From the NCBI GenBank assembly GCA_032718475.1, contig JAUCBJ010006743.1:15705-79704 (forward strand): a DNA stretch of 64,000 nucleotides, in the 5' to 3' direction. Made by a program: the position numbers and the translations under genes. Numbering within the stretch: position 1 is the first letter of the stretch; each line of letters starts with the position of its first letter. The notes below the pieces were generated by a model. It was not told where the DNA came from. It searched no databases and was given only the letters and a program-made list of their open reading frames with translations. Positions 1-64,000 of the stretch are shown in pieces. Source of the DNA: Nemertoderma westbladi. Taxonomy: Eukaryota > Animalia > Xenacoelomorpha.

Positions 1-1425
1 AGGGACTCTCACCTCTCCTGCAGAGAGCGATAAATCACTATAGCTCCTGGAATCGGCTTTGTAAGGCCGTCGGGTATTTGAAGCGATGCTACCCAAGGAG
101 GTGAGGTCTCTATAGGGGTGGCATCAACAGGCGGTGGCGGACTCGTGAGGGTCTGGGGGCACGTTAAATCGCTTCTATAGTGCAAGGGAGTTACTGAAGG
201 CCCTCGTGTCTAGCGAACCATGAATCAACATGGTGCCGTGGTACCGTCTAGTCGGCCTGTTGCCGTACTGCTAGTCCTGTACACAGTAGGGGTGGTGGAT
301 TAGTGTGATCTGTGGTTTATGTGGTGAATGTGGTAGGTCTATGTTTGGTATGTATGAGTTGACCAGACTCTTTACTGTCTCCAATCGGCTGCTGAAACGT
401 GTCTTTTCCCAGGGTAGCACTATTGGAATGGAGGTGTTGCATCGGAATGGGCAGGATTCTGATGATTCTGTTGGTACTACTATTGGAATGGAGGTAGCAC
501 CCGGAATATCTGCTGCAAGGAGGGGTTGGTGTTGTAGTGTGGTCCGAGTGAATGATACTCTGGAATCTGCGGTTTGTATGTGGACGATCAGTGGCAGTTT
601 GCTTGAGCTTTCTGTTGCTGTGGGTACGTGGTATACGTGAGTGTATGTATGGCCACTGTGAGTGAGTATGGGAACCCTTGCCGGTTGGTCCAGACGCCGC
701 TGGTATTAGTAGGACAATATCTTTACTGCACCCCAGCATACTTTGTGCACACAAAGTTATTTTGCCCTGACGACAAAATAAGGTACTCTCGACTCTTTGA
801 TCAGTCGATACAATTTTGTCCCCTCTGATTTTGTGACCGATTCGTCTTTCCCGATTATGTCCTCTGTGTGTGCATGGTATGTGTCCAATTTTGTGTTTAC
901 CATTGTATACTTGATTTGTGAACATCAGTTGAGTACACGTGTACAGTGACTAGTAAGTGGTTACTTGTTCCTAGCTTTCGAGCTAGTCAGTATTGTTTGC
1001 GGAACCAACTTCCCCTCAATACTGCCGGCGAGGCGGGTGAAAACGTGTCAATATTCCATGTTGGGTAGCGCAAGCCCACTTGGAACAAGACCATCGGTTT
1101 GGCTCAAGGGCGACCTTGATGCTCGATCGACTATCCACTGGTCGACTGGATGCTATCGACTGGTCTACCCGCCGGTTGACTCTCTGAGTTGGCTCAATGT
1201 ACAGTCAGGCCACAGTAAGTTGACAGTAGCCGACCATCTGGCTACACCAACGAGCTGTGCCGGTGTGATCGGGGGATTGAAAATTGAACCCTGGAAGCAT
1301 CGGGCTACCCTCCGGCCCGGTCTGATAAAAACGGAGTCAGACCAGCCCCAATGGTGGTGGGACAGCGTCTGCCTTGTGGGTGCGCCTCGGGGAGGAGCCC
1401 AGAAGGACGCAAGTGTCCATCATCA
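1..1425 (-). mobile_element. Probable 5' end of a minus-strand LTR retrotransposon inserted into BEL element #1 (putative 5' LTR ~1059-1425, then PBS-like TGG and degraded internal sequence running out of the window)
   Basis: On the minus strand the segment reads TGATG...CCAACA and is followed directly by TGGAATATTGAC. The BEL integrase-like reading frame only becomes recognisable after ~1425. No second LTR is visible in the window, so boundaries are inferred. Confidence 0.45.
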
Positions 1426-2979
1426 CTACTCCAGGATGAAGATCGCTAGTGATACTCCTCCACTGAAATCTGCGCAGGTCCATGCTATTAAAGATCTTCC
1501 CAAATACAAGGTATCGGAGCGATTTCTGACGGAGAAGATCAGTTACCAGGAGCATGAAGAAACCAATAAGAAGATACTGAGACTCCTACAATGCTATGAA
1601 GATTCCGATAAGTATTTCCTGTTGTTGAGAAATCCACAGATGCGCTTAAGGGATCGCTTCTCTAGCACAATGATAGATGGGTTAATACGTGTTGGAGGGA
1701 GACTAATTAATGCTCCATTATCCTTTGACACTAAATTTCCCATACTCATTAGAAATCTTGAAATACAAATCAAGATGATTGTAGCTGTTCACAGTAGGCT
1801 TTACCATGCTGGTAGAGAACGAGTTCTTAGCGAAATTCGAACTCGCTATTATTTTCATAAACCCCGTAGAGCTCTGAACCAAGTTCTTAGGAACTGTATA
1901 CCCTGTAGGAAAGCATTCAGTAGGCCATTAACACAGCGAGAGGCAGAATTACCTAGGGAACGAGTAAGCTTCTATAAACCACCCTTTACTAATACCGGTG
2001 TGGATTTATTTGGCCCTATTGAAGTATATCGTGCTAGGACTATAGTCAAGCGATGGTGTGTCATCTTTGTCTGTATGACTTGTAGAGCGATCCGTCTAGA
2101 TATCAACAGCTTCATATTTACGCCATGTACTTCATGTTTACGCCGACAGATTGCTCGCTTTGGAACTAGCAACACGATGAGATCTGATAAGGGAACGAAC
2201 TTCATTGGCGCCAATAATGAGATCAAGGCTTACGTTAAAGATTGGAACCAAAGACAGCTGGACGATCAGCTAAGGGTAACAGCATCTAGCTGGTTTTTCT
2301 AGCTAGAGGAAGTTGGGAGAGATTAATAAGAAGCGTGAAGACCGCATTTCACTTTATAGTGCCGTGCCGCGCGTATCTCACCGACGAACTTTTGCGGACG
2401 TTAATGGAAGAAATCGCCGCCTATCTTAACGAGAGACCGCTTATGCCAGTCTCATCAAGTCCCGACTCCCTGGAAGAGCTAACACCCGCGCACTTCCTAC
2501 TGAAGAAACCTGTAGCCATGCTACCACGATCGGAAATCACGGACGGAGATGAATACTGCCGACAAACTTGGCAACTTATGCAGTTGTTATCCCGTCGTTT
2601 TGCTGACCATTTCGAAAAACATTATCTGCCTACACTACAACTTCGAACCAAGTGGTTTGCGCAGCAAGAAAACGTCAGCGCTGGAGACATGGTTCTTATT
2701 GTGGAATCAGATCTTCCACGTAGACGGTGGCAGACAGGTCGTATCATCGAGACTCATATCTCCGATGATGGTTTAGTGCGATCTGTAGAACTCGTTGTCA
2801 TGCGACGTAACTTTAAGAAACCTGGAATTGTATTCGAAACGCAGCAGCTCAATCGCCCAGTTGGTCGTTTATGTTTACTGGAAAGAGACAGAGAACTATC
2901 TGGAAACTATGGAAGGCAAGATACTCTTCCCACGACCACCTCCCTAATCCTGCAAACATTTAGGGACTCCCCAACGTAG
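1426..2979 (+). pseudogene. BEL/Pao pol 3' part (integrase and C-terminal DUF5641-like region), disrupted
   Basis: Motifs GLIRVGGRL, H..H/C..C zinc finger (HSRLYHAG...CIPC), TGVDLFGP, SDKGTNF, LNERPL, LTPAHFL, YLPTLQLRTKW, DGLVRSV. A stop at 2300-2302 plus a frameshift/deletion removes part of the segment before WERLIRSV. Confidence 0.93.
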
Positions 2980-3499
2980 AGTTTGGAGTGGGTGTGTGAC
3001 TATATTATTTTATATTTGTTTTTATTATTTTTATATTTATGTATGTACTATTATGTAATTTTATAATAATCGTTTTCTTTAATTTTTTGTAGTAGAATGT
3101 TATTTTAGCGATTATTTAGTAGAATTAGTGCCATATATATTCGCGTTTATTACTTAATTACTTATATTATATATTTAGTGTAACGGCGAGAAATGATTCT
3201 TTTTCTCTTTCCTTACTGTCCGTATCATATTATAAATGCGTGACTACAGTAAGATGAAGTATCCATACTTATTAAAGTACAATAAAGCTCCTACTATACT
3301 CAAGTATTATTGGTAAGTAGAGTATTAGGAATGCAAAGTTCAGATCCTCGTGTCTCGGCTAAACCAAGCTCTGGGTAGACCTTGGAAACGACTTGCCTCT
3401 TCTCACTGACATTGCTTCTTGCAATATTGCTCTCATACCGTATATTAAATAATACATATAGTAGCGTGATGTCCCTTTAACAGTAGCGTAAAAACGCAA

Positions 3500-3910
3500 A
3501 ATAGATCTGTTAAACCCTTTGACCATCTGTAATTCTAGTCGATTAAGATATCGCGGCACCCACCGATATACTTGAAAGACAAAATTCTAGAATCAGTGGT
3601 TAACGTCCCCAGACAAGTTCTGGAATAATTCGGTGCCCATCTTAAATATTAATTATTTAATATTTATAAAAATCTATTAAAACAAATGTTATAATAGAGT
3701 AAATACATACAAATAAACTCTAAAGAGTTTGTAAACCAGGAAGATCTAGAAATCCAAAATCTGTTAAAATTCCAATCCTTTAAAATTCTAGTCGATTAAG
3801 ATATCATAGTACTTACCGATACTCTTAAAAAGACAAATTTCCTAGAATTAAGGATCCCAGTCCCCAGTCATGCTCTGGAATAAAATTGTGTCTATTTTAA
3901 TATTAAATAA
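3500..3910 (+). repeat. Diverged direct duplication (period ~253 bp) in the pol-ORF2 spacer of BEL #1
   Basis: AATTCTAGTCGATTAAGATATC...AAAGACAAA...GTCCCCAG...TCTGGAATAA occurs from 3531 and again from 3784. Confidence 0.75.
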
Positions 3911-4507
3911 TAAAATTTACGGGAATAAATTAAATTCATATCCTCTCATGAATTTGATAAATTGTCATTTTATACAATTTATAACATTCCCAAAATTCCA
4001 TTAATTAATAGATCATGGGAGCGGAGATTCACCCTATTAAGTATATTAGCGTGAGAGAATCTCCAAAATATAGTCAATAGCCGATAAAATTCATAAAATC
4101 ATATATAAAGGGGAATATTGACAATTAAAGAATTACTATTGAATAGCATCCCAGATCGGTATGCATGAGAATTACCCTAATTCTACTGCTAGCTTTCCAT
4201 AATGTCACCATAGCAACAACCACGCTAGAATTAGAAGCGAGTTAAAAGAACAATAGAAAGCTTGCCCCATTGAATAGCATACGGAATAAATAGCATACTG
4301 CTAGTATCCATCCAAGGATACATAATAATAACGTGGCATTCTGGAAGGCACTTGACTAACGGACAAATGGCCCGAATGTGTTCAATTTGAGACAGTTGTG
4401 TGGAATTTGTGCGTTTATAGGTGAATGTTGCTACTAAAGTGTGTTTACAGTAGCTAGTCGCAGTTGTGAAAGTAGCCCTACCTCTACAGTAAGAACCTGA
4501 ACTAAAT

Positions 4508-4670
4508 CTAAGCCCTTGGGACGGACAGTGGAGTGACTCACGCTGGTTATTGTTGTCGTTGTGTAGCTACTATGTTGGCGATAGGCACCGCGACAACAGT
4601 ACATCGGCGCTGAGGATCTTGCGCTGTCCGGGGCAGTGAGGGGAAGGCAGCAACGCCCACTAGCCTAATT
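4508..4670 (+). ncRNA. Conserved structured cis-RNA element (candidate IRES-like), copy 1
   Basis: Homologous to the reverse complement of 63241-63401, with compensatory changes in the stems. Ends ~40 nt before the ATG at 4709. Function is inferred. Confidence 0.7.
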
Positions 4671-4708
4671 AAAATTAATTATAATATTGATAAACTCATA
4701 TAGCAGCT

Positions 4709-7700
4709 ATGACTGAGTTGATAGAAGATGATCTTGGTATCAGGGAGCGATATACCTTACCGTTGCAAGCGTTTGTTGATAGCTTAATACACGGCGACGC
4801 TAGTCTAACTACTACGGAGGATGATGGCCGTTATATCGAACCGCCAATGTCCAAGGAACAACTCACGCGTGAATTGGACTATAGAAAATTCACCGCTTGC
4901 TATACGCATTGTAATGGTACTTATATGGACTTCTTAACTACTGGTCATCCTATTGATTTACACGATACGGATGGTGTAGACACCGAAAGGGAAATGGTTC
5001 TATTTAAATATCATACCCAGCGGAGTCGGAACGACAAACCGAGAATCGAACATAAGAATTATATTCGAAACCGACTCGAAAGAGAAGACGTTGAAGAGCC
5101 GGATAAACGCAGCGACTTCAACGAATATCTGGAATTCTTGAGAGAAACATATCTCAATATTGCCAGTCAACAAAATCTAGAAACTCGATATCCTCAAGGT
5201 ATACATCATGACCCTATGATAGAATTCAAACGGCTCTATTTCACTATGATGTATCTTACCGTCGATCGACCGCTACCTGTTGTCCCAGATAGTTTCGAAC
5301 AGATGGAGGAATATTGTAAAACTGGAGAACGATCACCCGCGTTTCCCCTACAGGACGTGCGTCTTTGGTATTATTGCGATGAATGCCCTAGACCCAACCA
5401 ACAAACTGAAAGACATAAACACCCGTGGAGACGTTGCGCTAAACACAGTTTTACTCGCTATACTTACGGGAGTTTCGAGCAAAACTTGTTCAACGTATCA
5501 CCTACGCTCGCTCGACTCAAACGTTCCTTAAATAAACCCATGATCGGAGTTCCGGAATACTCGGTCAGGCCTCTTCATTCCCTAGTGAGACCCCAAACTC
5601 TTGATCCTAATAGTATCACGGATCCTCCCGAACTGTACTCACTGTTCAAAGATTTGGTGTTACCCGAACAATTAATCGGTGGCACCCCAGTAGTGGGCTC
5701 TCTAGATATTCGCCCATCGTACCTATCCGGATTGGGACGCGGACATCTAATATCGCCATTCAACCCATACAATCGTCTCAGTTTAACCCCGATACAACCC
5801 GTCACTGAAGTTGAGGAGGGCGTTGTACGAAATGCGTTAGACGCTATTTGGCAGAAGATCGGAAAGGGAACCTACGATTGTTTAGAGAAACGCCGATTGC
5901 AGCAACAAGTCCAAGCGGTGAAGGAGTTGGCCTTACCCCAGTTTGATCGAGAAATCCAGAACCTCGAGGAAGACATCGAACTTGTACGAACCTATTCTCT
6001 ACAAGAGTTTTTAGACAAACGCTTACAACGACAAGTGGAGGAAAATCAGCTCAAGGAGAAACACATCGAAATGGATGAGAGAGAAGTAGCAGCTTTAGCC
6101 CAACCAGAAGCTCAAATCCTTATGACTGATCTCTATTCCAAAACCATCATTCAACCCTCGATGGTTCCCCATTTCGGAGACAAACTCTTCGCAACGGTAC
6201 AACCCCAACCGGTTGATATCAACCTGAGATCTCAAGATCTTATTGCTGACGCTCCTATGTTACAGCGTCCGCCAATCGAGGCCGCTCGTGTCGACGGTAT
6301 ACTCGTTGAACCTCCGGACAATCGAGCGGATCTTGTCCGTCGTATGGTACACGAAGTCAACATACGCGCTAGACCTTTACCGAACTCGTTTTATGGGATC
6401 AAAGACCACCCTTATTATGTCAATCTAACACAATATTATATGGTAAAACCGGAAGATCCGACACATAGTCTAAAGTTTCTACCTCTAATAAATCCTCTCG
6501 ATCTTGTTGAACTCGAACAATTGCAGAAACATCTGGATCAGTTAGTGAAAGTAAACTCATTCAGAAAACCCTACAATGTTTCCAGAATAGAGAAGGATAT
6601 GACGCCTCCGTATAATCTCGATGGATTTATCAAAACTCGATTAGTCCATTGGAATCTCGGCGTATTATTCGAGGAAGAGAGAATACAAAGATATGGAGAT
6701 GTAGAGACGTATACTACACAGTATCTGAAGTATAGGGATCTCCCTAACGCTAGCGAATGCGCCACCTTGTGGCATCCGGTCGGGATGACCCTAGAGAACG
6801 CCACTAAAGAGTGGAACGAAACTCTTAACGTTATCGAAATGTATGGAGTTGTCACTTATGATAACAAAGGTAGTGTTCCGGTCGGAGAACTGGGAACTAC
6901 GCGCATGATACATATACGAGGACTAGCTGGTTCTACCCACGTGTTTACTCGAGCGTGTTTTGATGTGATTGATTATTCTTTTGAGACTCTCACCGAGATA
7001 CAAAAGAAACTCCGACATAGACAATTCGAACTCGCGCAGCGTTACGTCACGGATACTGAGCATAAACCGGCCATGGGTATAGATGGATCGATGTTACCCC
7101 AGCCAGTGCTTGAGATGTTGTTTATTGAAAGAATCCTTAAAATCGGCTCAGCTGTTTATGGAGATCTCCAAAACGACTTCAGGAACATGGAGAATATTCC
7201 ATATCCTTTCGTAGACACCCAGCTGATTGCTCCCTGGGCAGAAGGGCAAGGTTTCTTCCGAACTATGTATGCCAATACACCCAGCGGCATAAATAAAGTA
7301 CAACGAACCTCCATCGGACATCTTGCCTTCCAAGAATACGGATGGAATTTCAAAGTAGGAAACCCTATCAACTATCAACAAGTATATGGAGATCATTATT
7401 CTCGATTATACTTCGACGGACCATTGACCGCACCTGGCGTCGTGTATAGCTTCATGAGTAGACTTCATGAGGTTCCCCTTTGCCCCTCATTAGCTATATA
7501 CACTATCCTCGAGAACGCCGCACTTGCCGGTTGGATAGCTGATGAGTGCAGTCGTACTATACGCGCCTATCCCTTGATACTTGGAACCAAGCTCGCCAAG
7601 CTAGATGGACACAATAAATTCATCCGCTTCGAATGCTTTAGGCACTTTCTGACTCCATTCCGTAACGTTGATAGTCAGTTCAAGGACCGCGCTCTGACCA

Positions 7701-7927
7701 AGCTCAGCCTAAGAGACTCAGCTGCTGAGAAGTTAGACAGTGCTGGATTCACCATTTTCAAAGACGTGTGTATACAGAACTTACATTCCTCTGTTATACA
7801 AAGACCTCGAATCCCCACGGGTTATTCTATTGTGGAAGTTCAGACACTGGGTTTGCTTGAGGAGACAGCTACACCTATCTCCGCTATGCAATTGGAAGAC
7901 GAACCAAAATGCTTACAATCCGATTAG
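4709..7927 (+). CDS. Accessory ORF of BEL #1: 1072 aa, Cys/His cluster near the N-terminus, C-terminal DEDDy/WRN-like 3'-5' exonuclease-like domain; the frame continues past the TAG into a zinc-knuckle-like motif
   Basis: Exonuclease-like motifs VVTYDNKG, LPQPVLEML..ILKIGSAVYGD, FVDTQ, SIGHLA, AIYTILEN are collinear with those in ORF 9356-11890. The same frame continues to CRLCASQDH...C before the LTR at 8110 cuts it. Confidence 0.7.
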   Translation: MTELIEDDLGIRERYTLPLQAFVDSLIHGDASLTTTEDDGRYIEPPMSKEQLTRELDYRKFTACYTHCNGTYMDFLTTGHPIDLHDTDGVDTEREMVLFKYHTQRSRNDKPRIEHKNYIRNRLEREDVEEPDKRSDFNEYLEFLRETYLNIASQQNLETRYPQGIHHDPMIEFKRLYFTMMYLTVDRPLPVVPDSFEQMEEYCKTGERSPAFPLQDVRLWYYCDECPRPNQQTERHKHPWRRCAKHSFTRYTYGSFEQNLFNVSPTLARLKRSLNKPMIGVPEYSVRPLHSLVRPQTLDPNSITDPPELYSLFKDLVLPEQLIGGTPVVGSLDIRPSYLSGLGRGHLISPFNPYNRLSLTPIQPVTEVEEGVVRNALDAIWQKIGKGTYDCLEKRRLQQQVQAVKELALPQFDREIQNLEEDIELVRTYSLQEFLDKRLQRQVEENQLKEKHIEMDEREVAALAQPEAQILMTDLYSKTIIQPSMVPHFGDKLFATVQPQPVDINLRSQDLIADAPMLQRPPIEAARVDGILVEPPDNRADLVRRMVHEVNIRARPLPNSFYGIKDHPYYVNLTQYYMVKPEDPTHSLKFLPLINPLDLVELEQLQKHLDQLVKVNSFRKPYNVSRIEKDMTPPYNLDGFIKTRLVHWNLGVLFEEERIQRYGDVETYTTQYLKYRDLPNASECATLWHPVGMTLENATKEWNETLNVIEMYGVVTYDNKGSVPVGELGTTRMIHIRGLAGSTHVFTRACFDVIDYSFETLTEIQKKLRHRQFELAQRYVTDTEHKPAMGIDGSMLPQPVLEMLFIERILKIGSAVYGDLQNDFRNMENIPYPFVDTQLIAPWAEGQGFFRTMYANTPSGINKVQRTSIGHLAFQEYGWNFKVGNPINYQQVYGDHYSRLYFDGPLTAPGVVYSFMSRLHEVPLCPSLAIYTILENAALAGWIADECSRTIRAYPLILGTKLAKLDGHNKFIRFECFRHFLTPFRNVDSQFKDRALTKLSLRDSAAEKLDSAGFTIFKDVCIQNLHSSVIQRPRIPTGYSIVEVQTLGLLEETATPISAMQLEDEPKCLQSD

Positions 7928-8109
7928 ATTCAGCCCACAGCGCCCCGGAGCAGTGACAACGACTACGTTTTGGAATGGTATCAAGGTCCACAATGTCTTA
8001 CTGCGTATGATTATCGACATGCCAATTATGTCTCCAGGAAACGTTGTCGATTGTGCGCATCTCAAGACCATTTCACCCCGGTGGACTCCAACGTACCCTG
8101 CTCCTACTT

Positions 8110-8646
8110 TGTGACGGGATCCAGGAGGGATCCCGATTTATCCGATGTGGTATTTAGTCCACGCGTCCCCGCCGTGTATAAGAGTGAAATAAAGATAACT
8201 GAGTTCTGAAGTTCGGTGTATAATAAGAGGTTATAGGATATAGATATATTGTGAATGTGTACAAGGCGGGATACGGTAACTAAAGTCCCGTGATCCCCTA
8301 ACTAAACTAATTGGCTGTACCCTACGCTAGCACTGCTGCACTGAGATAACTGAATCACTGATTAATAGGTTATTGGTTATATTGCACGGTGGCCTTACTG
8401 CTACTCAATCGATGCCATTCCCCCCTCTGATTGGTTAATACCCTTGTTGGCGCCCCGTGGAGTATTCCCGTTCACTCCACCTGTTCTCTCTGGGTTAGGG
8501 GTTTGGCCCCTGACCCTCTATTGTGTGCTTCCTTCCCACTCTTATTGGGATGGCACGAGTTGGTTAATTGCCCAATCTCGTGGCTCCCAATATTGCTTAT
8601 CGGCTAATAACTTTATGGGGTGTTGGCGGGATTGAATAAGCTAACA
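8110..8646 (-). repeat. 3' LTR of BEL #2
   Basis: Plus-strand TGTGACGGGATCC...GAATAAGCTAACA, differing from 21817-22354 by about 4 substitutions and 1 indel by eye. Confidence 0.95.
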
Positions 8647-8684
8647 CTCCCCCCCATGCTATCTTCCCGGTAAGAAGATAGCAT
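8647..8684 (-). promoter_or_regulatory. Polypurine tract of BEL #2 preceded by a hairpin
   Basis: A minus-strand G-run+AG abuts the LTR start TGTTAG. Immediately upstream is the inverted repeat ATGCTATCTTC/GAAGATAGCAT. Confidence 0.85.
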
Positions 8685-9355
8685 CAACCAAAAAGTGCGC
8701 TACAATCCCGCTGGATCCCGATCTAGTATCGGGTGTGGGGTGGAATTCTTTTCTCTTGGAGCCGGCTTTCCAGGCCGCCCCCTATGGGTATGATAACGCT
8801 ACCCTGTGTGCCTGGCGTCTCATGTCGGGCCGATCGCGCTCACCTCTTCACGCGATTTTTGTTTCCCCAACACTTTCGCCCTACCTCCCCTCTACTCTCA
8901 CCCTAACTCTCTCATACCCCCGGACCTCCTCGTCCCTCACTCAGCCTCTTATTCTCCCCCCCCCCACACTAGAATTGCGCTCGCACTCTCTCCGCACTTC
9001 ACACTCTTATTCCGATTCTCAAGTCCACTTTGACTGTTTTATCTCTCCTGACGAACCTCCCCCCCCCTCTCGTGCCGCCGCACTCAAGAAGTGTGAAATT
9101 GTCAGTTGTCTCGTCCATAGTGCCATAGTCAATTGTCCCCCAGTCCCAGTAGCTAATTGAGAAAGGTTGTATGACTATAGTACTTACTCCAAACGTATGT
9201 ATTTTACTGCTAATCACTACGTACGTACATACGAATTGCACTTATATGGTTATTTGCAATAATTAAATTTATACTTAATAGTTCGTACGTTACATGCGGC
9301 GCCTTCCAGGCGCACCACGTCCCAGTCTCAGTCTCATTCCCTCGCCTCCGGGAAC

Positions 9356-11890
9356 TTATCTGTACCTCCTCACGTCCTCCTCCCTGGCCCGTTTCTTGGT
9401 TATCACCGCTCCTCTGGCATCATCCGCTTTCTGCTTCCGGACCTTTGCCGCCACTTCCTTGCTGATCCCGGTCGTCGGCTCCTTGGGCGCTGGTGTTATT
9501 AAAGCCCGATACCGCTTCGCCGGTGGCCCCTCAGAATGGCCTGGTTGTTTCCCTCGTGTGGCGTCCCATAGGATCATCTTCATTGCCTTTGGTACGTGTT
9601 CCGCCAAGAAATCCCTAAACTCCCTCCGGTTCTCTGGTGTCCACCTGTCCAGGTACCGTTGCGTGTTCATAACTCCGGCGAACGATGCCGCCGTAGCTAC
9701 CTCTTGATAGGTAAACGGTAACCTTCGCTTTATGATTTCCATGTGGGTCTCCTGGTTTATGAGGAAGAAACCCCACTTGAACTCTTGGGCCTTCATGCGC
9801 TGGCGCATCATGGCCCCGACGTCGGCCCACTCCTCGAACCTCGTGAACTTCTCCTCGTCACTCATCCAGTCGCACTCGCGCCCGTAGTGTCCCCGAAAGT
9901 GGCACTTTGGACATCGGTTATGCAACCGTGGACACGCCCCCATCCTGTGACTTGGTTCTCTACAATAGAGACAAAAGGTTCCCCGTTGGAACCGGTATAG
10001 GCAGCTGCTTTCCTGATGGGTCTGTCTCCCACAGTAGTCGCAGCCGAGTACCAATGTCTCGCGTCCCACCTCGTCCTTCGTCCCAAGCGATCTCCGCGGT
10101 CTATGGAGTCGCTGGTAGGCAAACTTCTCCACGTTGCTCTCCCTGTTTACGTCGATCTCTCCGCCCCTCTCGGGCATCGTCTCCCCGAATACTATCCGTG
10201 GTGCCGTCCCCGGTTGCTCGCCCAACCTGATGGTGCTCCCCGCGAAATCCATCGCCGGCCCCTCGTGCACACAGGTCCGCTTGCCGGATCTGTTCCAGAA
10301 GGCCCTCGCCCCACTGGCCGTCACCACCCTTCCGCCAACCCAGTCCGTGTCCGAGTGGCCTATCCTTTCGATGGGCGGCATCTCTCCGAACTCGTCGTCG
10401 TCGTCCTCCTCTTCTGGTAGTGTCTCCAATCCCGGTATCCCGATGGATCCACTATGTCCCTTCCCGCCTTGGCTCTCGCCCGTAGCTCTCCATCCCTCTA
10501 GCTCCCTTAACTTCCTTGGCGGTTGGTCGCCCTCGGCGCCCGCTGGTATGGGCATCGCGTGCAACCCCGACGTCGACTGTTTCGGCGATCCCACCGTCCA
10601 TCCCAATTCTCGCCCTAGAGACTCCCCCGAACTCCCCGACGAAGTCCAATGAAGTTCGTCTAGGCCCGCCTGTTCCTCGAAGCCGTAACTCTGTGCCCTG
10701 GCCTCCTCTTCCCTCTCCTCTGCTTCTATCCTCTCCCGTCTAGCGACTTCTTCCAGTCGCTTTGCTTCCCGTCTATCCATCTCTAGCTGCTCCCATCTCT
10801 GATACGGTGTATCCGTCTCCCCATCTACCAGATGTCGGCTGTTGTAGTACACCGACTCGCCCTTCAGCCCCGGGTGGTCTACCAGACCGTCAAAGGCCGT
10901 CTTAAAGGCTCTCCTGTAGCTTAGGGGTGATCCCGATAACAGAAATGCCCCTGGTTCTCTTTCGATAACTACGGTCATGAATAAGTTAAGTAAACTTATC
11001 ATCATCCAGTCCTCCTGCAGGATATATCGCTTCTGATATACCTTTATCGCTCCTCTGCGAAACTGATATACCTCCTGCTTTCCCGGTCTCGCTCCCCACT
11101 TCAGCGAGTTCGCTAGTTCTGCTCCGTATTCTTCCCTAAACTTCCCCCAATCCATTGGTTTGTGGCATACGAGCCCCAATAATTGGCCCATCGCCACCGC
11201 CCCGCATTGGCCTGAGTTCTCGACCACCCCCAATCCATCCGGTGCCGTCATAGCCATAAAGACTTTCTGCATATCCAGGAGGTTGGTGGCGTCCGGACCG
11301 ATGATCCTCTCCGCGTCCTCGCGAATCGCCGATCCCACTTTCGTCGTCGACTTCTCTCTTACTAAGACCTGTACCGCTTTCGGCAGTCGGTCTAATTTCG
11401 GCCCGTCCTTCTTCCCATACGTCCCTAGGTCGAATAAGAAGATGTCCCCATTTGGCGCTGCCAAATGCAAGAGTATGGTCCTGGCCGACCCTGCCGTTCC
11501 TCGTCTCGAACCCGCTTCGTCTTCCACGGTTCCCTCGTCATCTAGGATCATATATCCTCCTCTGTTGACGGACTCTATGAATCTTTTCCAGTCCTTCCTC
11601 GGCGATTCCCTCGGATACTTCGGAATCCCGAACTTCGCCTCGTCTCCTTTCACCACGTAGTGGAAGTGTTGGAAGATCGCGTTGTCCAGCGACGGCGTCC
11701 CGTAGGTCCCGACCAACCGCTGTTCGTGCGCCTCCCGGAAGTGATCCTGCAGCGCTCGTGCCGCGTGACCCCTTTCCAACCTCTCGTAGTATCCTCTCGT
11801 CTTCTCCTCCGGGTGTCTTTCGGTGAAATCCACCAATATTTCTTTTCCTCCTGACTCCGCCTTTCTCTTCCTGATCAGCTTACTCGCCAT
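9356..11890 (-). CDS. Accessory ORF of BEL #2: DEDDy (WRN/EXD-like) 3'-5' exonuclease domain, coiled/acidic linker, three CCHC zinc knuckles
   Basis: ExoI MILDDEG; LHLA..GDIFLFDL; LPKAVQVLV..KVGSAIRED (ExoII); NLLDMQ; QKRYILQED (ExoIII-like). Knuckles CDYCGRQTHQESSC, CLYCREPSHRMGAC, CPKCHFRGHYGREC. First ATG at 11890; basic NLS-like stretches at both ends. Confidence 0.82.
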   Translation of the reverse strand: MASKLIRKRKAESGGKEILVDFTERHPEEKTRGYYERLERGHAARALQDHFREAHEQRLVGTYGTPSLDNAIFQHFHYVVKGDEAKFGIPKYPRESPRKDWKRFIESVNRGGYMILDDEGTVEDEAGSRRGTAGSARTILLHLAAPNGDIFLFDLGTYGKKDGPKLDRLPKAVQVLVREKSTTKVGSAIREDAERIIGPDATNLLDMQKVFMAMTAPDGLGVVENSGQCGAVAMGQLLGLVCHKPMDWGKFREEYGAELANSLKWGARPGKQEVYQFRRGAIKVYQKRYILQEDWMMISLLNLFMTVVIEREPGAFLLSGSPLSYRRAFKTAFDGLVDHPGLKGESVYYNSRHLVDGETDTPYQRWEQLEMDRREAKRLEEVARRERIEAEEREEEARAQSYGFEEQAGLDELHWTSSGSSGESLGRELGWTVGSPKQSTSGLHAMPIPAGAEGDQPPRKLRELEGWRATGESQGGKGHSGSIGIPGLETLPEEEDDDDEFGEMPPIERIGHSDTDWVGGRVVTASGARAFWNRSGKRTCVHEGPAMDFAGSTIRLGEQPGTAPRIVFGETMPERGGEIDVNRESNVEKFAYQRLHRPRRSLGTKDEVGRETLVLGCDYCGRQTHQESSCLYRFQRGTFCLYCREPSHRMGACPRLHNRCPKCHFRGHYGRECDWMSDEEKFTRFEEWADVGAMMRQRMKAQEFKWGFFLINQETHMEIIKRRLPFTYQEVATAASFAGVMNTQRYLDRWTPENRREFRDFLAEHVPKAMKMILWDATRGKQPGHSEGPPAKRYRALITPAPKEPTTGISKEVAAKVRKQKADDARGAVITKKRAREEDVRRYR

Positions 11891-12394
11891 TCCGAACACT
11901 ACACTCGCTCACCTGTAGGGTGGTGCCTTACCAAGGCGCAATACAGATGAGTGATGTATTAAGATGTTCCGATACAGTTCGATAATGGCCTACTTTTCTA
12001 CTTAACTGCGCCTTTCAAGCTTAATTTAATCTAATTAATTTCGGAGCTAGTAAATCAGCCTAATTTACAATTTCCGTCCGTTACTTTTATTATGTTCTAG
12101 AACGACTTTCTTTGTGTTACCACTATTTTCCGATTTTAGCCCTATTCTATTTATTTGTTTATTTTGCTTTGATTCTACTGTCCTACTACTTACTACTGCC
12201 TATGGATTTATTCTATTCTCTCTCTGATCCATATTCTGGCCTACTCAGTGGGCCTATGCAGTACAGCAGTATGCGTCGTGTGGCCACACGATTTATCCAG
12301 CTGCACTCATATGCCCCCCTCTCGCTACTAACTCTACTTATTGCTAACTAATATCTATATCCTATTTACCCCTTTTACCTCTTACTCTCTCTCT

Positions 12395-13100
12395 CTAACT
12401 AATGGTACTACGTACCCTCTAACTCTAACTCTGACTAGGTACCACGTACCTACTAACTCTAACTCTAACTAGGTACTACGTACCTACTAACTCTAACTCT
12501 AACTAGGTACTACGTACCTACTAACTCTAACTCTAACTAGGTACTACGTACCTACTAACTCTAACTCTATCGGTACTACCTACCCTCTAACTCTAACTCT
12601 GACTAGGTATTACGTACCTACTAACTCTAACTATCGGTACTACGTACCCTCTAACTCTAACTCTAACTAGGTACTACGTACCTACTAACTCTCTAACTAT
12701 CGGTACTACGTACCCTCTAACTCTAACTCTAACTATGTACTACGTACCTACTAACTCTAACTCTATCGGTACTACCTACCCTCTAACTCTAACTCTAACT
12801 AGGTACTACGTACCTACTAACTCTCTAACTATCGGTACTACGTACCCTCTAACTCTAACTCTAACTAGGTACTACGTACCTACTAACTCTAACTCTATCG
12901 GTACTACCTACCCTCTAACTCTAACTCTGAGTAGGTATTACGTACCTACTAACTCTAACTATCGGTACTACGTACCCTCTAACTCTAACTAACTAGGTAC
13001 TATGTACCTACTAACTAACTAATTTTAGGTACTACGTACCTACTAACTAACTAACTAACTAACTCTAGGTACTACGTACCTACTAACTAACTGACTAACT
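12395..13100. repeat. Tandem array (~30-36 bp units) of TAGGTAC-TAC-GTACCTA hairpins separated by (CTAACT)n, between pol and the accessory ORF
   Basis: Directly visible. TAGGTAC and GTACCTA are reverse complements. Confidence 0.9.
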
Positions 13101-13209
13101 CTTATTTTTATTTTATTTTATTTTATTTTGTGTGGGAAGGGCGTCTCGCCCTCAATCCCACCCCCCTCAGTCCAAAACTTGGACGACTAAACTCCACACT
13201 AACTCCGCT

Positions 13210-16200
13210 CTAAGGTGCTCCTTCTAAGAGACAGCATTTACCTACCGCTCTCCTGTAGGTTTTTATGTCCTTTGCACCTATCTTTCCACCTATCCGCACT
13301 TCCACCGATCGGACTCTTCCGTCCTCGTCGGAGTAGGTGCCTACAACTCTCGCCAACCGCCACTGGTTGTTGATAATAGTATCATCCGTGACGATTACGA
13401 GATCTCCCTCTCTTAACTCCCTGTTCGGTTTCCTCCACTTGCTTCGCTTATGGAGTGTGGGTAGGTATTCCTCTACCCACCTTCTCCAATACTCTGCGCT
13501 AATTGCTTTAGCTACTTTCCAACTTTGGCGGGAGTGTATATCATCTGGGTCTACACCCCGCATATCGATGGTAGCTGGCCTTTCCATCAGGAAATGGCTA
13601 GGCGTCAACACGTCTAATGACTCAGGGTCATCATTCTCCGGGTATAGCGGTCTGCTATTAATGATCCCCTCGCACTTCGCAAGTACTGTCCGTAAGACGT
13701 CTTCAGTGACCATGTGGGTGTTCATCAGCTTCGTCATTAGACGTTTTGAACTGCCCACGAGTCTCTCGACGCATCCTAACGTATGTGGTGCATACGGCGT
13801 CCTTCTCTCCCACTTCACTTGTCGTCTTCTCATGGCCGCTCTGACTTCTTCTCCCTCCAAGATGTCTAAGGCCTCTGCCATCTCACTCTCTGCGCCCACA
13901 AAATTGGTGCCGTTGTCGCTATATATCACCGCGATCGTCCCACCTTTGCGGTCCCTAAACCTTTCTAAGGCGTTAATGAACGCTGATGCGGTTGCATCTT
14001 GGGCGAGTTCTATCCCTACCGCCCGCGTATTGTTGCATACGAAGATAATGCCGTAACGCTTCTCCGTGTGTCGCATCACTTTGATCTTTATCGGCCCGAA
14101 CATGTCCACACCGCAATGCGTAAATGGCGGGTCGTGCTGTCTTACCCTACTCGCCGGTAGTGGCGCCATCTCCTGTACGGCTCGTTCCTTCTTCGCTCGC
14201 CGGCAGGTCTGGCACTGCCCCACTACCGCTTTAACCTTCTTCCTTAGTTGTTTGACCCAATAGGTCCTCCTTATCTCTGTGAGGGTTCGGTTGGTGCCCC
14301 CATGCAGTATCGATTTGTGGGAGTCCCATATGATCTGGTGGACTATAGGCGATCCTGTGGGAATGATGATGGGTTTCGGTGGCACGACTATACTGTTGTT
14401 ATATCCCACCCTAGAATTCATTACTAGAATCCCATCCTCGTTGAGTTGTGGCGACAGCGTGATCAACTCGCTATCCCGTCGGAGGTGCTGTTGGTTACCG
14501 ACGCGTTCCACCTCGTCGCCGTAGTTCTTGCGTTGTTCATAGCGGATCACTGCCTTGGCCGCTCCTTCCAGATCTATGGTTGTCCTGGTCTTCTTGTCCT
14601 TGCCGACTCCCGCAAGGAAATTCCCAAAGGCTCTCCAGTACGCCACTAGTTTCTTGGTCTTATACCAACTAGAACTGTAGCTGAGGAGTTTATCCGTCGG
14701 GTTATCGCACAGTTCCCTTCCTGGTTGCACGTCCCTGATCTCCCTCACCATCTGGGAGTATATCTCTTCTCCCTCTGAATCTCCTTCTCCTTCTGATACT
14801 GGTTCCGAGCCCGGGTCCACCTTCCTCATCGGCGGCCAGGCTTCTCTATCGCTCAGAAATTGTGGCCCATGTTGCCACAATACTTCCTTCTTCAGGAAAG
14901 TGTGGCGTTCCACGCCCCTCGACAGCAAGTCCGCTGGGTTCTCATCTGTTGGGCAGTAGTGCCACCTTTCCAGTTCTGTGCTCGCCCTTATTTCGTCCAC
15001 TCTATTCGCGACGAATATCGGGTATCTCGTCTTTTCGTTGTGTAGCCAACCAAGCACTACCATGGAGTCCGTCCAGTAGTGTGTCTCCACTATGTTGGGA
15101 ATTGTATCCACTAGGTAGGCTGTGGCTCTAACTCCTAGTCTCGCAGCTGTCAATTCTAACTTGGGAACAGATGCTGAATCTGGCGGCGTTGACTTAGCTT
15201 TGCTAAAGGCTAGTCTGGGCTTGTGAGGCCCCTCTCGTTGTACTAAATAGAGTGCCGCTCCGTATGCCTCTAACGACGCGTCGGAGAACATATGTAGGTC
15301 CAGATTCGTCATGTTCCCGTCCGGGAAATACACTCGCGGCATGTTGTATGTTCCCATCCTCTCCAAGTCTCCTGTCCATTTGCTCCACTGTTTCTTGATG
15401 TCTTCTGGTACCTCTACGTCCCACTCATCCTTCAACTTATATACTCTCTTGAGTATCTGTTTCCCCGTGACTAGTAATGGGGATGCTAGGCCTAAGGGAT
15501 CGTATATCCTTGCTATATACGATACGTAACCCCTCTTCGTATGGGTGTCTGCGCCCTCCTGGCTCAGCTGATACTTCAGTTCGTCTGTTTTTCTATCCCA
15601 CACGATTCCCAACGCCTTCTGCTGGGATTCCGTTCTCTTAATCGCCATGTCCTGTCCTTTGGCTGTTGTAGGGTTGTCCATGGTCGATTCTGGTTTCTTG
15701 TCTTCTATTTCCCTGATAAATTCTTCTGAACTGGATTGGAATTTGGTCAGGTTGAAGCCGGATCCTTTCAGGATGTCGCGAACCTCGCGCCCTGTTTCCA
15801 GTATCTCCTCAACCGTATTTCCAGACTCCATGCCGTCGTCTACGTAGAAACCGCGTCTGATCATATCGACGGCCCTACTGCTATATCTATCTTCCTTGCC
15901 CTTTACCGTGTCTCTCACTGCCATAGTCGTCGTAAATGAGGACGACTTGGCCCCCATATTTTGTACTACCATCTTATACGCTGGTATTACCGGCGGTTCT
16001 TCTTCGCCGTTATACCATAAGAAGCGTTGACTGTCACTATCTTCTTCTGTTACTCGGACTTGGTTGAACATGCCTTCTATGTCACACGTGAAGGCGTGTT
16101 TCCCATTCCTAAATCTAAGTAGTACTTCTATGCCCGAATTGTATATGTTTGGGCCCTCTAGTAGGTAATCGTTTAAGCACTTTCCGTCGGTCTTTGCCGA

Positions 16201-19200
16201 TGCATCGACTACCATCCTAAGTTTACCTTTCTTTGGGTCTAAAGCTACGTGGAGTGGCAGGTAGTATGTCCTGTCCGTGTTCGGTTCGTCGACCGGTAAC
16301 TCCACGGCCCATCCTTTCTCGACGTACTTCTTGATCGTTTTGTGAATGTACTCGTTCTTCTCGGGGCTCCGTTGTAGTGTTTGTTTCAGCTTGCGGAGTC
16401 TCGTGAGTACCATCCCTCTATTATCGGGTAGCGGTATCTTCGGTAGTTTCCATACCATTCCTATTGTATACCGCCCCTCATCACACGTCATCGATTCCTC
16501 CACACTTTGTAGAGCCTGCTTGTCTTCTACCGAGGTCCCGACCCCGGTCTCTTTCAGTCCCTCGAAGTCCTGTCTGAGCAGTCTTTTAAGCTGCTCCTCT
16601 GCTCCCTCGTCACCCATTTCCTGCATTGTTCCCGCGAACATGCATCCTGATGTCTCCGACATCCTGAATGGTATCTTGCTCTTAATTGGACCACTCAGCG
16701 TCCACCCGAATGGCGTTAATATGGCCACCGGGTCGCTCTGCTTGTCTTCGCCGAAGACCGTTTGCATTCTCTCGTGGGCCGTTGGGCAGTCCATGCCTAC
16801 TATGATGGATACCTTCCTAACGTCCACGTCTGGGATTGAGAAGTCAATGTTGTCCAGGAATTTGTATTGCTCGACCTCGATGTTGGTTGGCCGCCTGGCA
16901 TTGATGTTAATTGACTCTATTACTTGGATGGGGTCGATGGTTGCCCCATAATCGCATCCTGGTGCCACTGCTGCAATTGCGCACCGTCCTGTCCTCATCT
17001 CTAGGATCTCGTCTTTGCTAGAGATGGTTGTCACCGCCATCCTGCTTGGCCTCGTTCTCAACCCTATTTCTTCGGCTACCCATTCCTCAACTAATGTGAA
17101 GGCAGCTCCACTATCAACCAGCATTAGTGTTGTTACTGATCGATTGCCTTCCCCGATCACTCGTACTGGTACTACTCCAAGTAGCACTGTTCCTCTCTTC
17201 TTCGCCCCTACTGTGCTCGTTGCCATCGTCTGGCCTCTCCTTTGGCCAAACTTGACCGGTTTCTCTTGGCATTCCCTGGCCTTGTGTCCACTCTTCACAC
17301 ATCGCGAGCAGATTTTATTGCTCGACGCGTAATCTATCTGGTCTTGCCTCGGTAGCGCCTGCCAGTACCTGCAGTTCATGGTTTTATGAAGCGCATTTGC
17401 GTGTAACTGGCATTTGCTCTTTGGGTCGTAGCCCTCTTTATACAATGCATTGCGTATCGCAGTCATATTCGTACCAAAGTCCCTACTATTCTTATTGACT
17501 GGGTTTGACCTACTGGACGTACTGGGGTTATGTTTATTCATGTTGTTATTGTTCCCCTGTCCGTCCCTTGATGTTGTCTTATCTTCGTTTGTCTGTGGAC
17601 TTGCAGTCCCCTGCGTTGCTGCGTATGGCAATGATTGTCTGAGCCTCGGCAATGCGTTTGATGTATTGTGCTCCGGTTTGGGCCTGTAATGATCTGTCTT
17701 TGGTCCCTTTCCCAGGCTATCTTCACTATAGACTGGGTCCATTATTAGTTCAGCCTCGTAATTTAAGAAGTTTGACATTTCTTCTAAACCTGGTTCCGCA
17801 CCCTTCTTGTCTCGGGTGGAGAAAGCGATCTTCCTCCATTTATTGCGCAGCCAACTCGGTAGTGCCTGCGCTATCGTGGTGATGTTATTGGACGCGTTGA
17901 GCTCGTATGGCGCGTCTAGCGTCTTCAGCACGATCAGCGCCTTCTCGACTTTGTTAGCAAACGTCTTAATGCTAACGGGGTTATCCTGTAGGCCACCCGA
18001 TGTTATGCCTCTCAGCGTCTGCCTGATGATCTTGGCCGGGTGCCCGTATTCCCTATCCAGTGCCCGCCATGCTGTCGTGAAGCCGCCCTCTATTCCCTGA
18101 TATTGCCTCACGATGTCGTATGCTGGGCCTCCCGTGTACACTTGTAGATACTTTAGGCACTCCGCCTGCGTCAAGTTTTTTGTTAGTATTTCGTTACTAT
18201 ACATTCGCCGAAATTGTAAGTATTCTTCCGGCCTGCTCCCATCGAATTTGAACGGTTCCACGGGTGGTAATTCGATCCTCGTTTTCAACGCATCGATCAA
18301 CGTGGCCATCCCCATTGCCTGCGCTTCTAATGGATTCGACGGGTGCTGTATAGTTTCCCCTGTCTGGTGCGGTTCGTCCGTCCTATTTCTTGATCTTCTC
18401 TGACTCGGATATGTCATCAGGGGTAGCGGCCCCCTCCATATGTCTGTATCACACGACCTGTTTCCATCTAGGGGTCTCGTTGTTCTTGTTCCTGTCGGGG
18501 TATATTGTTGATATTGCGATGGGGGAATGTCACCCTGTCCCCCCCCCACTGGTATGTCTGGTACTGGGGTTGATGTTAATATGTTGGGGCCCATACACCT
18601 ATCCGCAATAATTCCCCCCTCCCCTGGGTATATGTTATGTCCCTGCATGCTGTAGTCATACTGCTGTGCTGGTACCGGTATAGGCCTATCAGCTTCCGGC
18701 CTACTCGCCGGTATGTATTCCGCGACTTCCGGGTTTAATCCCGTTGTCCGCGCTATCCTATCGCCTACATCGCCTCTCTCAGTATGGCCTACGGTATGTG
18801 CAGTAAGACCTACAGTATGCCCTATAGTCTGCATGTGTTGCTCGGGATCGAAGTTTATTCTTCTCGAATAATCCTCCCCGCGGCTACCGTATTCTCGATC
18901 GGTAGGTATATTCCGCCGGAAAGTTTCTCTTCGACCCCCCTCTCCACTGTTTTCATCTTCGTACCGGTACATCGCGTACCCCTCTCTCGGCGTGTAATGC
19001 GTCTCACCGGATCGCATCCCTCCGGGGCGACGGCAATCTCCCGGAGTCCGACCCCATTGACTCTCCGTTCTCATCTCGACTATCGACGGCTCGCTGTCCG
19101 TCCTCGCTCTTCTATCGTTTGCGGCGATACTTCTACTACTCTCTTCCTCTCTTCTCCTATCAGTGGAATATTCCCGCTCACGAGATCTCTCGTCGACCTC

Positions 19201-19539
19201 CCGGTTAAACCCCACTGTTCTTCTTTCCTCCTCTGATCGGGCTCGACGCTCCGTCTGCCCTCCCGCGACGTCAACCTGTCTTTCTCTGCTCGATCGCACG
19301 TCGCCGGGGATACTCGCAATCCCCCTATTACTCTCCGTCGCCGGTTGTTGCGGTTTACCTTGTTCGGCCCTCGCATTGTCCGCTGACGGCTGTGGGACAC
19401 TCTCTGCCCCCCCCCCCCTCTCGCCGCTAACTTTCTGTTGTGGGGTGCTCGTAGCCCCCCCCCCACTCGCTACATCTAACTTCGCTACCTCTCGCCCCGC
19501 TACTATATATCTCTCTAGTCGACACATCAACCCTACCAC
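13210..19539 (-). CDS. BEL/Pao Gag-Pol polyprotein (gag DUF1759-like, zinc knuckles, protease, RT, RNase H, integrase)
   Basis: FKFDGS..EYLQF gag motif, CSRCVKSGHKAREC, LVDSGA, FYVDDG, MFSDAS, GVDMFGP, SDNGTNF, INSRPL, DGRVRSV. Uninterrupted over 2109 aa. Confidence 0.96.
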   Translation of the reverse strand: MVGLMCRLERYIVAGREVAKLDVASGGGATSTPQQKVSGERGGGAESVPQPSADNARAEQGKPQQPATESNRGIASIPGDVRSSRERQVDVAGGQTERRARSEEERRTVGFNREVDERSREREYSTDRRREEESSRSIAANDRRARTDSEPSIVEMRTESQWGRTPGDCRRPGGMRSGETHYTPREGYAMYRYEDENSGEGGRRETFRRNIPTDREYGSRGEDYSRRINFDPEQHMQTIGHTVGLTAHTVGHTERGDVGDRIARTTGLNPEVAEYIPASRPEADRPIPVPAQQYDYSMQGHNIYPGEGGIIADRCMGPNILTSTPVPDIPVGGGQGDIPPSQYQQYTPTGTRTTRPLDGNRSCDTDIWRGPLPLMTYPSQRRSRNRTDEPHQTGETIQHPSNPLEAQAMGMATLIDALKTRIELPPVEPFKFDGSRPEEYLQFRRMYSNEILTKNLTQAECLKYLQVYTGGPAYDIVRQYQGIEGGFTTAWRALDREYGHPAKIIRQTLRGITSGGLQDNPVSIKTFANKVEKALIVLKTLDAPYELNASNNITTIAQALPSWLRNKWRKIAFSTRDKKGAEPGLEEMSNFLNYEAELIMDPVYSEDSLGKGPKTDHYRPKPEHNTSNALPRLRQSLPYAATQGTASPQTNEDKTTSRDGQGNNNNMNKHNPSTSSRSNPVNKNSRDFGTNMTAIRNALYKEGYDPKSKCQLHANALHKTMNCRYWQALPRQDQIDYASSNKICSRCVKSGHKARECQEKPVKFGQRRGQTMATSTVGAKKRGTVLLGVVPVRVIGEGNRSVTTLMLVDSGAAFTLVEEWVAEEIGLRTRPSRMAVTTISSKDEILEMRTGRCAIAAVAPGCDYGATIDPIQVIESININARRPTNIEVEQYKFLDNIDFSIPDVDVRKVSIIVGMDCPTAHERMQTVFGEDKQSDPVAILTPFGWTLSGPIKSKIPFRMSETSGCMFAGTMQEMGDEGAEEQLKRLLRQDFEGLKETGVGTSVEDKQALQSVEESMTCDEGRYTIGMVWKLPKIPLPDNRGMVLTRLRKLKQTLQRSPEKNEYIHKTIKKYVEKGWAVELPVDEPNTDRTYYLPLHVALDPKKGKLRMVVDASAKTDGKCLNDYLLEGPNIYNSGIEVLLRFRNGKHAFTCDIEGMFNQVRVTEEDSDSQRFLWYNGEEEPPVIPAYKMVVQNMGAKSSSFTTTMAVRDTVKGKEDRYSSRAVDMIRRGFYVDDGMESGNTVEEILETGREVRDILKGSGFNLTKFQSSSEEFIREIEDKKPESTMDNPTTAKGQDMAIKRTESQQKALGIVWDRKTDELKYQLSQEGADTHTKRGYVSYIARIYDPLGLASPLLVTGKQILKRVYKLKDEWDVEVPEDIKKQWSKWTGDLERMGTYNMPRVYFPDGNMTNLDLHMFSDASLEAYGAALYLVQREGPHKPRLAFSKAKSTPPDSASVPKLELTAARLGVRATAYLVDTIPNIVETHYWTDSMVVLGWLHNEKTRYPIFVANRVDEIRASTELERWHYCPTDENPADLLSRGVERHTFLKKEVLWQHGPQFLSDREAWPPMRKVDPGSEPVSEGEGDSEGEEIYSQMVREIRDVQPGRELCDNPTDKLLSYSSSWYKTKKLVAYWRAFGNFLAGVGKDKKTRTTIDLEGAAKAVIRYEQRKNYGDEVERVGNQQHLRRDSELITLSPQLNEDGILVMNSRVGYNNSIVVPPKPIIIPTGSPIVHQIIWDSHKSILHGGTNRTLTEIRRTYWVKQLRKKVKAVVGQCQTCRRAKKERAVQEMAPLPASRVRQHDPPFTHCGVDMFGPIKIKVMRHTEKRYGIIFVCNNTRAVGIELAQDATASAFINALERFRDRKGGTIAVIYSDNGTNFVGAESEMAEALDILEGEEVRAAMRRRQVKWERRTPYAPHTLGCVERLVGSSKRLMTKLMNTHMVTEDVLRTVLAKCEGIINSRPLYPENDDPESLDVLTPSHFLMERPATIDMRGVDPDDIHSRQSWKVAKAISAEYWRRWVEEYLPTLHKRSKWRKPNRELREGDLVIVTDDTIINNQWRLARVVGTYSDEDGRVRSVEVRIGGKIGAKDIKTYRRAVGKCCLLEGAP

Positions 19540-21700
19540 AGTCGGGTCTATTCACCCCCGCCTCTCCCTCTGCTATTGCGTGGCCTTCCAGGCCCTCTGC
19601 TCCCTGTCTACCAACTACGTGGCCTACCAGGCCCTCTGCTCCCTGTCTACTAACTACGTGGCCCGACGTGTTTACATTAATAGCACCCATATTGGAAACG
19701 GAATTAATTTGCTCATTTGAAACAAAATCATTTGTATTATTCTGCGCGACTACGTTATCTGAATTATTTTGTAAATTCGGGCTAAGATCATTATTTGAAT
19801 TATTCGAATTATTCTGTGTAATTGCGTTATTTAAGTTATTTTGTAGGTCCGAATTCGAGTTATTATTTTGATTATTTGAATTATTTTGCGTAACTACATC
19901 AATATTAGGATTATTTTCTACATTAACACTGGGATTGTTCTGATTTAAATTTAAATTACTACCACCAGGCAAAGTATTTCCTGTAATAAAGGTTTGATTA
20001 GCGTTATCCCATACGGTACTATTAATATCAACAACGTCTACTGTACCATTATTATTACCCCCCCCGCCCGTACGGTCGCACCAGTTTTGGGTCTGTCGTG
20101 CGGTCCCTGTCAGTGGAGTATTAATAAATATATCTATGGCCCTCGGCTCCTCAAAAATACTCGAGCCGGCCCCAGTTTCAGACGGCGGTCCCACTCGCAC
20201 GTATTCCAACTCGTGCGCCCCTCTAATTATATTTCCCGCATACTCACTCTGCCGTTTCTCTAATTCCTTGCGCTCCTTTTCACTCTCTGCCACTATCCCC
20301 TCACGCTCCTGGGTGTCCTTGATGGCCGAGTCTGCGGCACTCTTAATGCTCTCCCTTCGTCTCGCCCCACGCTCTTTGCGTTCCTTTTCCTTTCTCGTCT
20401 CATATTCCTTGCGTTCCGCCTCACGCTCCTTCCGTTCCCTTTCCTCTCTCGCCTCACGCTCCTTGCGTTCCTTTTCCATTCCCGCCTCACGCTCCTTGCG
20501 TTCCGCCTCACGCTCCTTGCGTTCCTTTTCCATTCTCGCCTCACGCTCCTTGCGTTCCGCCTCACGCTCCTTGCGTTCCTTTTCCTCTCTCGCTTCACGC
20601 TCCCTACACTCCCTTTCCTCTATCTCATCATACTCCCTTAGGCTTTTCAAAGCCCTTTCGGCCCTTTCTCCGGTTTCTCTAAGCAATACCGTTTCCCTCT
20701 CTAACCGCACTCTTCCCTCCTCTAGCCGTTCCTTCATTTCTCTCTGACCTTGCTCTGCCATGCTGAGACGGTATGCGGCTCCTATTTTTCTCACCGCTCT
20801 TTCTTTCGCGGAGGATGTAGCAGACTTATCGGTTACGACCGACTTCCCCCGCCTTCCCGACCTACTAACTTTCTCCCACTTCCCGGAGCTTTCTCCGACC
20901 GACGAGGCCGAATCCTCGGTGTTAACCTCGGATTCGCCCTCTTCAGGTCCCTTCCAACCCACTGGTTTCACTCCCCGGGCATCGACCAAGTATGGCCCTA
21001 TGTACACTGGCGCTACGCTAGGTTCCATACTCCCACACTCCCATAGTTCAAACAGTTCGCCGGCTATCCTTTCTGCTCTCTCCCCGGCCAGTTCTCTCTG
21101 CCCAAAACGTATTAGGTAATTTAAGTGTTTATCCGACTCACCTAGTCGCTTTCTCAGTCTCACCTCGTCTACCTTCGCCCCTTCCTTCTTGGCGTCGTTT
21201 ATCAGCTTCCGGGTCGCGTTGTAGGCCCGTCGAAGTCGCTCAGAAACCCCGACGTCCTCGTCGCCGACCTCTCCTCCGTCCCTCCGGGTCCGACGTCGTA
21301 CCGGCGGCTCCACCGTCGCCGTTCCGGTGGGCCGTCCGTCGCCCTCGGTCTGTAGCTGGCCGGCGACATCGGTACCGATCTTTCCTCCGTCTCTTCGTGT
21401 CCGGCGTCGCACCGTCGGCCCCACCGATTCGGTGGGCCGCTCGTTGCCCTCGGCCGGTAGCTGGCCGGCGACATCGGCGCGCCGTCCTCCGTTTCGTGTC
21501 GACTCATCTCCTTCTCCCTCCGTCTCGCTCTCTCTCTCTCTTGGCTCGACTTCGGGTTCCAGGCCCTCCTCGTCCTGGACTTCCGGTTCGCCCGTTATCG
21601 ATGGCTCCGGCGTCGTGGGCCTGTATCGTTTGGTCGCGGCCTCGCGGATCGTTAGGTCTTCGTCCGGGGTCCGCGTCGGTGTCTCGCCCGATTCGCTCAT
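19427..21700 (-). CDS. N-terminal Gag region of BEL #2 (charged coiled-coil repeats plus an Asn/Gln-rich segment), out of frame with the rest by 1 nt
   Basis: 757-aa ORF starting ~115 nt inside the 5' LTR boundary, with EKERKEREAER repeats. It overlaps the gag-pol ORF across a G10 run. Confidence 0.75.
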   Translation of the reverse strand: MSESGETPTRTPDEDLTIREAATKRYRPTTPEPSITGEPEVQDEEGLEPEVEPRERESETEGEGDESTRNGGRRADVAGQLPAEGNERPTESVGPTVRRRTRRDGGKIGTDVAGQLQTEGDGRPTGTATVEPPVRRRTRRDGGEVGDEDVGVSERLRRAYNATRKLINDAKKEGAKVDEVRLRKRLGESDKHLNYLIRFGQRELAGERAERIAGELFELWECGSMEPSVAPVYIGPYLVDARGVKPVGWKGPEEGESEVNTEDSASSVGESSGKWEKVSRSGRRGKSVVTDKSATSSAKERAVRKIGAAYRLSMAEQGQREMKERLEEGRVRLERETVLLRETGERAERALKSLREYDEIEERECREREAREEKERKEREAERKEREARMEKERKEREAERKEREAGMEKERKEREAREERERKEREAERKEYETRKEKERKERGARRRESIKSAADSAIKDTQEREGIVAESEKERKELEKRQSEYAGNIIRGAHELEYVRVGPPSETGAGSSIFEEPRAIDIFINTPLTGTARQTQNWCDRTGGGGNNNGTVDVVDINSTVWDNANQTFITGNTLPGGSNLNLNQNNPSVNVENNPNIDVVTQNNSNNQNNNSNSDLQNNLNNAITQNNSNNSNNDLSPNLQNNSDNVVAQNNTNDFVSNEQINSVSNMGAINVNTSGHVVSRQGAEGLVGHVVGRQGAEGLEGHAIAEGEAGVNRPDCGRVDVSTREIYSSGARGSEVRCSEWGGGYEHPTTES

Positions 21701-21816
21701 CTCGTCTGGTCGGTGGAGTTCGGCTAGCTAGCAGTGTAGTTCTTAGAGTTTAACTGGGGCGGCAGCTCGGATTTAGTTACTGAGTTTAGCTGGGGAAGCA
21801 ACACCGTTTTAGTTAC

Positions 21817-22354
21817 TGTGACGGGATCCAGGAGGGATCCCGATTTATCCGATGTGGTATTTAGTCCACGCGTCCCCGCCGTGTATAAGAGTGAAATAAA
21901 GATAGCTGAGTTCTGAAGTTCGGTGTATAATAAGAGGTTATAAGATATAGATATATTGTGAATGTGTACAAGGCGGGATACGGTAACTAAAGTCCCGTGA
22001 TCCCCTATCTAAACTAATTGGCTGTACCCTACGCTAGCACTGCTGCACTGAGATAACTGAATCACTGATTAATAGGTTATTGGTTATATTGCACGGTGGC
22101 CTTACTGCTACTCAATCGATGCCATTCCCCCCTCTGATTGGTTAATACCCTTGTTGGCGCCCCGTGGAGTATTCCCGTTCACTCCACCTGTTCTCTCTGG
22201 GTTAGGGGTTTGGCCCCTGACCCTCTATTGTGTGCTTCCTTCCCACTCTTATTGGGATTGGCACGAGTTGGTTAATTGCCCAATCTCGCGGCTCCCAATA
22301 TTGCTTATCGGCTAATAACTTTATGGGGTGTTGGCGGGATTGAATAAGCTAACA
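21817..22354 (-). repeat. 5' LTR of BEL #2
   Basis: Near-identical to 8110-8646, with TG...CA ends. Confidence 0.95.
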
Positions 22355-22924
22355 AATAAAGGATCTGCAAAGAAAAGAACCCAATGCTATATAATTTGAC
22401 CTTATTAAAAAATTTGCACTTTTGCACACTTATTTGTACAAGTGCACTTCAGCAGATCGTAATGGTGGCTCTTATTTAACAAACTTATGTTTATCCTCTA
22501 CCGATCTACGATGGTGTATGATCAAGTGTCAGTCACTAAAAGTGTAAAAAATCTAATTTAATAAATCGCGACATTTGCGATTTTGGACCATTTTCATGGG
22601 CATTTTAAGTCACTTTATATACATAAAAAGTTAAACAAATGTTACGATTATAGTTAGAAACCACTCCAAACGACATTTTAATCCAAAAAATAACATTATA
22701 CGATGAATGGAACTGGAAATAATAGTGTTTGAAATATCGAAAAAATGTGTACTTTTTAAGTGCATTATGCACTAAGAGCACATGCGTCTTTTCCCAAGTT
22801 GTATCCTATTTCACACACTACAATCTATCCTCTACCCAATGAAAAAAGTTTCAGATCAAACGGTCCAGTAGAACAGAAGTTATTGATGTTTAAAAATAAT
22901 CACTCGAAAATTTCAAATTCTCTT

Positions 22925-22997
22925 GGTCACGTAGTCTAGTGGTAATCAATCACGTTAACGATACTTAAGTTCGTGGGTTCGAAACCCAATATGACCA
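22925..22997 (+). pseudogene. Degenerate tRNA-like sequence
   Basis: A-box-like TAGTCTAGTGG, B-box GGTTCGAAACC, and an acceptor-like pairing GGTCA/TGACC+A. The anticodon arm is not well formed. Confidence 0.45.
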
Positions 22998-25160
22998 TTC
23001 TTAATTTTTTGCAAAAAAAATATTTTTAATTTTTGACTAAATTTCGGTTCTGGTGCTCCAAATTCAATAAAATTGGTATATTCTTTGCCGTAATTTTTTT
23101 TTCTATCTTTTGAGAGGGGGTATTTTTGGCCCCAAAAAAAATGAAAAAAAAGGGCCAAAATTACGCGATATTTTTCGACCCTTAAAACTCGTTTTTTTAA
23201 TTATTTTATATTTTACATTTTACAGGAACTTTTGGCGCAAAAAGTTAAATTATAATGTAATGGCGATTTATTAAAAAAAAATTTTTTCGTCCCTTTTTTA
23301 TAAGTAGTATATTTCACACGATCGTCTGCCGCTTCAGTTATATAATAGCTATGGCACTGTAACTACCGTTGAAAGATAGATAATTTGACGCTCTATGAGA
23401 CTGTTTAAATAAGTCTCCCAGACCTTATGTATTTTTCGAGCTAGACGAGTTCCCGCGAAGCGAGTTTGAAGCGTGAAATTATAATTTGGGCCCTAATTTT
23501 TTTAATATCGTTTGCGCGGCAAAACCAATCGAATATTTGGATTCCCCGTATCGTTATTAACCGTATAAAATGTACTTTAACCTTCAAGAGTCAAAAATAA
23601 AAAAGTTGTTAGTTATAAACTTTTTATTATTTTATGGCCCTTTTTGGACCCCTTTGCCTACATATTTTTTGTACCCCCATTCGATAGGAATGTAGCCCCT
23701 GTGGTCTTCTACGCTTTCCGAAAAAGAATTGGCAGATTCCTACTAGCGTTGTCGAATTAAAAATTTTGGAAATAATAATTATGTAAAAAAGATGGAAAAA
23801 ACGGACAAAGTTACGGCCCCTTTTTCCACCCGAAATATTAATAAATATCTTACCCCCATTCGATACGAAGGTAGTACCACTCTTCCCCTTTCCAACCGCG
23901 TTAATTTCGTCCCCGTACGATTAATATTAGCCGAGTCAGAGCGGATCCCGCAAAGCCATTTTGTCCGTTTTTTCAACTTTGACGGACAATTTCGGGAAAA
24001 AGGCGTGGTAATCTTTTTTGAAAAAAAAAAACGAATTCACTAATTAATCCCTTCTATCGTATCCCGGCGTCGGTTAAGCAATAACCTAGGGTTTTTCGAG
24101 CCACTGTAGAGCGCCTTTCAAAAATTTTTTAAAATTGTCAAAAAAATGACGGTTTTTTGTCCGCCGTGTCCGTCGAGGGGATAGATTTGCTAATGTTAGA
24201 GTGGCTAATATCTTAGAATTCCGAGTCGCTCCCCTGGTGCGAAAATAAAAAAAATTTGTTTGTTCCTTCATCGAAAAGTCCCCCAGAATCCCAAGTTAAC
24301 CTATATAGTTAGCGATGGCCTGCGGCTTTAGGAGCGGCCGCGGTATTCACCTCCCTCATAGCGGCCGCGGCGGTGTTGCGTCAAATGGAGAAATATTTAT
24401 CCCACCTAGAATAAATTAAACATCACAGGACATTACTTTCGCCGTGAGGAGTAGCCCTTGCATGATCTTGTGCTTTAGCTCCTCACTTAGACAATAAGCA
24501 TGGTGCACATGCACAGCCCATAACATTCTTGAGACGCCTCGTAAAGGACACTGGCCTTGAAAATAATCTCGCGAGAAGTCATGGGTGATATGGAATTGTT
24601 CAGTGTTTAAATCTCCGAAACCCTTTTATTTTTATAAAATTTATTACTTAGACTTACCTTTTCGGCGGACAAAATGTCTTATATTTTTCGTAATTTATGG
24701 GATAGCCTATTTCGTGCAATACTTACCGGAACCTGTAGTTACTGTATGGTTTGGTGTAGTTTTTCCTGTGGTAGTTGGGTTGGGATATGTAGCACTAAAA
24801 TCGATTTGGTATTTTGTTTTTTGATGGGACTTAGTGCCTGAGTACTAACAGTGGCCCAAGTGGCCCTAAATGCTAGGTAGTATCTGAGGGAATAAGACCA
24901 CATGTCCTATTTTATTGTTTTCATATGGAATTGTGGCGGCGCAATTTTGTCGATAAACCGCTAAATAGCATTATTAATGCGACTGCAGTGTAGTGAGCCG
25001 ATAGGTAGATGAATAAACTTTTCACGCTTGACATCAACCATATTTGAAATCAGCCTAGAAGATTTGCAACCCTCGTTTTTGGAATTTATTCGATTATTCT
25101 CGTGACTTGGAACTGTTATTATAAATAAATAATTTGCACCCAAATATAATTAATTAGTTA

Positions 25161-25650
25161 TATATATGGGTCAAAATGTGGCCAAACTTAAGATGGGATT
25201 TTCGTCATTTTTCTTTCAAAACCGATAAACATATATAACATCCGAAAGATATTTTTAAGGAGAATTTGATGAGCACGGTGGTCAGCTATTAAAATTCACT
25301 TCACTAATTCTATTTGGGTTTTAAGTTAAGGAGGGGGGGAATTTTACGCTCTTTCAAATGGTATATAGATATCAACATTATTTGGTTCATTAACATTATA
25401 AAATTCAAATGCTTTTAACTTATGTATTGAGTGTCTAAACTGGAGAATCTGTGTTTTTTCAAATTCGCGCAGATATTCTGAAAAATGAATACAAGGTAGC
25501 GTTGCAAAAAAATGGTGTTCAATAACCCGAAAAATTCCCGTCATTTTAAAATATAAATTATTGGAAATGATCGAGGAAGTCAAAAGTTACGGCGTGTCTA
25601 ATGTTTTTGTTTAGTTTTGGCCACTTTTAGTCATTTTGACCCACATATAT
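25161..25650. mobile_element. MITE-like non-autonomous DNA element
   Basis: Terminal inverted repeat ATATGGGTCAAAATG / CATTTTGACCCACATAT, a subterminal TGGCCAAA/TTTGGCCA pair, and TA-rich flanks. Confidence 0.65.
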
Positions 25651-25778
25651 TATAGTAGGGCCTAATTATAATCAATAAGTACGGTAGCGGTATAGGATTG
25701 AACAACATAACAATAAATATGTAACACCATAGCCAGACAGACAGGTAAATAAATCAGTTATATGGACGCGTTAGTTTA

Positions 25779-26711
25779 TTAGCCTACCCGGATGTTGGGG
25801 TTGGCTCTGGGATCCAGGAAGGGGTCGTCATTGGCTACCGCCCGACCATAGCTGCTCATTATGTAAACCAAAGTAAGGAACCCGACCAACACGAGGATCA
25901 GCGTCATAACGAACCGCTGCCTGTGACGGGCCGAGCTGGCCCGGTATATTCCACGGTTCACGCGCGACTTCAGCCACCGCGAGAGGAACACCAACGGCCC
26001 CTTACGCTTGTATTTACTCTCTCCGTCTTCCTCACCGTCGCCCACATCCACGAGACTCGCCGTGTCCGCGAACGAGTCATGCGACTTCCGTTGCAACCCG
26101 AGGTGTGACGTCACTTCCGGTTTACTAGAAGGATTCCCGAAGCCGTCCGGTGGAATGTTGATAGAGGTATTTCCCGATTTCAACGTGGGGTTTATCACCG
26201 CGATGTTTCGGTTGGGTTGGGTGGCGGCGTTGGGCGCCAGGGGTTGCTCGGAGTAGGGAGTGCTGAAGGCCCCACCGACCGGGGCCGTTGGGGGCGCCTC
26301 GATGAGGGGCAGACCCAGCCCGGGGCGCGCCCAATTAGCCGTAATCAGTTTCTCTTTTAGGGCGTCGGCCACAGGAGAAACGAGATTCGCCGGGGGAAAC
26401 AACTTTACTTGGCACAAGCGGCACGTGTAACCGGCTGGTGCGGTAGTACCGGGGAGACTCGCGAAATAGCGCTCAGCGCAGTCCCAATGGTAGACGTGGT
26501 AGCAGACGAGACGGACAGTCTCACCCTCGGACAGGGTCCCGTTGCAGACCCCGCAGCTTGAGTTGTAGTCGCTGTCCTGGAGCCACTGTAAGTAGGACTG
26601 GATGACGCACCGGGGATGGTTGGCCACCAAGCAATGTTCACACACGTTGACTCGATGTTCGAAGCAGAATAGATTGGTTACCTTGCGTTTCGGACACTTG
26701 CAGAGACCCAT
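25779..26711 (-). CDS. ZFPL1: Zinc finger protein-like 1 (cis-Golgi membrane protein), intronless
   Basis: Hallmark N-terminus MGLCKCPKRKVTNLFCFEHRVNVCEHC...QSYLQWLQDSDY, RING-like region, TAPAGY, WARPGLGLPLI, KYKR, C-terminal TM helix, DPFLDPRANPNIRVG. ATG at 26711. Confidence 0.96.
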   Translation of the reverse strand: MGLCKCPKRKVTNLFCFEHRVNVCEHCLVANHPRCVIQSYLQWLQDSDYNSSCGVCNGTLSEGETVRLVCYHVYHWDCAERYFASLPGTTAPAGYTCRLCQVKLFPPANLVSPVADALKEKLITANWARPGLGLPLIEAPPTAPVGGAFSTPYSEQPLAPNAATQPNRNIAVINPTLKSGNTSINIPPDGFGNPSSKPEVTSHLGLQRKSHDSFADTASLVDVGDGEEDGESKYKRKGPLVFLSRWLKSRVNRGIYRASSARHRQRFVMTLILVLVGFLTLVYIMSSYGRAVANDDPFLDPRANPNIRVG

Positions 26712-28170
26712 TATAACGTTGTACAAGGTTGCGAGTTGAAGAAATTAACTAACACACTAATTGACTAAATGCCCAATACAGTCTGACAGTAGCCTACTGC
26801 AGTAGAGTCTACTAGTTTGGCTCCGATATAATATGCCTAATGCAAAAAAGTATACCGGTCCGGTACCCTACAAAATTGTATGATCCAAATAATTTTGAGT
26901 TGAACTAAATAAAGCTTTAAATGGAGTGGAACTAGTACCGGTACCAGAACAGGCTGACAGGTGTGTGCCGTGTGGCAACATCTTTGCACCCATTGTAGCA
27001 TTGACTCTTATTGCTGTATCGCTATTCGCGATTACCCCATACCCTTTTGGTTTGGAACTCTCTTCCCTCTAATGTCAGAATGTGGTTGGCGTCGATTCCT
27101 CATCCACATTTCACAATAAACTCGACCTGTCCTCCCATTGCCAGGGTTCATGGAAATTAACAATGAATAACGTCCACGTATTTTAGTTAATTTATTTCTA
27201 TAATATCTATTTCTTTTATAAATAAAAAAAAATTTTCTTATTGTGATAAATGATTTATTTTTACTGTAATAATATAATTTATTTTTACTGTAATAATATA
27301 ATACACTTCTTTGATCCATATTTTAATTAATGTTTCGATCTACAGTACTAAATATGAATAATACTACTATTAATTGTCTGATTTATGTACCATACTGAAT
27401 TTTACTCTATAATTTGTTACATATTTTGATAAAAATTATTGCGTATTTTTATTGCATATTTTTTTTTATTTAAATAAATGTTCTGATTAAATTAACTAAT
27501 TTAATTTTTAACAATTTTATTTACTTATTATGCCTACACCAATGTTTCAATGAATGTAATATCTATAAATTCATGTGGATTGCGTAAATATGTAGTTTTA
27601 TTGTGTTCTGCATTTCATTTTATTTTGTTTATTAATTAATACATTACTTGGGTTCTATCACATTTGAGGCACAGTGACAAAACACCTTTCCCCAGTGGCC
27701 ATTTTTGGACCAATTTGTCTCAAATTTCACACAGACACTCTTTAACCTACTGACCTATATGTAACTTCATAGAAAAAAATTTTAATTAGGTGATTTTCCG
27801 CTTCGAGCAGCACGATAGAAAATCATTAGTTTATGGCATTTTTTTCAAAAAATCAATTTTTGCCTGTTTTCAAATGTGCACCATTTCCTCAATTTTCCTT
27901 CAATTTGCCGGAAAATCTACAGACAGACACTCCAGGTCGTGTATTTAATGTGATGTAAAATTTACGGCTGCAGAGGACGATGTGCCCTTCGCGCAGCACG
28001 TGAAAAAAACTGTATTTTCTAGAAAAATACTTCTTAATTTGACCACTGTCAGTACTACTGCGACTGCCCTGCTAGTACCCTGGTACCAGGCAACCGCACT
28101 ACTGCACTACCGGACCGGTACCTACTGCGCTGTAAGTAGGAAAGTAGCACTACATATTGCTGTATTGTCA

Positions 28171-30295
28171 GGTACGTACTAAAAGGTAGAACGATCTATA
28201 ACGGGCTATAACGATCTATAACGGGCTATAACTTCCTTATAACAAGCTATAACCACCTATAACGAGCTATAATCTGAAAATTTACAATAAAAAAACATAT
28301 TTTAGAATGGATTTATTTTCCTAGTCAGTAATTTAATTACGCAATTTTGTTTTTTAGTTCATAATGCTTTTCATCTTTGTGGTATCACGAAATCAGTCAT
28401 TACTGCATTAGTCAGCATGCCACTACTGCATTATCTGACTAGACTACAGGACTATCAGACAGTGCAGAAGTGGAGAGGTCTCCCATCTCTCTGTCTAGTG
28501 TCTATTCTCCATCCTGCCTGCCTGCTATTCGCTGTCAGCTTCTGGTCGATATAGAATACAGGAATAGTGAGCAATATTTTTTAGGCCAATAAAAAAAACT
28601 TACCAGTATCAATTAGACATAGGCAGATAGGCCTACCCTAATTTTTAACGGCAGTGATTTTTTATGTCCTTTTATTTGACTATTTTTGTCCTCCTTTTTT
28701 TACGAATTATGCATAATGACTTTTGTTGTCCTTTTAATGACTTTTATTGTCCTTTTAATGACTTTTTATGTATGTATTTCTTCAAACTGTCAGACAGCTG
28801 ATTTCTGGACTGTCAGACAGTTGATTTCAACATGCCTATGCCAAAACATTCAAAATTTGTTGATTTCTGGTCTGTCGGACAGTTGGTTTCACTATGCCTG
28901 TGCCAAAACATTCCATGATTCCATGATTTATAGACTATGATATAGAATTCCATATGCGCATGTGGTAAAAGACTCTAAATTTAATAGTTTGTGGTTGTTG
29001 TCGATAATCGATTACCACATGACGTAGCAAATCACTCATTTTATAGCCAAAAACAATTACCAATTGATGGAAAGGAGCAGGTTAAGGCCGGATTTTCTAA
29101 CCAAAACAATAAACAGTCACTTTACCAAATCAGGGAAAGGAGCAGGTCACAGTGGCGGGATTTTCTAACCAAAACAATAAACGATCATTTAACTAATTGA
29201 GGGAAAGGAGCAGGTTACAGAGACGGGATTTTCTAACCAAAACAATAAACGATAACATTACCAATTGAGAGAAAGGAGCAGGTTACAGATGCGGGATTTT
29301 CTAACCAAAACAATAAACAGTCACTTTACCAAATCAGGGAAAGGAGCAGGTTAAAGAGACGGGATTTTCTAACCAAAACAATAAACGATAACATTACCAA
29401 TTGAGAGAAAGGAGCAGGTTACAGAGGCGGGATTTCCTAACCAAAACAATAAACGATCACTCAATTAATTGAGGGAAAGGGGCAGGTTACAGAGGCGGGA
29501 TTTTCTAACCAAAACAATAAACAGTCACTTTACAAAATGAAGGAAAGGAGCAGGTTACAGAGGCGGGCCTTTCTAACCAAAACAATAAACGGTCACTTTA
29601 CCAAATCAGGGAAAGGTGCAGGTTACAGAGACGGGACTTTCTAACCAAAACAATAAACGATAATTTAACTAATTGAGGGAAAAGGGACAGGTTACAGAGG
29701 CGGGATTTTCTAACCAAAACAATAAAGAGTCATTTTACTTTAATTAAAAGGAGCAGGTTACAGATTTTCTAACCACGCGGGATTTTCTAACCAAAACAAC
29801 CGGTCAGCCGGTTGGCCTACCAGTACCGTGTTTAAATGGTAGGCTACACAGTAGGCCTACAGCAGTACCGGTGCCGGTACCGGTACTAAAATACAGAAAT
29901 GCGTACTTTATACCTACATCTGTACATACAATACAGCAAAATAGTGCTATATATACTAATACCGGTACTGATAGCCTGATAGAACAGCAGTAGAGAAACC
30001 GGTAGCATGGAACCTAACATTAGATTTTTGGAAGACATAAAAAATAAAAAAAAGGACAAAAAAAGGATTTAAACGGACAAAAAAATTATTGCGATTTTTA
30101 ACCTGCGGTATTTTTCAGACCACCGTGTTACTCCAAAAGTTAAACACACCCAAGGGGCGTTTTTTTTAATATAAATTTTCATATTATAGCTCGTTATAGG
30201 TGGTTATAGCTTGTTTATAGGAAGTTATAGCCCGTTATAGATCGTTATAGGTCGTTATAGCCCGTTATAGATCGTTCTACCTTTTAGTACGTACC
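28171..30295. mobile_element. Non-autonomous Mutator-like (MULE)/foldback element with ~115-bp TIRs
   Basis: GGTACGTACTAAAAGGTAGAACGATCTATAAC... is inverted at ...TTCTACCTTTTAGTACGTACC. The 9-bp TSD GTATTGTCA occurs at 28162-28170 and 30296-30304. The TIRs contain ~10-bp CTATAAC subrepeats. Confidence 0.9.
29030..29800. repeat. ~68-bp minisatellite (~11 copies) inside the MULE-like element
   Basis: Repeating GGAAAGGAGCAGGTTACAGAGGCGGGATTTTCTAACCAAAACAATAAAC core. Confidence 0.9.
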
Positions 30296-30767
30296 GTATT
30301 GTCACTAATTTCACTAACTTTAATTGACTGAAACTCAATTAAGCTGTGTCCGATTGTTTTGGGTTTTGCAGGAATTGGCAGCTAAAATGCCATCGAGTGT
30401 AAAATTCAATACACGGCGGCAGAACATCTGAATTTCGGTATTAAATTAAATTATTGACAACGACAAGGAGTTCTGTCTCGCACGTTTTTTTTTTCGATTA
30501 CACTATTTTATCTATATAACTAGTTTCCGGTACAATTTTTACAAACTTTTACGAATCTTTAGTACAAATTATGTTATAATAATACTAATAATGAAACATC
30601 TACAGTAAATATAATGCTTTTTAATCGAAAAACACCATATAACCTTTTCATCAGGTTCTACAGGTAAAAAATGCGATATGCTGTGGATCTTACAACCAAA
30701 CCATCTGCATTAGATCAGATTAAATTTTTAAAATTACAAAGAATTTAATTTACAACAAAATGCCACT

Positions 30768-30826
30768 GTGGTCTGGTCTCGAACCCACAAATAATAACCC
30801 AGCACCTGTCGGTCGACTGAGCTAAA
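30768..30826 (-). pseudogene. tRNA-derived (SINE-head-like) fragment
   Basis: Minus strand TAGCTCAGTCG ... GGTTCGAGACC resembles Pol III A and B boxes. Confidence 0.35.
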
Positions 30827-31344
30827 ATTGTGCACTTTCTATCTCTAATTTAGTGATAGAAAGTAGTCGAAAGATGTACTTACTCACTCTGTTTTCTACA
30901 AATTTTAGTGAGGATTTTTCACATAAAAATTTGTCACATTAAGGACTCTCTGAGAAAAAATGGCTCGTATATTCGGCTGGCCCGAAGGCGCCTTATATGC
31001 CTTTAGGTTAATCCGGCACTGATATAGATGTATTTATTTTTATTATAATAATTTGCATAATTTAAATTATGGACAGACGGGTCGCAACTCGCGATGTCGG
31101 TGCGGTGGAGTGAGGGCGGATCTCTTGGCGAGGGGAGCTGGGCCAAACAGAGGGTGGAATCTATCGATATAGCGATTGTAAACGACCCCTTATGTAGTCC
31201 GGGAGATATTGCATTACCTTACATAGAGATATTTACAGATTTACAGATTTACTGATTCGGGTAGGCCAATTATTGTTGTCATCACTAATCCTACTGATGG
31301 TCTACACCGGATCTTGACTATAAGCAAAAGCAAAAAATATTTTA

Positions 31345-34300
31345 GATCCCCCGGGTTGTGTTCCAGGACGTCTTTACTGATCCCCCCAGGGGTGTGTTCC
31401 AGAACGTGTTTACTGATCCCCCCCAGGGGTGTGTTCTAGAACGTCTTTACTGATCCCCCCCAGGGGTGTGTTCCAGAACGTCTTTACTGATCCCCCCAGG
31501 GCCAGGGGTGTGTTCCAGAACGTCTTTACTGATCCCCCCAGGGGTGTGTTCCAGAACGTCTTTACTGATCCCCCCCAGGGTGTGTTCCAGAACGTCTTTA
31601 CTGATCCCCCCAGGGCCAGGGGTGTGTTCCAGAACGTCTTTACTGATCCCCCCAGGGGTGTGTTCCAGAACGTCTTTACTGATCCCCTCCAGGGTGTGTT
31701 CCAGAACGTCTTTACTGATCCCCCCCAGGGGTGTGTTCCAGAACGTCTTTACTGATCCCCCCAGGGGTGTGTTCTAGAACGTCTTTACTGATCCCCTCAG
31801 GGGTGTGTTCCAGAACGTCTTTACTGATCCCCCCCCAGGGTGTGTTCCAGAACGTCTTTACTCATCCCCCCCAGGGGTGTGTTCCAGAACGTCTTTACTG
31901 ATCCCCCCCAGGGGTGTGTTCCAGAACGTCTTTACTGATCCCCCCAGGGGTGTGTTCCAGAACGTCTTTACTGATCCCCCCAGGGGTGTGTTCCAGAACG
32001 TCTTTACTGATCTCCTCAGGGGTGTGTTCCAGAACGTCTTTACTGATCCCCCCCCAGGGTGTGTTCCAGAACGTCTTTACTGATCCCCCCCAGGGGTGTG
32101 TTCCAGAACGTCTTTACTGATCCCCCCCCAGGGTGTGTTCCAGAACGTCTTTACTGATCCCCCCCAGGGGTGTGTTCCAGAACGTCTTTACTGATCCCCC
32201 CAGGGGTGTGTTCCAGAACGTCTTTACTGATCTCCTCAGGGGTGTGTTCCAGAACGTCTTTACTGATCCCCCCCCAGGGTGTGTTCCAGAACGTCTTTAC
32301 TGATCCCCCCCAGGGGTGTGTTCCAGAACGTCTTTACTGATCCCCCCAGGGGTGTGTTCCAGAACGTCTTTACTGATCCCCCCCAGGGGTGTGTTCCAGA
32401 ACGTCTTTACTGATCCCCCCAGGGGTGTGTTCCAGAACGTCTTTACTGATCCCCTCAGGGGTGTGTTCCAGAACGTCTTTACTGATCCCCCCCAGGGGTG
32501 TGTTCCAGAACGTCTTTACTGATCCCCTCAGGGGTGTGTTCCAGAACGTCTTTACTGATCCCCCCCAGGGGTGTGTTCCAGAACGTCTTTACTGATCCCC
32601 CCAGGGGTGTGTTCCAGAACGTCTTTACTGATCCCCCCAGGGTGTGTTCCAGAACGTCTTTACTGATCCCCCCAGGGTGTGTTCCAGAACGTCTTTACTG
32701 ATCCCCCCAGGGGTGTGTTCCAGAACGTCTTTACTGATCCCCTCAGGGGTGTGTTCCAGAACGTCTTTACTGATCCCCCCAGGGGTGTGTTCCAGAACGT
32801 CTTTACTGATCCCCTCAGGGGTGTGTTCCAGAACGTCTTTACTGATCCCCCCCAGGGTGTGTTCCAGAACGTCTTTACTGATCCCCCCAGGGGTGTGTTC
32901 CAGAACGTCTTTACTGATCCCCCCCAGGGTGTGTTCCAGAACGTCTTTACTGATCCCCCCAGGGGTGTGTTCCAGAACGTCTTTACTGATCCCCCCAGGG
33001 GTGTGTTCCAGAACGTCTTTACTGATCCCCTCAGGGGTGTGTTCCAGAACGTCTTTACTGATCCCCCCCAGGGGTGTGTTCCAGAACGTCTTTACTGATC
33101 CCCCCCAGGGGTGTGTTCCAGAACGTCTTTACTGATCCCCCCAGGGGTGTGTTCCAGAACGTCTTTACTGATCCCCCCCAGGGGTGTGTTCCAGAACGTC
33201 TTTACTGATCCCCCCAGGGGTGTGTTCCAGAACGTCTTTACTGATCCCCTCAGGGGTGTGTTCCAGAACGTCTTTACTGATCCCCCCCAGGGGTGTGTTC
33301 CAGAACGTCTTTACTGATCCCCCCAGGGGTGTGTTCCAGAACGTCTTTACTGATCCCCTCAGGGGTGTGTTCCAGAACGTCTTTACTGATCCCCCCCAGG
33401 GGTGTGTTCCAGAACGTCTTTACTGATCCCCCCAGGGGTGTGTTCCAGAACGTCTTTACTGATCCCCCCAGGGTGTGTTCCAGAACGTCTTTACTGATCC
33501 CCCCAGGGGTGTGTTCCAGAACGTCTTTACTGATCCCCCCCAGGGGTGTGTTCCAGAACGTCTTTACTGATCCCCCCAGGGGTGTGTTCCAGAACGTCTT
33601 TACTGATCCCCCCAGGGGTGTGTTCCAGAACGTCTTTACTGATCCCCCCAGGGTGTGTTCCAGAACGTCTTTACTGATCCCCCCAGGGGTGTGTTCCAGA
33701 ACGTCTTTACTGATCCCCCCAGGGGTGTGTTCCAGAACGTCTTTACTGATCCCCCCAGGGGTGTGTTCCAGAACGTCTTTACTGATCCCCCCAGGGGTGT
33801 GTTCCAGAACGTCTTTACTGATCCCCCCAGGGGTGTGTTCCAGAACGTCTTTACTGATCCCCTCCAGGGTGTGTTCCAGAACGTCTTTACTGATCCCCCC
33901 CAGGGGTGTGTTCCAGAACGTCTTTACTGATCCCCCCAGGGGTGTGTTCCAGAACGTCTTTACTGATCCCCCCCAGGGGTGTGTTCCAGAACGTCTTTAC
34001 TGATCCCCCCAGGGGTGTGTTCCAGAACGTCTTTACTGATCCCCCCAGGGGTGTGTTCCAGAACGTCTTTACTGATCCCCTCAGGGGTGTGTTCCAGAAC
34101 GTCTTTACTGATCCCCCCCAGGGGTGTGTTCCAGAACGTCTTTACTGATCCCCCCAGGGGTGTGTTCCAGAACGTCTTTACTGATCCCCCCAGGGGTGTG
34201 TTCCAGAACGTCTTTACTGATCCCCTCCAGGGTGTGTTCCAGAACGTCTTTACTGATCCCCCGGGCCAGGTGTGTGTTCCAGAACGTCTTTACTGATCCC

Positions 34301-37300
34301 CCCCAGGGTGTGTTCCAGAACGTCTTTACTGATCCCCCCAGGGGTGTGTTCCAGAACGTCTTTACTGATCCCCTCAGGGGTGTGTTCCAGAACGTCTTTA
34401 CTGATCCCCTCAGGGGTGTGTTCCAGAACGTCTTTACTGATCCCCCCAGGGGTGTGTTCCAGAACGTCTTTACTGATCCCCCCCAGGGGTGTGTTCCAGA
34501 ACGTCTTTACTGATCCCCCCAGGGGTGTGTTCCAGAACGTCTTTACTGATCCCCCCAGGGGTGTGTTCCAGAACGTCTTTACTGATCCCCCCAGGGGTGT
34601 GTTCCAGAACGTCTTTACTGATCCCCTCAGGGGTCTGTTCCAGAACGTCTTTACTGATCCCCTCAGGGGTGTGTTCCAGAACGTCTTTACTGATCCCCCC
34701 AGGGGTGTGTTCCAGAACGTCTTTACTGATCCCCTCAGGGGTGTGTTCCAGAACGTCTTTACTGATCCCCCCCAGGGGTGTGTTCCAGAACGTCTTTACT
34801 GATCCCCCCAGGGGTGTGTTCCAGAACGTCTTTACTGATCCCCCCAGGGTGTGTTCCAGAACGTCTTTACTGATCCCCCCCAGGGTGTGTTCCAGAACGT
34901 CTTTACTGATCCCCCCAGGGGTGTGTTCCAGAACGTCTTTACTGATCCCCCCCAGGGGTGTGTTCCAGAACGTCTTTACTGATCCCCTCAGGGGTGTGTT
35001 CCAGAACGTCTTTACTGATCCCCCCCAGGGGTGTGTTCCAGAACGTCTTTACTGATCCCCCCCAGGGTGTGTTCCAGAACGTCTTTACTGATCCCCCCAG
35101 GGGTGTGTTCCAGAACGTCTTTACTGATCCCCCCCCTCAGGAGTCTGTTCCAGAACGTCTTTACTGATCCCCCCCAGGGGTGTGTTCCAGAACGTCTTTA
35201 CTGATCCCCTCAGGGGTGTGTTCCAGAACGTCTTTACTGATCCCCCCCAGGGGTGTGTTCCAGAACGTCTTTACTGATCCCCCCAGGGGTGTGTTCCAGA
35301 ACGTCTTTACTGATCCCCCCAGGAGTCTGTTCCAGAACGTCTTTACTGATCCCCCTCAGGGGTGTGTTCCAGAACGTCTTTACTGATCCCCTCAGGGGTC
35401 TGTTCCAGAACGTCTTTACTGATCCCCCCAGGGGTCTGTTCCAGAACGTCTTTACTGATCCCCCCAGGGGTGTGTTCCAGAACGTCTTTACTGATCCCCC
35501 CCAGGGGTGTGTTCCAGAACGTCTTTACTGATCCCCCCAGGGGTGTGTTCCAGAACGTCTTTACTGATCCCCTCAGGGGTCTGTTCCAGAACGTCTTTAC
35601 TGATCCCCTCAGGGGTGTGTTCCAGAACGTCTTTACTGATCCCCCCCAGGGTGTGTTCCAGAACGTCTTTACTGATCCCCCCAGGGGTGTGTTCTAGAAC
35701 GTCTTTACTGATCCCCCCCCTCAGGAGTCTGTTCCAGAACGTCTTTACTGATCCCCCCAGGGGTGTGTTCCAGAACGTCTTTACTGATCCCCCCCAGGGG
35801 TGTGTTCCAGAACGTCTTTACTGATCCCCCCCAGGGGTGTGTTCCAGAACGTCTTTACTGATCCCCCCAGGGGTGTGTTCCAGAACGTCTTTACTGATCC
35901 CCCCAGGGGTGTGTTCCAGAACGTCTTTACTGATCCCCCCAGGGGTGTGTTCCAGAACGTCTTTACTGATCCCCCCAGGGTGTGTTCCAGAACGTCTTTA
36001 CTGATCCCCCCAGGGGTGTGTTCTAGAACGTCTTTACTGATCCCCCCCCCCTCAGGAGTCTGTTCCAGAACGTCTTTACTGATCCCCTCAGGGGTGTGTT
36101 CCAGAACGTCTTTACTGATCCCCCCCAGGGGTGTGTTCCAGAACGTCTTTACTGATCCCCCCAGGGGTGTGTTCCAGAACGTCTTTACTGATCCCCTCAG
36201 GGGTGTGTTCCAGAACGTCTTTACTGATCCCCCCAGGGGTGTGTTCCAGAACGTCTTTACTGATCCCCCCAGGGGTGTGTTCCAGAACGTCTTTACTGAT
36301 CCCCCCAGGGGTGTGTTCCAGAACGTCTTTACTGATCCCCCCCAGGGGTGTGTTCCAGAACGTCTTTACTGATCCCCTCAGGGGTCTGTTCCAGAACGTC
36401 TTTACTGATCCCCCCCAGGGGTCTGTTCCAGAACGTCTTTACTGATCCCCCCCAGGGGTGTGTTCCAGAACGTCTTTACTGATCCCCCCCAGGGGTGTGT
36501 TCCAGAACGTCTTTACTGATCCCCTCCAGGGGTGTGTTCCAGAACGTCTTTACTGATCCCCCCAGGGTGTGTTCCAGAACGTCTTTACTGATCCCCCCAG
36601 GGGTGTGTTCCAGAACGTCTTTACTGATCCCCTCAGGGGTCTGTTCCAGAACGTCTTTACTGATCCCCCCAGGGGTGTGTTCCAGAACGTCTTTACTGAT
36701 CCCCCCCAGGGGTGTGTTCCAGAACGTCTTTACTGATCCCCCCAGGGGTCTGTTCCAGAACGTCTTTACTGATCCCCCCAGGGGTGTGTTCCAGAACGTC
36801 TTTACTGATCCCCCCCAGGGGTGTGTTCCAGAACGTCTTTACTGATCCCCTCCAGGGGTGTGTTCCAGAACGTCTTTACTGATCCCCCCAGGGTGTGTTC
36901 CAGAACGTCTTTACTGATCCCCCCAGGGGTGTGTTCTAGAACGTCTTTACTGATCCCCCCTCAGGGGTCTGTTCCAGAACGTCTTTACTGATCCCCCCCA
37001 GGGGTGTGTTCCAGAACGTCTTTACTGATCCCCTCAGGGTGTGTTCCAGAACGTCTTTACTGATCCCCCCAGGGGTGTGTTCCAGAACGTCTTTACTGAT
37101 CCCCCCCAGGGGTGTGTTCCAGAACGTCTTTACTGATCCCCCCAGGGGTGTGTTCCAGAACGTCTTTACTGATCCCCCCCAGGGGTGTGTTCCAGAACGT
37201 CTTTACTGATCCCCCCAGGGGTGTGTTCCAGAACGTCTTTACTGATCCCCCCAGGGGTGTGTTCCAGAACGTCTTTACTGATCCCCCCAGGGGTGTGTTC

Positions 37301-40300
37301 CAGAACGTCTTTACTGATCCCCCCCAGGGGTGTGTTCCAGAACGTCTTTACTGATCCCCTCCAGGGGTGTGTTCCAGAACGTCTTTACTGATCCCCCCCA
37401 GGGTGTGTTCCAGAACGTCTTTACTGATCCCCCCCAGGGGTGTGTTCCAGAACGTCTTTACTGATCCCCCCAGGGGTGTGTTCCAGAACGTCTTTACTGA
37501 TCCCCCCCAGGGGTCTGTTCCAGAACGTCTTTACTGATCCCCCCAGGGGTGTGTTCCAGAACGTCTTTACTGATCCCCCCCAGGGTGTGTTCCAGAACGT
37601 CTTTACTGATCCCCCCAGGGGTGTGTTCCAGAACGTCTTTACTGATCCCCCCAGGGGTGTGTTCCAGAACGTCTTTACTGATCCCCCCCCCCTCAGGAGT
37701 CTGTTCCAGAACGTCTTTACTGATCCCCCCCAGGGGTGTGTTCCAGAACGTCTTTACTGATCCCCTCCAGGGGTGTGTTCCAGAACGTCTTTACTGATCC
37801 CCCCCAGGGGTGTGTTCCAGAACGTCTTTACTGATCCCCCCCAGGGGTGTGTTCCAGAACGTCTTTACTGATCCCCTCAGGGTGTGTTCCAGAACGTCTT
37901 TACTGATCCCCCTCAGGAGTCTGTTCCAGAACGTCTTTACTGATCCCCCCCAGGGGTGTGTTCCAGAACGTCTTTACTGATCCCCCCAGGGGTGTGTTCC
38001 AGAACGTCTTTACTGATCCCCCCCAGGGGTGTGTTCCAGAACGTCTTTACTGATCCCCCCAGGGTGTGTTCCAGAACGTCTTTACTGATCCCCCCAGGGG
38101 TGTGTTCTAGAACGTCTTTACTGATCCCCCCCCCTCAGGAGTCTGTTCCAGAACGTCTTTACTGATCCCCCCAGGGGTGTGTTCCAGAACGTCTTTACTG
38201 ATCCCCCCAGGGGTGTGTTCCAGAACGTCTTTACTGATCCCCCCAGGGTGTGTTCCAGAACGTCTTTACTGATCCCCCCAGGGGTGTGTTCCAGAACGTC
38301 TTTACTGATCCCCCCCCTCAGGAGTCTGTTCCAGAACGTCTTTACTGATCCCCCCCAGGGGTGTGTTCCAGAACGTCTTTACTGATCCCCTCAGGGGTCT
38401 GTTCCAGAACGTCTTTACTGATCCCCCCAGGGGTGTGTTCTAGAACGTCTTTACTGATCCCCCCCAGGGGTGTGTTCCAGAACGTCTTTACTGATCCCCC
38501 CCAGGGGTGTGTTCCAGAACGTCTTTACTGATCCCCTCCAGGGGTGTGTTCCAGAACGTCTTTACTGATCCCCCCCAGGGGTCTGTTCCAGAACGTCTTT
38601 ACTGATCCCCCCCAGGGGTGTGTTCTAGAACGTCTTTACTGATCCCCCCCAGGGGTCTGTTCCAGAACGTCTTTACTGATCCCCCCAGGGGTGTGTTCCA
38701 GAACGTCTTTACTGATCCCCCCCAGGGGTGTGTTCCAGAACGTCTTTACTGATCCCCCCCAGGGGTGTGTTCCAGAACGTCTTTACTGATCCCCCCAGGG
38801 GTGTGTTCCAGAACGTCTTTACTGATCCCCCCCAGGGGTGTGTTCCAGAACGTCTTTACTGATCCCCCCAGGGGTGTGTTCCAGAACGTCTTTACTGATC
38901 CCCCCCAGGGGTGTGTTCCAGAACGTCTTTACTGATCCCCCCAGGGTCTGTTCCAGAACGTCTTTACTGATCCCCCCAGGGGTGTGTTCTAGAACGTCTT
39001 TACTGATCCCCCCCCTCAGGAGTCTGTTCCAGAACGTCTTTACTGATCCCCCCAGGGGTGTGTTCCAGAACGTCTTTACTGATCCCCCCAGGGTGTGTTC
39101 CAGAACGTCTTTACTGATCCCCCCAGGGGTGTGTTCCAGAACGTCTTTACTGATCCCCCCAGGGGTGTGTTCCAGAACGTCTTTACTGATCCCCCCAGGG
39201 TGTGTTCCAGAACGTCTTTACTGATCCCCCCAGGGGTGTGTTCCAGAACGTCTTTACTGATCCCCCCAGGGGTGTGTTCCAGAACGTCTTTACTGATCCC
39301 CCCAGGGGTGTGTTCCAGAACGTCTTTACTGATCCCCCTCAGGGGTGTGTTCCAGAACGTCTTTACTGATCCCCCCCAGGGGTGTGTTCCAGAACGTCTT
39401 TACTGATCCCCCCCCTCAGGAGTCTGTTCCAGAACGTCTTTACTGATCCCCCCAGGGGTGTGTTCCAGAACGTCTTTACTGATCCCCCCAGGGTGTGTTC
39501 CAGAACGTCTTTACTGATCCCCCCAGGGGTGTGTTCCAGAACGTCTTTACTGATCCCCCCAGGGGTGTGTTCCAGAACGTCTTTACTGATCCCCCCCAGG
39601 GGTGTGTTCCAGAACGTCTTTACTGATCCCCCCAGGGGTGTGTTCCAGAACGTCTTTACTGATCCCCCCAGGGGTGTGTTCCAGAACGTCTTTACTGATC
39701 CCCCCAGGGGTGTGTTCCAGAACGTCTTTACTGATCCCCCCAGGGGTGTGTTCCAGAACGTCTTTACTGATCCCCCCCAGGGGTGTGTTCCAGAACGTCT
39801 TTACTGATCCCCCCAGGGGTGTGTTCCAGAACGTCTTTACTGATCCCCCCTCAGGGTCTGTTCCAGAACGTCTTTACTGATCCCCCCAGGGGTGTGTTCC
39901 AGAACGTCTTTACTGATCCCCCCAGGGGTGTGTTCCAGAACGTCTTTACTGATCCCCCCAGGGGTGTGTTCCAGAACGTCTTTACTGATCCCCCCCTCAG
40001 GGTCTGTTCCAGAACGTCTTTACTGATCCCCCCAGGGGTGTGTTCTAGAACGTCTTTACTGATCCCCCCCCTCAGGGGTCTGTTCCAGAACGTCTTTACT
40101 GATCCCCCCAGGGGTGTGTTCCAGAACGTCTTTACTGATCCCCCCAGGGGTGTGTTCCAGAACGTCTTTACTGATCCCCCCAGGGGTGTGTTCCAGAACG
40201 TCTTTACTGATCCCCCCAGGGGTGTGTTCCAGAACGTCTTTACTGATCCCCCCAGGGTGTGTTCCAGAACGTCTTTACTGATCCCCCCAGGGGTGTGTTC

Positions 40301-43300
40301 CAGAACGTCTTTACTGATCCCCCCCAGGGTGTGTTCCAGAACGTCTTTACTGATCCCCCCAGGGGTGTGTTCCAGAACGTCTTTACTGATCCCCCCAGGG
40401 GTGTGTTCCAGAACGTCTTTACTGATCCCCCCAGGGGTGTGTTCCAGAACGTCTTTACTGATCCCCCCAGGGGTGTGTTCCAGAACGTCTTTACTGATCC
40501 CCCCAGGGGTGTGTTCCAGAACGTCTTTACTGATCCCCCCAGGGTGTGTTCCAGAACGTCTTTACTGATCCCCCCAGGGGTGTGTTCCAGAACGTCTTTA
40601 CTGATCCCCCCCAGGGTGTGTTCCAGAACGTCTTTACTGATCCCCCCAGGGGTGTGTTCTAGAACGTCTTTACTGATCCCCCCTCAGGGTCTGTTCCAGA
40701 ACGTCTTTACTGATCCCCCCAGGGGTGTGTTCCAGAACGTCTTTACTGATCCCCCCCAGGGTGTGTTCCAGAACGTCTTTACTGATCCCCCCAGGGTGTG
40801 TTCCAGAACGTCTTTACTGATCCCCCCAGGGGTGTGTTCCAGAACGTCTTTACTGATCCCCCCCAGGGTGTGTTCCAGAACGTCTTTACTGATCCCCCCA
40901 GGGGTGTGTTCCAGAACGTCTTTACTGATCCCCCCCAGGGGTGTGTTCCAGAACGTCTTTACTGATCCCCCCAGGGGTGTGTTCCAGAACGTCTTTACTG
41001 ATCCCCCCAGGGGTGTGTTCCAGAACGTCTTTACTGATCCCCCCAGGGGTGTGTTCCAGAACGTCTTTACTGATCCCCCCAGGGGTGTGTTCCAGAACGT
41101 CTTTACTGATCCCCCCAGGGGTGTGTTCCAGAACGTCTTTACTGATCCCCCCAGGGGTGTGTTCCAGAACGTCTTTACTGATCCCCCCAGGGTGTGTTCC
41201 AGAACGTCTTTACTGATCCCCTCAGGGGTGTGTTCCAGAACGTCTTTACTGATCCCCCCAGGGGTGTGTTCCAGAACGTCTTTACTGATCCCCCCAGGGG
41301 TGTGTTCCAGAACGTCTTTACTGATCCCCCCAGGGGTGTGTTCCAGAACGTCTTTACTGATCCCCCCAGGGGTGTGTTCCAGAACGTCTTTACTGATCCC
41401 CCCCAGGGGTGTGTTCCAGAACGTCTTTACTGATCCCCCCAGGGGTGTGTTCCAGAACGTCTTTACTGATCCCCCCAGGGGTGTGTTCCAGAACGTCTTT
41501 ACTGATCCCCCCAGGGGTGTGTTCCAGAACGTCTTTACTGATCCCCCCAGGGGTGTGTTCCAGAACGTCTTTACTGATCCCCCCAGGGGTGTGTTCCAGA
41601 ACGTCTTTACTGATCCCCCCAGGGGTGTGTTCCAGAACGTCTTTACTGATCCCCCCAGGGGTGTGTTCCAGAACGTCTTTACTGATCCCCCCAGGGGTGT
41701 GTTCCAGAACGTCTTTACTGATCCCCCCAGGGGTGTGTTCCAGAACGTCTTTACTGATCCCCCCAGGGGTGTGTTCCAGAACGTCTTTACTGATCCCCCC
41801 AGGGGTGTGTTCCAGAACGTCTTTACTGATCCCCCCAGGGGTGTGTTCCAGAACGTCTTTACTGATCCCCCCAGGGGTGTGTTCCAGAACGTCTTTACTG
41901 ATCCCCCCAGGGGTGTGTTCCAGAACGTCTTTACTGATCCCCCCAGGGGTGTGTTCCAGAACGTCTTTACTGATCCCCCCAGGGGTGTGTTCCAGAACGT
42001 CTTTACTGATCCCCCCCAGGGGTGTGTTCCAGAACGTCTTTACTGATCCCCCCAGGGTGTGTTCCAGAACGTCTTTACTGATCCCCCCAGGGGTGTGTTC
42101 CAGAACGTCTTTACTGATCCCCCCAGGGGTGTGTTCCAGAACGTCTTTACTGATCCCCCCAGGGGTGTGTTCCAGAACGTCTTTACTGATCCCCCCAGGG
42201 GTGTGTTCCAGAACGTCTTTACTGATCCCCCCAGGGGTGTGTTCCAGAACGTCTTTACTGATCCCCCCAGGGGTGTGTTCCAGAACGTCTTTACTGATCC
42301 CCCCAGGGGTGTGTTCCAGAACGTCTTTACTGATCCCCCCAGGGGTGTGTTCCAGAACGTCTTTACTGATCCCCCCAGGGGTGTGTTCCAGAACGTCTTT
42401 ACTGATCCCCCCAGGGGTGTGTTCCAGAACGTCTTTACTGATCCCCCCAGGGGTGTGTTCCAGAACGTCTTTACTGATCCCCCCAGGGGTGTGTTCCAGA
42501 ACGTCTTTACTGATCCCCCCAGGGGTGTGTTCCAGAACGTCTTTACTGATCCCCCCAGGGGTGTGTTCCAGAACGTCTTTACTGATCCCCCCAGGGGTGT
42601 GTTCCAGAACGTCTTTACTGATCCCCCCAGGGGTGTGTTCCAGAACGTCTTTACTGATCCCCCCAGGGGTGTGTTCCAGAACGTCTTTACTGATCCCCCC
42701 AGGGGTGTGTTCCAGAACGTCTTTACTGATCCCCCCAGGGGTGTGTTCCAGAACGTCTTTACTGATCCCCCCAGGGGTGTGTTCCAGAACGTCTTTACTG
42801 ATCCCCCCAGGGGTGTGTTCCAGAACGTCTTTACTGATCCCCCCAGGGGTGTGTTCCAGAACGTCTTTACTGATCCCCCCAGGGGTGTGTTCCAGAACGT
42901 CTTTACTGATCCCCCCAGGGGTGTGTTCCAGAACGTCTTTACTGATCCCCCCAGGGGTGTGTTCCAGAACGTCTTTACTGATCCCCCCAGGGGTGTGTTC
43001 CAGAACGTCTTTACTGATCCCCCCAGGGGTGTGTTCCAGAACGTCTTTACTGATCCCCCCAGGGGTGTGTTCCAGAACGTCTTTACTGATCCCCCCAGGG
43101 GTGTGTTCCAGAACGTCTTTACTGATCCCCCCAGGGGTGTGTTCCAGAACGTCTTTACTGATCCCCCCAGGGGTGTGTTCCAGAACGTCTTTACTGATCC
43201 CCCCAGGGGTGTGTTCCAGAACGTCTTTACTGATCCCCCCAGGGGTGTGTTCCAGAACGTCTTTACTGATCCCCCCAGGGGTGTGTTCCAGAACGTCTTT

Positions 43301-46300
43301 ACTGATCCCCCCAGGGGTGTGTTCCAGAACGTCTTTACTGATCCCCCCAGGGGTGTGTTCCAGAACGTCTTTACTGATCCCCCCAGGGGTGTGTTCCAGA
43401 ACGTCTTTACTGATCCCCCCAGGGGTGTGTTCCAGAACGTCTTTACTGATCCCCCCAGGGGTGTGTTCCAGAACGTCTTTACTGATCCCCCCAGGGGTGT
43501 GTTCCAGAACGTCTTTACTGATCCCCCCAGGGGTGTGTTCCAGAACGTCTTTACTGATCCCCCCAGGGGTGTGTTCCAGAACGTCTTTACTGATCCCCCC
43601 AGGGGTGTGTTCCAGAACGTCTTTACTGATCCCCCCAGGGGTGTGTTCCAGAACGTCTTTACTGATCCCCCCAGGGGTGTGTTCCAGAACGTCTTTACTG
43701 ATCCCCCCAGGGGTGTGTTCCAGAACGTCTTTACTGATCCCCCCAGGGGTGTGTTCCAGAACGTCTTTACTGATCCCCCCAGGGGTGTGTTCCAGAACGT
43801 CTTTACTGATCCCCCCAGGGGTGTGTTCCAGAACGTCTTTACTGATCCCCCCAGGGGTGTGTTCCAGAACGTCTTTACTGATCCCCCCAGGGGTGTGTTC
43901 CAGAACGTCTTTACTGATCCCCCCAGGGGTGTGTTCCAGAACGTCTTTACTGATCCCCCCAGGGGTGTGTTCCAGAACGTCTTTACTGATCCCCCCAGGG
44001 GTGTGTTCCAGAACGTCTTTACTGATCCCCCCAGGGGTGTGTTCCAGAACGTCTTTACTGATCCCCCCAGGGGTGTGTTCCAGAACGTCTTTACTGATCC
44101 CCCCAGGGGTGTGTTCCAGAACGTCTTTACTGATCCCCCCAGGGGTGTGTTCCAGAACGTCTTTACTGATCCCCCCAGGGGTGTGTTCCAGAACGTCTTT
44201 ACTGATCCCCCCAGGGGTGTGTTCCAGAACGTCTTTACTGATCCCCCCAGGGGTGTGTTCCAGAACGTCTTTACTGATCCCCCCAGGGGTGTGTTCCAGA
44301 ACGTCTTTACTGATCCCCCCAGGGGTGTGTTCCAGAACGTCTTTACTGATCCCCCCAGGGGTGTGTTCCAGAACGTCTTTACTGATCCCCCCAGGGGTGT
44401 GTTCCAGAACGTCTTTACTGATCCCCCCAGGGGTGTGTTCCAGAACGTCTTTACTGATCCCCCCAGGGGTGTGTTCCAGAACGTCTTTACTGATCCCCCC
44501 AGGGGTGTGTTCCAGAACGTCTTTACTGATCCCCCCAGGGGTGTGTTCCAGAACGTCTTTACTGATCCCCCCAGGGGTGTGTTCCAGAACGTCTTTACTG
44601 ATCCCCCCAGGGGTGTGTTCCAGAACGTCTTTACTGATCCCCCCAGGGGTGTGTTCCAGAACGTCTTTACTGATCCCCCCAGGGGTGTGTTCCAGAACGT
44701 CTTTACTGATCCCCCCAGGGGTGTGTTCCAGAACGTCTTTACTGATCCCCCCAGGGGTGTGTTCCAGAACGTCTTTACTGATCCCCCCAGGGGTGTGTTC
44801 CAGAACGTCTTTACTGATCCCCCCAGGGGTGTGTTCCAGAACGTCTTTACTGATCCCCCCAGGGGTGTGTTCCAGAACGTCTTTACTGATCCCCCCAGGG
44901 GTGTGTTCCAGAACGTCTTTACTGATCCCCCCAGGGGTGTGTTCCAGAACGTCTTTACTGATCCCCCCAGGGGTGTGTTCCAGAACGTCTTTACTGATCC
45001 CCCCAGGGGTGTGTTCCAGAACGTCTTTACTGATCCCCCCAGGGGTGTGTTCCAGAACGTCTTTACTGATCCCCCCAGGGGTGTGTTCCAGAACGTCTTT
45101 ACTGATCCCCCCAGGGGTGTGTTCCAGAACGTCTTTACTGATCCCCCCAGGGGTGTGTTCCAGAACGTCTTTACTGATCCCCCCAGGGGTGTGTTCCAGA
45201 ACGTCTTTACTGATCCCCCCAGGGGTGTGTTCCAGAACGTCTTTACTGATCCCCCCAGGGGTGTGTTCCAGAACGTCTTTACTGATCCCCCCAGGGGTGT
45301 GTTCCAGAACGTCTTTACTGATCCCCCCAGGGGTGTGTTCCAGAACGTCTTTACTGATCCCCCCAGGGGTGTGTTCCAGAACGTCTTTACTGATCCCCCC
45401 AGGGGTGTGTTCCAGAACGTCTTTACTGATCCCCCCAGGGGTGTGTTCCAGAACGTCTTTACTGATCCCCCCAGGGGTGTGTTCCAGAACGTCTTTACTG
45501 ATCCCCCCAGGGGTGTGTTCCAGAACGTCTTTACTGATCCCCCCAGGGGTGTGTTCCAGAACGTCTTTACTGATCCCCCCAGGGGTGTGTTCCAGAACGT
45601 CTTTACTGATCCCCCCAGGGGTGTGTTCCAGAACGTCTTTACTGATCCCCCCAGGGGTGTGTTCCAGAACGTCTTTACTGATCCCCCCAGGGGTGTGTTC
45701 CAGAACGTCTTTACTGATCCCCCCAGGGGTGTGTTCCAGAACGTCTTTACTGATCCCCCCAGGGGTGTGTTCCAGAACGTCTTTACTGATCCCCCCAGGG
45801 GTGTGTTCCAGAACGTCTTTACTGATCCCCCCAGGGGTGTGTTCCAGAACGTCTTTACTGATCCCCCCAGGGGTGTGTTCCAGAACGTCTTTACTGATCC
45901 CCCCAGGGGTGTGTTCCAGAACGTCTTTACTGATCCCCCCAGGGGTGTGTTCCAGAACGTCTTTACTGATCCCCCCAGGGGTGTGTTCCAGAACGTCTTT
46001 ACTGATCCCCCCAGGGGTGTGTTCCAGAACGTCTTTACTGATCCCCCCAGGGGTGTGTTCCAGAACGTCTTTACTGATCCCCCCAGGGGTGTGTTCCAGA
46101 ACGTCTTTACTGATCCCCCCAGGGGTGTGTTCCAGAACGTCTTTACTGATCCCCCCAGGGGTGTGTTCCAGAACGTCTTTACTGATCCCCCCAGGGGTGT
46201 GTTCCAGAACGTCTTTACTGATCCCCCCAGGGGTGTGTTCCAGAACGTCTTTACTGATCCCCCCAGGGGTGTGTTCCAGAACGTCTTTACTGATCCCCCC

Positions 46301-49300
46301 AGGGGTGTGTTCCAGAACGTCTTTACTGATCCCCCCAGGGGTGTGTTCCAGAACGTCTTTACTGATCCCCCCAGGGGTGTGTTCCAGAACGTCTTTACTG
46401 ATCCCCCCAGGGGTGTGTTCCAGAACGTCTTTACTGATCCCCCCAGGGGTGTGTTCCAGAACGTCTTTACTGATCCCCCCAGGGGTGTGTTCCAGAACGT
46501 CTTTACTGATCCCCCCAGGGGTGTGTTCCAGAACGTCTTTACTGATCCCCCCAGGGGTGTGTTCCAGAACGTCTTTACTGATCCCCCCAGGGGTGTGTTC
46601 CAGAACGTCTTTACTGATCCCCCCAGGGGTGTGTTCCAGAACGTCTTTACTGATCCCCCCAGGGGTGTGTTCCAGAACGTCTTTACTGATCCCCCCAGGG
46701 GTGTGTTCCAGAACGTCTTTACTGATCCCCCCAGGGGTGTGTTCCAGAACGTCTTTACTGATCCCCCCAGGGGTGTGTTCCAGAACGTCTTTACTGATCC
46801 CCCCAGGGGTGTGTTCCAGAACGTCTTTACTGATCCCCCCAGGGGTGTGTTCCAGAACGTCTTTACTGATCCCCCCAGGGGTGTGTTCCAGAACGTCTTT
46901 ACTGATCCCCCCAGGGGTGTGTTCCAGAACGTCTTTACTGATCCCCCCAGGGGTGTGTTCCAGAACGTCTTTACTGATCCCCCCAGGGGTGTGTTCCAGA
47001 ACGTCTTTACTGATCCCCCCAGGGGTGTGTTCCAGAACGTCTTTACTGATCCCCCCAGGGGTGTGTTCCAGAACGTCTTTACTGATCCCCCCAGGGGTGT
47101 GTTCCAGAACGTCTTTACTGATCCCCCCAGGGGTGTGTTCCAGAACGTCTTTACTGATCCCCCCAGGGGTGTGTTCCAGAACGTCTTTACTGATCCCCCC
47201 AGGGGTGTGTTCCAGAACGTCTTTACTGATCCCCCCAGGGGTGTGTTCCAGAACGTCTTTACTGATCCCCCCAGGGGTGTGTTCCAGAACGTCTTTACTG
47301 ATCCCCCCAGGGGTGTGTTCCAGAACGTCTTTACTGATCCCCCCAGGGGTGTGTTCCAGAACGTCTTTACTGATCCCCCCAGGGGTGTGTTCCAGAACGT
47401 CTTTACTGATCCCCCCAGGGGTGTGTTCCAGAACGTCTTTACTGATCCCCCCAGGGGTGTGTTCCAGAACGTCTTTACTGATCCCCCCAGGGGTGTGTTC
47501 CAGAACGTCTTTACTGATCCCCCCAGGGGTGTGTTCCAGAACGTCTTTACTGATCCCCCCAGGGGTGTGTTCCAGAACGTCTTTACTGATCCCCCCAGGG
47601 GTGTGTTCCAGAACGTCTTTACTGATCCCCCCAGGGGTGTGTTCCAGAACGTCTTTACTGATCCCCCCAGGGGTGTGTTCCAGAACGTCTTTACTGATCC
47701 CCCCAGGGGTGTGTTCCAGAACGTCTTTACTGATCCCCCCAGGGGTGTGTTCCAGAACGTCTTTACTGATCCCCCCAGGGGTGTGTTCCAGAACGTCTTT
47801 ACTGATCCCCCCAGGGGTGTGTTCCAGAACGTCTTTACTGATCCCCCCAGGGGTGTGTTCCAGAACGTCTTTACTGATCCCCCCAGGGGTGTGTTCCAGA
47901 ACGTCTTTACTGATCCCCCCAGGGGTGTGTTCCAGAACGTCTTTACTGATCCCCCCAGGGGTGTGTTCCAGAACGTCTTTACTGATCCCCCCAGGGGTGT
48001 GTTCCAGAACGTCTTTACTGATCCCCCCAGGGGTGTGTTCCAGAACGTCTTTACTGATCCCCCCAGGGGTGTGTTCCAGAACGTCTTTACTGATCCCCCC
48101 AGGGGTGTGTTCCAGAACGTCTTTACTGATCCCCCCAGGGGTGTGTTCCAGAACGTCTTTACTGATCCCCCCAGGGGTGTGTTCCAGAACGTCTTTACTG
48201 ATCCCCCCAGGGGTGTGTTCCAGAACGTCTTTACTGATCCCCCCAGGGGTGTGTTCCAGAACGTCTTTACTGATCCCCCCAGGGGTGTGTTCCAGAACGT
48301 CTTTACTGATCCCCCCAGGGGTGTGTTCCAGAACGTCTTTACTGATCCCCCCAGGGGTGTGTTCCAGAACGTCTTTACTGATCCCCCCAGGGGTGTGTTC
48401 CAGAACGTCTTTACTGATCCCCCCAGGGGTGTGTTCCAGAACGTCTTTACTGATCCCCCCAGGGGTGTGTTCCAGAACGTCTTTACTGATCCCCCCAGGG
48501 GTGTGTTCCAGAACGTCTTTACTGATCCCCCCAGGGGTGTGTTCCAGAACGTCTTTACTGATCCCCCCAGGGGTGTGTTCCAGAACGTCTTTACTGATCC
48601 CCCCAGGGGTGTGTTCCAGAACGTCTTTACTGATCCCCCCAGGGGTGTGTTCCAGAACGTCTTTACTGATCCCCCCCAGGGGTGTGTTCCAGAACGTCTT
48701 TACTGATCCCCCCAGGGGTGTGTTCCAGAACGTCTTTACTGATCCCCCCAGGGGTGTGTTCCAGAACGTCTTTACTGATCCCCCCAGGGGTGTGTTCCAG
48801 AACGTCTTTACTGATCCCCCCAGGGGTGTGTTCCAGAACGTCTTTACTGATCCCCCCAGGGGTGTGTTCCAGAACGTCTTTACTGATCCCCCCAGGGGTG
48901 TGTTCCAGAACGTCTTTACTGATCCCCCCAGGGGTGTGTTCCAGAACGTCTTTACTGATCCCCCCAGGGGTGTGTTCCAGAACGTCTTTACTGATCCCCC
49001 CCAGGGGTGTGTTCCAGAACGTCTTTACTGATCCCCCCAGGGGTGTGTTCCAGAACGTCTTTACTGATCCCCCCAGGGGTGTGTTCCAGAACGTCTTTAC
49101 TGATCCCCCCAGGGGTGTGTTCCAGAACGTCTTTACTGATCCCCCCAGGGGTGTGTTCCAGAACGTCTTTACTGATCCCCCCAGGGGTGTGTTCCAGAAC
49201 GTCTTTACTGATCCCCCCAGGGGTGTGTTCCAGAACGTCTTTACTGATCCCCCCAGGGGTGTGTTCCAGAACGTCTTTACTGATCCCCCCAGGGGTGTGT

Positions 49301-52300
49301 TCCAGAACGTCTTTACTGATCCCCCCAGGGGTGTGTTCCAGAACGTCTTTACTGATCCCCCCAGGGGTGTGTTCCAGAACGTCTTTACTGATCCCCCCAG
49401 GGGTGTGTTCCAGAACGTCTTTACTGATCCCCCCAGGGGTGTGTTCCAGAACGTCTTTACTGATCCCCCCAGGGGTGTGTTCCAGAACGTCTTTACTGAT
49501 CCCCCCAGGGGTGTGTTCCAGAACGTCTTTACTGATCCCCCCAGGGGTGTGTTCCAGAACGTCTTTACTGATCCCCCCAGGGGTGTGTTCCAGAACGTCT
49601 TTACTGATCCCCCCCAGGGGTGTGTTCCAGAACGTCTTTACTGATCCCCCCAGGGGTGTGTTCCAGAACGTCTTTACTGATCCCCCCAGGGGTGTGTTCC
49701 AGAACGTCTTTACTGATCCCCCCCAGGGGTGTGTTCCAGAACGTCTTTACTGATCCCCCCAGGGGTGTGTTCCAGAACGTCTTTACTGATCCCCCCAGGG
49801 GTGTGTTCCAGAACGTCTTTACTGATCCCCCCAGGGTGTGTTCCAGAACGTCTTTACTGATCCCCCCAGGGGTGTGTTCCAGAACGTCTTTACTGATCCC
49901 CCCCAGGGGTGTGTTCCAGAACGTCTTTACTGATCCCCCCAGGGGTGTGTTCCAGAACGTCTTTACTGATCCCCCCCAGGGGTGTGTTCCAGAACGTCTT
50001 TACTGATCCCCCCAGGGGTGTGTTCCAGAACGTCTTTACTGATCCCCCCAGGGGTGTGTTCCAGAACGTCTTTACTGATCCCCCCAGGGGTGTGTTCCAG
50101 AACGTCTTTACTGATCCCCTCAGGGGTGTGTTCCAGAACGTCTTTACTGATCCCCCCAGGGGTGTGTTCCAGAACGTCTTTACTGATCCCCCCAGGGGTG
50201 TGTTCCAGAACGTCTTTACTGATCCCCCCAGGGGTGTGTTCCAGAACGTCTTTACTGATCCCCCCAGGGGTGTGTTCCAGAACGTCTTTACTGATCCCCC
50301 CCAGGGTGTGTTCCAGAACGTCTTTACTGATCCCCCCAGGGGTGTGTTCCAGAACGTCTTTACTGATCCCCCCCAGGGGTGTGTTCCAGAACGTCTTTAC
50401 TGATCCCCCCAGGGGTGTGTTCCAGAACGTCTTTACTGATCCCCCCAGGGGTGTGTTCCAGAACGTCTTTACTGATCCCCCCAGGGGTGTGTTCCAGAAC
50501 GTCTTTACTGATCCCCCCAGGGGTGTGTTCCAGAACGTCTTTACTGATCCCCCCAGGGGTGTGTTCCAGAACGTCTTTACTGATCCCCCCAGGGGTGTGT
50601 TCCAGAACGTCTTTACTGATCCCCCCAGGGGTGTGTTCCAGAACGTCTTTACTGATCCCCCCAGGGTGTGTTCCAGAACGTCTTTACTGATCCCCCCAGG
50701 GGTGTGTTCCAGAACGTCTTTACTGATCCCCCCCAGGGTGTGTTCCAGAACGTCTTTACTGATCCCCCCAGGGGTGTGTTCCAGAACGTCTTTACTGATC
50801 CCCCCCAGGGGTGTGTTCCAGAACGTCTTTACTGATCCCCCCAGGGGTGTGTTCCAGAACGTCTTTACTGATCCCCCCAGGGGTGTGTTCCAGAACGTCT
50901 TTACTGATCCCCCCCAGGGGTGTGTTCCAGAACGTCTTTACTGATCCCCCCAGGGGTGTGTTCCAGAACGTCTTTACTGATCCCCCCAGGGTGTGTTCCA
51001 GAACGTCTTTACTGATCCCCCCAGGGGTGTGTTCCAGAACGTCTTTACTGATCCCCCTCAGGGGTCTGTTCCAGAACGTCTTTACTGATCCCCTCAGGGG
51101 TGTGTTCCAGAACGTCTTTACTGATCCCCCCAGGGGTGTGTTCCAGAACGTCTTTACTGATCCCCCCAGGGGTGTGTTCCAGAACGTCTTTACTGATCCC
51201 CCCAGGGGTGTGTTCCAGAACGTCTTTACTGATCCCCCCCCCTCAGGAGTCTGTTCCAGAACGTCTTTACTGATCCCCCCAGGGGTGTGTTCCAGAACGT
51301 CTTTACTGATCCCCCCAGGGGTGTGTTCCAGAACGTCTTTACTGATCCCCCCAGGGGTGTGTTCCAGAACGTCTTTACTGATCCCCCCAGGGGTGTGTTC
51401 CAGAACGTCTTTACTGATCCCCCCAGGGGTGTGTTCCAGAACGTCTTTACTGATCCCCCCAGGGGTGTGTTCCAGAACGTCTTTACTGATCCCCCCCAGG
51501 GGTGTGTTCCAGAACGTCTTTACTGATCCCCCCAGGGGTGTGTTCCAGAACGTCTTTACTGATCCCCCCAGGGTGTGTTCCAGAACGTCTTTACTGATCC
51601 CCCCAGGGGTGTGTTCCAGAACGTCTTTACTGATCCCCCCCAGGGGTGTGTTCCAGAACGTCTTTACTGATCCCCCCAGGGGTGTGTTCTAGAACGTCTT
51701 TACTGATCCCCCCCCCCTCAGGAGTCTGTTCCAGAACGTCTTTACTGATCCCCTCAGGGGTGTGTTCCAGAACGTCTTTACTGATCCCCCCAGGGGTGTG
51801 TTCCAGAACGTCTTTACTGATCCCCCCAGGGGTGTGTTCCAGAACGTCTTTACTGATCCCCCCCCCTCAGGGGTGTGTTCCAGAACGTCTTTACTGATCC
51901 CCCCAGGGGTGTGTTCCAGAACGTCTTTACTGATCCCCCCAGGGGTGTGTTCCAGAACGTCTTTACTGATCCCCCCAGGGGTGTGTTCCAGAACGTCTTT
52001 ACTGATCCCCCCCAGGGGTGTGTTCCAGAACGTCTTTACTGATCCCCCCAGGGGTGTGTTCCAGAACGTCTTTACTGATCCCCCCCAGGGGTGTGTTCCA
52101 GAACGTCTTTACTGATCCCCCCAGGGGTGTGTTCCAGAACGTCTTTACTGATCCCCCCAGGGTGTGTTCCAGAACGTCTTTACTGATCCCCCCCAGGGGT
52201 GTGTTCCAGAACGTCTTTACTGATCCCCCCAGGGGTGTGTTCCAGAACGTCTTTACTGATCCCCCCAGGGGTGTGTTCCAGAACGTCTTTACTGATCCCC

Positions 52301-55300
52301 CCAGGGGTGTGTTCCAGAACGTCTTTACTGATCCCCCCAGGGGTGTGTTCCAGAACGTCTTTACTGATCCCCCCAGGGGTGTGTTCCAGAACGTCTTTAC
52401 TGATCCCCCCAGGGGTGTGTTCCAGAACGTCTTTACTGATCCCCCCAGGGGTGTGTTCCAGAACGTCTTTACTGATCCCCCCAGGGGTGTGTTCCAGAAC
52501 GTCTTTACTGATCCCCCCAGGGGTGTGTTCCAGAACGTCTTTACTGATCCCCCCCAGGGGTGTGTTCCAGAACGTCTTTACTGATCCCCCCAGGGGTGTG
52601 TTCCAGAACGTCTTTACTGATCCCCCCCAGGGGTGTGTTCCAGAACGTCTTTACTGATCCCCCCAGGGGTGTGTTCCAGAACGTCTTTACTGATCCCCCC
52701 AGGGTGTGTTCCAGAACGTCTTTACTGATCCCCCCAGGGGTGTGTTCCAGAACGTCTTTACTGATCCCCCCAGGGGTGTGTTCCAGAACGTCTTTACTGA
52801 TCCCCTCCAGGGTGTGTTCCAGAACGTCTTTACTGATCCCCCCAGGGGTGTGTTCCAGAACGTCTTTACTGATCCCCCCAGGGGTGTGTTCCAGAACGTC
52901 TTTACTGATCCCCCCAGGGGTGTGTTCCAGAACGTCTTTACTGATCCCCTCCAGGGGTGTGTTCCAGAACGTCTTTACTGATCCCCCCAGGGGTGTGTTC
53001 CAGAACGTCTTTACTGATCCCCCCAGGGGTGTGTTCCAGAACGTCTTTACTGATCCCCCCAGGGGTGTGTTCCAGAACGTCTTTACTGATCCCCTCCAGG
53101 GGTGTGTTCCAGAACGTCTTTACTGATCCCCTCCAGGGGTGTGTTCCAGAACGTCTTTACTGATCCCCCCAGGGGTGTGTTCCAGAACGTCTTTACTGAT
53201 CCCCCCAGGGGTGTGTTCCAGAACGTCTTTACTGATCCCCTCCAGGGGTGTGTTCCAGAACGTCTTTACTGATCCCCTCCAGGGTGTGTTCCAGAACGTC
53301 TTTACTGATCCCCCCAGGGGTGTGTTCCAGAACGTCTTTACTGATCCCCCCCAGGGTGTGTTCCAGAACGTCTTTACTGATCCCCTCCAGGGTGTGTTCC
53401 AGAACGTCTTTACTGATCCCCCCAGGGGTGTGTTCCAGAACGTCTTTACTGATCCCCCCAGGGGTCTGTTCCAGAACGTCTTTACTGATCCCCTCCAGGG
53501 TGTGTTCCAGAACGTCTTTACTGATCCCCTCAGGGTGTGTTCCAGAACGTCTTTACTGATCCCCCCAGGGGTGTGTTCCAGAACGTCTTTACTGATCCCC
53601 CCCAGGGTGTGTTCCAGAACGTCTTTACTGATCCCCCCAGGGGTGTGTTCCAGAACGTCTTTACTGATCCCCCCCAGGGGTGTGTTCCAGAACGTCTTTA
53701 CTGATCCCCCCAGGGGTGTGTTCCAGAACGTCTTTACTGATCCCCCCAGGGGTGTGTTCCAGAACGTCTTTACTGATCCCCCCAGGGGTGTGTTCCAGAA
53801 CGTCTTTACTGATCCCCTCCAGGGTGTGTTCCAGAACGTCTTTACTGATCCCCCCAGGGGTGTGTTCCAGAACGTCTTTACTGATCCCCCCAGGGTGTGT
53901 TCCAGAACGTCTTTACTGATCCCCCCAGGGGTGTGTTCCAGAACGTCTTTACTGATCCCCCCCAGGGTGTGTTCCAGAACGTCTTTACTGATCCCCCCAG
54001 GGGTGTGTTCCAGAACGTCTTTACTGATCCCCCCCCCTCAGGGTGTGTTCCAGAACGTCTTTACTGATCCCCCCCAGGGGTGTGTTCCAGAACGTCTTTA
54101 CTGATCCCCCCCAGGGTGTGTTCCAGAACGTCTTTACTGATCCCCCCCAGGGTGTGTTCCAGAACGTCTTTACTGATCCCCCCCCCCTCAGGGGTCTGTT
54201 CCAGAACGTCTTTACTGATCCCCCCCAGGGGTGTGTTCCAGAACGTCTTTACTGATCCCCCCCAGGGGTGTGTTCCAGAACGTCTTTACTGATCCCCCCC
54301 AGGGGTGTGTTCCAGAACGTCTTTACTGATCCCCCCAGGGGTGTGTTCCAGAACGTCTTTACTGATCCCCCCCAGGGGTGTGTTCCAGAACGTCTTTACT
54401 GATCCCCTCCAGGGTGTGTTCCAGAACGTCTTTACTGATCCCCCCCAGGGGTGTGTTCCAGAACGTCTTTACTGATCCCCCCCAGGGTGTGTTCCAGAAC
54501 GTCTTTACTGATCCCCCCAGGGGTGTGTTCTAGAACGTCTTTACTGATCCCCCCCCCCCTCAGGAGTCTGTTCCAGAACGTCTTTACTGATCTCCCCAGG
54601 GGTGTGTTCCAGAACGTCTTTACTGATCCCCCCCAGGGTGTGTTCCAGAACGTCTTTACTGATCCCCCCAGGGGTGTGTTCCAGAACGTCTTTACTGATC
54701 CCCCCAGGGGTGTGTTCCAGAACGTCTTTACTGATCCCCCCCCCCCTCAGGAGTCTGTTCCAGAACGTCTTTACTGATCTCCCCAGGGGTGTGTTCCAGA
54801 ACGTCTTTACTGATCCCCCCCAGGGTGTGTTCCAGAACGTCTTTACTGATCCCCCCAGGGGTGTGTTCTAGAACGTCTTTACTGATCCCCCCCCCCCTCA
54901 GGAGTCTGTTCCAGAACGTCTTTACTGATCTCCCCAGGGGTGTGTTCCAGAACGTCTTTACTGATCCCCCCCAGGGTGTGTTCCAGAACGTCTTTACTGA
55001 TCCCCCCAGGGGTGTGTTCCAGAACGTCTTTACTGATCCCCCCCAGGGTGTGTTCCAGAACGTCTTTACTGATCCCCCCAGGGGTGTGTTCCAGAACGTC
55101 TTTACTGATCCCCCCCAGGGGTGTGTTCCAGAACGTCTTTACTGATCCCCCCCAGGGGTGTGTTCCAGAACGTCTTTACTGATCCCCTCCAGGGTGTGTT
55201 CCAGAACGTCTTTACTGATCTCCCCAGGGGTGTGTTCCAGAACGTCTTTACTGATCCCCCCAGGGTGTGTTCCAGAACGTCTTTACTGATCCCCCCAGGG

Positions 55301-57365
55301 GTGTGTTCTAGAACGTCTTTACTGATCCCCCCCCCCTCAGGAGTCTGTTCCAGAACGTCTTTACTGATCTCCCCAGGGGTGTGTTCCAGAACGTCTTTAC
55401 TGATCCCCCCCAGGGTGTGTTCCAGAACGTCTTTACTGATCCCCCCAGGGGTGTGTTCCAGAACGTCTTTACTGATCCCCCCCAGGGGTGTGTTCCAGAA
55501 CGTCTTTACTGATCCCCTCCAGGGTGTGTTCCAGAACGTCTTTACTGATCCCCCCCAGGGGTGTGTTCCAGAACGTCTTTACTGATCCCCCCCAGGGTGT
55601 GTTCCAGAACGTCTTTACTGATCCCCCCAGGGGTGTGTTCTAGAACGTCTTTACTGATCCCCCCCCCCTCAGGAGTCTGTTCCAGAACGTCTTTACTGAT
55701 CTCCCCAGGGGTGTGTTCCAGAACGTCTTTACTGATCCCCCCCAGGGTGTGTTCCAGAACGTCTTTACTGATCCCCCCAGGGGTGTGTTCCAGAACGTCT
55801 TTACTGATCCCCTCCAGGGTGTGTTCCAGAACGTCTTTACTGATCCCCCCCAGGGTGTGTTCCAGAACGTCTTTACTGATCCCCTCAGGGGTCTGTTCCA
55901 GAACGTCTTTACTGATCCCCCCAGGGGTGTGTTCCAGAACGTCTTTACTGATCCCCCCCCAAGGGGTGTGTTCCAGAACGTCTTTACTGATCCCCCCCAG
56001 GGGTGTGTTCCAGAACGTCTTTACTGATCCCCCCAGGGGTGTGTTCCAGAACGTCTTTACTGATCCCCCCCAGGGTGTGTTCCAGAACGTCTTTACTGAT
56101 CCCCCCAGGGGTGTGTTCCAGAACGTCTTTACTGATCCCCCCAGGGGTGTGTTCCAGAACGTCTTTACTGATCCCCCCAGGGGTGTGTTCCAGAACGTCT
56201 TTACTGATCCCCCCCAGGGGTGTGTTCCAGAACGTCTTTATTGATCCCCCCCAGGGTGTGTTCCAGAACGTCTTTACTGATCCCCCCAGGGGTGTGTTCC
56301 ATAACGTCTTTACTGATCCCCCCAGGGGTGTGTTCCATAACGTCTTTACTGATCCCCCCCAGGGTGTGTTCCAGAACGTCTTTACTGATCCCCCCCAGGG
56401 GTGTGTTCCAGAACATCTTTACTGATCCCCCCAGGGGTGTGTTCCAGAACGTCTTTACTGATCCCCCCCAGGGGTGTGTTCCAGAACGTCTTTACTGATC
56501 CCCTCCAGGGTGTGTTCCAGAACGTCTTTACTGATCCCCCCCAGGGGTGTGTTCCAGAACGTCTTTACTGATCCCCCCCAGGGGTGTGTTCCAGAACGTC
56601 TTTACTGATCCCCCCAGGGGTGTGTTCCAGAACGTCTTTACTGATCCCCCCCAGGGTGTGTTCCAGAACGTCTTTACTGATCCCCCCAGGGGTGTGTTCC
56701 AGAACGTCTTTACTGATCCCCCCCAGGGTGTGTTCCAGAACGTCTTTACTGATCCCCCCCAGGGGTGTGTTCCAGAACGTCTTTACTGATCCCCCCCAGG
56801 GGTGTGTTCCAGAACGTCTTTACTGATCCCCCCCCCCCCCTCAGGAGTCTGTTCCACAACGTCTTTACTGATCCCCCCCAGGGGTGTGTTCCAGAACGTC
56901 TTTACTGATCCCCTCCAGGGTGTGTTCCAGAACGTCTTTACTGATCCCCCCCAGGGTGTGTTCCAGAACGTCTTTACTGATCCCCCCCAGGGGTGTGTTC
57001 CAGAACGTCTTTACTGATTCTCCCCCCCCCCTCAGGAGTCTGTTCCACAACGTCTTTACTGATCCCCCCAGGGGTGTGTTCCAGAACGTCTTTACTGATC
57101 CCCCCAGGGGTGTGTTCCAGAACGTCTTTACTGATCCCCCCCAGGGGTGTGTTCCAGAACGTCTTTACTGATCCCCTCCAGGGTGTGTTCCAGAACGTCT
57201 TTACTGATCCCCCCCAGGGGTGTGTTCCAGAACGTCTTTACTGATCCCCCCAGGGGTGTGTTCCAGAACGTCTTTACTGATCCCCCCAGGGGTGTGTTCC
57301 AGAACGTCTTTACTGATCCCCCCCAGGGTGTGTTCCAGAACGTCTTTACTGATCCCCCCAGGTGT
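31345..57365. repeat. ~26 kb satellite array, 36-bp unit GATCCCCCCAGGGGTGTGTTCCAGAACGTCTTTACT (~720 copies)
   Basis: Directly visible. Perfectly homogeneous core ~42060-48670 with variant-rich flanks. Confidence 0.99.
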
Positions 57366-59032
57366 AAAAGCTTTTGTGGGATAACTGATTCGTTTGCCTT
57401 GTTGGCCAGTTCCCCCCCAGTCGCTAAGAATACTCTCAAAGTGATCTACAGCTAAAAATAGTGCAAGTTACCAGCTTATTGGCTGATTTGCTGTACGCAG
57501 GCATCTGGGCTCTGTTTAATCGGCCAACAAGCCTAGGGAGGTTGCGTCATAGCCTTGTTTTGTATCTCCCAATAGAATTTGAGTTATCCTTGATGTTGAC
57601 CTATCACAGAGTACTGAACTGAAAATTTCCTATCTCACTGCTCTTTCTCTGTGTTGAACGGGAGCTTCGTGGAATAAGGGAGTTGGTATCCTCGTATAGA
57701 GCAGTAGTCACGAGTTTTTCAAAGCCACGAAAGAACGGCTTTGTAGTGTTTTATGCTTTCTGCTTTTTAGCTCAACACTAGGAGGTTTAATTATAAGGAC
57801 ATATATCCTTTAACTGACCTGGCTGCAATTACGCATCAAACAACCTGGCTTTAAACTCTGTAAATATCAAAACAAACTGGCACGATTGATCTGTGAATAC
57901 TGCATACTGCTATTTGTTGTCGGTTATTCATTATATTTGTTGATGAATTATTATATTGGAATAACGAGAAATAACCCCGACACCCAATATTCTTGATATA
58001 CCGAAGGTAAGAGAGAAAGGTTACCAATAACGATTGTGACTTATGTTAAAGTGGTTTGAAGTGAATCTAATGTTATTTGATAGACCCTACATGAGTCAGT
58101 CTGTGTTCCTTTTATATGTGATTAAAATCAGTGAAGATTGGCAGATTAGTGTGCAGTATTGTGCAGCATTGCGTATGAGCGAGTCTGTTAAAGAAGCAAT
58201 TCCTAAAGAATGCGCCATATATGTGAATTATAATTAAGCCATATCGTTGTGAGTAGTTTAAGTCATAACTCTGTTTATATAGATAAAGCGCCACGTCCTA
58301 AAGGAACTGTTAATATTCCCGAAAGTGAATAATATTGTCAGAGATTATATAATACTGTCAGTCGAATAATACATTAAGCTTACATAGCAATAAAATTAAA
58401 CCGTCGAACCCAATCTCCCGGGAATATCCAGCGGGTGAATGGTCGCGCACGGATTGGTTTCGACTAGTGTAGTGAATCAAATACTTGTCATAGGCTAAAA
58501 AGCGATTTAATATCTAGAAGACATCTTAATTTGGCGGGTTAAACTGCCAAAGGTCTGAAAGCGCGAACATTAAAGGATATAGCTTCTTTGTTGCAGTAAG
58601 CAATAAAGTTGAAAGTACCGGTCAACCGGTAAACCTGACCGGTACATTCTGTAGGTCAGTAGGCCTAACTGTTCTAACCGGTACTTCCGTATAAGTACAC
58701 TAGTATTATTCGATTTGATTGTTGTATACCGGTAGGCTGTTTAAGGGATTAGGGATTGATCACCCTTATTCCTTTATATGGTTTACTTATTTCTGTCAAG
58801 TTTTATTTATTTGTAGGCCAGTATTGAACAGAAGGCGTGTAAACCTGATCAGATTGTACAGACGATTTGTAGGCCGAGCTGTTGTCTGATTGCTGTTAAG
58901 TCCGAACGAATTGCAGTATGTGTAGATCACCTGTCCGATTAAGTACGATTAGGCAGTAGGGGCAGCGAATGCTGTAAGGTAAACCCCCAACTAAAGAATA
59001 AGTCGCACTACTGGGTTAGAGCGCATACTCCC

Positions 59033-59343
59033 TATTGGGATCGGAAATAAATGAATACCAGCTGCATCAGTTTATTAATGGTCGACATACAGAACAGCAT
59101 ATCAAACAATAATATGAACCAACAGACCAACGAACACACCCACCACCTTCATTGACCTTACAGCACATCAGTACAGCAGTACAGTAGGTACCGGTAACGG
59201 TTACAGTACCTACAGACCTAGAAGATAGGAAAGACTGAATACCGGAATACCAGAAGAGGACCGGTAGGTAAAAGACCAGTAGGTTGGATCTAACCACCAC
59301 CAAGCCAGGGTCTACTAGAGCCCTAACAATACATAATCTAACA
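59033..59343 (-). repeat. 3' LTR of the Gypsy element
   Basis: Matches 63578-63888; preceded by CTCCC. Confidence 0.95.
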
Positions 59344-59414
59344 TCTCCCCCAAGAACAATGTAGGAGACATTTGTACTGAAAAAAAAAAATCCAACCACC
59401 ACCAATAGGTCAGT

Positions 59415-62400
59415 TCATTGAACTCCGAATCTTGCTGGTTGCTTGTGAGTTCTCGAACTGCGCCTGGGAAGATCATCAGCGAACTGTACATGTTTTTGAG
59501 GCGTTATATCACGAAGAGAAGAGTCATCTGGGATGGAACGTAGATAACGACGATTTCTCCAATACACCCGACCATTGTCTAGTTCTATCCGGTAATCTCG
59601 CCTAGTACCACGGGAAAGGACGATACCAGATTTGTTCCATAGTTTGGAATGTGCACTCTGGATGCAAACTCGGGAACCAATAGGAATCGGGGTTAAGTCG
59701 TGAGCATGATCATTATAATATGATTCAGTTGCTGAAGACGTTGAAGGACCAGGGATAGGGAATGAATCACCTGCCAGTGTGGACGAATGAGCTGGTATAG
59801 TAGAACGGAGGGATCTACCGAACAACAGTTGAGCTGGAGACATACCATGTTCTTTAGGAGTATTTCTCCATTCCAGCAAACCACGAACAAAGCAAGTAGA
59901 GTTTAGATCTCCTTTGACATCTAACTTTTTTATCAATGATTTCATGGCCTTTACAGCCCCCTCTGCATGGCCATTAGACTGAGGATACTCAGGAGTAGAA
60001 TACTCAGGGATGATATTCCATTCGGATAAGAAATCATGATAACGTGCTGAATTAAATTGTGTACCACCATCAGAACGAAGGCGTTTTGGAATACCGAAAT
60101 CTTTGAACCATCCTCGAAGAGCTGAAATAACTTGAGAGCTGGAAGGATCGGCACGCCAAGAATGAACGCATGGCCACCCAGAATATCTATCGACATAAAC
60201 CAGGTATGACCAGGTGCTGAAGTAGAAAAGATCAGCAGAGCAATCCTCCATTGGAAGACATGGATGAGGGTCGCTTTGGAGAGACTCTTTAGGTAAACTT
60301 GGTTGATAAATTTGACACTGGGGACAAGAATTGACTATGTTTGTAATATCGCTATTGATACCAGGCCAGAATACAGTTTGCCTAGCTCTCCTCTTAGAAC
60401 GTTCAATGCCCTGATGAGCATCATGAAGGTGCTTCAGGACATTCTTGCGGAGGGAAGATGGAATTACAATCCGGGAACCTAATAAAAGAAGATTATCTTC
60501 ACAAGATAACTGATGTCGCACATTCCAGAATGGGCGTATGTGCACAGAATATTGTGCGGATGTTGAGGGAAATCCAGAAATAACAGCATCCACCAAAGCC
60601 ATGTAAGAAATATCATCCTTTGCAGATGATCGGATAGACTCAATATATGAATGCTTGAGATGACTTGGAGCATCAGAGACAACAATTGAGGTAGACACGT
60701 GACGAATGACTGCAGAAACATGGTCATTGACATCTGTATCACAAAGAATATCCTCTGGAGTAGGATCCGAAACAGGGGCATGGGAAAGTGTGTCTGGAAT
60801 CGAATCGATATCGGAAGTGATGTCGGAAGTGATATCGGAAGTGATATCGGAAGTGATATCGGAAGTGATATCAGAAGTGATATCGGAAGTGATATCGGAA
60901 GTGATATTGGAAGTGATATCGGAAGTGATATCGGAAGTGATATCGGAAATGATATCAGAAGTGATATCAGAAGTGATATCGGAAGTGATATCGGAAATGA
61001 TATCGGAAGTGATATCAGAAGTGATATCGGAAGTGATATCGGAAATGATATCGGAAGTGATATCAGAAGTGATATCGGAAGTGATATCGGAAGTGATATC
61101 GGAAATGATATCGGAAGTGATATCAGAAGTGATATCGGAAGTGATATCAGAAGTGATATTGGAAGTGATATCGGAAGTGATATCGGAAGTGATATCAGAA
61201 GTGATATCGGAAGTGATATCGGAAGGATGGACCCAATCAGTTGGTTCGTTATCCAGAACTGGACAAATAATACCTTGTTCAACCATTTTCTCTAAGCGAG
61301 CTTTAGCCCAGTCTCTAATGGCTAAAGGAAGTTGCCTGGCTGTATGAATAGCATATGGTTGGGCATCATCTTTTAATGAAATGGTCATGGGTGGGCCATT
61401 CATTGGACGAAGTTTGTCATCTTGGTCAAAAACATCAGAATAAGCCTTTATGAGTTTCTGCTTAACAGTATCCCATTCTGAAGGCGAAGGTTCATCAGAA
61501 AGATGGAAGTCAACCTTGAATGATGTTGTTGGAATTGAGTTTTTAATACCAATTGGTGACATATTAGAAGAATTAGAAGAAGCAACAGACTGAATTTCTG
61601 CCACTGGTTCTGGATATGAACTTGAAATAATTCCTAGGTTTTGACAAGTATACCATGCCAAAAGAATTCCATCGACTTCTTCACAAATGCAGATAAGCTC
61701 ATCAGTTGAATATTCACCATAGGAAATTGTGGTGTGGAGGAGACCAATGCATGAAAGAAGACTACCATTAGCAGCAGAAAGATCATCATGGTCTGGTGGA
61801 AGTAGATTTTCTTTGTCAATAGAAAGGGCCTGAAGAAAATCTAAGCCAGCAACAGTGGCCTCAGCACCAGTATCTGGAGTTGCTTTGAGAGAACCGAATA
61901 AATGTCCTGTTGCAATATGACAGAAGTTCAGAAATACTTTCGGAGCTTGACGATTATGGCTTCCAACCAAATTGAGGGTGATGCGGCTAATGGGTTTTGT
62001 CTTAGGTTTTGAAGATGAATTCGAATTATTTTGTTTAGACCGACAAACATTGGCAAAGTGGCCTTCCTTGCCACAATAAGAACAATCTTTGTTCCTTGCT
62101 GGACAGTCAGCGCGTTTATGGTCTGTTTTACCACAACCATAACAAACTATAGGGCCAGTAGTTGAAGAATTGTTTCTGGATTTGGATTTAGAAGAATTGT
62201 TGCGCCTGGAATTATAAGGCTTTTTGTTGTGAAAACGAGATTGTCGAGAAGCTTGGTTGATTGAAGGGTTTTTTAAATCCTGAACTCCAGCTTGGGCTGA
62301 TTCCTCAGACCTACAAAGATTTACAGCATCTTCAAGCGAAGGAAATGGAGTCAATGCAAGAAGTTTAGATCTGGTGTCCTCGCAAGAAATACCAGACATA

Positions 62401-63047
62401 ATTCGAGTAGTCAACCGCCGATCGAAACAATGACGACATAGATCAGCATCTCGAGCAAGATCTTTAATAGCAACCAGGTAGCTATCAAAATTTTCACTTT
62501 GACGTTGTTTCCTATTATCAAACTGAACACAATCAAGGGCTATATTCCGTTTACCACGAAAATAACTTTGAATACAATCTATTAACACCTGAACTGTTAA
62601 AGGATTATCATGTGTGTCAGGAGGAATGTCAATAACTTGTTCCAGTGTAGAGCGCATACCTATAGAAAGGTAACTCCTGAAAATACAGATTTGCCTATCC
62701 CTAGCCATTCTATCCATCTGAAATGCAGAATAATAATCCGCCCAAACCGACTTCCAAGTTTCAAATTTTGCTAAACTGAAATCCGGTTCTAAAGCAATTG
62801 GTGCTTTAATTTGAAGATTACGAGGGGTTGAGTCAGCCTGATGAACTACAGGTTGATGTGGTTGACCAAGTAATTGTTGAAATTGATGGGCATTTTGGGC
62901 TTGGGATTGTGCTAAGGAATCAGCCAAATCGCGTTGTGATTTAACTAAAGCATGTAGAAGAGCTGAGGTGGGATCAGGATTACCACGACCAGCCAACTGT
63001 TCTCTTAAAACCTCCAGTTCGGTTTCGAGTTCAGCTTTAGTAGGCAT
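59415..63047 (-). CDS. Gypsy Gag-protease-(SDIT repeat)-integrase fusion lacking RT/RNase H
   Basis: Gag (KQRQSENFDSY), knuckles CYGCGKTDHKRADC and CSYCGKEGHFANVC, protease PDTGA. The RT start (MVEQGII...WVHP) is followed by SDIT repeats, then IPDTLSH, then integrase (HDAHQG, CPQC, ADLF, SDGG, AEGAVK). Confidence 0.92.
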   Translation of the reverse strand: MPTKAELETELEVLREQLAGRGNPDPTSALLHALVKSQRDLADSLAQSQAQNAHQFQQLLGQPHQPVVHQADSTPRNLQIKAPIALEPDFSLAKFETWKSVWADYYSAFQMDRMARDRQICIFRSYLSIGMRSTLEQVIDIPPDTHDNPLTVQVLIDCIQSYFRGKRNIALDCVQFDNRKQRQSENFDSYLVAIKDLARDADLCRHCFDRRLTTRIMSGISCEDTRSKLLALTPFPSLEDAVNLCRSEESAQAGVQDLKNPSINQASRQSRFHNKKPYNSRRNNSSKSKSRNNSSTTGPIVCYGCGKTDHKRADCPARNKDCSYCGKEGHFANVCRSKQNNSNSSSKPKTKPISRITLNLVGSHNRQAPKVFLNFCHIATGHLFGSLKATPDTGAEATVAGLDFLQALSIDKENLLPPDHDDLSAANGSLLSCIGLLHTTISYGEYSTDELICICEEVDGILLAWYTCQNLGIISSSYPEPVAEIQSVASSNSSNMSPIGIKNSIPTTSFKVDFHLSDEPSPSEWDTVKQKLIKAYSDVFDQDDKLRPMNGPPMTISLKDDAQPYAIHTARQLPLAIRDWAKARLEKMVEQGIICPVLDNEPTDWVHPSDITSDITSDITSDITSDITSNITSDITSDITSDITSDIISDITSDITSDITSDITSDIISDITSDITSDITSDIISDITSDITSDITSDIISDITSDITSDITSNITSDITSDITSDITSDITSDITSDITSDITSDIDSIPDTLSHAPVSDPTPEDILCDTDVNDHVSAVIRHVSTSIVVSDAPSHLKHSYIESIRSSAKDDISYMALVDAVISGFPSTSAQYSVHIRPFWNVRHQLSCEDNLLLLGSRIVIPSSLRKNVLKHLHDAHQGIERSKRRARQTVFWPGINSDITNIVNSCPQCQIYQPSLPKESLQSDPHPCLPMEDCSADLFYFSTWSYLVYVDRYSGWPCVHSWRADPSSSQVISALRGWFKDFGIPKRLRSDGGTQFNSARYHDFLSEWNIIPEYSTPEYPQSNGHAEGAVKAMKSLIKKLDVKGDLNSTCFVRGLLEWRNTPKEHGMSPAQLLFGRSLRSTIPAHSSTLAGDSFPIPGPSTSSATESYYNDHAHDLTPIPIGSRVCIQSAHSKLWNKSGIVLSRGTRRDYRIELDNGRVYWRNRRYLRSIPDDSSLRDITPQKHVQFADDLPRRSSRTHKQPARFGVQ
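60805..61224. repeat. 12-bp tandem repeat (GGAAGTGATATC)n, ~35 copies, in frame
   Basis: Directly visible; encodes (SDIT)n on the minus strand. Confidence 0.97.
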
Positions 63048-63240
63048 ATCTGACTGTTGAATATTAGAGAAATTTCAGGAAATTAAATATCCGAAAAAAT
63101 TTGCAAAATCCGAAAAGAAAAAATTTTGCAAAAATGTGCAAAACTTTTGCATGCAAATCAGCCAAAATCTGTAGTTATCGAATACTGGCAGACTGGAATA
63201 CTGCCTGACTGCTGAATGTGAATAGGTACCGGTAGTTTCT

Positions 63241-63401
63241 AATTAGGCTAGCGGGCGTCGCTGCCTACCCCTCACGGCCCCCGGACAGTGCAAGGTCCTC
63301 AGCGCCGATGTACCGTCATCGCTGTGTTTTTCGCCAACGATGTAGCTACACAACGACAACGATAACCGCGAGCCACTCCACTGTCCGTCCCAAGGGCTTA
63401 G
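63241..63401 (-). ncRNA. Conserved structured cis-RNA element (candidate IRES-like), copy 2, in the Gypsy 5' leader
   Basis: The reverse complement aligns end to end with 4508-4670. It lies between the PBS and the gag ATG. Confidence 0.7.
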
Positions 63402-63563
63402 TTTAGAAGAGTACTGGAGTAGGTACACCACCGGAAGTATAGGTAGGTAGCTAGGCCTAGATCAGAATCAGTAGAGGCGACCGGTAGAATAATATTGAAT
63501 TATCTGACCTGCTGAATGCGCTGGAATGTCCACCATTTGAATAGGGTTGTAGGAACATCAAGT

Positions 63564-63577
63564 ACATCACTGCGCCA
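63564..63577 (-). promoter_or_regulatory. Primer binding site (TGGCGCAG, tRNA-Ser-type)
   Basis: TGGCGCAGTGATGT lies immediately 3' of the 5' LTR. The tRNA assignment is from recall of similar Gypsy PBSs. Confidence 0.75.
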
Positions 63578-63888
63578 TATTGGGATCGGAAATAAATGAA
63601 TACCAGCTGCATCAGTTTATTAATGGTCGACATACAGAACAGCATATCAAACAATAATATGAACCAACAGACCAACGAACACACCCACCACCTTCATTGA
63701 CCTTACAGCACATCAGTACAGCAGTACAGTAGGTACCGGTAACGGTTACAGTACCTACAGACCTAGAAGATAGGAAAGACTGAATACCGGAATACCAGAA
63801 GAGGACCGGTAGGTAAAAGACCAGTAGGTTGGATCTAACCACCACCAAGCCAGGGTCTACTAGAGCCCTAACAATACATAATCTAACA
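63578..63888 (-). repeat. 5' LTR of the Gypsy element
   Basis: Matches 59033-59343; followed by CTCCC. Confidence 0.95.
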
Positions 63889-64000
63889 CTCCCTAATCAT
63901 TTCGGAGTCTGCATGTCCTGTAGTTTATTTAGGCTTGAGAGTAGTCTGCCATCGTTTGGTCTGTACTTTGTTTGTGTAAGTCTGTACGGGTAGCGTATAA

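Follow-up and report, generated by a model that had tools for sequence, protein, structure and literature searches.

Type IV (HCV-like) IRESs (internal ribosome entry sites) are described as having a IIId hairpin with GGG, a IIIe element and a IIIf pseudoknot by which the AUG is positioned (bioRxiv 10.1101/2025.05.12.653553; PMC13034579), and type 6 IRESs as having a terminal pseudoknot (PKI) directly before the first codon (PMC13273307). The latter source also reports exchange of IRESs among RNA viruses by recombination and calls the origin of viral IRESs obscure. In caliciviruses, UGGGA is the TURBS word reported to pair with helix 26 of the 18S rRNA (PMC5972666). IRES activity has been reported for the leaders of Drosophila gypsy, VL30 and LINE-1 (PMC10974842), and the MusD MTE and CTE-type elements are described as long bulged stems with kissing or pseudoknot contacts (PMC4588558). 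Extra ORFs of LTR elements, of which DEDDy ORFs are known from bdelloid LTR elements, are described as typically expressed from spliced messages (PMC5408684).

The DNA analysed here (the window) is a 64,000-nucleotide stretch of Nemertoderma westbladi contig JAUCBJ010006743.1. It holds two copies of a motif that, judged from two full sequences under one species label, is a real and apparently undescribed structured RNA module found across LTR superfamilies, and not an HCV-like IRES. Copy 1 lies at 4508..4670 on the forward strand and copy 2 at 63241..63401 on the reverse strand, in the 5' leader of a Gypsy element (element C). Comparing the window with itself by BLASTN, with the satellite masked, aligned 4502-4674 (+) with 63406-63237 (-) at 85.6% identity over 174 nt (E 5e-49), and both borders of this alignment are the end of similarity. 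The first-pass annotation had proposed two copies at these positions and strands, each in sense orientation relative to the next ORF and with unrelated flanks, and all of this was borne out. The spacing of about 40 nt that it gave between motif and ORF is right for copy 1, which ends 38 nt before a 1072-aa orphan ORF, and wrong for copy 2, which ends 193 nt before the gag ATG. No third copy was detected with a profile and a covariance model in 1-31500 or 58500-64000, the parts outside the satellite.

Both copies fold better than their shuffled versions (z -3.99 with 0/200 shuffles folding better for copy 1; z -3.55 with 1/200 for copy 2). The sense strands reach -71.5 and -71.8 kcal/mol in copies 1 and 2, against -48.9 and -50.8 for the antisense strands, as expected of an RNA rich in G-U pairs and unlike a DNA palindrome. 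The statistically supported part is a central bulged rod (4523..4629, +) of about 42 predicted pairs, closed by a 6-nt apical loop that is the most variable part of the motif (3/6 positions differ between the copies). With the rod predicted solely from copy 1, all 42 pairs survive the 15 substitutions of copy 2, against a mean of 5.7 broken pairs when the same 15 substitutions were placed at random (P 6e-5, 200,000 trials); a 3-nt deletion in copy 2, which removes three rod pairs, was left out of this test. With the pair 4536-4617 added to the rod, there are two double-sided and five one-sided pair changes. A shuffle control (126/500) has no power with two rows. The outer stem and the long stem that had been proposed, with the changes named for them, were recovered in the predicted folds and the pair-by-pair comparison, and within the rod the differences do preserve pairing as had been claimed. 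Selection on the RNA fold of the motif is thus well supported by the modelled pairs. Immediately 5' of the rod, the segment UUGGGAC (4516..4522, +), which contains UGGGA at 4517-4521, is identical in both copies.

The remainder of the proposed architecture fared less well. The two 3-bp hairpins of the four-way junction drawn in the first-pass annotation have a pair probability of 0.0000, and the junction fold reaches -40.4 kcal/mol against -52.9 for the rod. Positions 4536 and 4617, which lie in separate loops of the junction, change together from A-U to G-C as a rod pair. As the junction costs 12.5 kcal/mol and this double-sided change runs across it, the core is better drawn as a bulged rod. 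A possible closing helix (4513..4642, +; 4513-4518 with 4637-4642) is not above chance: the CCCUUG/UGAGGG and GGGC/GCCC helices fit both copies, but equal ones arise in shuffled segments (P 0.19/0.39 and 0.24/0.53, respectively) and neither basal helix varies between the copies. The nested fold with closing helix, rod and 3' hairpin lies 3.6 kcal/mol off the minimum in copy 1 and near the minimum in copy 2, and in one diverged contig the fourth pseudoknot pair is broken and the closing strand carries indels. The 3' hairpin (4644..4667, +) has modest support, two copy 2 differences converting predicted mismatches to pairs. A possible pseudoknot between its loop GCCC (4655-4658) and the G-rich linker (4631-4634) is not above chance, and a G-quadruplex, permitted in the folding, was not chosen.

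For comparison within one species label, copy 1 and its flanks were aligned with contigs from four DNA runs, which represent at most three samples (1016, 2542, 3470 and 40 contigs). We used the best-supported 40 of 155 variant rows, which are unphased and pre-selected by support; 19 of them fall inside the motif. Among these best 40 of 155 rows, no variant falls in UUGGGAC and none of the 11 rod variants breaks a pair (P 0.003); for the 6 of the 11 that are absent from copy 2, the P for no broken pair is 0.026. Many letters of copy 2 are common variants in the contigs aligned on copy 1, and both copies therefore come from one recent pool. The motif, the spacer and the ORF start lie together on one 411-nt contig that has 60 other letters and 10 gaps, and the link between motif and ORF is therefore older than copy 1. 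Among the diverged contigs, alignments stop at 4633 or begin at 4511-4516; several align only within about 4511-4633, and the conserved core is, on these alignments, the UUGGGAC segment, the rod and the G run. Contig depth dips at 4639-4672; neither the dip nor the summed depths were given weight.

Copy 2 begins 173 nt past the 5' LTR of element C (59030..63893, -), which we take to be Ty3/Gypsy from its protein make-up. Its LTRs (63575-63893 and 59030-59349) are 99.4% identical and flanked by the target-site duplication GGGAG, and a primer-site-like word starting with TGG follows the 5' LTR. The gag-protease-integrase ORF (59415..63047, -) has zinc knuckle and integrase domains. Relatives of residues 80-500 of its protein, at 24-43% identity, are mostly proteins with reverse transcriptase, RNase H-like and integrase regions in a single ORF, and in element C an in-frame 12-nt repeat stands in for about 375 residues of the reverse transcriptase/RNase H region. 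This repeat, at 60797-61224 (-), makes up about 143 codons of Asp-Ile-Thr-Ser units, and the ORF remains open. Between copy 2 and gag lies a 25-codon upstream ORF (63075..63152, -), which shares the gag frame and has its stop 27 nt short of the gag ATG. Downstream of copy 2, the next 120 nt (63095-63214, -) fold with a z of about -5, from 10 shuffles only, on account of A/T-rich inverted tracts overlapping the 25-codon ORF. Among viral contigs, 0/42 related loci of the Gypsy gag were confirmed.

On the side of copy 1, a remnant of a BEL/Pao integrase region in two frames (element A; 1772..2979, +) shows DUF5641 and is 32-36% identical to a complete BEL/Pao polyprotein at 13210-19551. Its integrase stop is followed by a purine tract and an LTR-like stretch (2993..3318, +; TATAAA at 3231, AATAAA at 3281), which may be an LTR and occurs just once in the window outside the satellite; copy 1 lies about 1200 nt further on. 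A TGG at 3311, directly after the LTR-like 2993-3310, overlaps a donor-like GTAAGT at 3313. An AU-rich spacer (4671..4708, +; 18% GC) separates copy 1 from the 1072-aa ORF, and its first acceptor-like AGs, at 4702-4703 and 4705-4706, lie 35 and 38 nt past the branch-point-like CTAAT at 4665-4669. There are 19 YTRAY and 60 YAG words in 2980-4710, and with splice-like words this common, we regard the donor-, branch- and acceptor-like words around copy 1 as leads. By likeness to the neighbouring BEL/Pao element B, it is plausible that the ORF at 4709 is the second ORF of a BEL/Pao element; alternatively, copy 1 and this ORF may sit in a separate unit starting at 2993. The two polyproteins of the superfamilies resemble each other in weak integrase similarity only. 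Taken together, the alignment, the pair-preserving changes and the element contexts support the view of the first-pass annotation that one RNA structure is common to a Gypsy element and a BEL/Pao-linked unit.

Several smaller observations concern the same regions. Both BEL/Pao elements have a purine tract after the integrase stop and a further ORF beyond it (2985-3318, +; about 13150-13170, -). The leader of copy 1 contains an imperfect tandem duplication (75%; 3531-3666 and 3784-3919, +), whose first unit forms three hairpins (z -2.6) and whose second folds less well (z -1.3). With a common variant at 4707, the 5 nt before the orphan ATG equal the 5 nt before the gag ATG (4704-4711, +, and 63052-63045, -), each with an acceptor-like CAG.

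The 1072-aa ORF (4709..7927, +) had no match among 7993 candidates in a word-indexed search and none in the Atlas. Its single distant relative among 1.84 billion representatives (P0001, E 2.5e-4) is in turn similar to element B's second ORF (E 8e-15 and 2e-9), and the aligned segments of the three proteins share D, LP, KxGS and D motifs. Matches to DEDDy exonucleases (Pfam, PDB-profile, Foldseek) agree with each other, all of them below significance. The two structure models used have low confidence (pLDDT 31 and 37), and EXD2 chains take 10/10 of the top Foldseek places at E 0.2-0.5; at these E values and pLDDT we take the EXD2 likeness as a hint. A chain of sequence matches running through the one distant relative thus weakly suggests that the C-terminal part of the ORF is DEDDy-exonuclease-like. 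A common domain of this putative kind occurs in the BEL/Pao-linked second ORFs at 9356-11890 (-) and 4709-7927 (+), and a Cys/His knuckle region in the second ORF of element B is also present in P0001. The LTRs of element B (8110-8646, 21817-22354) are 99% identical; the 5 bases flanking them are mismatched and no target-site duplication was seen. Upstream of its second ORF, 11885-11990 (-) folds with a z of -3.4 across the ATG and an acceptor/donor-like CAG-GTGAG, 12240-12330 (-) forms a hairpin tipped with a 16-nt palindrome, and a compound tandem repeat with 34- and 66-nt units (12387-13100) lies between pol and the second ORF.

The likeness to domain III of type IV IRESs that the first-pass annotation had seen was not upheld. 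The motif is without a IIId GGG loop, a IIIe element and a four-way junction, its basal strands run in another order, and the AUG is 38 or 193 nt away. GGG appears in a hairpin loop in 1/2000 sampled nested folds of copy 1 and 2/2000 of copy 2. In IIIe the loop sequence is GA[U/C]A, and such a tetraloop forms in 1/2000 and 0/2000 sampled folds. Nor is there an AUG-positioning pseudoknot of the IIIf type, the basal helices being at chance level. The motif does share with this class, which includes compact forms such as the megrivirus E 3' IRES, a length within the 118-179 nt of the smallest domain III cluster (bioRxiv 10.1101/2025.05.12.653553). It also shares one long stem and a possible basal pseudoknot, an ORF directly downstream, mobility between lineages and the word UUGGG; in contrast to type IV IRESs, it resides in retrotransposon DNA and not in an RNA virus.

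With type 6 (dicistrovirus intergenic) IRESs, the motif has in common the length range of 120-260 nt, the location of copy 1 between ORFs and a long irregular stem followed by a possible pseudoknot, but the apical loop showed no conserved complementarity to the sequence downstream. A start of the type 6 kind was rejected: five in-frame stops, counted from 4670, follow copy 1 and two in the gag frame follow copy 2, and these stops, together with 2-nt indels in the copy 1 spacer among copies, imply that no codon is decodable directly after the motif. The type 6 elements PKII, L1.1a and L1.1b gave no Rfam match at E 10, in models that lack the newer subtypes 6c-6h. As in the TURBS of caliciviruses and influenza B, UGGGA follows a pyrimidine run able to pair with a downstream purine run; unlike in TURBS, the AUG has no upstream ORF ending close to it, the motif carries an inserted rod of 107 nt, and about 190 nt separate UGGGA from the copy 1 ATG.

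Marks of a SINE or MITE insertion, to which the first-pass annotation had looked for evidence against its proposal, are absent at both copies: there are no Pol III boxes, A6 run or tRNA, the terminal inverted matches are of 4 and 6 nt, and a 6-bp flanking repeat is found at copy 2 only, the repeats around copy 1 being of 4 bp. As the features of type IV, type 6, SINE and MITE are all missing, we file the motif under none of them. Known Rfam ribozymes (hammerhead, HDV-like, twister and others) were likewise rejected, with none at gathering score in the window and none at E 10 near the copies.

The retroelement IRESs (Drosophila gypsy, VL30, LINE-1, mussel Steamer-like element) resemble our case in occupying, like the motif, a leader of an LTR element before an ORF. 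They differ in being reported for single families, with no cross-superfamily structure in the material consulted (PMC10974842), a separation made by description and not by sequence. The RNA transport elements (MusD MTE, CTE, MLV PTE) are also structured, host-read and possibly engaged in long-range contacts. The MTE and PTE are, however, larger (about 400 and 1400 nt) and placed near the 3' LTR or in pol, and the motif has no Rfam match.

What does the motif do? Its likeliest role, in our view, is to draw ribosomes to an internal site of the RNA, from where they would scan on to the following AUG, and we give this reading a probability of roughly one in three; an IRES of a kind other than type IV is the single likeliest function. 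Unrelated Gag proteins and one module in both superfamilies point to a host reader or an autonomous activity, and we suppose that the reader would be a host factor. The small ribosomal subunit could be touched by the exposed UGGGA or by the G-rich linker, in the manner of TURBS motif 1 and HCV IIId, with the rod as a scaffold and the 3' hairpin fixing the entry point. Initiation would follow at the AUG after a short scan across the AU-rich spacer, without direct placement. The sequence after the copies is lower in GC (18% and 34% vs 56% and 60%), and a ribosome scanning from the 5' end would find 12 AUGs before copy 1 (counting from 3312) or 3 before copy 2, plus a fold of -71 kcal/mol, in its way. 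The sense copies, the ORF next to them, the upstream AUGs and the drop in GC fit internal entry followed by a short scan. We further assume that the motif was likely passed between the superfamilies by recombination. A narrower form of the proposal seems doubtful, namely a small IRES that would represent a new structural class, at home in retrotransposons of the host genome and not in RNA viruses, mobile between Gypsy and BEL/Pao, in which a TURBS-like UGGGA would grip 18S helix 26 next to the rod and a basal pseudoknot. The word UGGGA has 5 letters and would be partly paired in the presence of the closing helix, and its match is to the calicivirus TURBS word; its likeness to the TURBS core would for now count as a 5-letter coincidence.

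Several findings run counter to an IRES. The ATG distances differ fivefold, and copy 2 is followed by an in-frame upstream AUG whose ORF stops before gag; no core feature of type IV or type 6 was found; splicing could remove the leader, given GTAAGT at 3313 and acceptor-like AGs before both main ATGs; and element B has a related second ORF yet no motif by covariance model. The claim that a second ORF here would need internal initiation is weakened accordingly by the spliced extra ORFs, the upstream LTR-like stretch with its TATA box, the splice-like words and element B, with an IRES of another type still the likeliest function. Among other modes of translation, stop-restart reinitiation was rejected, as no ORF ends near either ATG save the 25-codon ORF of element C. 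For ribosome shunting, the nearest short upstream ORFs end about 50-60 nt ahead of the motif, and the spacing of upstream ORFs in pararetrovirus shunting is shorter than this.

The main rival, possible in our view and less probable than internal entry, is an export or localisation signal on unspliced genomic RNA, akin to the CTE, RTE or MusD MTE, which would sit inside an intron with the branch point and acceptor at or just past its 3' end. If the leader is an intron, the motif would mark unspliced RNA, which favours this reading or packaging. Such a signal is read by the host and could hence work in both superfamilies, copy 1 is located 3' of pol, and long bulged stems with kissing or pseudoknot contacts are known for such elements (PMC4588558). 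At the end of the motif stands the branch-point-like CTAAT; the first usable AG comes 35 nt later in copy 1 and 31 nt later in copy 2, and a donor-like GTAAGT is present at 3313. Against this, the splice-like words are as common as noted above, element C has no GTAAGT and contains two GTRAG words, one in the LTR and one within the motif, and one diverged contig has CTAAT altered at 4669. Moreover, the MusD element is described as adjoining the 3' LTR and not the leader (PMC4588558).

A packaging or dimerisation signal in the 5' leader, with the copy 1 unit a separate non-autonomous element from the LTR-like stretch at 2993, appears unlikely. Packaging signals usually lie between the primer site and gag, where copy 2 is, and the LTR-like stretch with its TGG would place copy 1 in a leader as well. 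Gammaretroviral packaging signals have GACG kissing loops, and the motif contains the palindrome GTAGCTAC and CG-bearing loops; the rod, however, already pairs the palindrome, and no part of the motif varies more than the apical loop. Such a signal is normally read by the element's own Gag, and weak integrase similarity is all that the two polyproteins share.

We consider it still less probable that the motif is an xrRNA-like knot, resistant to exoribonuclease, protecting the ORF-bearing 3' RNA after upstream cleavage. With both basal helices formed, the 5' strand would lie in a ring closed by a pseudoknot, the similarity between the copies starts a few bases before the closing helix, and intergenic xrRNAs before coding ORFs are described in plant viruses (PMC6299227). 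These basal helices are the ones that do not exceed chance, though, in a region that is the least conserved, diverged contigs stopping at 4633 or starting at 4511-4516; a 42-bp rod would have no role, and Rfam gave no match.

A self-cleaving ribozyme of an undescribed class, freeing a new 5' end for cap-independent translation, is very unlikely. It would be autonomous and so independent of superfamily, and in RNA viruses translation is reportedly driven by self-cleavage in UTRs (PMC13725137). Both copies contain CUGAGGA (4610-4616 in copy 1), which resembles half of a hammerhead core, but CUGAG is paired in the supported rod, GAAA is absent from the hammerhead position, and no Rfam ribozyme family matches even at E 10. 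Furthermore, in element C a cut within the 5' leader would separate the genomic RNA from its R region and primer site. That the motif is a passive piece, either a short repeat that was inserted or a remnant of recombination, with a fold that has lost its use, is the most improbable reading: both host elements are damaged and the 6-bp repeat AAACTA flanks copy 2, but the pair-preserving changes (P 6e-5), the strand-specific folding, the lack of Pol III boxes, A-tail and long terminal inverted repeat, the flanks of copy 1 with 4-bp repeats only and the stable ORF link in the diverged copy all weigh against it.

Searches of viral and metagenome contigs, phages and plasmids yielded no homologue of the motif outside the one species label. 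Exact-pattern scans of metagenome and viral contigs, with patterns that fixed a base variable in most copies, returned nothing. Gapped-pattern scans returned 34 viral and 120 metagenome loci, the latter from 60/64 parts. None of the viral loci matched inside the motif beyond 23 nt by BLASTN, and none of the metagenome loci by nhmmer at E 1 or, for the 100 tested, with the covariance model. BLAST of the motif against phages gave 24 records with one 26-nt chance match, and plasmids gave none. Rfam had 0 matches in the window at gathering score and, at E 10, 0 around copy 1 and 5 at chance level (E 0.87-9.9) around copy 2. In the mostly openly accessible literature, covered by titles and abstracts, nothing was found on the motif or on a non-coding fold common to LTR superfamilies; the portion consulted of PMC12221177 makes no mention of a retrotransposon, and that of PMC3118150 likewise holds nothing on the motif.

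Retrotransposon leaders are reported to carry IRES, export and packaging signals that are usually family-specific; one 160-nt fold kept by pair-preserving change in two superfamilies implies a module that is host-read or self-acting. The exchange resembles that of the accessory ORFs of bdelloid retroelements (DEDDy, GDSL), which are described as moving between unrelated retroelements (PMC5408684), the ORF after copy 1 looking DEDDy-like as well. Those modules are protein-coding, in contrast to this one, a non-coding RNA, so that module swapping between retroelement types would extend to non-coding sequence. If the motif is indeed an IRES, it would add a genome-resident class to a field in which the origin of viral IRESs is called obscure (PMC13273307).

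Elsewhere in the window, an intronless single ORF of 321 codons (25779-26744, -), which we take to be ZFPL1-like, encodes a protein with a RING-like finger and a hydrophobic stretch at the C terminus. At 28171-30295, a 68-nt tandem array stands between inverted repeats of about 110-135 nt, an arrangement that resembles a non-autonomous DNA transposon. A 27-kb satellite with 36-37 nt units (about 31300-58700) has long open frames on both strands.
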